From: Perkinsus chesapeaki ATCC PRA-425
Lineage: Eukaryota; Protista; Perkinsozoa
Length of the DNA stretch: 64,000 nucleotides
Assembly: GCA_013115145.1 (NCBI GenBank)
Contig: JAAPAO010000021.1
Coordinates: 1-64,000, forward strand
Reading direction: 5' to 3'
Shown: positions 1 through 64,000 of the stretch, piece by piece
Numbering within the stretch: the stretch's first letter is position 1
Layout of the letters: every line of letters starts with the position of its first letter
Notes under the pieces: model-generated
Told to the model about the DNA's origin: nothing
The model's database searches: none
The model's input: the letters and a program-made list of their open reading frames with translations, nothing else
Translations under genes and position numbers: made by a program

Positions 1-2
1 TC

Positions 3-782
3 AACGGTTCTAGCTACAGCTGTCACCAGGTGATTGCAGCGCCTCTCCCAACCCCAGCGTCTATGGGATTTCCCGGAGTCGAAGAGACCTTTAAGATCTT
101 GGTAGATATCCCCGAAGGGGACAGGCCGATTGTGTTCACTGCATACAGAACTGGTCCTGAGAGGACCTCCCTAGGCGTTGGGGTAGCCTTCGAAGAATAT
201 GTGACCAAAGCCCCAGTGGGCACCGAAAGCTTTGAGGAATACCACAGGCTTCTGTTGCTAACAATTGGGGATCTCAAGATTGTGGTCAGAACTGAGGTTG
301 ATGCCGTGGCGAGTGATCCTCAGAACGGGCCTCTCCCAACAGACTGGAAGTTATGTAAGAAGAGTGAGAAAATGCACTATAAAGCCTACGGCAAGTTTAA
401 TGCCAATGAGACCGTTGTGGAAATGAAGAGCAAGAGTGCGTTCTTTCCTGACTTCCCGTGGAGATCAACATTCTATCAAATGCTACTCGGCAAGGTCGAT
501 AAGTTGGTATTGGGTTGGCATAAGAAGGGCTCCTTTGAACCGCCGAAGGAATACACATTTTCCGAAGTAAGAAAGAGAGTAGACGACGATGTAGATAAGC
601 GCCTCCGCCAACTTGGCGCACTGCTCCGCCGCTTGTTGGAAGTTGGTAAACAGGAGGATATTCCGAAGGCACTGGAGCTGTCCTGGGATGGCGGACGAGC
701 CGATCTTGTCGTACAGGCCCGAAAGGTTGAGAATAGTGGTACCGCGGAGACGCGCAGGTTCGTCGAATCGTTCATAGAGTAA
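3..782 (+). CDS. RAI1/DXO-like PD-(D/E)XK nuclease-fold protein, intronless, 5' end probably outside window
   Basis: Frame is open from the window edge. Motifs GVAFEEYVT, YHRLL..IGDLKIVVRTEVDA, VVEMKSK and YQMLLGKVDKLVLGWH match the E-x-D / E-x-K / Q pattern of RAI1/DXO-type proteins (recognised by eye). Confidence 0.5.
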   Translation, partial: NGSSYSCHQVIAAPLPTPASMGFPGVEETFKILVDIPEGDRPIVFTAYRTGPERTSLGVGVAFEEYVTKAPVGTESFEEYHRLLLLTIGDLKIVVRTEVDAVASDPQNGPLPTDWKLCKKSEKMHYKAYGKFNANETVVEMKSKSAFFPDFPWRSTFYQMLLGKVDKLVLGWHKKGSFEPPKEYTFSEVRKRVDDDVDKRLRQLGALLRRLLEVGKQEDIPKALELSWDGGRADLVVQARKVENSGTAETRRFVESFIE

Positions 783-1407
783 CTTGTTACAATCGGTTTT
801 AACCTCCTCATTTTTACTACTAACAGCTCGCGTCCTGTTGCGTTGTACGAAGTACTGTAGTCGTGAATGTGGCACACTAGGGCATGGTTGTTTGCGTGCC
901 AGCACGGAAGTGCGACCCATGAGGAACGGAAACCCGCATGATAGCATTCTCATTGAAACGAGAGCGACTTGAAAGTGTAAAAGCATGCCTCGCATCATCA
1001 TACATTCTAGTGCTCTGGGGTGTCTATGAGGGTGCTCTAGACCCGCTATTTAAATCTCAGTTCATGAAGCACTGTTCCAAGCCGCCCGGAACATACATGG
1101 GTTTTCCATTCTGTGGACACTGGGATAGCTAAATAACCGAAAACAACACCAAACCGTGTATCCCAGGGCGAAAGAGGGCGAGTATTCAAAAAAGCTTGTT
1201 TTTTGTTTGTTTGTTTGGTTGGGGTTTCGGACGATTGTCCGATAGGCGGCTAAGACGTCCTAGGCAATCTCAACCGCCCGAACGATAGGGGGTCGAAGTT
1301 ACGGTCGTGCTGGTAGCATAAAGTTCTTGCGCGCCACGAAACTCAGCTGCGCAGTTTCCCTTTTTTGTTTGACAGCTGCGCGCGCCACTGTAATCGATTG
1401 GTTTCGA

Positions 1408-2862
1408 ATGGATTCTCAAGTCGATGATGATGGAGGGCCTGTAGAGCCGCAAGGGTGAGCCAATTGGTCGCATCGTCGCTTACCGAAACTCATCGGAGAC
1501 GGTCGGCTCTGTACAATCAGCTTTCAGATCCGCAGAGGTCATTGATAAAGTTGTACGGGGCTTAGGAGCCGATCTAAACGCTGAGACCTATCTCGTTAAA
1601 TTGCCCCCCTGGCTGGCTGAGAGGGTGCGGTGTAGTGCACCCGGCACTGAGATAGGTCGGAGTGATCCTATTAATGTTACTGGGAAGGAGAAATGTAGAT
1701 TTGCCGCTACTGGATGCGCTTTGCAGGGGAAGCCATCCGACTTCGAGATAGTAATGACGGTTTTCACGGTAACGTTTAATCTACTGTTTTAGCGTACCAC
1801 AGGGTCGACCCCCGATGGGCTATATCTGTTTGGATTTGGAAGTGATGGTATGGAACAGAATGATATAGAGGTTATTGAGGGTGAGGATGAGCCGGACGTC
1901 AAGAGAGGCTCAGAGGTTATAGTGCGGAAAGTAACGGGCAACAGGCATATGATGCCAATGAGGATGGATGCCAAGTATAAGGCACTTCTCAAGGTAGTAG
2001 TGAGGTAGGGTCCTGTCAGACTTGATGGTGATGGCCTATTAAGACTTTTGACGAGGTTATGTATTAGGATTGACTAATGTATTATAATGTCTCTAATAGT
2101 TAATATCTTATGTCTTCTTGGAGCTGCATTTGTTGGCTTACTGTTGGTGCATATAGTTGAATATATGAATTGTTGTTTACACTAGATTGTAAACTATTCC
2201 AATATGCTATCAGTGACATTGATGCTTTTAGGAACGATTGGCAGCTTCCAACAACGTTGATTTAAAGCATAGGACAGAGGTTGATACTCGATCGGCTGAG
2301 TAACAACGGGATGTCCGGACACTTGGGAGCACAGTTGGTGTTTCAGTGAACTGTTGGCATCACAGCAAGTTAAGATGTTCCAATATGCAGCCTATAGGGG
2401 AGACATAGAAGGTCATTCCAGTGACGACGGTTACTCTGGCGAGGAAGGGTAATAACAAAGGCACCACCTGGCAAAGTTATGCTAGTCTCATAGGCCCAGC
2501 GCTAAACGTATGAGAAGTGAGGGCCCGGGGGCAAGGAGGACCTTAGGGTTCGACGCGAGCACGCTGCCTTTACCAGATGTTCTTATGAGGGTAATACAGG
2601 GCTGGTCGTATGGGCTTGGAGTGTGTGCTGCAGCTATTGGTGGTGGAGGATGTTGGATGGACACTACAGCAGATGGCGAAGCGTCTCAGGGATGAGGGCC
2701 TCACGGTCAACCTCACTCAACTTAGACGGAACCTATCGGATTTATGTGACTACCAAAGGAGGCCTGGGGACAATCAAGCGAAGTAGGAGCGGGGGTCATG
2801 GTGGTCTATAGCGTGTGGTTAGGTACTACTTGAAGGCCGAATACAAAAGAGGGGGTATGTGA
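1408..2862 (+). CDS. GTF2F2: Transcription factor IIF beta subunit (RAP30/Tfg2), multi-exon
   Basis: N-terminal exon TYLVKLPPWLAER resembles WLVKVP..L..W. C-terminal exons LRRNLSDLCDYQRR...YYLKAEYKR resemble LKEIL.EI....WELKPEY. GT-AG introns link the exons. Confidence 0.55.
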
Positions 2863-2978
2863 CGTACAAGGGGCTTGATATCTAGTTTCAAAAGAGTGGA
2901 AGGACGTTGTTGTGTGTTGAGATTCCCAATGGGGGCTCGGGTAGACTGGAAAAGTGTTAGTGTTTTGGTGGCCGGTTG

Positions 2979-5452
2979 ATGTCCGACTCTGTCCCCGACA
3001 CTCTTTCTTACGGTAAAGGGAGGCCGGTGGTCTGGGTGATTCGGGTGGTGACAGGTACTGTGAGGAAAGCAGGCCGATCGGCACATGGTCTGTTCAAAGC
3101 CAATCATGAGATGCTAGGATGGAGGAATAGGCAGACTGGTCAGACCACTCAGTTGAATAAGGAAGTAGGACGGACATTACGGGTGTATCCGATAATGAAT
3201 AATTAATACCATATTTCCCACAAATCCTCACTGAGGATATCCTTGGTGAAGCTAGAGATAATAGATATTCAAGTCAATATCGCTTGTCAGGACATTGCCT
3301 CTGTCTCGTGGTATAAGGTTAGCAAGGAATGCATGCTAAAGGTAACAAAGGAGGATGCTGCTGTTGGGTGGTAGATGGGGAGCGACTGCGGCCTCATTAG
3401 ATTCTTATGAAGAACGGTGATATATATAAGTACGATGGGTTCCAAGATTCCAACTATGAGACTGTGAAGGCGTTCTTTAAGAAACATTATGGATTGGAAT
3501 TGGCCAAGGAAAAGGTGATTTGGGGGGGTGGGGGGTTGGGAGGCCTTACGGAAGCTGCTTAGATGTCGACGAAGGGCTGGTGCTGGGGTGAGACAAGTTG
3601 GTCTGGCACGGAGCTAGAGTTGAAGAACTCTGACCAGATGGCCTTTGAGATTCAAGCCACTGATATTGCACAGGTAGGCTTGGCAATGTTGGATATCGGC
3701 ATGAAGTCGACGATGAACGTTGCCGAAGAGGGGGTAATTTTGTGGACTATTTACAGAATTCCGGCACATGTTCCACATCTCTTCGCCAAGAGAAGGTGCT
3801 CTCGCTATGGGAGGGCTTGGGGAAGGGCAGAATATATTTAGATCGATCGGTTGGTGGTCAGGTGGTCCCTACTGGGAAGAATGAGGTGGCCTTGGAGTTC
3901 CATGTAGATGACACTAAGGACCCTGATGATGAGAGCTTGGTTGAGCTGAGGTACTAGGGCAAGGATTGGGGCAGGTGAGAGTTTGAAGTGGATAGATTCT
4001 TTATTCCCAATGAGGAGTATGCTACCAAGCTGAAGGAGGAGCTTATACAAAAATCAGGAGCTGCCAGTGGTAGGGATACGAGCTTAAAGATTCCATTAGA
4101 GGTCGCTTGGGGTTAGGCGGTGGAACGACGATCTGCCAGTTCTTGAACATCCCTATTGTGCTGCCCAGAGGCCACTACGATCTGGACATGTTCCGATCCT
4201 CATTCAAGCTCCGAGGAAAGTCCTTTGACTACACTATTAAGTACATGAACGTATCGAGGATGTTCATGTTGCCTAAGCCAGATGGGGTTCATGTGTCCTT
4301 TGTATTGGGGCTTGATCAGCCGGTAGGGCGCCATTATGGGGGGCGATGTGAGGAAAGTGTGGTATCAGGTTCGGCAAGGAAATACGGCTTATAGCTTCCT
4401 GGTGATGCAATATGATAAGGAGAGGGAGGTAGAGGACCTGAGCATTAACCTGGACGATGAGGAGCTGGCAAAGTGCAAGCTACAGAAGGTTGTTAGTGGT
4501 AGCATTGGCAGCGGTTGCCTGCTTTGGAGGGGACTTGGGTGCTGTTAGGTGAAAAGCTGTACGCGGTGATGGGTCAACTGTTCAAGCATGTTACTGGTAA
4601 GAATGTGGTGACACCATGTCAGGACTTCAAGGCATCCAATAGCTACAACTGCGTAAGCGGTGGGAGCTGTAGTGTGGAGGGGAGGATAGGGAGGATGCTT
4701 AGGTGAGGTGCTCTCACAAGGCGAACGATGGGTTCCTATACCCTCTGAAGAAGAGCTTCTTATTTGTTAATAAGCCGGTGATGTGGATACGATACGACGA
4801 CGTGCTGGCAGTCGGTAGGGCGTCCCTACTGCTGCAGTTGTGGCCAGTGATGTGTCGTCGTTGCTGTAGAGTTCTCCCGTGCTGACTCGGGCTTCACGCA
4901 GACACGGTACTTTGATCTGAAGGTATATAAGAAGGGAGAGGGTCAGCCGCATGACTTCCAACAGATGGACAGGTAGGCAGTAGTACATTGTGGGAGGAGG
5001 ATGCCTTGTGGCCTGCAGGTCCGAGTATAACGCGCTCATCGATTTCATACAGAAAGCTGGAATTAGGATCAGGAACTTGGAGGGCTCTGGATTGGGCCTG
5101 GGGGGAAAGAGAGCTCGAGAGGACGGAGCATCGCCTGGTGAGGGCTTGGAGGCATGGTTGGTGGCATCTTGAAGGACGGTGGCAGATGGATCTCCTGATT
5201 TGGGCGACGACCTTCCATCTGAAGATGAGAGTGATGATGAGGATTATGAGGATGACGCTGGAGGAGATGATGAGAGCAGTGGCGGCAGCGATGAGGATGA
5301 GGAGGATGATGAGGATGCGGTAGGAGCTTCGCTCCGCTAGGATTTGGGGGCATGTTTTACATTATTAGGGAAGCGAAGATGAGGAGAAGAAACACAAGCA
5401 TAAGCATCATCATCACCATCATCATAAGAAGGACAAGAAGAGGAAGTCTTGA
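2979..5452 (+). CDS. SSRP1: FACT complex subunit SSRP1/Pob3, multi-exon
   Basis: Exons encode GLFKANHEMLGWRN, STKGWCWG, TGKNEVALEFH, PRGHYDLDMF..FKLRGKSFDYTI, CSHKANDGFLYPLKKSFLFVNKP and EYNALIDFIQK, followed by an acidic tail and a His/Lys-rich end. Confidence 0.93.
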
Positions 5453-5640
5453 AGAGACACTATCAACATTGCACGTCATCTCCCTTAGCAAGTATTCCTA
5501 ATGTTAGGATGCTTCCATCTCCGACAAAGTGTTGTTGCGTGAAGTTAGTGTTCGAAGTGGGTCTGGAGAGGAGACCGTCTTCCACAGAGAAGAAGTGGTA
5601 GGCGATTACCGCGGACCTATTGCACGTGGTTAGAGGGCGC

Positions 5641-8489
5641 ATGAGCAGTTATTCGCGAATGTCTATTCGTATAAGTCGACTTGATGAATCTCGTGGCACC
5701 CTTGAGTCATCTTTTGACCGGGAACTTCTACTCTGTGAGCCCCTGGTCCTGGGCTGCGATCCTCAACGGTGTGACCTAGTCCTGAAGGGTCTCTGCAAAA
5801 AGCACTGTACTATATTACTTGACACATCCCTAGCATGGGTCGCATGCACCACTGAGGCAGAAGGCCGGACCTTTATACTAACATCAGACTGCAGTGTAGA
5901 AAAAAGCAATCGAATGAGGGTGGCAGCAAGTCTTGGTCGAGGGCAGAAGCTACTCTATCAGCTGCGGCTGGGAGACCATCTTGTCCTCAGTGCTGACCAT
6001 GGTGTCGAGTGGGAGGTAGCGTTGAGGACTGCTGCTTGGGCTGATAGTGCTGTCACTCGTCAGATTGCTTTAGAGTCGTTGAAAGGGCTCAGGAGGAGGT
6101 CGTCTGATGGTAGCTTCAACTTTGTCGGTGGCACTCAGGCGTACTGTCCAGCAAAGAAGGGCCTACGACGGGAAGTCGATACGGACTTCGATACGCGTTC
6201 TCAGGTCAGACTAATCTGGCCTCCGTCGCCCGGAAGGGAAATATGGCTCGGGCGCCTTCGCTGTTCTCGACCTCCGCATTCAGGCCTCGTTCCCCGATTC
6301 TGATCGAACCCTCTCCCCCAGTGAGAATGACCGCCGTAAAGCCAACAGCTTGTCACAGAACAACAGTAGCCTTCCACCTGGACTAGATGACACTCTCAAG
6401 TCCCCATCAATCACCCATCATCATGAGGAATCACCGTCCCCGGTGGAGCCACTACTGCTAACCAGCGGCGTGGTGAGAGCTATGGATCCGAATCTGACAA
6501 TACCGGTCTTCGGGTAGGTCAGCTCTGGTGCGATTTTTGGTGGTCGAGACTCCTTGGCATCGTCGCTGGCCAGTTTTGGAGGGGGTGTCATGACCGCTGT
6601 GCGAGAGGCCACGCCCGGTGGTGGCATGCTTCGGGTAAGCCTGCTGCCTACTAAAGCGAGGGGAATCGACCCTCATTCAGTCCAGCCTTGGCACGGTGCC
6701 CTATTGTCCCGGTACGACCTACAAAGATGCGGTAAGCCTCTTTACAAGTGGAGTAACGCATTAGGATCAGATATATCACTACAGTGATGACGATGATCAA
6801 GACTCGAATACCAGGCCTTATCGGGACAGCGTGGGGGCGACGGTCAGAGCCTTGTCGGCTGTTCTATTAGAAGCTCTCGGCTCAGGGCATGTGCACTGAT
6901 TCAGCACCACCAACACCGGTTCAAGACAGCTGTATAGAGGAAGATGACCCTCTTGAAGACAGCAGCTCTATAACACCAAAGGGATCGACTGGCTTGGGAG
7001 CGATGGTTGCGGAAACACGGAGAGTGGTGCCGCAACCCCCACCAGCTGCTGCTGCCCCTGATGATGATATCGGCCTGGTCTGCTCGGTCGTGGACGAAAG
7101 AGTGGATCCCAATGATTTCCCTGTAAATACTGATGATGAACTCTTTCATACTGGCATGACGATAAGTACGGACACTGAGGAAGAGGAGAAGGGGGAGGAA
7201 CCACCAACATCCACCAAGTCTGCGAAAACTGCCACTGCGCCACGACCGAAGCCGAAGGCCAAGAGCAAGGCTCGAGCTAAGGGGAAGGCGCGACGGAAGA
7301 GGAGTCCTCAGTCGACAGCGAGTAAAAGGTCTCGAAGAGTTAAAGTTGAGGATACGAGTGATGATGATGATGGTGCTACCAGCGCGGCGGCATATAGTGG
7401 TCGAAGCCCGGTTAGGAAAAGGCGACGACAGAGCACTGGCAGTAGAGACAAAGGCACAGTTAAAGAAGAACCAAAAGTAAATAGAGAATTACGACGGGTT
7501 GAGCTGGTCACTTTAGAAGATAGCGATATGCTTCAGCAGTGAATGTCGGCCATCAACAGCGGACACAAGGAGGCTGTCGGCCTGTGGAGCGAAGGCTGTC
7601 TCCTCGATGAATGGTAAGGCAGGGAAATATCTAGGTTCATGCGAAGAGTTTCTTGGGCACCAGAGGGCACTCCCGGCGCGGATTATGGCACTTATGTTCA
7701 ATAGCCTTTCTAGTATAAGAAGCAACATGCGGTGCGTTCCTCATTCGTGCGTTTGGTGATTCCTCGTGAGCGAGGATTTCGCAGTGCAACTGGGTGTTTG
7801 ATACCAGTGAGTGTGCTGGGTTGTTTGGCTCCACAGTCCCTCGTGTTTGCCGAGCCGCTAGTCCTCGTGTCCCTTGTACTCAGGTGAGGTGGTGATGTTC
7901 GTGGCTGACCGTATAAAAAGATCTGCAAAACTGATGTCTGCCATTTGTCGGGGTATACCCGTTGTCAGTAGCAAATATGTCCTGCAGTGCTTTGACAAGG
8001 GAGAGATAGCTCAACCATATGATGACACGGACTGGCTGAAGGATGCAGCTGGGGAGAGCCATTGGGGCTTCACTCTCAGTCGGTCGATAAGACTTGCTAG
8101 AAATAATGGCCCGGTCTTGAAGGGTTACCAAGTAGGCGAGGATTGGGCGGCAAGGCTTACTGGCTGCTGTTTGGTGTTAGATTCACTGCGCCACGAAAAG
8201 CACGGCCACAAAAGACTTCAAAGAGACTGTGGCAGCTGCTGGAGCTACCTACTTGCCGAGTCTTCCGGCTCGGATACCTGATGAGCGTAAATCCTAGTGT
8301 TCGTACAAGTTGCCAGGTTTTAGTTTAGGCAAAGACTGGCTCCTCGTGATCGTTGAAAACGAAGAGACCCGTGGAGACTTACGACTGGTCCGAAAACTGA
8401 AGCTGCCCTGTGTGTATGTGAAGGAGCTCGTTATGGCTGCGGCCACTACTCAAGAGCTGCAGCTTGCTAAATACGCCGTCGAAATATAA
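5641..8489 (+). CDS. MDC1-like FHA + tandem BRCT DNA-damage mediator
   Basis: N-terminal FHA-like LVLGCDPQRCDLVLKGLCKKHCTI, then a long low-complexity S/T/D/K linker. C-terminal BRCT pair VADRIKRSAKLMSAICRGIPVVS...WGFTLSRSI...VLKGYQ...KELVMAAATTQEL aligns by eye to the MDC1/PTIP-type BRCT repeat. Confidence 0.6.
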
Positions 8490-8675
8490 TTATTTTATGC
8501 ACATGATGATGATCGATGCAGATGCTTGCGGGGTATACTATGACTACACTTTTACTAACATGCCTGCATACTCTTAAACAGCAGCTTTGAGTTCGTCAGA
8601 AAGAGTAGTGGTGGAAAGCTTCAAGTATCTTCTAATCGATATATCAATACAGTAAGTCATATAGTTATTTTTACA

Positions 8676-9333
8676 ATGGTATTGCCATTGACGGAAGTAA
8701 GCCCCGGCGAGTACGAGGTGGTAGGCCCTGCAAAACATGGGATAACTGCCCGGCTACTCGAAGGGTAACGTAGTCGTATCTCGGCACATCTGGTACCTTT
8801 CTCAGGCATCTTGTGCCGGATCCTTCGGTACCGGGTTACACACCGCCATCTGGAGCACAGGACTCACTACCGTCCCTGCAGGACTCTCTTTTATTATCTT
8901 TAAGGGGTGTTCCGGGCACACAGGTGTATGTAACCGAAGATGCGGGCGGATATCTTGGCCGATGCACTGTGAAGAAGCTACTGAATAACGGACAAGAGTA
9001 GGAGTAGACGTGTTGGAGTTATAGCTGTTATGATCCTCAGAGTCGTACTTCACAGAGATGACCAAGCAGGTCGCCGAGGGTTTGTTATAGCAACGAACAG
9101 TGTGGAATACATAATCCCACCCGCAGACTTCGATCCTGTTCAAAGCATACAAGAGGCATTGAGAGCCGATGCCCTTTACCGAGAGGAGAGACGGAGGAAG
9201 CATATTTCATTCAGACGGTGAGGGAGATCATCTCTGCCAATGTTGCACAGCTATTTTTAGGCACATAAAGTCTAGGCAAGAACGCGAGAAGGCCGTAAGG
9301 GAGTATCAGCATCGGAATGCATCTTGGAATTGA
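8676..9333 (+). CDS. Small multi-exon hypothetical protein
   Basis: ATG exon MVLPLTEVSPGEYE, plausible GT-AG introns, and last exons ...IQEALRADALYREERRRKHISFRRHIKSRQEREKAVREYQHRNASWN*. No family recognised. Confidence 0.35.
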
Positions 9334-9440
9334 TTCCATTTCAACTCAACCTTTCTTTTTGCTTCCTAGTGCTGCTGCGCCTTCTGGGGACAGGGAGTTG
9401 GTCATAGAGCTAGTTTGTCAGTGAATCTGTCCCTCTGGAG

Positions 9441-11027
9441 ATGCCGCCATTCTTCTTCACAGAGCAAGCTGCCAGTGAATTTGTTTTCCTCGACGTCGGG
9501 GTAGCTGACGCCGTGAAAGGTATCAAGGATAAGATCGAAACCAAGACTGGAATTTCTGCTGGCAACCAGTCGCTAACCTTATTGGGCGAACGGCTCGATG
9601 AAAGTCGCTTCATGTACGAGTACAACTCTAACAAGGCCACGAAGCTCCATTTGGTACTTCACAACTATGGGCCACTCGCTGTCACCGTTATGGATGACAA
9701 GACGAACACTTTTAAGATTGAAACTGACGCTGCTGCTACAGTTGATAGCATGAAGAGGAAGCTTCAGGAAATTGCTTCAGTTCCGGTGGACGAACAAGAG
9801 CTCATCTTTGCTGGAAAACCCGAGTGCAACGATACTGTGGTGTCTGATTATATGATGCACGAGTCAACAAGGCATATCTTCCTGAGACTCACCACAAGGG
9901 TTGAGATCTCCGTGGAAAATGTGGTGCCTCCCAAGTCTAAGATCACCCTTGACGTCGAACCAAGCTGGACCCTCGAAGATATTCAGAGACTTACCCAGCG
10001 CGTATACGGTATCCCTTCCGATCATCAAATGTGGTTTATCGCTGGAAGCGGTCAGAGGTTAGAGCGAGGTCGTTCTGTCGCGGACTGCAACTGTAGAGGA
10101 CTCTCCACGGTTGACATGATGCTGAGTATCTTGGGTGTACCACAGATCTCTGCTAAGACAGTGAGCGGCGAGATCTACCGTACCGAGGTCAAGCCGTCAG
10201 ACTCGACCGCTGATCTGAAGTCTAAGGTTCACTTTAAAACAGGTGTTCCTCCCGACCAGCAAGAGATCTTCGTTGGAGAGAAGCTCCTCAGTGAAGAAGG
10301 TATCCTCGCTGACCATATCAAGACTGAGACTAGGGTTGCTTGCACCTTGCGCATCCGTGGGTATGTCAAGCTGTTCGTGGAAACGGGTGTGAGTGAAGCT
10401 TACGTTGTGCACACAGCTACTACCGCGACGGTGAGGACTGTCAAAGAAGAAATCGGGAATAAGATGGGACTATGCGTTCTCAGTCAGCCGCTCATCTGTG
10501 ATGATGCTGAGCTGGAAGACGGTCGGGCGCTGTCGGACTACTTTGGTGACGGCCGTGGCCCGTTCTTCGCAGTCGAGGTGCAGGGCATGCTGAAAGTCGC
10601 TGTCGACGCGGGCGTTCGCGGCCAGTTTGATGTTACCATTGGGGATACCCAAAGTGGTAAAGACCTGAAATTTCGCGTATGTCAAGAGCTGGTGCTACCA
10701 ACTGATCATGTTAAAATTCTGTGGAAAGGATCGGAAGTCGCACACGACTCGTCACTGAGTATGATGCATGAGAACACAGGTCCCTTAGCGGTGGAAGTCA
10801 ATACTGGTATGGAAATATACGTGGAGGCCGACAAGAAGGAGTTTACTCTAACAGTTTCAGCTTCCGATACCATCAAGACCATCAAAGCTTTGGCTGAAGA
10901 ATTGGGCGTCAACCTCGAAAATCAGGTGCTGTGCTATGAGGTCACCCCCCTCTGTGCCGAGAAGACACTTGAAGATTATAATATCAGGAATGGTGACTAT
11001 CTAGACGTGAGATCTATTCAGTACTGA
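9441..11027 (+). CDS. Intronless protein of seven tandem divergent ubiquitin-like domains
   Basis: 528 aa ORF divides into ~75 aa units, each with a ubiquitin pattern (e.g. TLDVEPSWTLEDI..GIPSDHQ; TEVKPSDSTADLKSKV..GVPPDQQEIF; TLEDYNIRNGDYL). Confidence 0.8.
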   Translation: MPPFFFTEQAASEFVFLDVGVADAVKGIKDKIETKTGISAGNQSLTLLGERLDESRFMYEYNSNKATKLHLVLHNYGPLAVTVMDDKTNTFKIETDAAATVDSMKRKLQEIASVPVDEQELIFAGKPECNDTVVSDYMMHESTRHIFLRLTTRVEISVENVVPPKSKITLDVEPSWTLEDIQRLTQRVYGIPSDHQMWFIAGSGQRLERGRSVADCNCRGLSTVDMMLSILGVPQISAKTVSGEIYRTEVKPSDSTADLKSKVHFKTGVPPDQQEIFVGEKLLSEEGILADHIKTETRVACTLRIRGYVKLFVETGVSEAYVVHTATTATVRTVKEEIGNKMGLCVLSQPLICDDAELEDGRALSDYFGDGRGPFFAVEVQGMLKVAVDAGVRGQFDVTIGDTQSGKDLKFRVCQELVLPTDHVKILWKGSEVAHDSSLSMMHENTGPLAVEVNTGMEIYVEADKKEFTLTVSASDTIKTIKALAEELGVNLENQVLCYEVTPLCAEKTLEDYNIRNGDYLDVRSIQY

Positions 11028-11373
11028 GCTGCGATGTGAGGAACACAGTGGGTGAGCCGGTATTTCAAAGTCAGAAGAATCGACTAACATCAATTAGTTC
11101 TCGCAATCACAACTAGCTTTGTGGAGTTCCTAGTACACGGGTGACGAATTTGTACGAAACAGTGGGACTGAGTCCCCGCCTCTATTTTTTACACGGTCTC
11201 CGCGAAACTGATGAACACAGGGATCATGCACGTACATAGATATATCCAATCTCTGCGTTGTGAGTGTCGTTACAGTTGAACCAGAGTGCAACACACGCGC
11301 TTTAGTCACGGTGTTTTCTTGTCTTCTTGCTTTCTTTTCTAGTCACCTCATAGGCATTCGATTTGTCCTCGTA

Positions 11374-14300
11374 ATGACGAGTTCTACTTGCTCATCGGCT
11401 TCCAGCTCGGCAGCATCGCTGCATTACTCGCCCTTAAACTCATCATCACGAACCCTCATTCATTTGAGACAAGAAGCTCTTACATTGCTCCATCGCCAGA
11501 ACCAATCGTAACAATAAAGTATCTTAATTGTAACGGATCGGTAACAGTTACTTGGCGACGCAGCCTACTATCTCTGTATGTACTTCTCAACTCATTGCTG
11601 ACATGGTCGGCAAGCCTGAACTGTGGCCCATGCAAGCAGACGTACACCTAAGAGCAAAAGTTCCTGTAGCTGCAGCGAGTCTATCATAGGTCCTAGCTCG
11701 CAGACTATTCGGTTGCACTGAAGACCTTGACAATCCTATACTGGACTATTCCATGCATCTCTATTTACTGGCGCAGTGCCCTTTGAGGTGCGCAAAACCA
11801 CAGTATAGATCTCACAGTTCTTCTCGAGTGTTAGGTTGGCCTTGGTAACCACCTCGGTGCGCAGCGCTTCGACACGACTTGAGTTGTCGCGTCTGAGTGA
11901 GAACCCACAATACAGAGTAGCGCTCCTGGGGATGAAAGCTGTGAGTTAGAGTTGCATTTCGCTGAGCACTGCACACATAGGCTCTCGAGATTCTCAACGA
12001 GGATCCTACCGCGAAGTGGCAAGTGTACGAACCACAGACAGGATACATCTGTTTTAAGCTTATTCGTGCAGTTCCAGTGATACCATCGGTGAGCTTGATG
12101 ACTTGCTGGAGAGCTGCCTAGTACCGAGCGAGGCCGGCATACTTGACGATGAAACGGCTGCCGGGAAATACAGGACCGAGACACTAGCGAGTGTTCTAGA
12201 AATGGTGGCTGCGGTCTCGCCAAGGATGGTCACTGATGCAGAGGAGTTTGGCGACTACTTTGTTGAGGATTGGGTACTTTGATACAGTCCAACGCTACTC
12301 GCGCTCTAGCTTAGGCCCGCTCAAAAATACACAAGCTTCTTATTCGCAGCGATCAATTCGGTTCTAGCCAGTGTGGCGTACTCGCCAACTTCCTGCGACG
12401 ATGCTCAGCGACAGACCCGGCCGCTCGAGGAAAGCTTATCGACAATATTGTGAGGCGGTTCGCACTCGTCAAGTTTGGCGGCAGCTGTTGCGGCTTAGGC
12501 TAGTCGAGTGATTACAGCTCTCCGCGGTACAAAGGCAGCAAAGATCATCTCACGAAGTCTCGTTCAAAATCCAGATTCAGCTGTGGACTTCAAGCTCATC
12601 TCGCGGTTGGAAGGTTCCCATTGCACTCTCAGCGCCGATATAGTGCAACTCATTGTACGCACCTGCTCTTATGCTAAATGGGTATGTTCGCTCGTTAATT
12701 GCCCTCACATATGAGCTCAGAGGAAGGAGGCGTGGGATGGCTGTCACTTGGTTTCGAAAGAGATTATATATTTATGCCGGCGGAGCGCTGTTTATGATCC
12801 TGATGCTTCAGTCAGGTAGGATCAGCTGCCATTGCCAACATGTCACCACTTCATCACATTATAGCTTATCTTCAGAATCGCAGCGCTTCGTTATTTAAGT
12901 ACTATAGATAAAGCTGCTGTTGCCGAGGCCCTTCGCGATACCAATGCCGAGGTTAGAAAAGCGGCCTTTGCCATAGTCGGGTAGTATCGCGCTGATAGAT
13001 GTCTCCATGCATACGTACCTGTTTGGCCAGACCGCAAGCGTTGGAAGTTTGCACAACCCCGCACTTAGTGATCCTCGCTCTCACTCAAGAAGGGGATGAG
13101 ATGACCGATAAAGTGAGAAAGCCCTGCATTACATCGGTAACGGGCTCGGTGACAGGTCAAGGAAGAGTTTCGCAAACGAGTAGGCGAGGACGCAGGGGCA
13201 GTGATCCGGTAGGGATATTTGAGGATTGTCAATAATGTCGTCATTTGACAGGGACATCCATTCGGTTTTCACCGTCAAGAGCGAAGTGCTGTTGCACGTA
13301 TTGAGTGAAAGCATCCCGGTACACCGATGTTGTTGGCTTCCTTGCCAACGGCGCTATTCTTCCTGTTTGTTATGCTCAGAATCTTCCTACTCGTCTGCCA
13401 CAACACCCACCTGGCTCTCCCCACTGTTCTGGAGGGAATGCTCAGCGTTCAGCTGGGCACAAACGGAAGGTCTGCTAGCAGTACTGGGAGTTGCTCTGAG
13501 GCCGAGTCTACTGTAGGCTCTCACTTCACGGAGAGTGTGGGATGGAATAGTGGAACAAGCTACGCCGATGAGGTCGCAAAGAGTCGAGGATCCAATCGAG
13601 GTAACATCACCTTTGGCAATTCGGTGTGCGGATACTTCTCAGGAGCCGACTCAACTCGTAGAGGGAAGCGAACAGATATCGCTACAGATATCCTCGTGTG
13701 GCAGCTCGGCCCGCAATGTGGCAGCTTTCTGTTCAAATTTATCAGAAGATGATTTAAATTCTCTAGCATGGTGGTGAAGCCCCGTAGTGTATTCCTGACA
13801 AGATCTCGTGTTGATAGTAGTCAGTATAAGATAGCATTTCTGATATGAGATGGGAGTACACTTGTCACTGCAATAACTCGAAAGCTTAGAGTCAAAACAT
13901 ACGGAGCCAAATGACCCATTGGTCGATCCAGTCTCGACATGATGATGTCATCAGGTTGCATGCATACATGATACTTTTACACCTGTCCGTGATCTGACAG
14001 CTTCCGTTCGATGCTTTGAAGTAGTTCAGTTAACGATTCTCGGCTCTCCAACCTTCGCTCGGACGACAAAAGACCCTCGGCGATCAATTTGGCCCTGAGA
14101 GGAAATATCGTACTTTACCAAGCTCGATCGAAAGCAACTTTACTTCGACAAAATGGATAGGGCATCTTCACCATCGCCTATCGCCATCAACACCGATCCA
14201 AGCGCGTTGAGTGTCCTGCACACGGGTATACTATAATGTCCATGGAGCTTTCTTTCAACTTCCTGCGAGAGGAAGTCGTTCAGCTCCAGCAACTGCGGTT

Positions 14301-16104
14301 CCTACTAGGATTTCGGATAGATGATACCGGGCATTCACGAAATCTTCAGACTTTACAGCACGCAGCGCCAAATCCCGTGTAATGTCCACAACACGTCTGT
14401 CCGTCGCCACATAGTTCTTGACAGCGAGCTCACGTGCTTTAATTAGCATCTATCGTGTAGAAGGCCGACACAGATACTCGTAAGGGGAGTGAACCTCGGT
14501 GGTTGTCGCATCCGTGCCTGAGTCCTCTGACGTTGAGGTCCAGTGAGAGAGGCGGAGTATGTTGTCGATAATGAACGAAGGTTCGACATCCGATGCCTGA
14601 CGATTGCTGTGCCAGCTTAGGGTCAATAATTCACCTCCCAATCGATAGTCCTCAATATCATTGTCATAATCTGCACTGCTTCCTCTCGAAATCCTAAAGA
14701 AGGCATTGATTCGAATACTCTTACCAGCTGACAAATGGTAACGCTACCAGCAGCCATCTTTGTCTGAGCAACTCCGAGTGAAATCTCCAAGGCTGGCTTG
14801 GAATGAGTACCTGGCAAGGATGCTAGACAATACGATGGGCATGCTTTTATACCGAATCTCTCTGCGCGTATGGTCTCTGCCAGCTGGTAATGTTCTAGGG
14901 CCAGATCAAGGCTTTCTACATCAAGACCTAAGCTCCCGCCGGAGCTATCCAGAGCGGCGTTGAAGGGAAGCTACCGTCTTCCTGGGGGTTTTGCATTTTT
15001 AGTGTACAAGTCTTTGCAATCAACTCGTGGATCCGCGCACATCGAAGGTCTCTATCGCTGTATCCACGCCGGATCTGATTAAGGCTCGCGTTGAGTATGT
15101 CGAGAACCTTAACATCTAATGAACATGCCAGTCTGTCACCGTTATTGCTACGCACTTCTTCGAACGTGCCTGCTGCTGGGTTGTCACAACTGCCGATGGC
15201 TTCAGTACGTTGTTGGTTCATTATCAATGCTTGGTAGCAGCTGAGGGGAGAGAGTAAACACCGCCCCATGCTGAATATGAGATACGCGAATCCTTGACAC
15301 CCGGCAATATCTGCCTGTAGTCTTTCCTGGAGAGCCTCGACAACAGCGATATCTCCGTCAGACTCCTGCGTGAGGAGCTCGGCACAATCCTCGCCCTTCC
15401 CGTTTCCTCACAATGAAAGCTGGTATGTCGACCTCTGTGATTCTTGTGGCAGATCTCAAGTGTTTTGAACATTGCTCAAGATAGAAGCCACATGCATACG
15501 CCTGACAGTAGCAGATGATATGGGGCACCCGATAGGTAAGAAGTACCTCGGCCAGCGCGATCGTGGCCGAAGCGAGTCTTGTCAAAGCTACTATTGATGA
15601 CAACCCAGGCATAGCTTCCCCTCTAGAGGAGTGCCTGTTCTTAAGACCCATATGCTGTGCTAGCAGCACCTAACATGGCGACGGTCTATTCCGTACGTTA
15701 TTAGTTGGATACTTCACCTTCTCATATGCGAGCTTTTGCATTCGGCATTCAATAATTTCATCGTGAAGCCTTGCGCTGCGTTCACTCCACGGGGATTCCG
15801 TACCACTGAGACCGAGTCAGGTAAAACTAGGCAACTTCCTCACTCTCTTTCAACCTCAGCAGAGAGCTGTTGTATTTTGTCATCAAGTGCTGCAATGGCC
15901 TCTATTGGTGCACATGTTGAAAGATCAGCCTCGCGGCCAAACTGGCCACCGGTTAACTGACCAGGATCGGACAACGTCTGCGATGAACTAATTCCTTCAT
16001 ATGGTTAGTAACCTCAGTTTCGACATTCGATGGTTCCGTATCCATATGAGTTCGCCCTGCTGTCGCGATCTTGCCAATTACTGAAACGCCTTTTCTGTGA
16101 ACTT
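11374..16104 (+). CDS. HEAT-repeat protein, probably condensin subunit G (CAP-G/Ycg1); boundaries uncertain
   Basis: Spliced exons near 12.8-13.1 kb give YDPDASVRIAALRYL...EALRDTNAEVRKAAFAIV and VILALTQEGDEMTDKVRK, matching the CAP-G pattern D...EVRRA.L...R..DV...VRK.AY...LL.QGL.D....V. Remaining exons were only partly traced. Confidence 0.45.
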
Positions 16105-16380
16105 TGAACTCAAAACACCCTCTCATGATTAATACTCTCACTCCGCTGGCGCAATCGATACAAAGAAGATAGACGGGCGTTTCTTGTGTAAGGATGGGTA
16201 GAGTGATTCACTGACACGAGCGCGCCACTAGTCACTTCATGAATGACGTATGTTCTTTAAGGCTGTACAAGCCGTTCGGGATACCCAGTTGCAGACAAAT
16301 ATTGCCGACATTGAGTCATCATCGCTTTGCAAATGTCGGCTGCATCTGCTTCGGGATATCTTCGGAGTTTTGAGCTCTAT

Positions 16381-16453
16381 GGAGCCTACTGTAGGGGTGC
16401 CTACTGTAGGCTGTTTTTGGGGTGTAGTTTACACCCCAAAAATTGTAGGCTCC
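16381..16453. repeat. Nested inverted repeat: 13-bp perfect hairpin inside 9-bp outer inverted repeat, with a direct repeat
   Basis: tttttggggtgta (16414-16426), loop gtt, tacaccccaaaaa (16430-16442). Outer ggagcctac (16381-16389) / gtaggctcc (16445-16453). cctactgtagg occurs twice (16385, 16400). Confidence 0.85.
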
Positions 16454-17381
16454 TGTGTACTAGTATAGGTCTCAAGAGGTTTCGTGATAACAGGTTGCGT
16501 CGCGGAATTGACCGGTACGCTAGATAACTACCTGCTTGTCACCTGTGAGAGATATTCTTGAGGTTTCGAGATCCAATTCCGGGTACTATAGGTCTCCTAT
16601 ACTGGCGTCTACCACCCAAACATGTATATACCCTCTGTTCATTAAATCAGTTCTGGGATTCAGAGTCGATTCTAGCATCGCACTTTACGTGTGATAAGCG
16701 GTTCCGGAATCGAATCTGAATCTCAAAATACGACCAACACTCATTAACAATGTGAGGAGGACGAAACGGATCGTAGAAAACAGCGCTCGCCCGATTAATA
16801 GAAATTTGTACTTTTGAGTCGGAAGTGCTGACGGCTTGTTGACCGCTCCTGACGAGCGGGCGGTACAATACGCGTTACTGAGTAACATCTTCGCAGAAGC
16901 AATCAAAAGTTTTACATTTGTTGCGTTTTGGCCTTCATTGCGCTGCCTTTTCTTCGCGTGGCCTCCAGGGTCGGAGTTCGCGTAACCAAAAAATTCCAGG
17001 AATCTTCATGGATAAGATGAAGTGGTCAACATTCATTACAGTTAGCGTAAAACCCGCACAGGAATGAGTCAGCCCCTGCTTCGGAATACGACCTTTAGGA
17101 TATGTCTTTGAATACCTGCAAACAACGTTTACAACAGTGGTCGCTTTAGTCTAGCCTATCGCCATATCTCTGTGCTGCTTGGAGCGCTAGTGGTTTAGTA
17201 GGAGAGGATCACAGCCGCGCCACATGGAGCTATCTTTCCAGCCCTCTTAAGATTTTTTCGAGGTCGGTAGTCTGTATGAAACCGTAAGATACCTTTTTTT
17301 ATCAACTTACGGTCCTCAAACTGTTCATGTTAAATTAAAACATTCCTGTTGCGTAGATTTCCTTATTTTGTGTTCTACGTG

Positions 17382-20081
17382 ATGCTTTACAGTTGTGCTC
17401 GCCAAACGGCTTTTAAGCTCGGTGCCACTCAACTGGCCAGGGCCAGCCTACGGGTCGCAGCCGTCCGTAACTTCTCTGTACTATCCCGACTGAACGGGTT
17501 TCATCCTTCCAAGAGAGCCTCTCCCCTGGTTGATTCTGCTACCGTTGCTGGCCAGCAAACCAAGCTCGAGAAAGATTTCTCTACCTATGGTATCGAGCCG
17601 TCATCCCAGAGGTCAATATTGAGGAATGTTACATCAGGAACACTGTACGGTATAGGTTGCCGTCGATGATGTTGGAATGCTTCCGGTCAGATATGAAAGC
17701 GCACTTCGTCACGAATCAGGAACCATGATCACAAGTTGTGGCGCTCTTGCGGTTTCTAGTGGAGCCAAGACTGGCCGGAGTCCAAGTAAGTGGATAGAGC
17801 GCAGGTTCGAATCCCAGCGACTGCCGTTTATTAGGTGATAAAAGGATCGTAGACAATCCTAGTGAGGAGTATAATGATGATATATGGTGGGGCAAGATCA
17901 ATCATAAGCTCAGCCCCGAGAGCTTCCAGGAACTTAAAGCAGAGTAAGGGCCCACTTCATTCCCAATCGATCAGTGATGCCGTGTTCCTCAGCGCCATCA
18001 ACTTCCTTAAGTCCCGAGATGAACTATTTGTAGTGGATGCCTATGCAGGGTGGGACCCTGAGTACCGAATTAAGGTAACCAGTATGAGACTGCTTTCTAC
18101 GAGGCCATCACCACCACGGTCACTATGTAGGTCCGAGTGATAGCTAGCAGAGCCTATCATGCCTTGTTCATGGAGAATATGCTGGTGATGCCTCCCCAAG
18201 AGGAACTGGAGGGCTTCGAACCAGATTTTGTCATATTCAACGCCGGCCAATGCAAGGCTAATCGGTAAGCGTATTGATAAGCTGGATGGTGATTCAGTGG
18301 AGGCACTTGTGGTTCCAGGAACATCAAGGGGCTCACTTCTGATACGTCCGTATCAATTAATTTCAAGACCAATGAGATGGTCATTATGGGCACCGAGTAG
18401 GCAGCTACTTGTAGTGGAGTTTCACTGGACGATTTGTGAAATAGGTACGCTGGTGAGATGAAGAAGGGTATCCTTACGTTGATGATGCAAGCTATGCCGC
18501 ACAAGTTCGGTCAGCTACCACTTCACTCTAGTTGCAACATCCAGGTAAAGCCTCGGCGGCCTCCTGGTGGGAACGTTCGCCACGGTACTGTCTCTTTTTC
18601 AGAAGGATCCGGCTACGGGACAGCCAACTAACTGTACTTTATTCTTTGGACTTTCGGGCACCGGCAAGACAACTTTGTCTGCTGATCCCGCTCGATATCT
18701 GGTTGGTGATGACGAACATGTATGGACCGATAGCGGCGTATTCAACGTTGAAGGTGGCTGCTACGCCAAGGCTATCGGCCTAACCAGGGAGACGGAGCCG
18801 GAGATTTATAATGCGATCCGCTTTGGAACGGTACTATGGATGAGATACAGGGGCTATCGGCATTGCGGCAGCGGGGTTCAGGTACTTGAAAATGTTAAAG
18901 TCGATCCTCGAACGCGTGAAGTTGATTTCAATGATACGTCTATCACCGAGAACACTCGGTGTAGCTATCCTTTGAATTACATCGAGAATTCGTATATACC
19001 TGCTGAGGTAGTATTAGCAGTAGCCTACCCGCCGGAGGAGGAGCATTGTCAAGGTTTATTATTGGTAGGTTAACATTCATCCATCCAATGTTATCCTTCT
19101 CACATGTGATGCCTTTGGTGTCTTACCACCGGTTAGTGTCCTAACTCCTGAGCAAGTCCAGTACTACTTCGTGTCCGGGTACACGGCCAAAGTTGCTGGT
19201 AGGCTAGTAGTCCAACAGTTGGTGTGATAGAGTGGCGTATTAGGTACAGAGGATGGCATCACTGAGCCGGTAGCGACCTTCTCTTCATGCTTTGGTGCAC
19301 CATTCTTGGTTTGGCATCCTACGGTATATGCCGAGATGCTGGCTCACAAGCTGGAGAAGCATCACTGTAAGCAGCACGCCAAGGAGGAGATATTGGCATT
19401 TAGTCGGCCTTGCCACAGGCTCAGCATTCCTTTTGAACACGGGCTGGACTGGAGGCAGCTACACCAATGGTGGCAGTCGAATTAAGTTAGAGTAGGTCGA
19501 TAAGGGCTCATCGTTGTGGTAGGATAGCCGCTTTGAAGGTATACTCGTAAAATGATCGATGCTATTCACGATGGAACACTTAAGAAGATGGTGGATGCCA
19601 ATGAACTTGCATCTACTCCAATCTTCGGATTGAAGGTGAGCTCCTCTCCTTTTGCCGGGTCACGCTTCAACTTCGGCGGCGGCGGCGGTTTCAGATTCCC
19701 AAGTCCCTGCCTGGTATTCCCAGTGAAGTTTTGGATCCTGCGAATGGCTGGGCAGATCAGGATGCATATCTCGAGCAACTCCGTCGTTTAGCCGGTCTAT
19801 TTAATAAGAACTTTGAAGAATATGCCTCGAAGTGTCCGCCAAAGGTTAAGGCGGCAGGCCCGATGGTGATGCCCGTAGAGAGCAAGAGCGCCGATGATTC
19901 CGAGTTGAAAAATAAGGATATCAAGAAGAGATCGCATTCAATCGTAAGCAGCAGTACTAGCGCAGGAAGTACCGAAGGCGTCGACTCTGCTGCCGCTGGA
20001 GTGAAGGATGAGGTAGTGTGTGTGTGTGGCAGCGAGGTCCGAGTATATGATGCATGTTATTCAGATGTGAGTTATTATTAG
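17382..20081 (+). CDS. pckA: Phosphoenolpyruvate carboxykinase (ATP), multi-exon, with N-terminal extension
   Basis: Motifs [77 protein letters not shown] and LLNTGWTGG. Confidence 0.97.
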
Positions 20082-20119
20082 CCCTATATGATTATACTAA
20101 CAACATTACTCGACACTTT

Positions 20120-20602
20120 TTAAATGGTAAGATCTGTGGTATCCACTGGTAGGGGTAAGGCCTTCTCATTCAGCTCACCACCGAGAGTTCTCTGTGAAAG
20201 CATTGCTGATGACTTCGCAATAATTGGCGCTTACCTCCTCCTTCGCAGCAGTATCTGTACCTAGTATTATCTCATCAGCTATCACAGTGTCGATGCTAAA
20301 TATTACCTCCATCATCGCAGTAGTATCGTCTTGGTCCTATTGTTGGTACTATAAAGTAGCCGGCTTTTGGTAATGTAAATAGATGTAATAATATTATTAC
20401 TACTATCATACTTACTAGCACATACTCGGGAGTCTCCTACTAATTAACTGTTAGCATCGCCGATGACATGTTAACAGTTCAACAGGCTAATGTTCTAGCA
20501 TTGCGGTTGTGTCCCTGTCTTCTTTAACTGCTCTCGGTGCTGCTCCTACTGCTGCTGCTTTCTTCGAATATTAGTCCCATATTTGTAGGGAAGATTGTCC
20601 AT
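20120..20602 (-). CDS. Possible small multi-exon gene absent from the ORF track
   Basis: Three consecutive minus-strand introns (gtaagt..aatag, gtaata..actag, gtaagc..cacag) separate short exons that can be joined in frame to a TAA at 20120-20122. Start codon not resolved. Confidence 0.3.
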
Positions 20603-20697
20603 TATTCTGTGTCGAGTTGAAGTCCACACAATACAAAGGGAGGGTCAGACAGCAGCAGCATCATCGTGGAGGCTTTTCAGCTTTGGGCTTAAGTGTC

Positions 20698-23600
20698 ATG
20701 CGCGTAACGGTGAGGGCAATCGATGCTGGCAACGACACCAGCGGCGGCGCATCCTCTTCCTCCTCGTCTGAGGGTTGTGGTTTAATAACAACGGCTGTGG
20801 ATGCTTTACTGCACCAGGACGGAGCTCACTCTATCGATTTGGCGCTGCCGTGCATTGATATGGCTAATCTAGATGCTCCTGTTGGATTTAGTATAGGGGG
20901 CGAGACAGCAGTACCGCCAGCGATACAGCAGCACTTCAGTCGTGCGGTGTACTACTACTCCTTAAAGCTTGCCCGTCAATTGCCCCGTAGGTACAAGACT
21001 AACGTAGGACTGCATGCCCCTCTGTCACTCTTATGGATGGCGGTGGATGACACGTTATACCTGTGGAACTTCGCAAACGGCTCCCATACCTCACTGAGTA
21101 GTACTGGGCGATGAGGAGGGGTGTGGTGCCAGTCGAGATTTCAGGGCTGGATGGTGTGGTGCTGACCTGCGCTATAGGAGAGCCCCGTCCTGGTGTGTTC
21201 GGAGATGTGGACCATGTAATGGAGATCCTCTGTTGAGTCTGTTAGCGTAGCCTCGGTGGTGCTGTCTCAGATCCTGGCTGTAGTTACCGAGAACACAGCG
21301 TCTATCCTCAGTCTGTCGGTGGACGCTAATGGCGTGCTGTTGATAGATGTATTGGAAGGCAACCAAGGTGGCCGTTACTCGGTAGTTGAGGGAATGCGTA
21401 AAGGGGGATCACTTTGAGTTGTAGGCAACACTGTCGAAGTCTATTGCAACTACTGTGACCAGAGTTACGGTCACCAAGGGCGGGCGGATACTCTTATGGG
21501 GCCCATCGGTCGAGTACGGAGTGTACGAGCTAGTCTATCAGCGCTCACCGGGCTGGGTTACTAGTAGAGCCTATCTCAGTCGGTGAGGAGGGAGCAGGAG
21601 CGGGAGGATGATGGCTTTGTGGGGAGATAGGTCCTCCTCTCGTTAGGCACTCGTTCACACGTAAAGGGATATTCGGGCGAGCGTTGGGCTGGATAATGCC
21701 AGTGCAGCCGAGTGCAGCGTCAACTGGTATGGCTGGGCCGGCTGCTGGGGGGCATGGTCGCCAGGAGGAGATCTTTGCTGTTGGAGGCAGTGATGCTGAC
21801 GACACTTTGATGTACGTTAGTGTTGTTGATAAGGAAGGTAGTAAAGGGAGCTCCAGCGTGTAGGGTGTTAAAGCCTTCTGCTTAGGATGGCTGGGTCTAT
21901 TCTCTATGAATATTGCGTCTAATGGGCCCTGCGAGTCTGAGTGTATCGGTTGGTTGTCTAAGCAAAGTCTTCTGGACTCCTTGAGAGCTGCTGACGATAC
22001 TGCCCGACTGACTGACGGTATTCACTGAGCGGGGCGCTCTGAATAATACGGTTTTTCTATCAGTTTTGATCCACAGCGTCATACCTATGACTGCTGCGGA
22101 TGGATCTCCGCTATGCATGTTATTCACTACTAGAGGAGACAGGCTACTAGTGCACGCCCAACGAGAACATGACACGGTACTGATCGGGTCGCCAGTGGTC
22201 CGGCAGGTCCCTCTTGGCAGGCTCCGTACAGAGTATCTGTGGTATCGGTATCTTCGTCTAATTCCAGCGAGAGTACAGCTTTGGGCTCAGCGATGCCGGC
22301 TGGGAAAAGAAGACGTAGGAGGCCCATGATGACTAAGTTGCTGCATTGGTGCTATCAGGTCGACTGGCGGGTGAAAGGCCAGTTCAGCTTTCCCCAGAGT
22401 CGGACGTTGTATTCTACAATAACGGTCTCACTCTTATAGCTACAGCAAATGATAAATGTGTTCGTATCGGCGCTGTTGGTAGCCTCGATCTGTCCGTGGG
22501 CTGCTGCCTGCTGTTACCCTGCTTGGTTAGGTTTTGCCCCTAAGGCCGAAGCTGATGCTTTAACGTCCGGACCTTACGCTGAATATGTTGCTACTGTTGA
22601 ACTGAGAGGGCAGGTGGGTGCTTCGAGACCAACACTACTGCAGCAGCAGTACCACCCTTTAGGTTCTGGCCCTTGGAGCTGTCTCTGAGGAGGTCGAGTC
22701 CCGTGCCACAGTAGGCCGTCGGGCTACCAGACGATGCTGGATCCTAACCACTATGGGTGTCAGCCCGCTCACTCTCGTAAGCGAACGGAAGCAGACATAG
22801 TCCGACTTAATGGGTTTCTCAGTTTTCGACTTCGGGATACGAGTTCTCGGGTCCGGACGGTCTCACTACAGTGCCCGGTGACTCTGCAGCAGAGGTGGCT
22901 GATTGGTTCCGCGTATTGGCCGAACAGGGCTCACTGAGCTCCGTCTCGGCTCATATGTGGGATTGGTAACTATACGCACAGTTTGGCATGATCGCCTCAC
23001 CCTGCCTCTGTCAGTTCGGACGTCTACGTTGGAGGGTATTCGTCTCAGTGTGAGTACCTCAATAGGACAGGTCGTATAGAGCCGACACATATCGGGCGAT
23101 GGATGAAAGGCTTACTAATGTAGTGTTCCATACCGTATTCGTCATTTTGCCTCTAATATTCGGATAGATACCTGTCGTGCGATCTCTGGCCTATCTGGTC
23201 TCGACCGGTATTGCGGCGGTGCCCAAAGAAGTCCTCCAAGAGCCAGATCGGCCTCGGAGTCAACGTCACCCATACATCTGTATCTGACCTAGAGACACTC
23301 ATCGGCCGCCTCAAAACTGTTGGCAAATTTGTAAGCACTGGCGATCCTTCCTGTTAGCCTGATCGTTGTCTCAGGTGTCCGGGGTTTGCAATCTGCTCGA
23401 GAGGAACAGCGTTGGGTTAGTTGGGACTCAGCACCTACCGGCCTACAAGAGGAGGCACCTGGTTGAAATAGAGACCAATCAGAGGGACCACACTATGGTA
23501 GTTGAGGTCTCCTCAGGCAGCGGTGAGGTTCACCGGCATGCTACGCTCGCTCAGGCTCGGTACACAACTCTGCTGTGTTCCATCCGAGATTCTGTCTCCC

Positions 23601-26357
23601 TTACCTCGGAGACACTCTCACTGTTGGTGATACTGCAGACTGGTATACAATCAGGCTACCGTATTCTTAACGACCATAACAATGACCACTGGATCGGTAA
23701 GCCATAACAACTGCAGCACCACCCCTATTGGATATCGCTGTGCGTCAGATATCCTGTGCCACGCGCCGCTGTCATCACTGATAGAATCGAGTGGCAAGCG
23801 GTGGACGGAGGATCGTTCTGCCTTGTCGGCCCTGGCTTCGGCAATCCTAAAGGAGTCTGGATGCTCCAAGGACGTTGTTGAAGCAGTGTCCCGTTTGTGT
23901 CCGACAGTGAGTTGTCTTGTGGGTCAGTAATGGGGTGGGGATTTGGGTCATGCTCAGATACTTGGGCACGTGGACGCCGCAGCGGTAACGGCGGCCCGGC
24001 CGATGGGCTCGGTGAAGGGGGACGCTAGTAGGCAGCTGCTGGTAGTGTTACTTATGAATACAGTGAACTTCGCTATAAGGCTTCCTTGAACAGGTGTCTC
24101 ACTTGTCGACTATACTATCATCAAGAGCACTACAAGAGCTGCCTGAGTCTCTGGCTAGTCTACGAAGATTGGCAGCCTACGATCCAAAGGAGGCGCTCGA
24201 CCAGCTAACTAGATGCTCCGAGGTAGTAAGGGAGGATGCGGCCTGCGGTGCTGTGCGTGACGACGACACGGCCCTGAGAATACTTTTTGGCGTTTCACCG
24301 CTCTACTCGTATTTTTCGCTTCTACCGGTGGTCCAGGTGAGCGAAAAGGCTGTGAAGGCTGTGCTGGATGGAGCCGCCCCTCTGATGGCTACCGACTCCC
24401 AGTGCCTAGCGGATGTAAGCCTCACACCGTTGCCCACCTTCCCTCTCTCTTTCAAGGTTCTGTATGCCTGTGGTGTGCTTTCTAGCGGCAGTTGTCCCCG
24501 TGCCTTATCGATTGCTCTGGAGCGTGTCATCGGCACACCAGGGCTGGCTGAGGCTATTGTCAAGGTAGGGTGGGCCAGCTCTATGGCCAATGGGACCTGC
24601 TGCGGGCCTCAGGTGCCCTCAGCTAACGTAGTCAATCGGGTAGTGTTACTCTTAAGCGATGCCCTCAACGGACGAGAGGCCCCTGTTGCCGATGCTGGCA
24701 ATGTGATTCTGGAGCCAGTGGCCGCTGGAGAGCTCCTGCAAGCTGTGTATGTCCTCCGTGGAAAGCACGTGAAGGCGGCTACAGTAGGCTACCGTTATAG
24801 TGGGGTAGGGGAGGGACGTAAAGGCCCGAGTTGTAGGTACTGAGGAGCCTATCGACGATACGTGCTGATGGAGTGACACTAGAGCAGAGGAAGCATTGGT
24901 TGCAGTCAGCTGTTGACTGTCTACGAGTTGCTAATGAGGAGAAATCCGAGCTAGCGGTAGGCTGAGATAGGCATTCGTCCACCTTGGAGACACTGTTAGG
25001 TTCAAATGGGGTACATTCTATGCACCACTACCTATGTGCAGCTGCCTATGCTGCGTGAGACACAGTACATGCTGAAGCATAGTCACAGTCATGCAGGGTA
25101 GTAAAACACACTGTCGAGTCGGAAAGTAGTCATCTTGTAGATCGGTATCGTGGTCAACTGAGGCTACTGCGGCCACCGCTGAGCTCGGCAACGAGCTGCT
25201 GCCACTGAGCACACTGTAAGACCGCAGCTCATCAGGTCGTAGTGGTTCATCTGATCTTAGGTTCTCATGGGCCAACAGGCTCCGCTTCCCTCAGTTCCAG
25301 ATGGCATGCGTTACCAACTCCCTGCAGCAGACTGCGGTTTCAGCAGATGGTCAGCAGGCCGCTGCCGCCGCCAGCACCTCTGAACGCTTCCTTCATCTTT
25401 AGATATTCTCCGTTACTGGGTCACCGTATGCTTCCCCCTCCCCGATGGGCCCTACTGCCGTCTATCGGCCATGCCGTAAGTGCTTTCATCTCGACCTATG
25501 ATCGGTTCCTGAGTTAGGTTCCTGAAGCCAGTGGACCTATTCGGTTATCTGCTCTACCCTGGCAGGGGCGTACCCTACTTCATGAGGTTCGACGACAACT
25601 CAAACGGAGCTCCTCCTCAAACTGGCGACTTTGTCGATGCCGCTCGGAGGTCAGGTCGCCGTGACATACCTGGTTGATACATTAGCCATATCAGGTTCTG
25701 CGGGGAGCTATGTCAGATAGCCGAGGCCTGCCGAAACGGTAGTGTGGAGTTAGCTTCACCGTGCACTATATACCCCACTTAGATACGGTCTTGCAGGCTG
25801 AGATTGTCGCAGCGGTCTTGGAGTACTGCCATGCGGTTGTTAGGGAATATAACGGAGAGGCAGATGAGGAAAATGACGATGTAGACGATATCCCCCAAGG
25901 GCTCGGAGTCCTCACTGACCGGTTCTATTCAGGTGCTTGCTATTTGCCGAGGTGTTGTCTACGAGTTCTGTGGTGTCTCCCTCCGATCCCTTCTTACCAT
26001 ATATGAGCACCTTGAGTCCACTCACAGTAAGCCCCACTTATCATCTCTAGGCAGCAGCCTCCCGTATCACCATCTGCCTTTTTAGAAACCTGGTTGCGGC
26101 GTATCCGAGACCATATGCCTTCATCGGCGGCCCGCTCGCCCCTTCATCTCCATCACACTAAGGTAGGTGGGCCTGGTAACTGGTATCTGCCGTTATATGC
26201 ATTCTAGGTGCAAGCTCACATGAGGCTAGTTCTAGATGCTCTCCGGTGTTGGGTAAGGGAGGAAGAGGATCGCCTACTGGACCGGAGCAGAGGTCTTCCA
26301 GCTCTCGGGGGTGGGATGAATGATACCCCTCACCAGTCCCTAGCCGGGCTTACGTAA
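20698..26357 (+). CDS. NUP155: Nucleoporin Nup155/Nup170, multi-exon
   Basis: GLHAPLSLLWMAVDDTLYLWNF (cf. GIFPEI.RAW.TVDN.LYLW), CAIGEPRPGVFGDV (cf. L.KPKPGVF) and TKGGRILLWG...GVYELVY (cf. GRIF.....LYE..Y), followed by a long helical region. Confidence 0.7.
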
Positions 26358-26523
26358 CACTACTGTTTATCTTCAATAGGTTATTCCGATTAACGTTTCC
26401 AATGCTGCTAGATCCACTGAGTTGCTTCCGGAGGGAGCGGTCCGTGCGCTAATATCATTCTTTTGGTTCGTTATTTCGTTGGCTTCCCACTCGCCTTTGG
26501 GAGTGCGGCTGATATCAAAGTAA

Positions 26524-28290
26524 ATGACATCTCCAAGCGCTACACAGGCCGCAGCAGCAGCCCTACAGGAGCAGCAGGAGCCTCCCCCTGCTGACGGTTT
26601 GGAACCCAATCACATACAGCTTATTCGGAACACCGCGCTGGGAGTGATACGAAATGGCCCCCAGTTCGCTGAGTGGCTGCAGACCAAACGTCGTGGTGAT
26701 AAACAGTATACTTTCCTCTTTAAGGGGTTGGGGCATGAGTACTATCAATGGTGCCTTGCCAATCCAGAAGAGTGTAAAAGGTTGGAGGATGCAGCACAGG
26801 AGGAGCAGCAGGCAGAGGCGGAGGATTCAGCTTCTGATTCCAGTAGCAGCAGCGGTTCCGAGTCGGATAGGAGCTCTAGGAGCAGAGATAGAAAGCGCAG
26901 GTCACGGTCTAGGGATCGCAGGCGACCTCGAAGCCGCTCGCGCAGACGCAGTCGGGGGCGATCGGATAGCAGACGTCGGCGCTATTCCCGGTCCCCTAGA
27001 TCGCGCAGGATGCGATCTCCTCGACCAACATCATGGCGAAGACGTGACGATGAAGGCAGTCGCTACAGAAGAAGGTCGAGGTCACGCAGATCTCGCTCGG
27101 GCAGAAGACGCTCGGGTTCTAGGAATAGACCAGCTGAGCGATCCAGCCAGTCTAGGGAGAGGTTCCTACAGAAAGCTCGGGAGTGGTCGGCGGAGCGAAG
27201 GAGAAGATCTGAGAGTAGAATTAGGAGGATGAAGGAGCGTGAGGAGGAAAGAGAGAAAGAAAGGGCAAGGGAGCTCCCGACTCAGGAGGCGAGGTTCCGA
27301 GACCGGGGCGGCGCCGGACAGCCGTGGTCAGGTTATCGTGGTAGAGATTATGAAAGGAGGCCCATGGGGAAGGGTATGGGCGGCCCGCGTAACTATTGGA
27401 ATCGCAGCCCGACTGCTAGGCAAGTAGCTGCCGCTCCAGAGCGTCCAAAGCCAGTGAAAGCGAATAAGATGTACGGATGGAGTGATGATGAGTATGTTGA
27501 AGGAGACAGCCCAAAATCTGACGACGAAAATAACGTTGAACATCTGCCTGCGAAGGATCATGTTGTACCTGATGAGGCGAAGGGATGGTATAAAGGATCG
27601 GACAATCGATGGAGGCGCGCAAGAATTAGGCCGACACCAGTCCTCACGGTCAAGCTGGATCATCGGGGTCAGGTGGTTCATGCCAAGAGTAGTGCCGAAC
27701 GGCTCGCTATGCTAAAATCGAAGCTGCTATCGGGAGGGAAGAACGAGGAAGAGGATGATAAAGGGGCGTCACCATCAGCAGCAGCAGCAGCAGACAAAGC
27801 GGATGACACTACTACCAAAAACGAAGCGGTTGTGCGAGAGCCCAGCGCGGGACGGGAGGCAGATACGGATGACACTCCAAGGGCCTCGAGGATGAAGGTG
27901 AGTGCAGAAAAACGCAAAGCTCGTAGCAGCAGCATAACCGTGGAGGAAAAGGATGATAAGGAGGAATCACGTAAGCGGAGGAGGGCGGAGAGTAACAGTG
28001 ATGGAGGAAAGAAGAGACCGCAGGTCGAGGATAAGGAGGTAAAGGACAAATCTAGGGAGAATAAGGCATCCTTGTCACCAAGAAAGAGGGTAAGCTATTG
28101 CGGGGAATCTTTCGGATTTGTGAGGGTAACTGAGACTGGCGTCGTGTTAAGCTACTAAACTTATGTAGCATCTCATGAAATGACAGTATTATCACTTATT
28201 GCTCCTTTACAGGCTTCCATGTCACCATCTGTAGAGGATCGACAGAAACAGCTTAAAGAGAAGCTATTAGGTTCAAAGCGGAGCAGGTAG
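26524..28290 (+). CDS. SURP (SWAP) domain, RS-rich putative splicing factor
   Basis: LIRNTALGVIRNGPQFAEWL...YTFLFKGLGHEYYQWCL matches the SURP module. Extensive RS dipeptides follow. A short last exon ends at TAG 28290. Confidence 0.75.
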
Positions 28291-28506
28291 GCACCTACAA
28301 CCACTTTAAGTGTAATTGTATTACTCAGTGACGATGCGAGGTCCTAATAATGACGTGTACTAATGCGAGTAGCTGGTATCAGCCCTATCGTAGACAAAGG
28401 TTGCTTTTTCCGTAACATTGGGCGAGCTTTGTGTTATAAAGTAGGCAAGTCACTCAGTAACGCAACACATGCACGACAGATGAACACTTGACATGAAACA
28501 ACATGA

Positions 28507-30082
28507 TTATTTGATGCGTCCCTTTGGCCGCATCACCTTGGCAAGATCGGTTCTCAACCTAAAGTGCCAGTTATTCTGACACCTCTAGCTACACCAGTCT
28601 ACTCTCTAACTTTCTCTTCAAGCAAGGCATTTTCCTTTTCCACCTCCGCCACATAACCCTTATGTTTGTATATATCAATTTCACAGTCAGCTTTCTCAGC
28701 CAGTAGGGTGTGCAGTTGCCGTCGAGTAGCGTCGTTAGCAAGCTACCAGTGACCGATGCCATCAGCGCACCCTACATCTACATACTTCCGCTTTGGTGAT
28801 TCTCGTTCGGATGTCCTCGATCTCTCGAGCGCTGTCCTCCAGATACACTTTCTCATCCGTGATGTGATCCGAGCTGCTCTGTCGAAGAGCCTCGAGTTGA
28901 GTCTGCATGAGTCTCAATGTCTCCAACACCGCCGATCGTTCTTCCTCCAAATGTGATAGACGTAGAGCGATGCCTCGCTCCACCGCTGACGCCTTCGCCT
29001 TCTTATTCATGACACATCTGACGCGTAATAGTAACTTGCATTTCACAGCATTACAACTACCGTCGTTCCTCTTGTAGCCGCATAGATAATCGATTCAGAC
29101 ATCTCGCCAACCGATCATTCACGCTGCGGTCTTCAACAGTAACAGTGTTGACAGTCTCCGAGGGGCAATCAGTTCCCTTCATCATTTTACCTTTCATACT
29201 TCCTAAGAACACCCTAAAGGACCAGAAGACTACTCATCAGCGTGTTCTCCAGTTTTCGTCGATTCTCCCGTAGCTGGTCGGAGGCCTGGACACCAATTCA
29301 CTGCGGTGGAGCGAGCGGTACCCACATTCCCATTGGACAGTCTGCACTCTATTAGCCTTTCATTCGCCTCGATACCACCCATCACCGCCGCCACTCCGTC
29401 TTCATTCAATGCATTCTCTTCCATATCTTTATTACAATTACGTCACTCTAGGAACCCACTGTGATCAACTCACCCAGGAAGCGAATTGAGCGGTTTTGCG
29501 TCAGCAAGCGCCTAATAGGCTCCATAGCCACACCGGTCAATCCGGTTGCCTTTAAATCGAGCTAAGAAGCCCTTGCAAACTGCTGCACCGTTAAAGTCAG
29601 TTATCACCTCCTCCAGAGTATTATGCGTCCCTAATGCATCACATATAGCCTCGAACCCACTAATATCATCATGCTCGACCAAGGGATTGTGGCGAAGGCT
29701 CAACCTGAAGAACCAGTGAGTCTGCTCTACAAACCAAATGGTTCACTGCCCAATTTCATTGGTGCTATTTTGGTAATGAGTTTCTGTTAAATACCTCCAC
29801 CATTGCCCCTATCGACAGAATCCCAGGCTACCTTTTTAAGAGAGGAGCGTATCGTAGTGTGTGCGCCAAAACCTTTGCTCTATCCGGGCCTATACTATTT
29901 CCACGTAAATCGACGGTTCTTAGCAAAGGATTGCGACTGAAAGCCGTTCGGTATCGTCAGGCGTCTAGTGATTCGGCCATCTACCGTATTTTAGATAGGA
30001 CGGCCTCGAACTCCGAGTCATCTAAATGAGCAAACCATACACGAAGACGATCATTCTCGATGATTGGGGGCATCATCAACAT
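28507..30082 (-). CDS. RNI-type LRR + coiled-coil protein, multi-exon
   Basis: Exons LRTVDLRGNSIGPDRAKVLAHTL and LSLRHNPL are LRR-like. C-terminal heptads LEEERSAVLETLRLMQTQLEAL follow, ending RLRTDLAKVMRPKGRIK*. Confidence 0.55.
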
Positions 30083-30577
30083 TTGCCTATGGCGTCGAGA
30101 GAGCGAGCAGAGCGATGCACTTGATTCACTTGCATACTTGCGTTACCTTACCTACTTGCGTAACTTCTTCTACTGCTGTACCGAAGAGATTCAACGCCTC
30201 GTAGTCCGCCACCAAACAATCAGACTTTCTGTCTCCTTATTCCATTTGTTAACAACGATTGACGCTTTGCGTATCAGTCGCATGTATAATATGAAAGACG
30301 ATCATAACACATTAATACTTCTAAAAGGCGAGCCCCAAATGACAATCAGTTTGCTGGGCCCGGAGAATCAAAACGCGCTGGAAGCTAGACATTGTGGCTA
30401 GACTTCCGGGGTAGCGATGGGAGACACTTCTCTAGCTTGAGTTGTGCCCGCCAACTTCGCGACCCCAAACTTGGTGCGGTTTTGGAATGAGACTCCACGT
30501 ATTAGTGCTCTTCCGAGGTGAACGTCGTCTACGATCAATTATCCTAACATAGATTACTTATATTTCCTTTTATAAAC

Positions 30578-31089
30578 ATGGCTAGGAAGATGGCCCTCGT
30601 GGCGCTGTGCGCCCTCGTGGTATCAGAGCTGTCAGGATGCAGCAGCTCCGATGGAACAACCACCACGGCTACTCGTAATAACTCGTCCATCGCTCAATTC
30701 TTAGAGTGTCATCTCTCTTCATCATTCACTGTTATTCCCTTTCAGCTATCACTACCGAAGTCACCACACATGCTGCTTTCCGCACAACTGCTGCACAGCA
30801 GACCACTACAAGTGGCACTACTACTACTACAACGGCGAGTACAGAGAACTGCATGAACGGCGACTACTATTGCCAAGTTATGTCCAACAACCCCAATAGC
30901 TTTTGTCGATACTATAGGGGCCTGCGGACTTGTCAAGGTTTCGACATTCCATGTAATTGCGATGATTTACCGCCTACTACGACGCCTCCACCGCCGACTA
31001 CCGCCTCTAATCAAACCAGCTCCACCGAGGAAAATTCCGATGTTCATACTAATAAGGCCGGGTCTAAAACCGGAGATGAACCCTTTTAG
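30578..31089 (+). CDS. Secreted Thr-rich (mucin-like) protein with 6-Cys module, copy 1
   Basis: Signal-like MARKMALVALCALVVSELSGC; phase-1 intron 30675-30745; poly-Thr stalks flank CMNGDYYC-x10-C-x8-C-x6-CNC. Confidence 0.7.
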
Positions 31090-31955
31090 CCCGGCAGTTG
31101 GCCGGTTCCCCGTGAAGGGGATGAATGGCAGTTCCTATATTGATGCCCAGTATTCTATCCCGTTCCTTCTACACGGTGAACCTATAGTGTTCATTCATCA
31201 TTAGTGTATTTATTAAGCGACTCTTAACTATATGCCTCTTCCTTTTTGACACATTTCTCTCTGTCGAGTTAAGCGAGTGAGTGGGGCATAGCGCAGCATC
31301 CTATTGCGCACCACGCACCAATGGTCAAAGGCCAGTGTGGCTAGCGAATCCAGGCTAACAAAGGATGAAGTACTTATCTGTCTAATCGAGGCCTTTCCGC
31401 CATACTATTCCTACAAGCTGGATCACAGTATATAACCAAACTCCTCACCCTAGATTCTGTAAGGCGTGGTAAAAGTATAGATTATGCGCAACACGTATCT
31501 CGCGCTATGAAAGACCTGGTTGAGACCCCGGTGGTCTTGCGAAAGTTGTTTTACGTGTATCAGTTCACACACAGTTTGACCGACGGATTCATTCAGACTA
31601 AGACTCTCTGAATAACAGGAACCGATTACAGCAGACGTACCTTGGCTGAAAAGTGGGCTATTTCTCTAGCTATAGTCTGTATGCAGCGCGTACAGTGGCG
31701 CACGAATGGCAAGTGGGTAAATTGTTGTAAATGATGCGCCATTGGCCGCGTCAAGGTCACCTGACGCACTCAGTTAGCGTCCAGTTGGAACCGGTGCTCG
31801 GGTTAGATGAATAAATGCCTAGGTCAGACTGCCGCCTTTTCCTCCAAAATGCGGCTTTCTGCACCGTGAGCAGCACATGTCACGTCTCCCTCCACGTCAC
31901 CTCTCCAAAGGTTCGGAAGTTCGTTCGACGACATCTCAAACTCAAATATCACTGC

Positions 31956-32532
31956 ATGACTGCCTTCCCATGGCTGCTATCAGCCCTAGCCATCGCGGAA
32001 ATGGCATTGTACTTTTGTGGATGCGGCACACCTCCGACACGACGACCAACACCTGGTAGGGTTGCTCCCGTTACGCCAACGGCTCGCTCTCACTCTTCTG
32101 CCCCCCTTTCGATCGTTCTTCATTCCTTCAGAGATGAAGCGAACTACGCTGGAGCCCACGGCCTATACAACTGTATGGACACAAGCTGCGAAGACCACCA
32201 CGGCCCGAATTATGAAGGCCACCACGACCCCATTATCTACCAGAGAGCCTGGAAATTGTGCTTTCGGTGATATGGCGTGTCGTATGGCATCGTTGGACCT
32301 CGACGACCGATGTCTGTACTGGAAGACCGGTGAGTGTGAGAAACTTCCGGGGCAGACATGCTCCTGCATTCCACCTACCACTACGACTCTTAATATCGCA
32401 GTTCCTACAACGTCTACTGACTCCGCGGTCATTACTACCACAACAACAGCAACAATAACAAAGACGACAACAACGGCAAGGGCAACGAGGAACACTGTCC
32501 GCATACCAGTTTTTTCTCCTCCAGACCCTTGA
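31956..32532 (+). CDS. Secreted Thr-rich (mucin-like) protein with 6-Cys module, copy 2
   Basis: Signal-like MTAFPWLLSALAIAEMALYFCGC; phase-1 intron 32056-32131; Thr-rich stalks flank CAFGDMAC-x10-C-x7-C-x7-CSC. Confidence 0.7.
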
Positions 32533-32712
32533 CGGGTCCAGGCCCTCGACCCGAGGGTGTCAATGCAAGTTACGTTATGTAACAGGGATGAATCTTGGAT
32601 TATATGTATCGATTATTATTGCACTTTCTTGCCACCTGAGCAGGCAATGACTTCAGCGTTGAGTTAACATGTACTTTAATCCTCATCGTGGTTTCTGTTC
32701 GCAAGGAAATAC

Positions 32713-35135
32713 TCAGCCTCCTTCCAGAGGATTGAGTCGGGCCATTCTGCACTCGTAAACGCAAGAGAGTAGAGGGAAACCATTATCTTTATCGCCGCTC
32801 CGGAATACTTCCAATGAGGAACTTGTGGAGGCTATCAGAGTATACATGGAATCGCGACTTCCTCGTGTCGGCACTGCGACGAACATCGTCTGGTACGTGC
32901 CAAAATCTGCCTGCCAGCGAGTTTTGCTCAACTCCGAGATGCTTCATGTCGGAGGCTCGCTTTTGGCTATGACAAACTCCATCACGGTGCAGAAATAAGT
33001 AGGGCAGCTTACAGGTGGCGAGCAAGAGCTACGTAAGGGGAGCAGCCTTCCACTTCTGACCACCAGTCAAACCAGCAAGAAACAGCGCGCACGTTATCCA
33101 TCAGCGTCGACACCTGCTGCAGGGTTGCAAATCGGCCAAATGATTAGACATATTATCCGAGTACGGTCTGATCGGGAACGCTCTTCAAAAATGAGTAAAG
33201 CTCTGAGATGCTCTGCTCCGGCCACCGTATGCTGAATTGGGACCAGTCAAGGAAGTCAGTGAAAGGAAGAATGAATTCATCAGAGAGGATTACTGGTACG
33301 CATCCTGAGGCCGTTAAGTATAATGCCCTGCCAGCTGCGGAAACTACTGACCGGCAAAGAAGGATTCGTAAAGGTGGTTAGTCCATGGAGATGTCCCAGC
33401 TGGGGCGATGCAGAACCGGGCTCGTCCCTGGGGAGCAGCTGTCACGTACATGAGCACGCAGACCCACCTTAAGCTCGAGATAGTTACTCACAAAACCGCC
33501 AACACTAACATCAGCATACTGAGTCAACTCTCGCACTAAGGTATTTCGAACTTCGCATCGTTCGTATCTGTGACGGTTTCGTAACCCCAAAGCCGTAGTT
33601 TTTTGAATAGTAGGACTCACGCGGAGTGGACACCACCATGGCGGCCGTGAAAGGTGACAAGCAGATCTCGCTCTTTGAGGGGCTTAGCGTGTTGCCTCAT
33701 GTACCTTTGTAAATTGTCTTGTTACTGTTCTATAGAAGTGCTTACATCGTTCGACCGCGGTCAGTGTGGCCAGGTATTATGATATCCTTCCAGGGGTTGT
33801 AGCATTGCTTAACATCCAGGTATTCAGCGACGGGCTCATTCCAAGTTGGGCATCTCCCTGGCACGAATGGCCTCACTGATTTGCTGACCGCCATGCTGCC
33901 CAACCCTCGACTAGTAAAAGTATTGAGGTCGACCTTATTATATCATAGAAGGAGAACTGGTATCTACCGTAGCCGGTCACGTTAACGCCGAGCCTGTCGC
34001 TTCTACGCCCCTTGGCCGTCAGCGAAGAGGAATATGTGATCGGCCCCATTCCGTCTTCGCCACCAGGGGGAGCTATGGAGCCACGCGAACAAAGGCTCGT
34101 AGACCTGCAATGCGCGAAAGCTCGCTTTTTTATGGTAACCACGTGTCCACGCAGCACCTCGGACGTCATGTCCTTGAGGCCCATGCCGTTCCGAGTCTGG
34201 ATACAGGTGCCATAGACAGGGACGTAGAACAGGTCTGCATCCTCGGGGTTCGATGTTCTATTAGAACTGAAGAGCCTTTTGCTCCGAGAGATGTTGAGTA
34301 TCGATCTACTTGCTTAGAAACCATTTGTGCACTAGGACCTCAACACCCCATTGCCCCATGCCGCACAGAAGAGGCGATTGTACTAGGCCCGCGAATATCT
34401 CATGCGGTGGCTCATACACGTAACTAGCTTGAAAGACGCATCGCCACAAGTTGGTCTAAAGTACACTGTGAGGCCATCGAGGCTGACAGGAGAAGGAGGT
34501 GCCAAGTCCAGCAGCGTGGGGTATGTGTAAGGAGTATCCATCTCCCAATCAGCAGTTAAGCTTTTCACGGCGAGGTCTCCTGCGTCGATGGCGGCCATTA
34601 CAATGTCCACCGCTCTCTGGTAACTGATGCAGGTGTCAGTGACCGACGTATTAGTTACTGAGTACAGCAATCTGGCTTCTTGCGTGCCACCGAATCTCGC
34701 CTCCAGAGCCAACAGAGCATTCAGCATGATGTCGGCGAGAGGCGCCGGGCACTTAGGGTTCTGCGGAAAGGCCGATGCTAGGTGAAGGGAAGCGTGTGTG
34801 TTACTTCCCCCGAGGCTGCCACCCGATCCAGGTAAGGCTCTACGCAGAGTTGATATATGGATGTAAGAAAATGCTGGGAAAGATTCAGATCCTCCCGCAT
34901 GTATCTAAGGTCCATGTGCTGGGCAAAGGCTTCGCGACCCTACGTGGCTTGGAACGCGGCAAACTCTCGGAAAAAGTCTTCCGTGAGACAGTCATCTATA
35001 CCGCCGGGGCACTGACAACCGGTAGTATCCGCTCGACGGATATGTCTCAGAGGAGCCTACTTCCAAGTGAGCATTATATTCAGAGAAGCCTTCAGCAAAC
35101 AATGGGACAAATATCAGGTACGCGTAGCGAGCCAT
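32713..35135 (-). CDS. Exostosin-family (GT47) glycosyltransferase with signal peptide, multi-exon
   Basis: Start MARYAYLIFVPLFAEG; spliced exons give QWGVEVLVHKWFLS, RTSNPEDADLFYVPVY, YNPWKDIIIPGH, WTNHLYESFFAG and CVPVILSDEFILPF..LDWSQFSIRWPE. Confidence 0.85.
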
Positions 35136-35213
35136 GGCAACTGCAGGACCCCACTGCAATGAAGGAGCATACCACCTCGAGAGTATTAATTAACGAACGC
35201 AGCCCCAATAACA

Positions 35214-36719
35214 CTAACTATGAACTTGAGGTGCCCAGTCTGCTTCTGCGCGGACTAGAGCATGATCAGAAGGGAAGTGCAGGTTGGGCAAAGCACGTCC
35301 TGGACTATCTCCATTATCAATCGAGCTTTCTCTTATTCGCATACCGCCACCGGTGAGAAGGATGTAGTCCTTTGGGTTCTCGTCCAGAACATTCACCTTA
35401 GCTGCTTGAGCTTGCAGCGGAGTTCGTCGGTTGCTTGTAGTCGTCCTGGCATCCGTGTGTACTAGGCCTAGAGAGGAAACCTCCTTGAGGAAGTCCGCGG
35501 CCACTAGGTTTCCAACGGTAGCGGTAGCGTAGCAATTGGCGTCCATACCGACCATCAGTGGAAGATCAAGACTTGTTAGGAGCTTCAAGGTGGGTACAGT
35601 GAGACGGCCATTAGTGTCACCATGGAAACTCGCGAGCAGGAGCGAGTGACCGTCGGAATCTTCGACTATGCAGGTAGTCAAATCACCGGAAGCGAGACCA
35701 CGGTGGGTGGCCTCGCTCGATAGACCAACCCGTACTTTTTCAGATGCCTCGGTATCAACTTCAAAGCCACATCCTCTCCGAACCAGGATAAGAGAGCGCT
35801 GCTTTGACATGCCCGAATATGGGTCCTCTAGCAACTGATATTCCTCAGCCTTTTGTGATGAGAGTATAGCCTCTTGTATATCCCTGGACACCTCCTGGAG
35901 CATTATCACATCGGCAGAGCCAAGCAGTCTCGTATCGATGTAGCTCACTAATTGCTGAGGACGCTGAACCACCGACGCAATGCGGTTTTCTCGGACGGTC
36001 CGCCAGTCCACAAAAGCCTTGTCAGAAACGGCTATGAGTAAGGCATCAAAGATAGCGAGCCCTACAATCGACATAGCACGGTAGTTGTCCTTATAGGGCG
36101 TCTCGACTTTATATTTTTCCACATCGAGCGGGGGTATCGGAGTTCCGCTCATAAACCGTATCCACCGGTCGAACCAGTCCTTGGTAAGAGAAAGGTCTCC
36201 GGAATAACAAGAGATCATTGAGGGTCGGCATTGGCCATGGTAATCTACGTTTGTGAAGCGATCCGGCCAGGAGATGATTCGACTGTTCCCGATGGTCTTG
36301 CTGGTGAGGAATCCTGACCAAATCTTTTGCGCCCTCAAAAAGTCGTAAGCGTCGGCGACCGATTGAGCAGATGGTAGCGATAATGTTTGATGAGTATCAA
36401 GTAGACTAGACTTCATATTGAAAGGTAACGTGTCCTCAAGAAAGTCGCCTACGGACACTCCGGCAGCCTCAAGAGCCTCCGCTGTATCTTGGAATCCACC
36501 GAGGAAGTCCGTAAAGCGATGATCGGAGTCATCCCAGAACTCCAAGGGATTGGTCTGGACTGAGCCAACATTCCACGTAGCTATCTTGAGTGGAGAGAAG
36601 ATAGGCTTCTCGGTGAAGCACTGGTTACTGGTAGTGTGCATGTTCTCGGACAGGAGCAACTTACGACCAAAAACAGACGAAAGGAGGCTTTCGAGGCGTT
36701 TCATGAACAAAACCTGCAT
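35214..36719 (-). CDS. Endonuclease/exonuclease/phosphatase (EEP) superfamily hydrolase, intronless
   Basis: All core EEP motifs in order: IATWNV, DVIMLQEV, ASFHG, VGMDAN, PKDYIL, FPSDH. First in-frame ATG is at 36719 (the ORF track starts at a GTG at 36794). Confidence 0.85.
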   Translation of the reverse strand: MQVLFMKRLESLLSSVFGRKLLLSENMHTTSNQCFTEKPIFSPLKIATWNVGSVQTNPLEFWDDSDHRFTDFLGGFQDTAEALEAAGVSVGDFLEDTLPFNMKSSLLDTHQTLSLPSAQSVADAYDFLRAQKIWSGFLTSKTIGNSRIISWPDRFTNVDYHGQCRPSMISCYSGDLSLTKDWFDRWIRFMSGTPIPPLDVEKYKVETPYKDNYRAMSIVGLAIFDALLIAVSDKAFVDWRTVRENRIASVVQRPQQLVSYIDTRLLGSADVIMLQEVSRDIQEAILSSQKAEEYQLLEDPYSGMSKQRSLILVRRGCGFEVDTEASEKVRVGLSSEATHRGLASGDLTTCIVEDSDGHSLLLASFHGDTNGRLTVPTLKLLTSLDLPLMVGMDANCYATATVGNLVAADFLKEVSSLGLVHTDARTTTSNRRTPLQAQAAKVNVLDENPKDYILLTGGGMRIRESSIDNGDSPGRALPNLHFPSDHALVRAEADWAPQVHS

Positions 36720-37009
36720 CAAGAGTGTGACGACGATCGCGGAAGTACGCGAGACCGTGACAAGATAACTGTCACCTGTCCTGTAACCGAACACTTAGAC
36801 AAGATTGACTAAACCACTGGAAATCACTCAACAGCTCTCCTTAATGTAATGTAATATTACTGAATTGCGTTGCTGGCGAATGCTTTCGTCGTCTTATGCT
36901 ACAATGAAGTGAAACAGAAATATGCACAAAGGCGAAACTTCCCGTGGATCTGACGAAACGTTAAAGTGCTACTACCGAGAGCACTATCGTCATCGCTGAC
37001 CAGATTAAA

Positions 37010-39867
37010 TCATACAATTCCCGAAGTGGGCCCTGGAATAAAGTCCATACTCTCTGTATCATCAGAATCGCTCATGACACTCGACAGCTGAGATGCCGAA
37101 GCAACATCATCGCTGCTGTCTGTAGTGTAGTTGCTTGATCTCTCGTTGCCGTCTTCCTCGCCTTCATAGCCCATACGATATGCTCTGCTGGATCGAGATT
37201 CGTGTCGGCTGCGCTCCGATAAGCGGAACGAGGACACACTCGTATTATTGGGCACCGGCAAAAAGAGCGAACCTTGGCTCGCCATTGAGAGCCACTCCTC
37301 CGGTTCTGTCTTGAGTGAGGGAGCAGTGTTGCTACCCATCGTCCCAACCTGTGACGACATCGTCACCACTGGCACTCGATGAAGTCCGTCTAGAACATCT
37401 CTGACATAAATTCGACATGGGTCCTGGCTCACAGGCTTTGGTCGCCGATGCATCACTCGGCCCTCGCCACACCAATAAGACCCAAGACGCCCAATCAAGG
37501 ATAGGATAACACCGATTAAGCGGGGCAATCCTATTCCCCAAGCGGTAACGTCAATAGCAGCAAGAGCTACTTGGCTGGCTGCATCCTGTCCAGGAGGGTA
37601 ACGATTATGTCCGGGATGAGCCAGATAGTAGCTGTAGGCGACAACGGGAGCAATGTTAACCATTGTACCAATGACAACCAGCCAGGATCTAATCTCCATA
37701 CGTCTAGCTTGTGTTTCTGTGGTAGCAGGATCATCCGGATATGCACCAGGAGTGCCCCAAGGCAGTATATCGCTTTGACATATTGCGTATAGGCCAGAGC
37801 CAAGTACTAGTGTTGTGGGCAAGAGACAGAACCATTGGAACCAACAAAGTAGAAAGACAACCATGTCATCAATGTTACCCGAAGCCAATGGTGTCAACAC
37901 GTAAGGTGCGATAAGTATGCACCAGGCTACCAGGTTAACTCTCGGCTCGTAAAGTATAACACGTAGCATGAAATATGCAATAGCAACGACCCATAAAAAT
38001 CCAACAGCTATAGCCGCAAACATATACGCATACTGTATACCTCTGGAGAGATCTCGGCAACCAATGGAGAGCTGTACAAGGATTGTAAAGAGTGCAGTAA
38101 GGATAATTGCCAGAGGAAGCCTGGCCCACGGCACTAGGATCGATAAAGGTGCAATTATAACCATTGTAAGTACACCGATAGCAACAACGCTCATAACCCA
38201 AGTTGCTAGTCTTGGAATGATAATAAAGGGAAAAAATAATAATCCTCTCCACGAACAGGAATATCGTCTGAAACCGATATATAGATTCATCAAAGACATA
38301 AAGAAGGTGGTAGATGAGCGCCGTGTGAGCTCAATCAGGTTACAGAAAGTGAATGCCTCTGCAGATGCCGAGACGGACTTTTGGCTCAACCGAGAGGCTT
38401 GTGCCCGCGCCCCGATAACCATTTCCACTCTACAGCCACGAGCAGCAGCACGGGGTAACATCCGATCATCAGATATGTACATGTTACAGCGCAGGGGGCC
38501 GTCCGGGCCTTTACTGCCAGTTCGAGTGAGCGACGCAAAATAACGATCTGTCTGAACTCGGTCTAATCGTAAAGCACACATGGCCACGTTAACCCGTGTC
38601 GAATTGCCACCGAGCGCAGTCTCCGAAGCACCGTCTATCAGGTCTTCGATCCTTCTTTGCATCAAGAAGGTGGCTAGGGCTGGGTTCAAGGCCACAATCT
38701 GGGGGGACGGGAATACCGGGATCTGGTGATTGCTGTCGGATAGGGTGTCACCGGAGACAATCGCAACCTTATCGAGATTAAGAAAGTCACTAAATTGTAG
38801 TAGGGCCGAGGCTTCGGGACAAATACCACAATCGAGCAGGACGACTTGGAGATCTTTGGAGTCGCTGACCGTAGCAAAGTGGCGTGCTATACCTTCAAGA
38901 GCCCACAAATGACACTCGGGCCTCCGGCTTATCGTATGACCTGACAGAACTACAGTGGAACATACTCAGGTTGATACGGTCACCTACTGGCAGAACTGAT
39001 CCCTGCAAATTCCTTTACACAAACCATAATCTGCAAAGGAGGAAAGGATTCACCTCCTAACTGAGCAACCGTTTCAAAGATATGCATATAGACCTTCTGC
39101 CCATGGTCGACCGTCAACGAGTCTGCCCGTCTCGCTTCTCGATCTTCCGCAAAGAGCCTTTTGCAGCTGTCAAGGGCAGCACCGTCTTCCCACAGAGATT
39201 CGACGTTGTAATACAACCCCATATGTTGTAGAGCGGTGAGCAGACTGCGCGGTCCGTCGGGATTCTCGATACTGAACTCACGGCGACCGTCTATCACAGC
39301 ACAAATGACAAAGTCATTCCAAACAAAACTGCCTCGATCGCAGCAATCTTTAATGCACTCCATCAGAGAGAATAGGGTCGAAGTGAACCCTATAATACTA
39401 GAGCCTTGAATATAGCTTGCAATAGTTATAGTTATCATAATTTTAACGTGTTGCTCGGGGTTGGAGACAAAGCGTAATCGGAAACTTCCCTCCTTCACCT
39501 TGCCATGAAAGAACCTCCTATAGAAGTCTGTGTCGAACATATTAGCGATCGGCCTTGCCTCCGTGATACCGAGTTCTCGATAATCTACATTATAGTGCCG
39601 AAGTAACTCCTCAGCACGGACAGTCACAGGGGTGTACCGTAAGAATATCAAAGGGTTTTTAGGGGGGCCACCATCAAAGTCGATGTCGATGTAAGATCGA
39701 TAATCCGGAAGGGTTGGATGAATAGCCGGGTGACACCTTAGTGATGAAGTCGACTCGGCAGTCTCGTCACAACAAGGAGCTGACGATAAAGGAAACCTCG
39801 AACAGGCCTCCGAGTCCTCAGACTCTGGCTCTGGCTCGAAGTTGGCCATTTCATTAACTAAAAACAT
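37010..39867 (-). CDS. Chitin synthase-like (GT2) protein, degenerate catalytic motifs, copy 1 (2 exons)
   Basis: Exon 1 has RYTPVT, CAVIDGR, MGLY, HIFET, LQIMVCVKE. Phase-1 intron 38941-38987. Exon 2 has CHLW, LLDCG, NMYISDDRML, multiple TM helices and PWGTPG. Confidence 0.8.
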
Positions 39868-39967
39868 GTTCAGTAGGGAATTCAGAAAGGAAAAACTAAA
39901 CACTTGTATTTAAAGTTAAAAAAGTTATTTATTGAGTTAAGCAATGTGTTGCATAGTAGAAGTATAA

Positions 39968-42756
39968 TTACTCCGAGAAAACGTCATCTCGGAAAGAAGA
40001 GGAAGAAGCCGACTTCTTCCTCGGACACGGCACAAAGACCGCGTCATGTCTCTCGATATCATCAACACTGTCCTCACTTTCAGAGTAGGCGAAAGCTTCC
40101 TTCGAGGAACTCGGTATCGCAGCACCACCTACGGTGGCCGTGATCTCAGCTGCTCGCCGGCCTCCTATAATACCGAGGATGCTCCTGTTTAGCGGCTGAG
40201 TGATGACTGTCCCATGAATGGTGATAAGTATCATACCCTTTTCCGTCTCATAAAAAGAATAAGGGCCTCTCATCAAGGACGGTATGCTATTCGAAGGACT
40301 ACTTGCCGCCGTCATTGCCGTTGAAATCTCAGCAACCCATCTAGGGACTCTATTCCTCCTGGAGCCCAACGTCTCACAGATACGCTTTAGTGCGAACAGG
40401 GTCGTTCCGATTATGCGAGTTAAGGTGCGCAAGACTGTGTCAAGTAAGACTACCCAGGCCACAGCTTGTGCTAGAAATGACACCCGTAGAGTAAAGACGT
40501 TGCTGCCACCATCGCCGCTAGTAGACCCTTCATCTGATGCCGTTCCCACACCAGCCCAAGTAAGAGAAAATACAATGGGCAAAAGGTTCGCAATGCCCCA
40601 CAAGGCAGCTAGCCAAGATCGGACTTCCATTCGCTTGGCTAAAGTATCGGAGGTCCTTGGGTCCACGGTGCTCGGACCGGGCGTGCCCCATGGCAAGACA
40701 CCAGACATACAGATACAGTATATAGAAGAGCCCAGCACTGTGGTTGTCGGGTATAGAAGCAACCACTGTATAGCACATACAGGAAGCACTTTGAGAACGA
40801 AGCGGAGATCCCCATAGAGAACAATGCTCCACAGGTAGGAACAGATATGGGCAATAAAAGCCCCAACAAAGAGATTCGCAGAAGTCGAGACGAGTGCAAT
40901 AATGAGCTTTACTATTCCAACGGTCCAGAGTACTCCAAATACTAGTGAACTCGCTTGGAAAACGACGAGAACTTGGGGGGTTAAGCCCCCTACTCCTACA
41001 CACAGCTGGAACATCACTACTGATAGTACAAGAAGGATGTATGCTACAGGCACTTGGCCACTACTGTATAGTAGCTCACTCCCTATCAACATAACTAGAT
41101 TCATAATCAACAGTGACAACGATGAAAGACCAACATCAACAAAGCGGTATAACAGAAGAGCAACCCGGAAGGGTAGGTAGCAATCGCAGCGCATGTTGTT
41201 CCAAGCAATGAGCAACCTCCGAAGGGCCTGGAATATCGTCAACACGTCAACTCTGGATGAGTCCATGAGATCTTTATACGAGAAGTCTCTTGCTAGTTTG
41301 GACATAGTCTGTCTTTGCGTAGGATGGCATACCACCTTGGCGTTAGGAAGAAGCTCGCATCTCCAACCGCGATGGACAGATCCCAGCATCGCTCCGCCGT
41401 CACATAAATAAAAGTTAGGCGTCAACGGAGCCATCATAGGAGAGTTACCGGCCCGGGTTAGTATAGCGAAGTAGCGCTCGACGTCGATAACTCCGAGACG
41501 AAACCCGCACAATGAGCCTTCCATTGTTGACAGGAAGCCGCCGAGTCCTGTTTCCATGGCGGCATCGGCCACAGCACGCAAGCGCTGCCGAACCAACCAT
41601 GCGCATAAAAACGGGTGCAGCAGCATGTCCCAAACAGTTGGATAATCAAGCAGCTGGTAGGGGGCAGTTGCCCATGTATCGGCGGAGACGATACCGACTT
41701 TTGGCCGGCTGAGCCGAGTGACCATAACGGAGAGGCAGTCTGGGGCAGGGCACATACCACAATCCATAGCGATTATTCTCAAGCTACCGTCGGGCTCGCC
41801 CTGGGAATTCGAGCGAGTAGATGAGGACATATTAGTGATGTGTTGTGCGATGCCCACAATACCCCACAAATGGCAAGATAACCGTGAAGTAGCGAGAGAG
41901 CCTGAAAAGAACGAATACGCTCAGCGACAAGCTCACGTACCTTACCGGCTAGTCCTTTGTCTGGGCACTCCTTCACACAAAGCGCCAGTCTAACCGGAGG
42001 AAAGCGTCCACCTTGCATCATAATAGTGCCCTCATAAAGATGCACATGAACAGGGTAACCCCCGTCGGCAGTATAACGTCCACCACGACATGCCTGGCGA
42101 TCTTCCGTAGTTATCCTTCCAGCTCTTTCCATTTCTCCTCCGTGTTCCCACAACTCCTCAGGCTTGAAGTAAATACCCATCCGCTCGAGCTCCCCCAACA
42201 CCGATGTCGGACTCTCCTTCTCGAATTCTTCAAATGCTGCTCGTCCGTTAACAACAACGCATAGCAAGGCCTGGTCCCACCTGACTCGGCCTGATTCCTC
42301 CAAATTGGCAAGGTTCTCCATCACTGCCCGCAAAGTGACGCGGAAGCCCTCCGCCGAGGATCCCAGCATACCAATACCGACCGATACCAAAATGAGCAGC
42401 TCGACTTTTTCATGTAGATTGTCCACAAACTTTATACGAAATGGTGGCATGCCTGACAGCCTGTCTCTGTAAAGATTGGGGTAGTGATAACTATCGAAGA
42501 GATCTTCAATTCCTCTGGTATCCATACATAAAGCATCATTGTGGACGTTATAATGCAATATTAGCTCCTCTTGGCTGATGGTTATTGGGGTGTACCGAAC
42601 CACCCGACTGTAGCTCAGAATCGGAGGCCGCAAATCCAGGTAAGAACGAAATTTCGGGTTGGCCGCATCGATCCGAGGATGGCGCGCCTCTGGAAGCTCG
42701 CAGAAAACAGCCTGCTGGCCGCCGCAGATCTCAGCCCATCGCTCCGCTCGATGCAT
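39968..42756 (-). CDS. Chitin synthase-like (GT2) protein, degenerate catalytic motifs, copy 2 (2 exons)
   Basis: Exon 1 has RYTPIT, CVVVNGR, MGIY, HLYEG, LALCVKE. Phase-1 intron 41902-41945. Exon 2 has CHLW, AMDCG, NFYLCDGG, TM helices and PWGTPG. Confidence 0.8.
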
Positions 42757-43043
42757 ATATTGCAACCTGACATGGGGCTCAATGACGATTACCAAAGAAG
42801 ATAACACAAGCCTTCGGAGATGGTAATACGAAATGTGGTATTAGGGGTGAATGGTTAGGGAGGAGTATAAGACGGTGATGGTATGGTACACTCAACAACA
42901 GCTCGGTTATGGTGGCCCTGATCATATACACAGGGATTGTCTATTAGACAACAAATATTCACACTAATAGTATAAGGCTCGGGATACAACCGAGGCGAAC
43001 ATAACAGACAGTTAAAGCAACAACACAATCAACAACATCATCA

Positions 43044-45695
43044 TCAGATTGGCGGGAAGAGCCCTTTTGAGGGAGATGGAACAAAGAAATCATCGTCATC
43101 GACAACCCATACAGATCCTCCTTCGAGGCCTCCATTGGCGTCGACCAGCGAGTCGCCACCAGACTCGTCGGCACAATAGAGTGTGCCGTTTCCAGAGCTG
43201 CTGGTGACCTTCTCGGGATTCTTGCTCTTGACCACGTCGAGGTCCATAACAACGTCATACTCGCTGAGGCCGGAAATCTCGGGAAGAGACGGTTTACCTT
43301 CTACAACAGACTTGGTTACACTACCGAATGTTCGCAAGGCTCGAGTGAAAGCGTATATCAGGATTCCCACTGTACGCGGAATAAAGAGCACGGCAAAGAG
43401 GTAGACAACGCAACCGAAGAATATGTACTCGTTGGCAGTGCTGATGTGCTTTAGAGTGCCGCTCTGCGAAGCGTTGCCCAACACTAGAGTAAAGGCAACT
43501 ATAGGAAGAAGATTGGCTGCCAACCAAGCACTAGTCAGCCAAGATCTGGTCTCCATACGACGGGCTTGTGTATCTGCAGTCTCGAGGGCCAATGGATCAG
43601 GGCCTGCAGTGCCCCATGGTAGAATGTCCGCCATACACACACTGTACAAAGCGGAGCCTACTACGGTAGTGGCGGGTAGGGTAAAGAACCACTGTACAAC
43701 ACATAACGGGAGCAACCAGAAGATATCCAGATCTCCCATAAAGATCAACGATGCAAATGGCGACGTACTTACAGTGAAGAACGCGGCAGATACGAGAGGA
43801 TGACAACCATGCGCCAACACGCAGGAGAAACGGTACATACCGAGAGCCCAGAGAACTCCTAGAAGAATGCAAAGGACTCTACAGAATATGACAACACCTC
43901 TGGAGAGAGTAGCGCTGCCACAGAGCAGTTGGGACATAACAATCGATGCTATAAGGATTACACAGGCAAAGGGAAGTTGGAGGTACTCGTTAAAGTTGCT
44001 AAGGCCGACGATCATTACAAAATCAAGAGCAACGAGTGTGAAAATATCAGCTATCAAACTGCCGAAACGATATATAAATAAAAGAATAAAGTTGCCGTAG
44101 GCCGTCCAATTAGGCTCACTTCGGCCGAGTAGTGTCCGGATCGATAATGCCATAACAAATGGGGACCATGTGTCGAACCTAGAGTGCTCTATAAGATCAG
44201 TGAATGTAAAGGATTGGGCATTCCTCTCGAGGACCTCCTTCTTCATGGCTTTTGGATTGTCCTTAGCCGAGTAGAGCAAAACAACCGAACAGGAGCCATG
44301 GGCCGAGCTGGCCATCATACCACCATCGTTCAGAAGAATGTTTGCCAATAAGGGGTTCATACAGTTATTATTACCACCAAATGTAAGCTGCGTAAAGTAA
44401 GTGTCGGTATCAACCCTATCAAGCCTTAAAGCACACATGGCACAGTTAACATTGCTAAGATTCCCTCCCAGCCCAGTATCCATAGCACCATCGCTCGCAA
44501 GACGTATCTTTTGCCGAAGTAACCAAGACGCCAAGCTCGGATTAGAGAGTAGGATACGCAACGGAGGCGTGCAAGGAATCTGATGGTCTGCCGTGACCAG
44601 GCTGTTACCCCCTACTACAGCCACTCCTTCTTCTTGAAGCTTTTTATACATCAAACCTAGACAGTTGTCATCGGGACATACACCACAGTCCAACAGGGCG
44701 ACTTTAACATCATTTCTAGACGAAGTGACATTAGCAAAGTGACGGGCTATTCCCTCTATAGCCCATAAATGGCATGCCATCCGTGAGGTAACAATCGGAT
44801 CTAAAACTACAAGTACGATCTATTGCAAATCCCCATTGTTATTACCAGCTGAGCTCTGATCTGGATACTCCTTAACACACAGTACCAGCTGCAGCGGTGG
44901 GAACTCATTACTCTTCATTTGTATAGTACTTTCAAACAAGTGGGCAAATACATCTTGCCCTTTATCAACAGTAAGCCGTCCTTCCTTGAATGCTTTACGG
45001 TCCTCCGGATATATCCTAGCGGCCCTATCAAGCTCTCCATCAGGTTCCCACAGCTCCTCCACATTCATATAAACACCCATGCGTTGAAGCTCGCTTAGAA
45101 AGGACGGCTCATAGTCTTCTTTAGAGGTTTCAAACTCGTTACGGCCATCCACTACCACACAGACCGCGATCTGATCCCAGGCAATCAGACCAGCATCGCA
45201 CATTCTTTTCACGTTGCGCATAACGCATATAAGAGTTGACAGAAATCCGGTAGGTGTGGCGCCTTGGATGCCTCGACCGACCGATATGGCTATGGTGTAC
45301 TTGACCGTCTGGGAAACAGACTCAACAAATCGGAGATGAAAGGGCCTTAAAGAGCTCCAACCACCGAAGAAGTTCCAGTAGAAATCGGTATCAAACATGT
45401 CCTCTATGCCCCGAATGTCAATACCCGAATCAGAGTAATCAACATTGGAGTGACGTATGAGCTCCTCATCTCGGATGGTGACGGGCGTGTACCGTACAAA
45501 GCGACGATTGAGACGCTTTTTCGGACAGAAATCAATATAAGAACGATATTTGGGATTATAAGGGTTAATAAAGGGATGGGTGCATACCACTGAATGACTG
45601 TGGCTATTTACAACATTACTGCGAGCAGCAGCGTCAGTAGCAGCAGCAGCTGCGGTAACCGTCTCAGGTAGGCTATCGCCGCGACGGTAACGCAT
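43044..45695 (-). CDS. Chitin synthase-like (GT2) protein, degenerate catalytic motifs, copy 3 (2 exons)
   Basis: Exon 1 has RYTPVT, CVVVDGR, MGVY, HLFES, LQLVLCVKE. Phase-1 intron 44801-44845. Exon 2 has CHLW, LLDCG, NILLNDGG, TM helices and PWGTAG. Confidence 0.8.
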
Positions 45696-46263
45696 ACATA
45701 ATAATCTACTCGGAGAGCGATATCAGTATTAAGAACTAACAAACAAATGATAGAACGGGGGCTACAGCGCAATGTACACGTCACAACTCAACGAACTGAA
45801 TCTTCAAAAAGCGCACATCGTGAATTAATTTTTAGCGGAGCGAAGCAGTCTCTAGGTTACTGTTCGTCCACAATCATGAGGTATTCGCTAGAGGCTGGAT
45901 TAAGTGGTTAATTGCTAAATCCATTTAATCCTCTAATCATACCAAATTTCCATCAGCTAACGGATGATAGACGAGAAGTATCAAATACTGTCGTTACCCT
46001 CGACCGAAGCCAAGCGTTAGTATAAAAGCTTGAGGCTATCGGTACCATGCCCTCACGTTACTAAGTCGCTGAGGTTGGGAAAGCCGTCATCCTCATCAGA
46101 GCCATGCTAGTAGCAGCCTTCTAAGATATGCCCAATAAAAGCACCGTATCGTAGTAGGAGCCTCCAACCAGTAGAGCTATGGGGGAAGGATAGGACTCGG
46201 TTGTTTTATTAATAGCCAATTATCTCTCAGTTATATTTCTTATCATCATCTACGCCCTAAACC

Positions 46264-46616
46264 ATGTCCACAGGTAACAGCTCCTATGTCAGCCTAAATC
46301 CCTACGCTCCCTTTCTCAGAAGTATCTGCTGCTCAAATGGCCGTTGCTGAGATGCGTGGCCTCGCCGATACCTTTTCCCGTTTAACCGAGGCTTGCTATA
46401 AGAAGTGCATTCCTAACGTGAAGGAAGGCCAACTTAATGTGGGCGAAATGAGCTGCACAGATAGGTACTTCGGGGCGGGGTGGGTAGGAGAGCCTCTGCT
46501 ATATCACTGCCATCAGGTGTGTATCTAAGTACCTGGATGTCCATACACTAGTGGGAACTGAGCTTAACAACATAACCCAGCAAGCTCAACAGGCTCAACA
46601 AGGTGGCCAACAGTAA
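46264..46616 (+). CDS. TIM10: Mitochondrial small Tim chaperone Tim10
   Basis: AEMRGLADTFSRLTEACYKKCIP.....LNVGEMSCTDR|CVSKYLDVH: twin CX3C motif with the Tim10-type DRCVSKYLD. Confidence 0.88.
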
Positions 46617-46722
46617 AGATACCAGTAAATAGGCCAGAACTACCAGCCTTGTTTCATTACACTTCCACAGGATTTTGTGTTGTCCAGTACCGATTAACTT
46701 AGGGATCTACGTTTACTAGACC

Positions 46723-47957
46723 ATGGCCGATGTCCAGGCTGTTGCCAGTAGCAGCTCAGAGGTGCCTTTCGATATAGCCAAGGGAGCTGGCTATTGGGAA
46801 CTACAGCCTCCACCACTGTTCCGGTAATGGTCCCTGTCCCATGGAGAATGAACCCCATCATAGGTATTTCCCTCTCCGTCAATTCAAGCTGGCTGCAGGC
46901 AGACTTGATGGGCACCACCAATACGTACACAGACACAGCAACAAGTAGGCGTTCTTCCCAGTGTAGTTGGAGTATCTTTCCCTGTCAGCATCTTCTTGGT
47001 TGGAGCTGCTCCTACCCATGTGATGTTCACTGAGAACCCGGGAGCGAAGGTGAAGTCGGTTACGTATAGGGAAGGGATGACAACAACTCAAGGTGATTTG
47101 ACGGAAAGTTGGTATGAATACTTCTTCCTTCCAGTTACCGGCAAACGCAAGCGCGGTGCTATATCGGTTAATCCAACTACAGTATTAGCCGATGTTACCC
47201 TCGATAATGGGAAAGTGTATCCTCTATGCGCCTGCATCAAAGGTAGTGGGTCATGGTTATCTCTTGGTCCTCGGAATCTTGAAGCTATGTTCAATTTCTG
47301 GTGTTCACTACATCATGGCAGTGCGAATAGAGTCCTCCAAATTAACTTAGATTATCACGTTTTTGTGACCAATCTCTGCCAGATTATGACTCTATATACG
47401 CTGTTTTAACATTGTACTGCCTCTAAAGTGTCCCTCCCACGTCTCGACGTCCAAAGGATTCAAGTCAATCTATGTAAATTCCATTCCTTTTCATTTCGCC
47501 TCTGCTAGCCACATACAAAGTGGCGGCCTTCAAGCAAGCCGAGGGAAGGTGCTACTTACAGTAGCCTTGGCTGAGTTGGAGAATTATCGCTTGAAATTCA
47601 TCCTCTCGCAGGAAAGTGTAGCTGGGCATTTGCGTATGGTACCCATAGACCCCTCAGGTGATATAATCGAGACTAACACACGGCTCTGCGGGGGCGATGC
47701 TGCCAAGCTGATGACTCCCGATTACTGTGAAACAGAGGGCTTCGTGGCCATACTATTGTTGAAACTATCCAGGCTGAACGACGGAAGGTAGTATAGACCG
47801 TAGTGCTACTAAATGGTAATAACTTGCGCTTAGCCAAGGCCTCATCACAGAGGCAGAATACCTGGAGAAGTTCCCCAATGCTCGGGGACCTGTACGGTCG
47901 CGATACCGCACTACTATTCCTGATGCCTTAGTCTCTGATGAGGCCGACGATGATTAA
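46723..47957 (+). CDS. ABITRAM: Abitram/FAM206A (Simiate) family protein, multi-exon
   Basis: Exons HQYVHRHSN, VTGKRKRGAISV...YPLCACIKG and DIIETN...ETEGFVAILL match FAM206A motifs (QHSN; VSGK.KRGA; SCVRG.L.EVN; EGYIAVVL). Confidence 0.7.
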
Positions 47958-48057
47958 CGTTTATTATATTATATTATTGAGTTAGTATCTAGTACGCAAC
48001 AAGGTAAAGTAGAAACCATGCAGCAATGGCGTGTGCTACCAGTAACACTGGCCATCA

Positions 48058-49743
48058 TCAGTCCTTGGCATCTTGGATACCTTTATTGCAAATTTCAAAG
48101 ACACAGTCGCCCTCGGGTAAGCTAGGCGAGTCAATGATCTTCATGATCCTCTGTTCGCCTCTTCCTTTTCGAAGAGCGATACGAGTTGTACCTTCACAGT
48201 GATTTTAACTGACGGAAGCACCTCTTACTGTAATGGGCCAATACGTGGCCTCCTATAGGTTTTGGGGGATTAGCGGCAAAGGACATTGCCGCTGCTGGGT
48301 CCGCCATTACTTGGTTGGTGATGACCACTGCTAAGTTATACCTACAATCTCTTACATCTATCATCAAAAAGCATACATAGTAATAGCGACTTGGTATGCG
48401 ATATTGCAGTTCCTTGTTCCCTAATTCCGTCCAGTTTTCATCCGAATGACGAACGACTCGCGTCCCTATTTGATACTCATTGGCGGGCGACGGTTGTATA
48501 ATTGTATAGAACCCCAGGCGGTCTCTATGGCTAGTGAAACTAAGCCCTTACTCTTCACTTAGCTTCTGCAGTCGGCTCATAACCCGAGATAGGAGCTGTT
48601 GGCGCTCAGCCAGATCTCCACGACCAGTGAAGTCAACTCTGAATGGGCCCATAATACCTGATGACACTCTACCCAGAAATGATGAAAAAGGTCGCCTACT
48701 ATCGACCACAAGGAGAGCGTATTTCTCCTCGGCCATTTTTGCGGCAACACACAGCAGTAATTGCACAAGGTGCTCTGAGTTGTAGCATCTAGCATATATG
48801 ATGTTATCCAGGACCTGCTGAGGGTCCACCCCATAAGCCTGAGCAATCTGAGTTATCCTATCGGGTCGGAAGGTGTTCTCAGTGTCAATGTAGCAGACTT
48901 TCCCATTCGCCCCACCATACGACTGAGGCATCTGCGCGATAACGCTAAGTGAATGGCAGAGCTGAGTCTTTCCGCATCGGAACTCTCCGAAGAACTCGGT
49001 GATACTGCAGCTCTCGACGCCACCACCCAACAGCTGGTCAACTTTGGAGGAGCCAGTGGAAAGACGAAACCGTTTGCGGCATTTGGTGCGGACGAATTCG
49101 CTGCCCGTGATGAAGCCCGCACTAGTGAGCTTTCTGGCAGCCTCTTGTATCTTTTCAACCTTCTGCTCGGACAGCCCCTTTATGCTGCATAGATCCCTCT
49201 TTGTTGTGTATATAACCGCCATTGCTGTATTAAGCCCAGCTTCCTTCAGTTTACGGAGATCTGCCGCATTTATACCTACACCACCTCAAAGCTGAGTTCG
49301 ACTATCTACCATACCGGCATCTTGGAGCTTCTCTATCTCTTGGAAATCATCATCAACTTCTTCATCAATATCCGAAGCCATGTCCATAGCGACCTGCCCA
49401 AACAATGCCAATGGCCTCTCTAGACCAGCTTACATCGCCGCTCGCCTGTGCCCCGGTAGGTGATGGAGCACCTATGCAAATGGCTATAGCAAGATCAAGT
49501 GGGGGGTAGGGTACTCTCAACAGTGGCCGAGGCTGCAGATGCTGACGGTGCACTAGCCTGAGCCTTCTCCTTCCGAGGCCTTCCTTTACTCTTTGGCTTC
49601 TCGGCAGCTGGCTGCTTTGAAGGGCTTGCCATGGATGCCACCGCCTGAGCGTTAGATAGAGAAAGTGTCGGTATGAGAATTCTTACCGCTGCGAAGTCAT
49701 CCTGTGTCGCAGTAGGTGACACTTGAGCTGCTATAGCGGCCAT
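48058..49743 (-). CDS. DMC1: Meiotic recombinase DMC1 with N-terminal extension, multi-exon
   Basis: Walker [10 protein letters not shown]; DMC1-type [15 protein letters not shown] and [11 protein letters not shown] (rather than RAD51 RTDYSGRGELSARQ); PIGGHVLAH. Upstream exons splice in frame from ATG 49743. Confidence 0.9.
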
Positions 49744-50043
49744 TTCTATGCCTCGAATTAACTTAAAACATAAAGGATACTCTATTGGGTTGTTCAGAAA
49801 GGGGCAATAAATCTCTATGGCTACTTAGAGGAACTTTTGAAAGAGATGAACAAGATGCGCAGATATTCGGTGATGGCGGCGGAGCGTAGATGGGGCTTAA
49901 GCACGCACGATTGAGGTGAAACGTTTCGTGACGCCGCTCTCGTCATACAATACACATTTGTATTAATAACTCAGTTACATGTCGTACAATTCTTTTATCC
50001 TCAATAAAGGTTTTAAGTAACCTTCGAGTATCTTTCTGTGATA

Positions 50044-52009
50044 ATGGGGACAGCCAACGCTCCGCTAGAATCCCAAGTCATATGGTGAGTAGAGAGCAAC
50101 AGGTTCCCGTTTAAGGCTTATTTGTAGTTTAAATTGGTTTCTTTATCGAATGACCGGCGCCGTGGGTGAGCCCGAGGAAACCCCCAAGCATTTGTCCCAT
50201 ACAACTGCGGGATCTGAAGACGACGAAAATGAGCGAAGTAAACCTCAGTACATAGAATCTAACTTGTAGGTTGACCCGAGGTTCTCATAACTAGAAAGAT
50301 ACTCTCTTCAGAACCGCTACTACCGCCGAAACGCCGTTATTGGCCAACAAGCAGCCAGCTGCGTCCCAACCGAAAGTGAAGCAATGCTCCATAGGCGTCA
50401 CTATTGCCAACCTAATGAAGAACATCATCGGCGCTGGTAGGTTCTCCACTGTATTAACTCTTTATAGCTCTACTCTCAGGACTTCTTGCTTTGCCGAGGA
50501 GTTTTGCCCTTACTGGTAATGTACTTGGTACCATTCTCATTCTCATATTCGGTATCTGGAGTGCCTTAACCTTTAGCTTGGTTGGATATATGGGACATAA
50601 CACTGGTAAAACAACTCGCCCATTTTTGCGGATCATACGAGGATCACGAGGAGTGCAGTTTTTGCTAGGAGCACCTTAACATAGACTTTATTAATAATAA
50701 AGTCTATGTATAATCTATTAATAATAAATTATTATTATTATTTTTCTGGGATATTCGTGGGCTCCTCCGATACATTCTTTATCATTAACCGGTGGCTCTG
50801 TTCAGGCACATCCGATTTCGCTCAATTATGGACAGTATGTTTCGGCAAGAAGTCAGCTTGGATAGTTGATTTAATAATGTTCCTATGTACAGGCTGCCTC
50901 TGCCTCGGATTCTCTATCATCGTAAGCTATCTCATTGTAGCCCCACACCTTATCACGTTTGCAGATATGTGATTTCCTGAGCGAGTTCAATCTCAGCATT
51001 GGCCTGCCATGGTGGGCATGTACTCGTTGGTTTGTCGGTATCATTGCCCTCATACCGATTCTTCCGCTAGCTTATTCAAAGTAATAGACCCCCTAACCCT
51101 GCAGGGGTAGTCTACCCTTCAGATCTCTTAATTCTCTCGGATGGGTATCAATTCTCGGCCTATTGGCTACAGCTTACACCTTCGTGTACGTTGTAGCGGA
51201 CACCATTAAATTCAAGGCTGATGGCGGTGACGCCAACTTCGGTCAGCCCCGTTCGAAGATAACCCTATTGACCGTTCTAGAGGTGCTCCCAGTTCCATTG
51301 TTCCATCTCATTGCACTCTCCGTTATCCTCAGGCTGTCAGTCTTTTCGGTACAGCCTATGTTTGCCATTACAATGCCCCTAAATTCAACGTCCAGTTGAA
51401 GAACTCTACCGCCAAGCGTTTCAACGAAGTAGGCTTTCATTAATCCACTATCGCCCATAGGAGATTTCCCTTCAGGTCTCTTTGGTAAGCTTCGTTGGTT
51501 CCGGTCTAGTCTATGCTGTATTTGCTTGGGCTGGTCATGATCGTTTCGGTGATAGAGTTAACGGGGATGTCCTTACCGATTACCAAGGTACCTTTATACC
51601 GTTAATTTTGCACCAATTCCATCCGTTAGGTCCCTCGGCCGGTATCGGTTGCATGTTGATGTGGTTATTCATGGCACTTTGCCTCATTTGTGGTTATCCT
51701 GTTACCTATCTTTCCTCCCAGGAATCCCTCTACAGGTTAGGCTTCCACCTTCCGACGTGGATCTACGTATCCCTTTTAATGCTTGGTGGTATTCTCATTC
51801 ATAACCTATCCTTTTTCCTGGCGCTCGAAGGCTCTCTATTGGGCGTTACAGTAGGCTTCACCTTACCCGGTATCATGTTTGTAGCTCTTGCCTATAAGAC
51901 TGCCTGGGCTAAGACGGAGCGTACTGTTGTCTGGTTCAGTTGGGCCAGTATCTTTGTTGGCCTATTCTGCTCCATAGTCGGGGTGGTCTCGACCTGTATT
52001 ACCGGTTAA
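50044..52009 (+). CDS. Amino acid transporter (Aa_trans/SLC38-AVT family), copy 1
   Basis: NLMKNIIGAG|LLALPRSF, YNAP, GHDRFG..VNGDVL, GYPVT, and many TM segments. Confidence 0.8.
50679..50737. repeat. AT-rich tandem palindromes inside an expanded intron
   Basis: acatagactttatta-a-taataaagtctatgt (50679-50709) has perfect 15-bp arms. A second palindrome with 9-bp arms lies at 50719-50737, and attaataataaa occurs twice. Confidence 0.85.
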
Positions 52010-52200
52010 TTATATTTTTGTTTATCACAACACTCTATAGGTCTTCTCTACTTAAGCCATACCGTTCCTTTCTCGGTAACGGCATCCCTCTGCCCGTATC
52101 CTATGCTACTAACCTTTCTCTCTACCCCTTACTCTTGCGTCCATGGCTGCTCTATTACTCCGGGCTAGGTTTTTCTTATTCCCGAGGATAGATCCATTCA

Positions 52201-54115
52201 ATGGCCTTTGGCACTACGGAAGATCCCCACTCAAAAGGAGCTGCGTCATCCATAAGTCCGCCATCAGTTCCTGCTGCTGGACTCACGGACTCTACGGTGG
52301 CCCCAGGTGACCACGAAGATGGCCGAAAACACAGCCTCGAGTAAGCTTGCGAAGGCGGCCGGTTGCGTACTGCTCTGGTTTAGGACATCCCCGAGCTTCA
52401 GTGAGCCTTTGCTGTCCCACGAGGATCATTCCAAGGCTGCTGTAACCGCTGTGGGCAAAAGCTCCATGGCGGTCTCGATCATTAACTGCGTGAAGAATAT
52501 CATCGGTGCTGGTAATAAAGGGTGGGAATACCGTCGCTAGGGATCGAACCGGGGACTTATCAGGTATCCTTTCTCTCCCTCGAAGTTTTGTCCTATCGGG
52601 AGATATCCTGGGTACCGTACTTATCATGATCTTTGCCTTCTGGAATGCCGGAAGTTTCGCTCTTATTGGCTATATGAACCAGCGAACTGGTAACGCTACC
52701 CCTACGATAGTCCGATGAAGCGTTTCCGAATAGGTACCAATGATTTTAAGAGCTTATGGAACGCCGGCTTCGGGCGTAAAACTGCATGGATCGTTGACTT
52801 GTTCATGTTCCTTTACACAGCATCATCTTGCTTGGGTTTTAACATTGTGGTAGGCTCCCCATCTCTAATCGGCCTGTTGGATCCTTCTATTCAGATTGAT
52901 GATTTTTTGGTGCAATTTTGCCGTGGTATCCACCTGCCTGCCTGGATCTGTACCAGATGGGTTGCTGCGTTGATATCCCTTCTTGGTATCATGCCCCTTG
53001 CCTATAAAAAGTATTACCTTCCCCACCCTCCGACCGCACCAGCGTTCCTTCAGGTCTCTGGATTCGCTCCGTTACGTGTCCTTCTTTGGTATCGCTGCCT
53101 CGTTCTACTGTATTCTCTACGTCATTATCGACGCCATCAGATTCGCCATGGGAGACGTTATCGACCCCAGCGTCGATGACTCCATCCATGCACCAGTCAC
53201 AGTGTTCTCGGCAGTACAGGTAGCACTGAGCGGAGCGAAGCGATTATTTTATTGAGGAAATCATTTCAGGCCATGAGTATCTTTGCTCCAGCTTATGTAT
53301 GCCATTACAATGCACCAAGATTCAATAAAGAGCTCAAGCACACTTCTCCTGGAAGATTCTCAGAGGTACAGCTTGGAGGCGAAATTGCGCACCCGACAGA
53401 TTCGTCTTCCTTAATTAGCCGCCAGTAAATCCCGTGACCAAATTTTGCGTGGAGAATCTATTCATTAACGATAATCGATTTATTGAATACCTCTGTGCTC
53501 GTGATTTAGGCATCCCAATGCCTCTCCGATGCGAGCTCAGAATCGATACATGTCTGCCCCCCTTCAGGTGTCTTACATCAGTTTCATCTTCTCTGGTATA
53601 GTTTATGCTGCATTCGCTCTTGCTGGTCACTTCAGATTTGGTGATGGCGTCCACGGTGATGTCCTTACCAACTACGGCGGTAGCCTCAATAGTTGGCTTG
53701 CGAATACTATTGTTCCTTCTCAGGTCGCTACGCTAACATCTGGTGTCTGCTCATGTGGTTGGCCATGGCCCTATGCCTTATCTTTGGGTATCCTCTAACA
53801 TATATATCATCAAACGAGTCTCTGGAGCGTCTTGGTGTCCACTGCCCTCCGTGGCTTTATATCATCATCATGACCGTCGCTGGTGTCTTCATCAAGGATC
53901 TATCTGTTTTCCGTTCTTACCAAGGAGCCATCTTGGGTATCTCAGTTGGTCTAACTCTACCAGGTTTGATGTATCTTGGTCTAGTATGGAGGCGTGTTGA
54001 CTGGGCCAAGAGGATGAGAGGCCTCACCTGGTTCAGCTGGGCTAGTGTCGCCATGGGCCTGTTCTGCATGATAGTTGGATGTGTCGCTACAAGCCTTCAA
54101 CAAAGGCATCATTAG
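52201..54115 (+). CDS. Amino acid transporter (Aa_trans/SLC38-AVT family), copy 2
   Basis: INCVKNIIGAG|ILSLPRSF, CHYNAPRF, GHFRFGDGVHGDVL, GYPLT; tandem paralogue of copy 1 with matching intron positions. Confidence 0.8.
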
Positions 54116-54251
54116 CTACTGCCTCATACCCCAGTACCCCACTAGAGGGATATATGTCATCCATTCTGGTATGTATCTCCTATATAAATTTCCCCAATCT
54201 GCCGCCTGCTGCTCCTGCTTTAAAGTGCGCGGATAGCGCTGTTATGTTGTG

Positions 54252-55353
54252 ATGAGCAGGCCAGGCATCTTATGCTATTCGATAGCTATTTGTTGTGCGT
54301 TTCTTCTAAATAACAATCTGGCATCCCAGGGCCTATATTCCGTCCCAACCGTGTTGCGTTATTCAGTCTGGTAGGGGGCTGCTGTTGGGCACTACTGTTC
54401 TTAAGTGTACTGCTCTTATTATTCCCCCCATGGGAGGTGTCTGGTTACGCAACGCAGCAGTGGCAGGTGTGGCCCTATTCCTGGCTTGGAAGGGCAGATA
54501 TAGTAGCAAGTGGCAGTTGGTGATCCTTCTTTGGATCGGCGTAGTTCATACCACAACCGCCTTCCTTAATGCAACCCAACTGTATCCTGGTTTCCCCGGC
54601 AAAAGGTAGCTCTACCATCACTTTGATCTTTATGGTATCCCTCAGCCGTACCACTGGCGCACTAAACCCATTGCGGACCGTACTGTTATGGCCGTTCTTC
54701 CTCTTTCAATGGTGTTACGTTGCCACAGCCTTCCTGGTCCAACTGTCTCTATCGGGGGGCTGGAACCCCGGAGACTCCTATGCCGAGGTACGTCTTCTTC
54801 ATCCCTGCCACCCTCGCCACTGTTTGGGGCGTAGGTTGCACCAGGGCTCTTCGTTGGAGATATAATGGCATCAGCATTTGATCGCCAATGGGACGCTGTT
54901 CTCGATGTTACCAACGAGCTGCCGCGACTGAGCTCCTCTCGAGACTATCATTGCATACCAACATGGGACGGGTAGGCAGACAAGGCTCGGTATTTGTCAG
55001 ACTTGCCCGTATTAGGACGGCCCCGACGGTAGCCCAACTGGACGAGGCATGTAACTACATTCAACCTCTCCTTAAGAAGGATAAGAGCAACAACCACAAC
55101 GAGCGCGTTTTGATCCATTGCGCGCATGGCAAAGGCCGAAGTGTCACCGTTATGACCGCTGTCTTGGTCGGCCTTGGCATCGAGCCTGACTGGCGCTCCG
55201 CCTATAGTAGGGTAAGCAGCAGCCGCCGCCATCAAGCCGAGTAGGGCATGCCGGGCTTCTTAGATACGGTCACATCGGCGACAGGCTCATCTCAATGGGG
55301 TTATGCAGAAAAGGCTAGAGAATTGGGAGCAGGCCAGACGCCGAAAGATGTGA
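54252..55353 (+). CDS. Membrane-anchored dual-specificity phosphatase (YnbD-like)
   Basis: N-terminal hydrophobic exons, then GLFVGD, AVLDVTNELP, CIPTWDG and catalytic loop VLIHCAHGKGRS. Confidence 0.7.
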
Positions 55354-55757
55354 TGAAGTTAGTGTATCATAATAATACTGTCAACCAAATGTGTACTTTT
55401 TAAGACACCCTTCAGCAGCTTGTGTTGATTCTACTTGGGGGGATTAGAGACCGGGAAGCTTTCTTTTTCATAACCCAGGCTTTTCACCCTCAATGCCTTC
55501 ATAGAAATAAGAATCACCTTGCCATCTGCACATGAAATCTATAGTGGTTTCCGATTAGGTTTTTTGAAAAGGGGGACAGAATTCGTCAGAAATTGCACAA
55601 TAATTAATGCTTGAATCGATTCTCAGGAGAGTCTGTTGCCCTTCAGCAGTCTACTGGCTTCTATTAATGTTGTCTTGTGTTAATGGGTTAGTTTAAGTAA
55701 TGGTAACATACATCAGCGCAACTTCAGTTTACTCTTCAGGATGGTCACGAGAAAATG

Positions 55758-56405
55758 TCAAATCTGAAGTGCTTCGCTCCGCTTTTTTTCGTGGCGCGCG
55801 ACATTTCGTCTCATGCGCATTGTGCATTCGGTACCCCTGGTCTGGCAGATGTCCGATCTGAAAAGAGCCGCCAATTTGGAGGTAATCGCAGCCCTTCCGC
55901 TCGGCGTCATCTCCGCGATAGCTCCCAGCTCTTTGGCGATTCCCCAAACAGTCTTATTGAATAGGAGCAATCGAATCCAGTATTGTGGTTCACTTTATCA
56001 GGACCTGCTGACATCCCCCAAAGGCTCTAAGAGGCCGAGATCTGCCACAGAGAGTAGCGGTAAAGTGTTCGATGATGCTTCCTCTGATGACGGTGGATTG
56101 GACGGCTTAATGGGTAGTATGGACTCGCTGAGCTGTTGCGCATAAATCCATGGGAAGATGGGCACGAAGAGCCAGGCTGAATGCTTCCTATAGACTCCTC
56201 ACCCACTGTGGGGCGGAGCGTTATATGTCAGCTGCTTAGGACTCGCTTTCGATGACGATCTCGCAGCCGGTCTGGATGACACCTCTGGGATGGATGATGA
56301 GGAGGAAGAGGCGCTGCTATTTGGGGAGGACTTAAGTGCTGCGGATGACGCCATCGAGCCGGAGGTAGACCATAGCAGCCCCTCGCCTCTCCGTCGCGAA
56401 AGCAT
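55758..56405 (-). CDS. Hypothetical protein, multi-exon; boundaries uncertain
   Basis: Ser-rich exon, a short hydrophobic segment (WLFVPIFPWIY) and a basic C-terminal exon joined by plausible GT-AG introns. No family recognised. Confidence 0.3.
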
Positions 56406-56529
56406 CTTTAACGACAGGTGCTCTGGACGTCCCCTCGGCTATTAGATCGCTACACCCTATGTGTCGTACAAGATGGGGGAGCTGAACACACAGTACCTAT
56501 GAGCTGGTACCGTGAACGCAGCCCAGGAG

Positions 56530-58441
56530 ATGCCTCCAAATTTTCTAAAGAGTAGTAGTCGGAGGGTCGGGCCATGAAACGGACATCTCACGACAGGACA
56601 CCTGACTCCCCTCGTGCGGCTACTAACGTCCTTCCAACCCCAATTCCAGAGGTAATCCTCTCATGGGTTGGAATCTTAGGTTGATGCGTGCGCGACAGGT
56701 CCCAATTAACATGCCGGGAAAGTATGATCCTCGCTTCATTGAAGTATGCGACCATGACGGTAGAGAGAGTCAATTCCAGCATTGGCTTGAGCATGGATGT
56801 ATATGGAAGACTGGATTAGTTTGCACTATGGATCAAGAGGTGCTGCTTAAAGGGTTGCATTCATTTCCAATAAATCTGGCGGAGCGATGCAAAAGTGGAC
56901 TGGGGTTTGGGTGGAGGCTGTCAGTGGCTATTAATATGCTTTTCTTTGGGGTAGCACTCTCGTCCATCATGCTTGCAACCTAATTCGTCTCGAGCTGCAG
57001 CAGCTGCAATCGGCGGAGGACCATTCAGTCCAAATGGTTTGCGATCTGGTACTACATGGGAAACGAAAGGGTCGTGGGTTCGAATCTCTGTTCCTCCTTT
57101 TTAACCACGTTTCAAAACCGAACTGCCTCCGCAGAAGGCTGCTCTTCAGGAGGCTCTCCTCGTAGCACTCGTGCATCGCCAGCAAATGCAGGAGGTGACT
57201 CGACACTGGCCCGAGCCTTAGCGGCGGTGAACGCCGGTGGACCAGGAGGGGGCCAGTCAAACCAGGCCATTACCCAGCATTTGTTGTACGGCTCGTATAG
57301 CAGTGCAAATTTGAGATATATGGGATATTTTCAGACAGCAGTTGAGAGCCGTTACGTCAGCAGCTACTGCGGCGGCGAAGAGATCGGCTCACCCGATGCC
57401 AGTGGCAACCAGTGAGAGGGAGAAGTCTCATCAGATGAGGAGGGACTGGGACAAGCAGGTTAATAAATTAGGTAAGGATGGCCGGCTGTGTTATGGCAGT
57501 ATGAGCTTTCAGGCAAGCAGCTGATGGTCGCGATGGGCTACCGGGAATTAGACCGTGAGAATCGTCTGAACGAATGGTGTGCATGGTTGGGGGTTAAATT
57601 GACTTATATAGGGCTATCAAATAACAGCTACTCGAAGCTGCCAGGGGTGGTAATAACGGCTATGGGCTCTCCTGGATGGAAGGGAACGTCTGGCCAGGTC
57701 CCTACGGGTGCAGTAGGAGATATAGATCTTTGTGGCAATGGGCTGGAGGATGCACACCTTCATGTATTGGCATCAACACTAAAGCCATTCAACAGGCTTA
57801 GAGTAAAAGTGTTGAGGCTGTCACAGAATAACATATCTGATGGAGGCCTTGAATTGCTCCTCTCCTATCCATATATGCAGACATTACATTTGGATCGTAA
57901 CAAGCTCACCGGAGGGCAGGTAACAGATATCGGGCGAACTGGGATTGGTGAGCTGTAATGTTAGCGCCTCCTTCACTTTATTGTTAATGCTGTTGCACAA
58001 CTGAGGGAGACAAGGCACTCTCAAAGTGACAGGGAGTGGCGGTCTTTACCGCCGCTTTGGATCAACCTTGGTGGCAACTACATACAGGACGCCACTGAGC
58101 TCATACGGCAGCTCACCGGGGACCAGTACGGCCTGGTAGTTTGCCATCCAGAGCGGACGGGATGCGAACCGTAAGAACTGCTGCTGCGGGTGTTCTGTCG
58201 ACATATCCACTTCAGGTCTGCAATGTGTCGAGTGTATGGTGAGCGATGTGATGTTCATCTGGAGTGTCTTGGACACCAACGCCCCATCGAAGATATCAAG
58301 TACCATGAGAGTCTCCGAGCCGCCGAGGCTGCCCGAGCTGCGGGCCCTCCTCCTCCGCCAGGCGCTGGTAGCGATACCGTTATCGATGTGTCATCTGGTG
58401 GTGGAGTTGCTGATATTGTTGACTTGGAGGATGATGATTAA
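56530..58441 (+). CDS. LRR protein with C-terminal Cys/His cluster and acidic tail, multi-exon
   Basis: IDLCGNGLED, LRLSQNNISD, LHLDRNKLT, LWINLGGNYI (LxLxxNxL repeats); then CHPERTGC..C....C.VHLEC and TVIDVS..IVDLEDDD*. Confidence 0.55.
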
Positions 58442-58856
58442 TATGATCATATTACTATTACATTTCAAGTATCATAGATGATAGCATTGCTGCAAAATGT
58501 ATCATTTCCCCTTCCATTTCCTCATTCGCGTTTGGAGTACTCTCCACCGCCCCGGGGAACGCAAAAAATGATCAAGAGCGTCGCTAATCGCTAAGTGGTC
58601 GGTGAGTTAAGAGTGTGGCTTTATGGAGAGCACTCCAAAGTGATGAATACTAACGCGACACTGTATGGTAACTGCTACTGTCGGCTAACAGCGTTGAATC
58701 CTCCAAGCATGCAGTAAACGATAAAAAAGATATCCCATCTCAAAGTGACAGACAGAATTTTAGTAGGCTTGCATTGTAGGCAATGACAACTTGGGCAATA
58801 GTCTATTACAAAAAGGGAATAAAATCAAGCAGCACTGGTGGGGATTTGTGCTGGCT

Positions 58857-61101
58857 TCACGAGCTTGGATGTGGCAACCTTGGGCATCGTCGCCCCATCT
58901 GCTCAAGGAAATGATGTGTGGTGGTTAGCCAGCTCAGGTTACCTTCAGAATTGCTCGCTGCATCGGCCTCATCACACACCTTCCGGATTATCATTTCCCA
59001 AGCGAGCTTTGAGGCAAGCTTGGAATAGCCGGCTTCCCATGCCAGTTCAGAGGCGACACGTCCACGATTTGACAACATGACAGGCGATCTGAGGCAGCCG
59101 AGAGATAGGCGATGAGGCGCACGAGGCTTACCGATTGGGGCCCTCGACCAGAGGGTTCCACCATAGGGATTCGCGGGCCAGCCGGGCAGCTTGATGGTGC
59201 CTAGGGAAACACTCCTGTACTGAGGGTAGTCGTGCTGATTTACACTGCTGGTCCGCCGTGGGTCTTGGCCCACATTTTGGTGCGAGGATGGCTCATTAGG
59301 ATATCACAAACGGTCGAATGCCCTCGACAGGCGGCTGCGTGGAGAGCTGTCATGCAGAACTCTCGCAGTGGTATCGGGTCCATCGGTCCTCTTCGCTGAG
59401 GGCCGCCGAGGTACCGGTAGTCCTGAAAATAATCAATGCTACACAGGCGGAGCGAAGCAGCTCCTACACCCACCCCCTCCTCTGTAAGATTTGTCCAGCT
59501 AGGTGGTGAAGCCGAGCTAATGACTGCAGCAGGATTAGCGCCCCAGTCGAGCAGGGCCTCGACAGCTATCTTCGATCCTGTTGCCGAGGCGGCTACAAGA
59601 TGCCAGTCCAATCTATGTTGCTCCTCTGGAGTGCGGTCTAAACTCAAGGAAGATCCGCTGTACAAGCCAGCGAGCTGGTGAGGTAATTCACCTTTGTAAT
59701 CGCGACCAGTAAACTCCCTCCGAAGGACCGTTTGGATGAGCTCAGTGTTGTTGCCTGAAGCTGCATATCGAAGGCTGTGGAGGCCACCTGGGGGAAGACG
59801 CTTTCAACTTGAGGAAGTTGGTGCGAACCTCGGGAATGAATTAGACCGTGTGTTTTGCTTTGACGAACGCAGAGGTCGAGGGGCCGCATGCCATCCCAGT
59901 TCTCTTCGTTGACGTCGCAGCCAGCAGAGAGAAGCGCAACAATCTGGAAGTTTCACGTCACTCGCCACGATATTAGTGTTCCTTACGCAATCACAAAGCC
60001 CTGCTGCAGTGGCCATGTGAAGTAGGAAATGCATGTTGGGGGGCAGAGGCGACGGAGTGTGCTGGAGCAGCAGCTTAAGCATGTAACTGCACAACAGAAA
60101 TGCCAAACAGTGAAAGCTGTGGGCAACCGTCTTACGGTTCGCGTCGGTCTATGGCCCAGGCAAGCGACTGAACTGATGGTTCAGCGCCCGCACCGAGAAG
60201 GATCTCTAAAACGTGCCTGAAAGGCCATCATATATCTCAATCCATGCCGAGGCGCCACCTACAGTCGTCCCGTACATACGGCAAGACTGAGGGGGTCCAT
60301 GGAACTAATAAGCTGCTGGGACAGGCCCCCACTGGAGGATACCTCTACTGCTATTGAGGAGATGGCCCCGAGGTCAATGCCAGACCGACCTGGTAACATA
60401 TATCGGTTGTATCATACAGAAGGACGTACTCAGAATGTTGACGGCGCATACGTCCCCTCGGTAGATAGCCGCCATCATTGCCTCGACTGTCAGCTTGGTT
60501 GTTCTACACGCGGAGGGACCCTACAGAAGGGAATGGTAAAACGGTCGAGCAAGGTGAAGTGTACGCAGAGGACCAGCCGATTGGCGAGGCCGTATAGCCT
60601 CTCTTCAATGAGGATGTCCAAGAGGGACCGGCCGTCAGAATCGCCGGCTGCCAGGATCTGCAATAAAACTGGTCTCTTACTCGGTGTGTTCGTGCCGACC
60701 TGTTGCGGGTCGAGAGCCATCCTCAGGGCGAGTGCCCCAGCGGCCAGGGGGTTCTGTTTGACAGCGCGAGCCAGAGCAGTAATGCAACAACAGTGTGGCA
60801 TCCATTGGGGCTGGCGGAGAGCTCGAGAAGTCTCTGAAAGATGCAGATTGGGAATAGAGCTACCAAAGAGCTCACCAGCGACCATCAGTGACCATTGTCT
60901 AACTTGACGGCAGCACTGCGCTAGGACACCCCAGTCCTGGACATGGAGGTACCCCCAGACGAGACTGCCGAACGCGGTGGGGTCTAGGAAGTGAACCTCT
61001 GGTGGTGGCAGTCCAACATTCTTGTGGTGGTTGAATGGCGATGATTGTGAGTTTGTAGTATTAGTATTGTTGAGGCGACAGTGCGACGATGATGATGACA
61101 T
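58857..61101 (-). CDS. F-box-like + ankyrin-repeat protein, multi-exon
   Basis: N-terminal FLDPTAFGSLVWGYLHVQDWGVLAQCCRQV is F-box-like. Ankyrin motifs: LMAAIYRGD, LHMATAAG, DGMRPLD, LVAASATGSKIAVEALLDWGAN, TALHAAACRGHSTVCDILM. Confidence 0.5.
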
Positions 61102-61335
61102 TCAATCACTACGGAAACAGTGTCGTGGTTTGATCGGTGCTGTGAGCATCAGATTCGCCTTTAGGGTTCTCATGCTTCTCCTAGCATGGCTAAGCCTAAC
61201 GCAAGGAGAGTCAAGTAATATTGTCATCATGTGCGAGAGTGTCTGCAATGGCCACAGCTGTACCGACACAAAGGAGACAGCACACAAGATCAGAGATGTA
61301 CCAGCTCCCCCGATATAGACAACGCAACAGTCCAT

Positions 61336-63372
61336 CTAGTAAGAGAGTTGGAAATAGCCAGTTGATGGCGGCGGCGGCATCAGACAGACACTCTCTACAG
61401 CCTCCGGACAAGCAGCGATCACTGCTGGCGTTATGGCAAGCAGAACTTGACAAATGGTAGAATGGTGGAATGATACGTTTGACTTTGAAAAACTCCGATT
61501 ACAGTACAATGACACGGTCCCTCGGCAGAAGCCCCTCGGCCGACGTCGGCAACCGAGAGACGCTCTCCATCGAGTAAGGCGTGAAGCACGCAGTCCTGGA
61601 CACTTGGATGAAGCCATCTTTAATACAGCTCAGCTCGGCTGTCAGTTCCTCCAGGTCGGTTTCGTCCTTAACATAGAAGCCGACGGCCAAGGATGGGTTC
61701 AATCGTGATGGTCTCAGCCTCGAAGGGTCCACGCTGTTCTTGAAGTTCGTTGATTGAGCTTCTACTACGGCAGACTGCACAAAGTGGGGGTCGATACTGA
61801 GCAAGTCCACATGGACCATTCGACCAGCAGTAGTAGTTGGTGGCTGTCCCCAAGCGCTAGGGTGGACGTAGGTGTCCTTCTCGGCCACCCCTACTATATA
61901 GTGGGCCCTAGTGGACTGACCACCGACGACACCAACACACCATCGAAGCTTTAGGTATTCGCTCACCACTCTGGCGCTCCCACCGTCGATCTGGTCTCCA
62001 TCAGTTAGTCTAACTGGAAACAGCAGCAGCACTCCTCTCGACCATTCTTCCCCAGCAGCAGTGGCGCCGATATCCCCGCTCGGGCAGGGTGGGGTCATAG
62101 ACGCCGATGGACAGTCGTGCCAGGCAGCCTCATCATCATCACCAGATGAGCTGTCTGCAACTGCCTCGGAGTCCATGGCGGCATCCCCGGAAAAACCAAC
62201 CATGACGAAGTGACTTGGACTAGTGATATCTTCGCTGTCCGTCATGGACTTCATGGCCTTCGCCGTCTCACTGGGGGATAGAACTGCCCACTCGTGGCCC
62301 CTCGAGCCCAGACTCCAGGATCGCTTCCGGTGATCTATCGATGACCCAGAGGAGGAGGATGCCGGAGATGTGCCACCGGCGCGAGGGGAGCCTTCGACAG
62401 CCACCAGCTCCATGGTAACCTGGCCAAAGCCTCTACTTGATGGCGGTTGACCAGCCGACGTAGCTCTGACGTCCTCAGGTCTGAGCAGGCCGTCATGGTC
62501 CACATAGACGGCAAGACCGAGGTGCTGCATAGCGGGCGCTGACGTGAGCTGCTGGAGGGCATCACATACTCTGGCAGGGCCGAACCATTGCCCGGGTTGG
62601 CTACATGACATGAAGGCATGGATGGAACAGGGCCTGTCCAGCCGATCTTCAAAAAGTCTGACAGGGAGAGTTCCACGCTGCCGATGAAACCGCCGCCCAG
62701 CAGACTTGCCTTAATAACTCTCTCTCGGGGGGCACAGTGGTGGAATGTTGTGAAGGTGGTGGATGGTGGTCGAAGAACTCTGTATAAGGCATAACCTCCG
62801 AATGTTGTCGGGTAGCAGCACCACCTAAGACATGACCACCTCACAACAGGCCTACTGGCGAGGGGCGGCGGTACTTGGATCGAGGCCATGATGCCTCTTA
62901 AGTGCGGCTAATAGCAGCATCTGTGCCGACCGTATAGTACACCCCCAGCCCGTATCACAGTGGAACTCGAGACGCTTCTGTTGATTGTATAGAGGTGTCT
63001 CGAAATTCTTTCGATACGTCATCCGACGTATCCCTCGCCAAACGCTGTAGAAGTCCGCAGTTGATCTCGACTGGCGGCCCAATAGCCATGCCCGATGGTC
63101 TGACCAACACACATGCCCATATTCGTGGAAGCTGCTGCCTCACCAGGATCACGGACGACAACGGGTTCGGTGCCATAGGCGTTGGCGAAATGTTCCTGAA
63201 TGTTATGTCCCCATCCTTTCACGGTGGCCTTTGTGTCGCTAACTATCTGTTCCATGGTCACCGTGGCCGCACCGCTGGCTGAGGACACGAATCCTAGACC
63301 TGCTGGTAGATTCGGAGATGATGAAGAGGAGGAGGAGGAGGACGTAAAAGAGCCGACAAGCCCACGCATCAT
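61336..63372 (-). CDS. ATG4: Autophagy cysteine protease ATG4 (peptidase C54), multi-exon
   Basis: MTYRKNF, DTGWGCTIRSAQMLL (catalytic Cys), PFSIH, GQWFGP, VGVVGGQSTRAHYIVG, SIDPHFVQ (catalytic Asp/His). 3' end is at 61499 or 61336 depending on the last intron. Confidence 0.88.
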
Positions 63373-63447
63373 GGAGCCAATCAACTACTGAATCCACCCT
63401 GGTCAAATACAACAACCTCCTTTCCTCAAGCACAAGAAAATGCATTG

Positions 63448-64000
63448 TCAATGCCGCCGTGGCCAGGCCAGTCTGGTAGACAGAGACCCCTCTATAAGGC
63501 GCTCGAGTGACTCCTCGCTGGTCAGATCCCGGCCACGGCCTTCAGCCTGGTCTCGCCGGTCACGTGCCATCATGATGTTGGACAGTCGTTCCTGTTCAAC
63601 TGCAACGTAGTTAACTTTACGTTCCAAAAACCTGCGTATTACTGAGCGTGTCAGCCCCATCCGATGGCCCTAGTACTCTATATGGTTCTCAAGGCACTGT
63701 AAGCGCCTCTCCCTCTCGGCAATGTCCCTGAGCCTCTGGGCCTCCCACTCCTCCCGCTTGATCCTTTTATGCAGCTCATGTTCTCGGTCCTTTTTACTGA
63801 ACAATCTCGCTGGCCACAGCCGTCCACCGAAGACTTACGCTGCCCTCTGGTATTCACTAATGATGATGAGGGTGGTTACACCGAAGACGAAGGACTCGCC
63901 TATGAAGGTGGCCCCCCAGTCCAAGGCCGCATCGTCCTTCAAGGCCGGTATGGCCCTTCTGGTCTTGTTGTCATCTGCTATCTGAAACGATTGGGTTCTT
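63448..64000 (-). CDS. OPA3: OPA3-like mitochondrial protein, 5'-truncated by window end
   Basis: IPALKDDAALDWGATFIGESFVFGVTTLIIISEYQR plus a charged coiled coil matches the OPA3 pattern IKPL.E..A.ELGA.LLGE..IF......LEY.R. Confidence 0.7.

Follow-up and report, generated by a model that had tools for sequence, protein, structure and literature searches.

The clam parasite Perkinsus chesapeaki carries, within the window considered here (the whole stretch of 64,000 nucleotides that was analysed), three intact genes arranged head to tail on the minus strand, each with a single phase-1 intron of 44-47 nt, as the original prediction had described. Gene A (43044..45695) encodes a protein of 868 amino acids from exon 1 (45695-44846) and exon 2 (44800-43044), separated by a 45 nt intron (44845-44801). 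Gene B (39968..42756), whose first ATG is at 42756, encodes 914 amino acids from exon 1 (42756-41946) and exon 2 (41901-39968), with an intron of 44 nt (41945-41902). Gene C (37010..39849), with its ATG at 39849, encodes 930 amino acids from exon 1 (39849-38988) and exon 2 (38940-37010), with an intron of 47 nt (38987-38941). All three introns have GT..AG ends and lie between CVKE and CHLW, and the spliced reading frames are free of internal stops. As for transcription, two runs of uncertain kind cover only 44155-44657 within the stretch 38900-44899. The genes are separated by 287 nt (A-B) and 118 nt (B-C), a tight head-to-tail spacing that makes co-expression plausible. The spliced product of gene A is identical to NCBI protein P0001, named 'Chitin synthase, class 2 [Perkinsus chesapeaki]', and that of gene B to P0005 (KAF4677071.1). 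Gene C has P0004 as its P. olseni orthologue, at 73% identity; gene B, the fastest-evolving of the three copies, is 57% identical to its own P. olseni orthologue. The gene directly downstream encodes a DUF8234 + Exostosin_GT47 protein and is syntenic in P. olseni, while next to A in a third Perkinsus-like genome (L008) the DUF8234 part alone was detected.

The products of A, B and C show true homology to division-1 chitin synthases (CHS), which bears out the CHS derivation originally put forward. Pfam Chitin_synth_1 matches all three copies with varying strength: gene A, at 42.7 bits, clears the cut-off of 25, whereas gene B (15.3 bits) and P0004, scanned instead of C itself (19.6 bits), fall under it. 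Chitin_synth_2 and Glyco_trans_2_3, both of which are matched by the canonical P. olseni CHS P0009, gave no match in the Pfam scan of A, B and the P. olseni C orthologue. A profile of the family found C. albicans Chs2 (CaChs2, 7stl) with an E value of 5.7e-9 and Phytophthora sojae Chs1 (PsChs1, 7wjm) with 3e-6, the alignment spanning the region from the GT core to WGT. When an AF2 model (pLDDT 72.6, pTM 0.77) was compared with known structures by Foldseek, the structural check proposed at the outset, the top 20 matches were all CHS (best E 1e-19); since the input alignment of the model consisted mostly of canonical CHS, this structural agreement does not count as evidence separate from the sequence homology. 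The architecture kept in A, B and C comprises an N-terminal RYTP domain, a GT-A domain, interfacial helices, a block of TM helices and the WGT loop. Fold and domain order are those of the solved S. cerevisiae Chs1 (ScChs1; 7xs6, 8k3p), CaChs2 and PsChs1 (Foldseek E 1e-19 to 5e-16, target-normalised TM-score <=0.73, sequence identity 13-17%), but the uracil, donor, acceptor and gate residues of these enzymes are replaced. In ScChs1, a 56-residue swapping loop between TMH4 and TMH5 touches the GT domain of the partner protomer. The model places the WGT loop of A, B and C between helices corresponding to TMH4 and TMH5, the loops themselves being unaligned, and their post-WGT loop is much shorter than the swapping loop.

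An exhaustive search among 1.84 billion representative proteins found the family to be essentially confined to Perkinsus, as expected of the lineage-specific family that had been proposed. In that search the nearest matches outside the family, scoring 126-214 bits, are the canonical perkinsid CHS, namely P0094, P. olseni P0009 and a paralogue at locus C7. P. chesapeaki itself holds two such loci, C3091 (= P0094, with all nine motifs) and C7 (TMYQE, LAEDRIL), and thus canonical CHS that could serve as the postulated partners are present in the genome. The canonical proteins share with A, B and C the N-terminal RYTP domain, the GT-A core, the TM block, a WGT loop followed by R-x-E-(F/x)-R, and a perkinsid insertion between motifs 2 and 3 (R-I-x-x-x-D-R, T-V-D-x-G-x-x-V-x-x-H-x-F-E). 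Unlike A, B and C, however, they keep all nine motifs and are 88% identical between species, compared with 57-80%, and the C7 paralogue is devoid of the CVKE/CHLW intron. A more distant relative, P0017 (660 aa, JGI metagenome 3300081888, locus L007), groups as sister to A, B and C with support 100, albeit on a long branch. It has in common with them the N-terminal motif, RYTP, VVNGR, LTVDHGQKV.H.FES and a C-terminal F-I-P-x-P, but has no intron and lies on a contig of 38% GC. Similarity of its second half to the catalytic half or the TM region of A, B and C was not detectable. The part common to the whole family, P0017 included, is the N-terminal domain plus the first half of the GT-A core.

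The nine CHS motifs were compared between canonical CHS and nine sequences, the three paralogues from each of three genomes. None of the nine retains motifs 1, 5 and 6 (TMYNE, QxFEY, VLPGA), the Glu in motif 7, or the Gln and Trp in motif 8; RYTP, CVKE, (L/M)DCG and LPWGT are kept in A, B and C. At the position of motif 1, A reads ISVGRGIQG (45261..45287), B VSVGIGMLG (42361-42387) and C ITIASYIQG (39403-39429), all on the minus strand like the motifs below, so that the uracil-stacking Tyr and the Asn-Glu are gone from every orthologue. The Asp of DGR is kept in A and C only, B having NGR with Asn in all three species. In motif 4 (canonical L(L)D(V/A)GT; A LLDCGVCP, 44673..44696; B 41747-41770; C 38816-38839), the Asp is kept and is flanked by two family-specific invariant Cys. 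The counterpart of VLPGAFSAYR in motif 6 (A NVNCAMCALR, 44424..44453; B 41498-41527; C 38567-38596) has lost the gate Pro-Gly, retains the Arg and has one invariant Cys, PGAFSAYR being represented by NCAMCALR, EGSLCGFR and NVAMCALR in A, B and C. Motif 7 (canonical YLAEDR) reads LLNDGG in A (44319..44336), where the general-base Asp is kept but Glu and Arg are lost, YLCDGG in B (41393-41410) and YISDDR in C (38462-38479); EDR has thus become NDG, CDG and DDR, as had been claimed, like the change in PGAFSAYR. The replacement of QRRRW in motif 8 was also correctly recognized, though in a register off by one: the profile register gives EHSRF in A (44175..44189), DSSRV in B (41249-41263) and ELTRR in C (38318-38332), and keeps the third Arg. 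The Trp is Phe in A, Val or Leu in B and Arg in C, so that QxxRW survives in gene A in the form (E/Q)xxRF (QNSRF in P. olseni). Motif 9 (canonical SWGTKG; A LPWGTAG, 43602..43622; B 40676-40696; C 37745-37765) is kept in all copies and, with the invariant loop T..T.A.RME.RSW that follows, forms the block most conserved between paralogues. The proteins end in an acidic run followed by F-x-P-x-P (A FFVPSPS, 43068..43088; B 40019-40039; C 37025-37045), in which F856, P858 and P860 are invariant in 9/9 sequences; P0017 has this tail too, but the canonical CHS P0094 and P0009 end without it.

In ScChs1, the residues replaced here hold uracil, phosphates and acceptor (PMC10409773; PMC12653383), and N456A/E457A, P675L/T, G676L, R718L and W760A each disrupt function in vivo (PMC10409773). 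Equivalents of several residues lacking in A, B and C are therefore individually required, in agreement with the original claim. That the three are ordinary chitin synthases, as the NCBI and UniRef names and the above-threshold Pfam score of A would have it, is consequently very improbable: 5-6 of the nine motifs are missing, and the sub-threshold Pfam scores of B (P0005) and P0004 point the same way, as does the lack of a Chitin_synth_2 match in A, B and P0004. To call the genes catalytically degenerate nevertheless overstates the sequence evidence. Many motifs are indeed replaced, but two Asp, that of DxG (D321 in A) and the general base (D442 in A), do not vary among the nine sequences, and the diphosphate-binding third Arg of QRRRW is kept in 8/9, P. 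olseni B being the exception.

P. olseni (L004) and the third genome (L008, L009) each have intact copies of all three paralogues, whose phase-1 intron is likewise conserved. Orthologues are 56-83% identical, with dN of 0.10-0.33, dS of 1.4 to >3 (saturated) and omega of ~0.02-0.12. A, B and C are thus under strong purifying selection, and the view that they are selected rather than dead holds. Loss of catalytic motifs could suggest decaying pseudogenes or annotation artefacts, but nine of nine open reading frames intact over three genomes, the conserved intron, dN far below dS and 134 invariant alignment columns make this hardly credible. Paralogues are only 28-38% identical, the range being 29-36% among A, B and C themselves, and in the tree, of topology (C,(A,B)), internal branches measure 0.46-0.91 changes per column, compared with 0.06-0.38 for the species-level end branches. 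The genes arose by tandem duplication of an already altered ancestor, long before the split of P. chesapeaki and P. olseni. Each paralogue has its own residues in place of the lost motifs and conserves them across species.

Constraint is unevenly distributed along the proteins. Between P. chesapeaki and P. olseni, identity in A, B and C respectively is 86, 69 and 84% in the GT-A core, 92, 66 and 89% in the WGT loop and 74, 29 and 65% in TM5-6, the GT domain and the WGT loop being the most conserved parts and the TM helices the least conserved structured part. With the cytosolic GT-A core better conserved than the helices, a role as a polymer channel only, one of the functions first envisaged, is unlikely. 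The invariant C-terminal motif, shared with P0017, together with a family-wide common part made up of the N-terminal domain and the first half of the core, might suggest membrane proteins that moonlight outside glycan synthesis and CHS complexes, as transporter or channel, receptor, or trafficking cargo or adaptor acting through the F-x-P-x-P tail. The poorly conserved helices, the glycan-related genes around the locus and the retention of the WGT loop and active-site Asp residues make this distinctly unlikely.

The reading I favour, with a probability of about 0.45, is that A, B and C are putative non-polymerising, non-redundant subunits of a CHS-like membrane complex. Since the uridine pocket (TMYNE), the Glu of EDR that serves the donor sugar, and the acceptor and gate elements (QxFEY, VLPGA, Trp of QRRRW) are replaced, the proteins would be unable to polymerise chitin by the known route, though binding of a nucleotide or phosphate ligand may persist. 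CHS are dimers, so that A, B and C could assemble with one another, with the two canonical CHS of the genome, or with both. Each protein would be a distinct subunit that scaffolds, regulates or localises wall-polysaccharide synthesis, and the low identity between paralogues and the long internal branches count toward distinct roles. Against this, the same picture, retained Asp/Asp/Arg set included, would be expected of an enzyme that is still active on another substrate, and strong conservation of the GT domain would equally fit catalysis and binding of a ligand or partner.

As the main alternative, A, B and C might be active GT2 glycosyltransferases of new chemistry, with a minimal catalytic set and rebuilt pockets for the uridine/GlcNAc donor and the acceptor. 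They would synthesise or elongate a wall glycan other than chitin, possibly each with its own specificity and in concert with the neighbouring GT47 gene. The two Asp are invariant and the Arg nearly so in a GT region where invariant columns amount to only ~20%; the (E/Q)xxRF of gene A, paralogue-specific conservation at replaced positions, a GT-A core among the most constrained regions and the syntenic Exostosin_GT47 neighbour fit as well. However, the GT-A uridine motif is lost in all three, and the QxxRW Trp, which known processive GT2 synthases keep, is replaced by aliphatic residues in B and by Arg in C. In addition, B has Asn for the DGR Asp in three species, P. olseni B is without the Arg, and P0017 matches the N-terminal half and C-terminal tail but not the catalytic half. 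On balance such activity is possible but somewhat unlikely. The original interpretation is thus partly supported, pseudoenzymes and enzymes of new specificity both remaining as readings.

For subunits of a complex, plant cellulose synthases may offer a parallel: CESA1/3/6-type enzymes are hetero-oligomers and, like A, B and C, comprise three anciently diverged, non-redundant GT2 paralogues retained together. All CESA isoforms are catalytically active and keep D, DxD, TED and QxxRW, in contrast to A, B and C, which are without the full set. Strongly conserved between species yet deprived of most residues needed for making chitin, the three proteins probably have a different job in building the cell wall of Perkinsus.

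Three head-to-tail genes with chitin synthase (CHS)-like products, hereafter A, B and C, lie on the minus strand of the window. Gene A consists of exon 1 (45695-44846), a 45-nt intron (44845-44801) and exon 2 (44800-43044), and encodes 868 aa. Gene B (exon 1, 42756-41946; 44-nt intron, 41945-41902; exon 2, 41901-39968) and gene C (exon 1, 39849-38988; 47-nt intron, 38987-38941; exon 2, 38940-37010) encode 914 and 930 aa, respectively. ORF listing and reading of the junctions placed every intron, GT..AG and of phase 1, between CVKE and CHLW, and a script check found all three spliced frames open, so that the original description of three tandem minus-strand genes with one short phase-1 intron apiece was accurate. 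The genes are closely spaced, with gaps of 287 nt between A and B and 118 nt between B and C. The spliced A product is identical to a P. chesapeaki protein in NCBI (P0001), which bears the name 'Chitin synthase, class 2', and the B product is P0005 (KAF4677071.1).

A, B and C are CHS homologues, far from the canonical enzymes. Against Pfam Chitin_synth_1, whose gathering score is 25 bits, A scored 42.7 bits and exceeded the cut-off, whereas B (15.3 bits), the C orthologue of P. olseni (P0004; 19.6 bits) and exon 1 of C on its own (19.7 bits) fell short. The models of the catalytic half, Chitin_synth_2 and Glyco_trans_2_3, gave no match at E ≤ 1 with A, B or P0004, while a canonical P. olseni CHS (P0009) matches both (94.6 and 56.2 bits) as well as Chitin_synth_1. 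Solved CHS structures were reached by the family profile only, with an alignment spanning the GT core to the WGT motif (Candida albicans Chs2, E 5.7e-9; Phytophthora sojae Chs1, E 3e-6), and not by A alone, since a single-sequence phmmer search of PDB sequences with A returned no match at E ≤ 1. The AlphaFold2 model of A (pLDDT 72.6, pTM 0.77) was compared with known structures by Foldseek; the 20 best matches were all CHS (E 1e-19 to 5e-16), with hyaluronan and cellulose synthases far behind. The predicted homology to CHS is thus borne out, the model serving as corroboration rather than as an independent test because its input alignment consisted mostly of canonical CHS.

The state of the active site was read from an alignment of canonical CHS with nine sequences, the three paralogues from each of P. 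chesapeaki, P. olseni and a third Perkinsus-like genome (the Logan assembly of SRR12548988), the orthologues from the last two having been rebuilt from their genomes. Motif roles were taken from PMC12653383 and from the structure of Saccharomyces cerevisiae Chs1 (PMC10409773). In the latter, T453, M454, Y455, E457 and K578 contact uracil, Q756 and R759 the phosphates, and Y654, R718, W760 and the VLPGA segment the acceptor, with D717 as the base; moreover, the changes N456A/E457A, P675L/T, G676L, R718L and W760A each impair function in vivo (PMC10409773). The TMYNE motif of the uracil pocket is lost, being replaced by SVGRG in A, SVG(I/S)G in B and TIASY in C. Lost too are QxFEY (WLLRQ, WL(V/F)RQ and FLMQR) and the Pro-Gly gate of VLPGAFSAYR (NVNCAMCALR, (T/M)MEGSLCGFR and RVNVAMCALR, the Arg being kept), which together form the acceptor site and gate. 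EDR reads NDG, CDG and DDR: the general-base Asp is present in 9/9 sequences, the donor Glu is replaced by N/S in A, C/S in B and D in C, and the Arg survives in C only. QRRRW has become (E/Q)xSRF, (D/E)SS(R/S)(V/L) and (E/V)x(T/S)RR, with the third Arg in 8/9 sequences and the Trp lost. Other motifs persist wholly or in part. DGR is kept in A and C and is NGR in B of all three species; GKLDSHLW is SR..CHLW in each paralogue, with Arg for Lys, Cys for Ser and HLW unchanged; D(V/A)GT is DCG(V/M/I)CP, with Asp and Gly invariant and V, M or I in place of Thr; and SWGT(K/R)G is retained as LPWGT(A/P)G, in which W, G and T are invariant.

Each of A, B and C therefore combines equivalents of several changes that disrupt the function of Chs1. 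Since these occur at once, synthesis of chitin by the known mechanism would be very unlikely for any of the three, and that they are true chitin synthases is a minor reading. The description of the genes as catalytically degenerate holds for the substrate-binding and gate residues and fails for the general base and the metal-site Asp, which are retained; because the general-base Asp and the DxG Asp remain and the diphosphate Arg is found in 8/9 sequences, the proteins may not be catalytically dead. The same two invariant Asp residues and the conserved Arg, together with the (E/Q)xxRF of A and the strong constraint on the GT domain, speak for active GT2 enzymes with a new chemistry, a reading that I consider somewhat unlikely.

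At the position of TMYNE, directly after strand beta-1, A (45261-45287) and B (42361-42387) of all three species display a V-G-x-G-x-x-G sequence, which in the AlphaFold2 model of A lies between a strand (133-139) and a helix (148-167), the geometry of a Rossmann phosphate-binding loop. The sequence is absent from C, and the resemblance may be a coincidence. Four Cys and one His (C293, H294, C322, C325 and C406 in A) are invariant in 9/9 sequences and missing at these positions in canonical CHS. They lie in or beside motifs 3, 4 and 6, within CHLW, DCGxCP and (M/L)C(A/G)(L/F)R (44763-44786, 44673-44696 and 44424-44453 in A, with equivalents in B and C), and might constitute a metal or redox site that replaces the donor pocket. 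A bolder and rather improbable proposal is an obligate hetero-oligomeric machine of A, B and C, derived from CHS, whose rebuilt active site would feature the Cys and His near motifs 3, 4 and 6 and the GxGxxG loop found instead of TMYNE in A and B; it would make a new polymer of the Perkinsus wall, or sense nucleotide or metal to gate the canonical synthases. If so, the machine would represent a functional class new among the processive GT2 synthases.

All three genes are intact in the three genomes and carry the same phase-1 intron throughout. Identity between the P. chesapeaki and P. olseni orthologues is 80% for A, 57% for B and 73% for C, compared with 88% for canonical CHS, while the paralogues share 28-38%. 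Codon alignments gave dN values of 0.10-0.33 with saturated dS (1.4 to above 3 by maximum likelihood) and an omega of ~0.02-0.12, to be read only as 'far below 1' because of this saturation; for the same reason the NG86 and YN00 methods failed or yielded negative dS, and dN/dS was obtained by maximum likelihood. With intact orthologues, a conserved intron and such omega values, the reading of the genes as decaying pseudogenes is rejected, and the earlier view that they are selected rather than dead is upheld. Constraint is unevenly distributed: identity between orthologues of A, B and C, respectively, is 86, 69 and 84% in the cytosolic GT-A core and 92, 66 and 89% in the WGT loop, the lowest conservation being found in TM5-6 (74, 29 and 65%) and the tails. 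A role as a channel only is disfavoured by this distribution, and an unrelated membrane role is likewise a minor reading. Foldseek, dN/dS and regional identity thus agree on a retained fold under purifying selection for A, B and C. The tree of the nine sequences is (C,(A,B)), with support of 98-100 and internal branches several times as long as the species-level ones. As none of the three paralogues retains motif 1, 5 or 6 or the Trp, this loss would most parsimoniously predate the triplication.

When 1.84 billion representative proteins were searched exhaustively with the profile, only clusters A, B and C of Perkinsus, a B fragment from the third genome and one further protein, P0017, were recovered, the next matches being canonical perkinsid CHS. 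Of two word-indexed protein searches, the second, run with the aligned exon-2 products of the three genes, yielded the four proteins of the first and no additional ones. P0017 (660 aa, intron-less) is encoded at 4854-6836 of a metagenome contig of 38% GC. It is a distant relative that has in common with A, B and C the N-terminal half and a C-terminal acidic F-x-P-x-P (F-I-P-x-P) motif but not the catalytic half, and its relationship indicates that the family predates the genus Perkinsus. The P. chesapeaki assembly holds exactly five CHS-like loci, namely the triplet and canonical genes on two other contigs, C3091 and C7. The C7 paralogue is devoid of an intron at the CVKE/CHLW site, which makes that intron a mark of the A/B/C sub-family. 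A six-frame Chitin_synth_2 search of the P. chesapeaki genome gave no match despite the presence of the canonical CHS on C3091 (P0094), a null result attributed to introns and hence read as a false negative, not as absence. The public model of P0094 (1694 aa) looks chimeric: a complete CHS is preceded by a signal peptide with a Ser/Thr-rich region and by an unknown domain, and is followed by a C-terminal part with two RRM-like stretches.

Upstream of the triplet lie Tim10 and Rad51 (exon at 48548-49222, minus strand, E 7e-69), an order shared with P. olseni. Directly downstream of C is a minus-strand gene (~33100-36794) combining DUF8234, found in its P. olseni orthologue, with Exostosin_GT47 (exons at 33180-34280). 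Its first exon (526 aa, 35214-36794) gave no match in a Pfam scan of the ORF; motifs of the endonuclease/exonuclease/phosphatase type (FHGDTNG, MDANCY, FPSDH) were recognized by eye in the gene. Synteny of this gene with the triplet extends to P. olseni, and in the third genome to the DUF8234 part only, beside A. There, one contig (L008, 1-11887) reads Rad51, Tim10-like, A, DUF8234 and another (L009, 1-13266) Tim10, B, C, a split that could reflect a genuine rearrangement, a difference between haplotypes or an artefact of assembly at the common Tim10 flank. On the plus strand, two ORFs rich in Thr runs (30578-31089 and 32017-32532) begin with a signal-peptide-like segment, have spaced Cys in their C-terminal parts and resemble mucin-type proteins that are secreted or belong to the wall; a Surp-module protein (26524-28158, plus strand) lies farther from the triplet.

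Two sequencing runs whose RNA status is a guess contained contigs of 503 and 160 nt, both within exon 2 of A (44155-44657); over the stretch 38900-44899, none fell on B or on C as far as it was covered, and none spanned a splice joint. On these runs, transcription of A, B and C is putative.

The reading I favour, with a probability of roughly 45%, is that A, B and C have lost the capacity to polymerise chitin and that each of the three serves as a non-redundant subunit of a CHS-like membrane complex with a scaffolding or regulatory role in wall synthesis. The complex would form among A, B and C and/or with canonical CHS, and the subunits might still bind a nucleotide or phosphate ligand. Several lines of evidence argue for such subunits: the uracil, donor and acceptor sites were lost together; the motif replacements are paralogue-specific yet conserved; the genes are retained in tandem 1:1:1 with minimal spacing; the GT core and the WGT loop are the most conserved parts; and the distant relative P0017 keeps the non-catalytic parts only. 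The CHS dimer interface involves GT domain and TM region alike, and in Chs1 of S. cerevisiae a loop between the same helices as the WGT loop carries dimer contacts, the two loops being matched by position only.

The public name 'chitin synthase, class 2' is very probably wrong as to function for A, B and C. Literature searches found no paper on the wall-building machinery of Perkinsus, no relevant data on chitin in its wall, and no paper joining 'pseudoenzyme', 'glycosyltransferase' and 'chitin synthase'. The trio, conserved and descended from CHS but remodelled in its active site, offers a rare natural experiment in what a processive GT2 scaffold can become, be it a subunit with a regulatory or pseudo-enzymatic role or an enzyme whose specificity is new. 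Perkinsus species are major parasites of shellfish, and their thick-walled stages hold a central place in both transmission and diagnosis. Since the host lacks the A/B/C family, which hardly occurs outside Perkinsus, the family is a candidate parasite-specific target.
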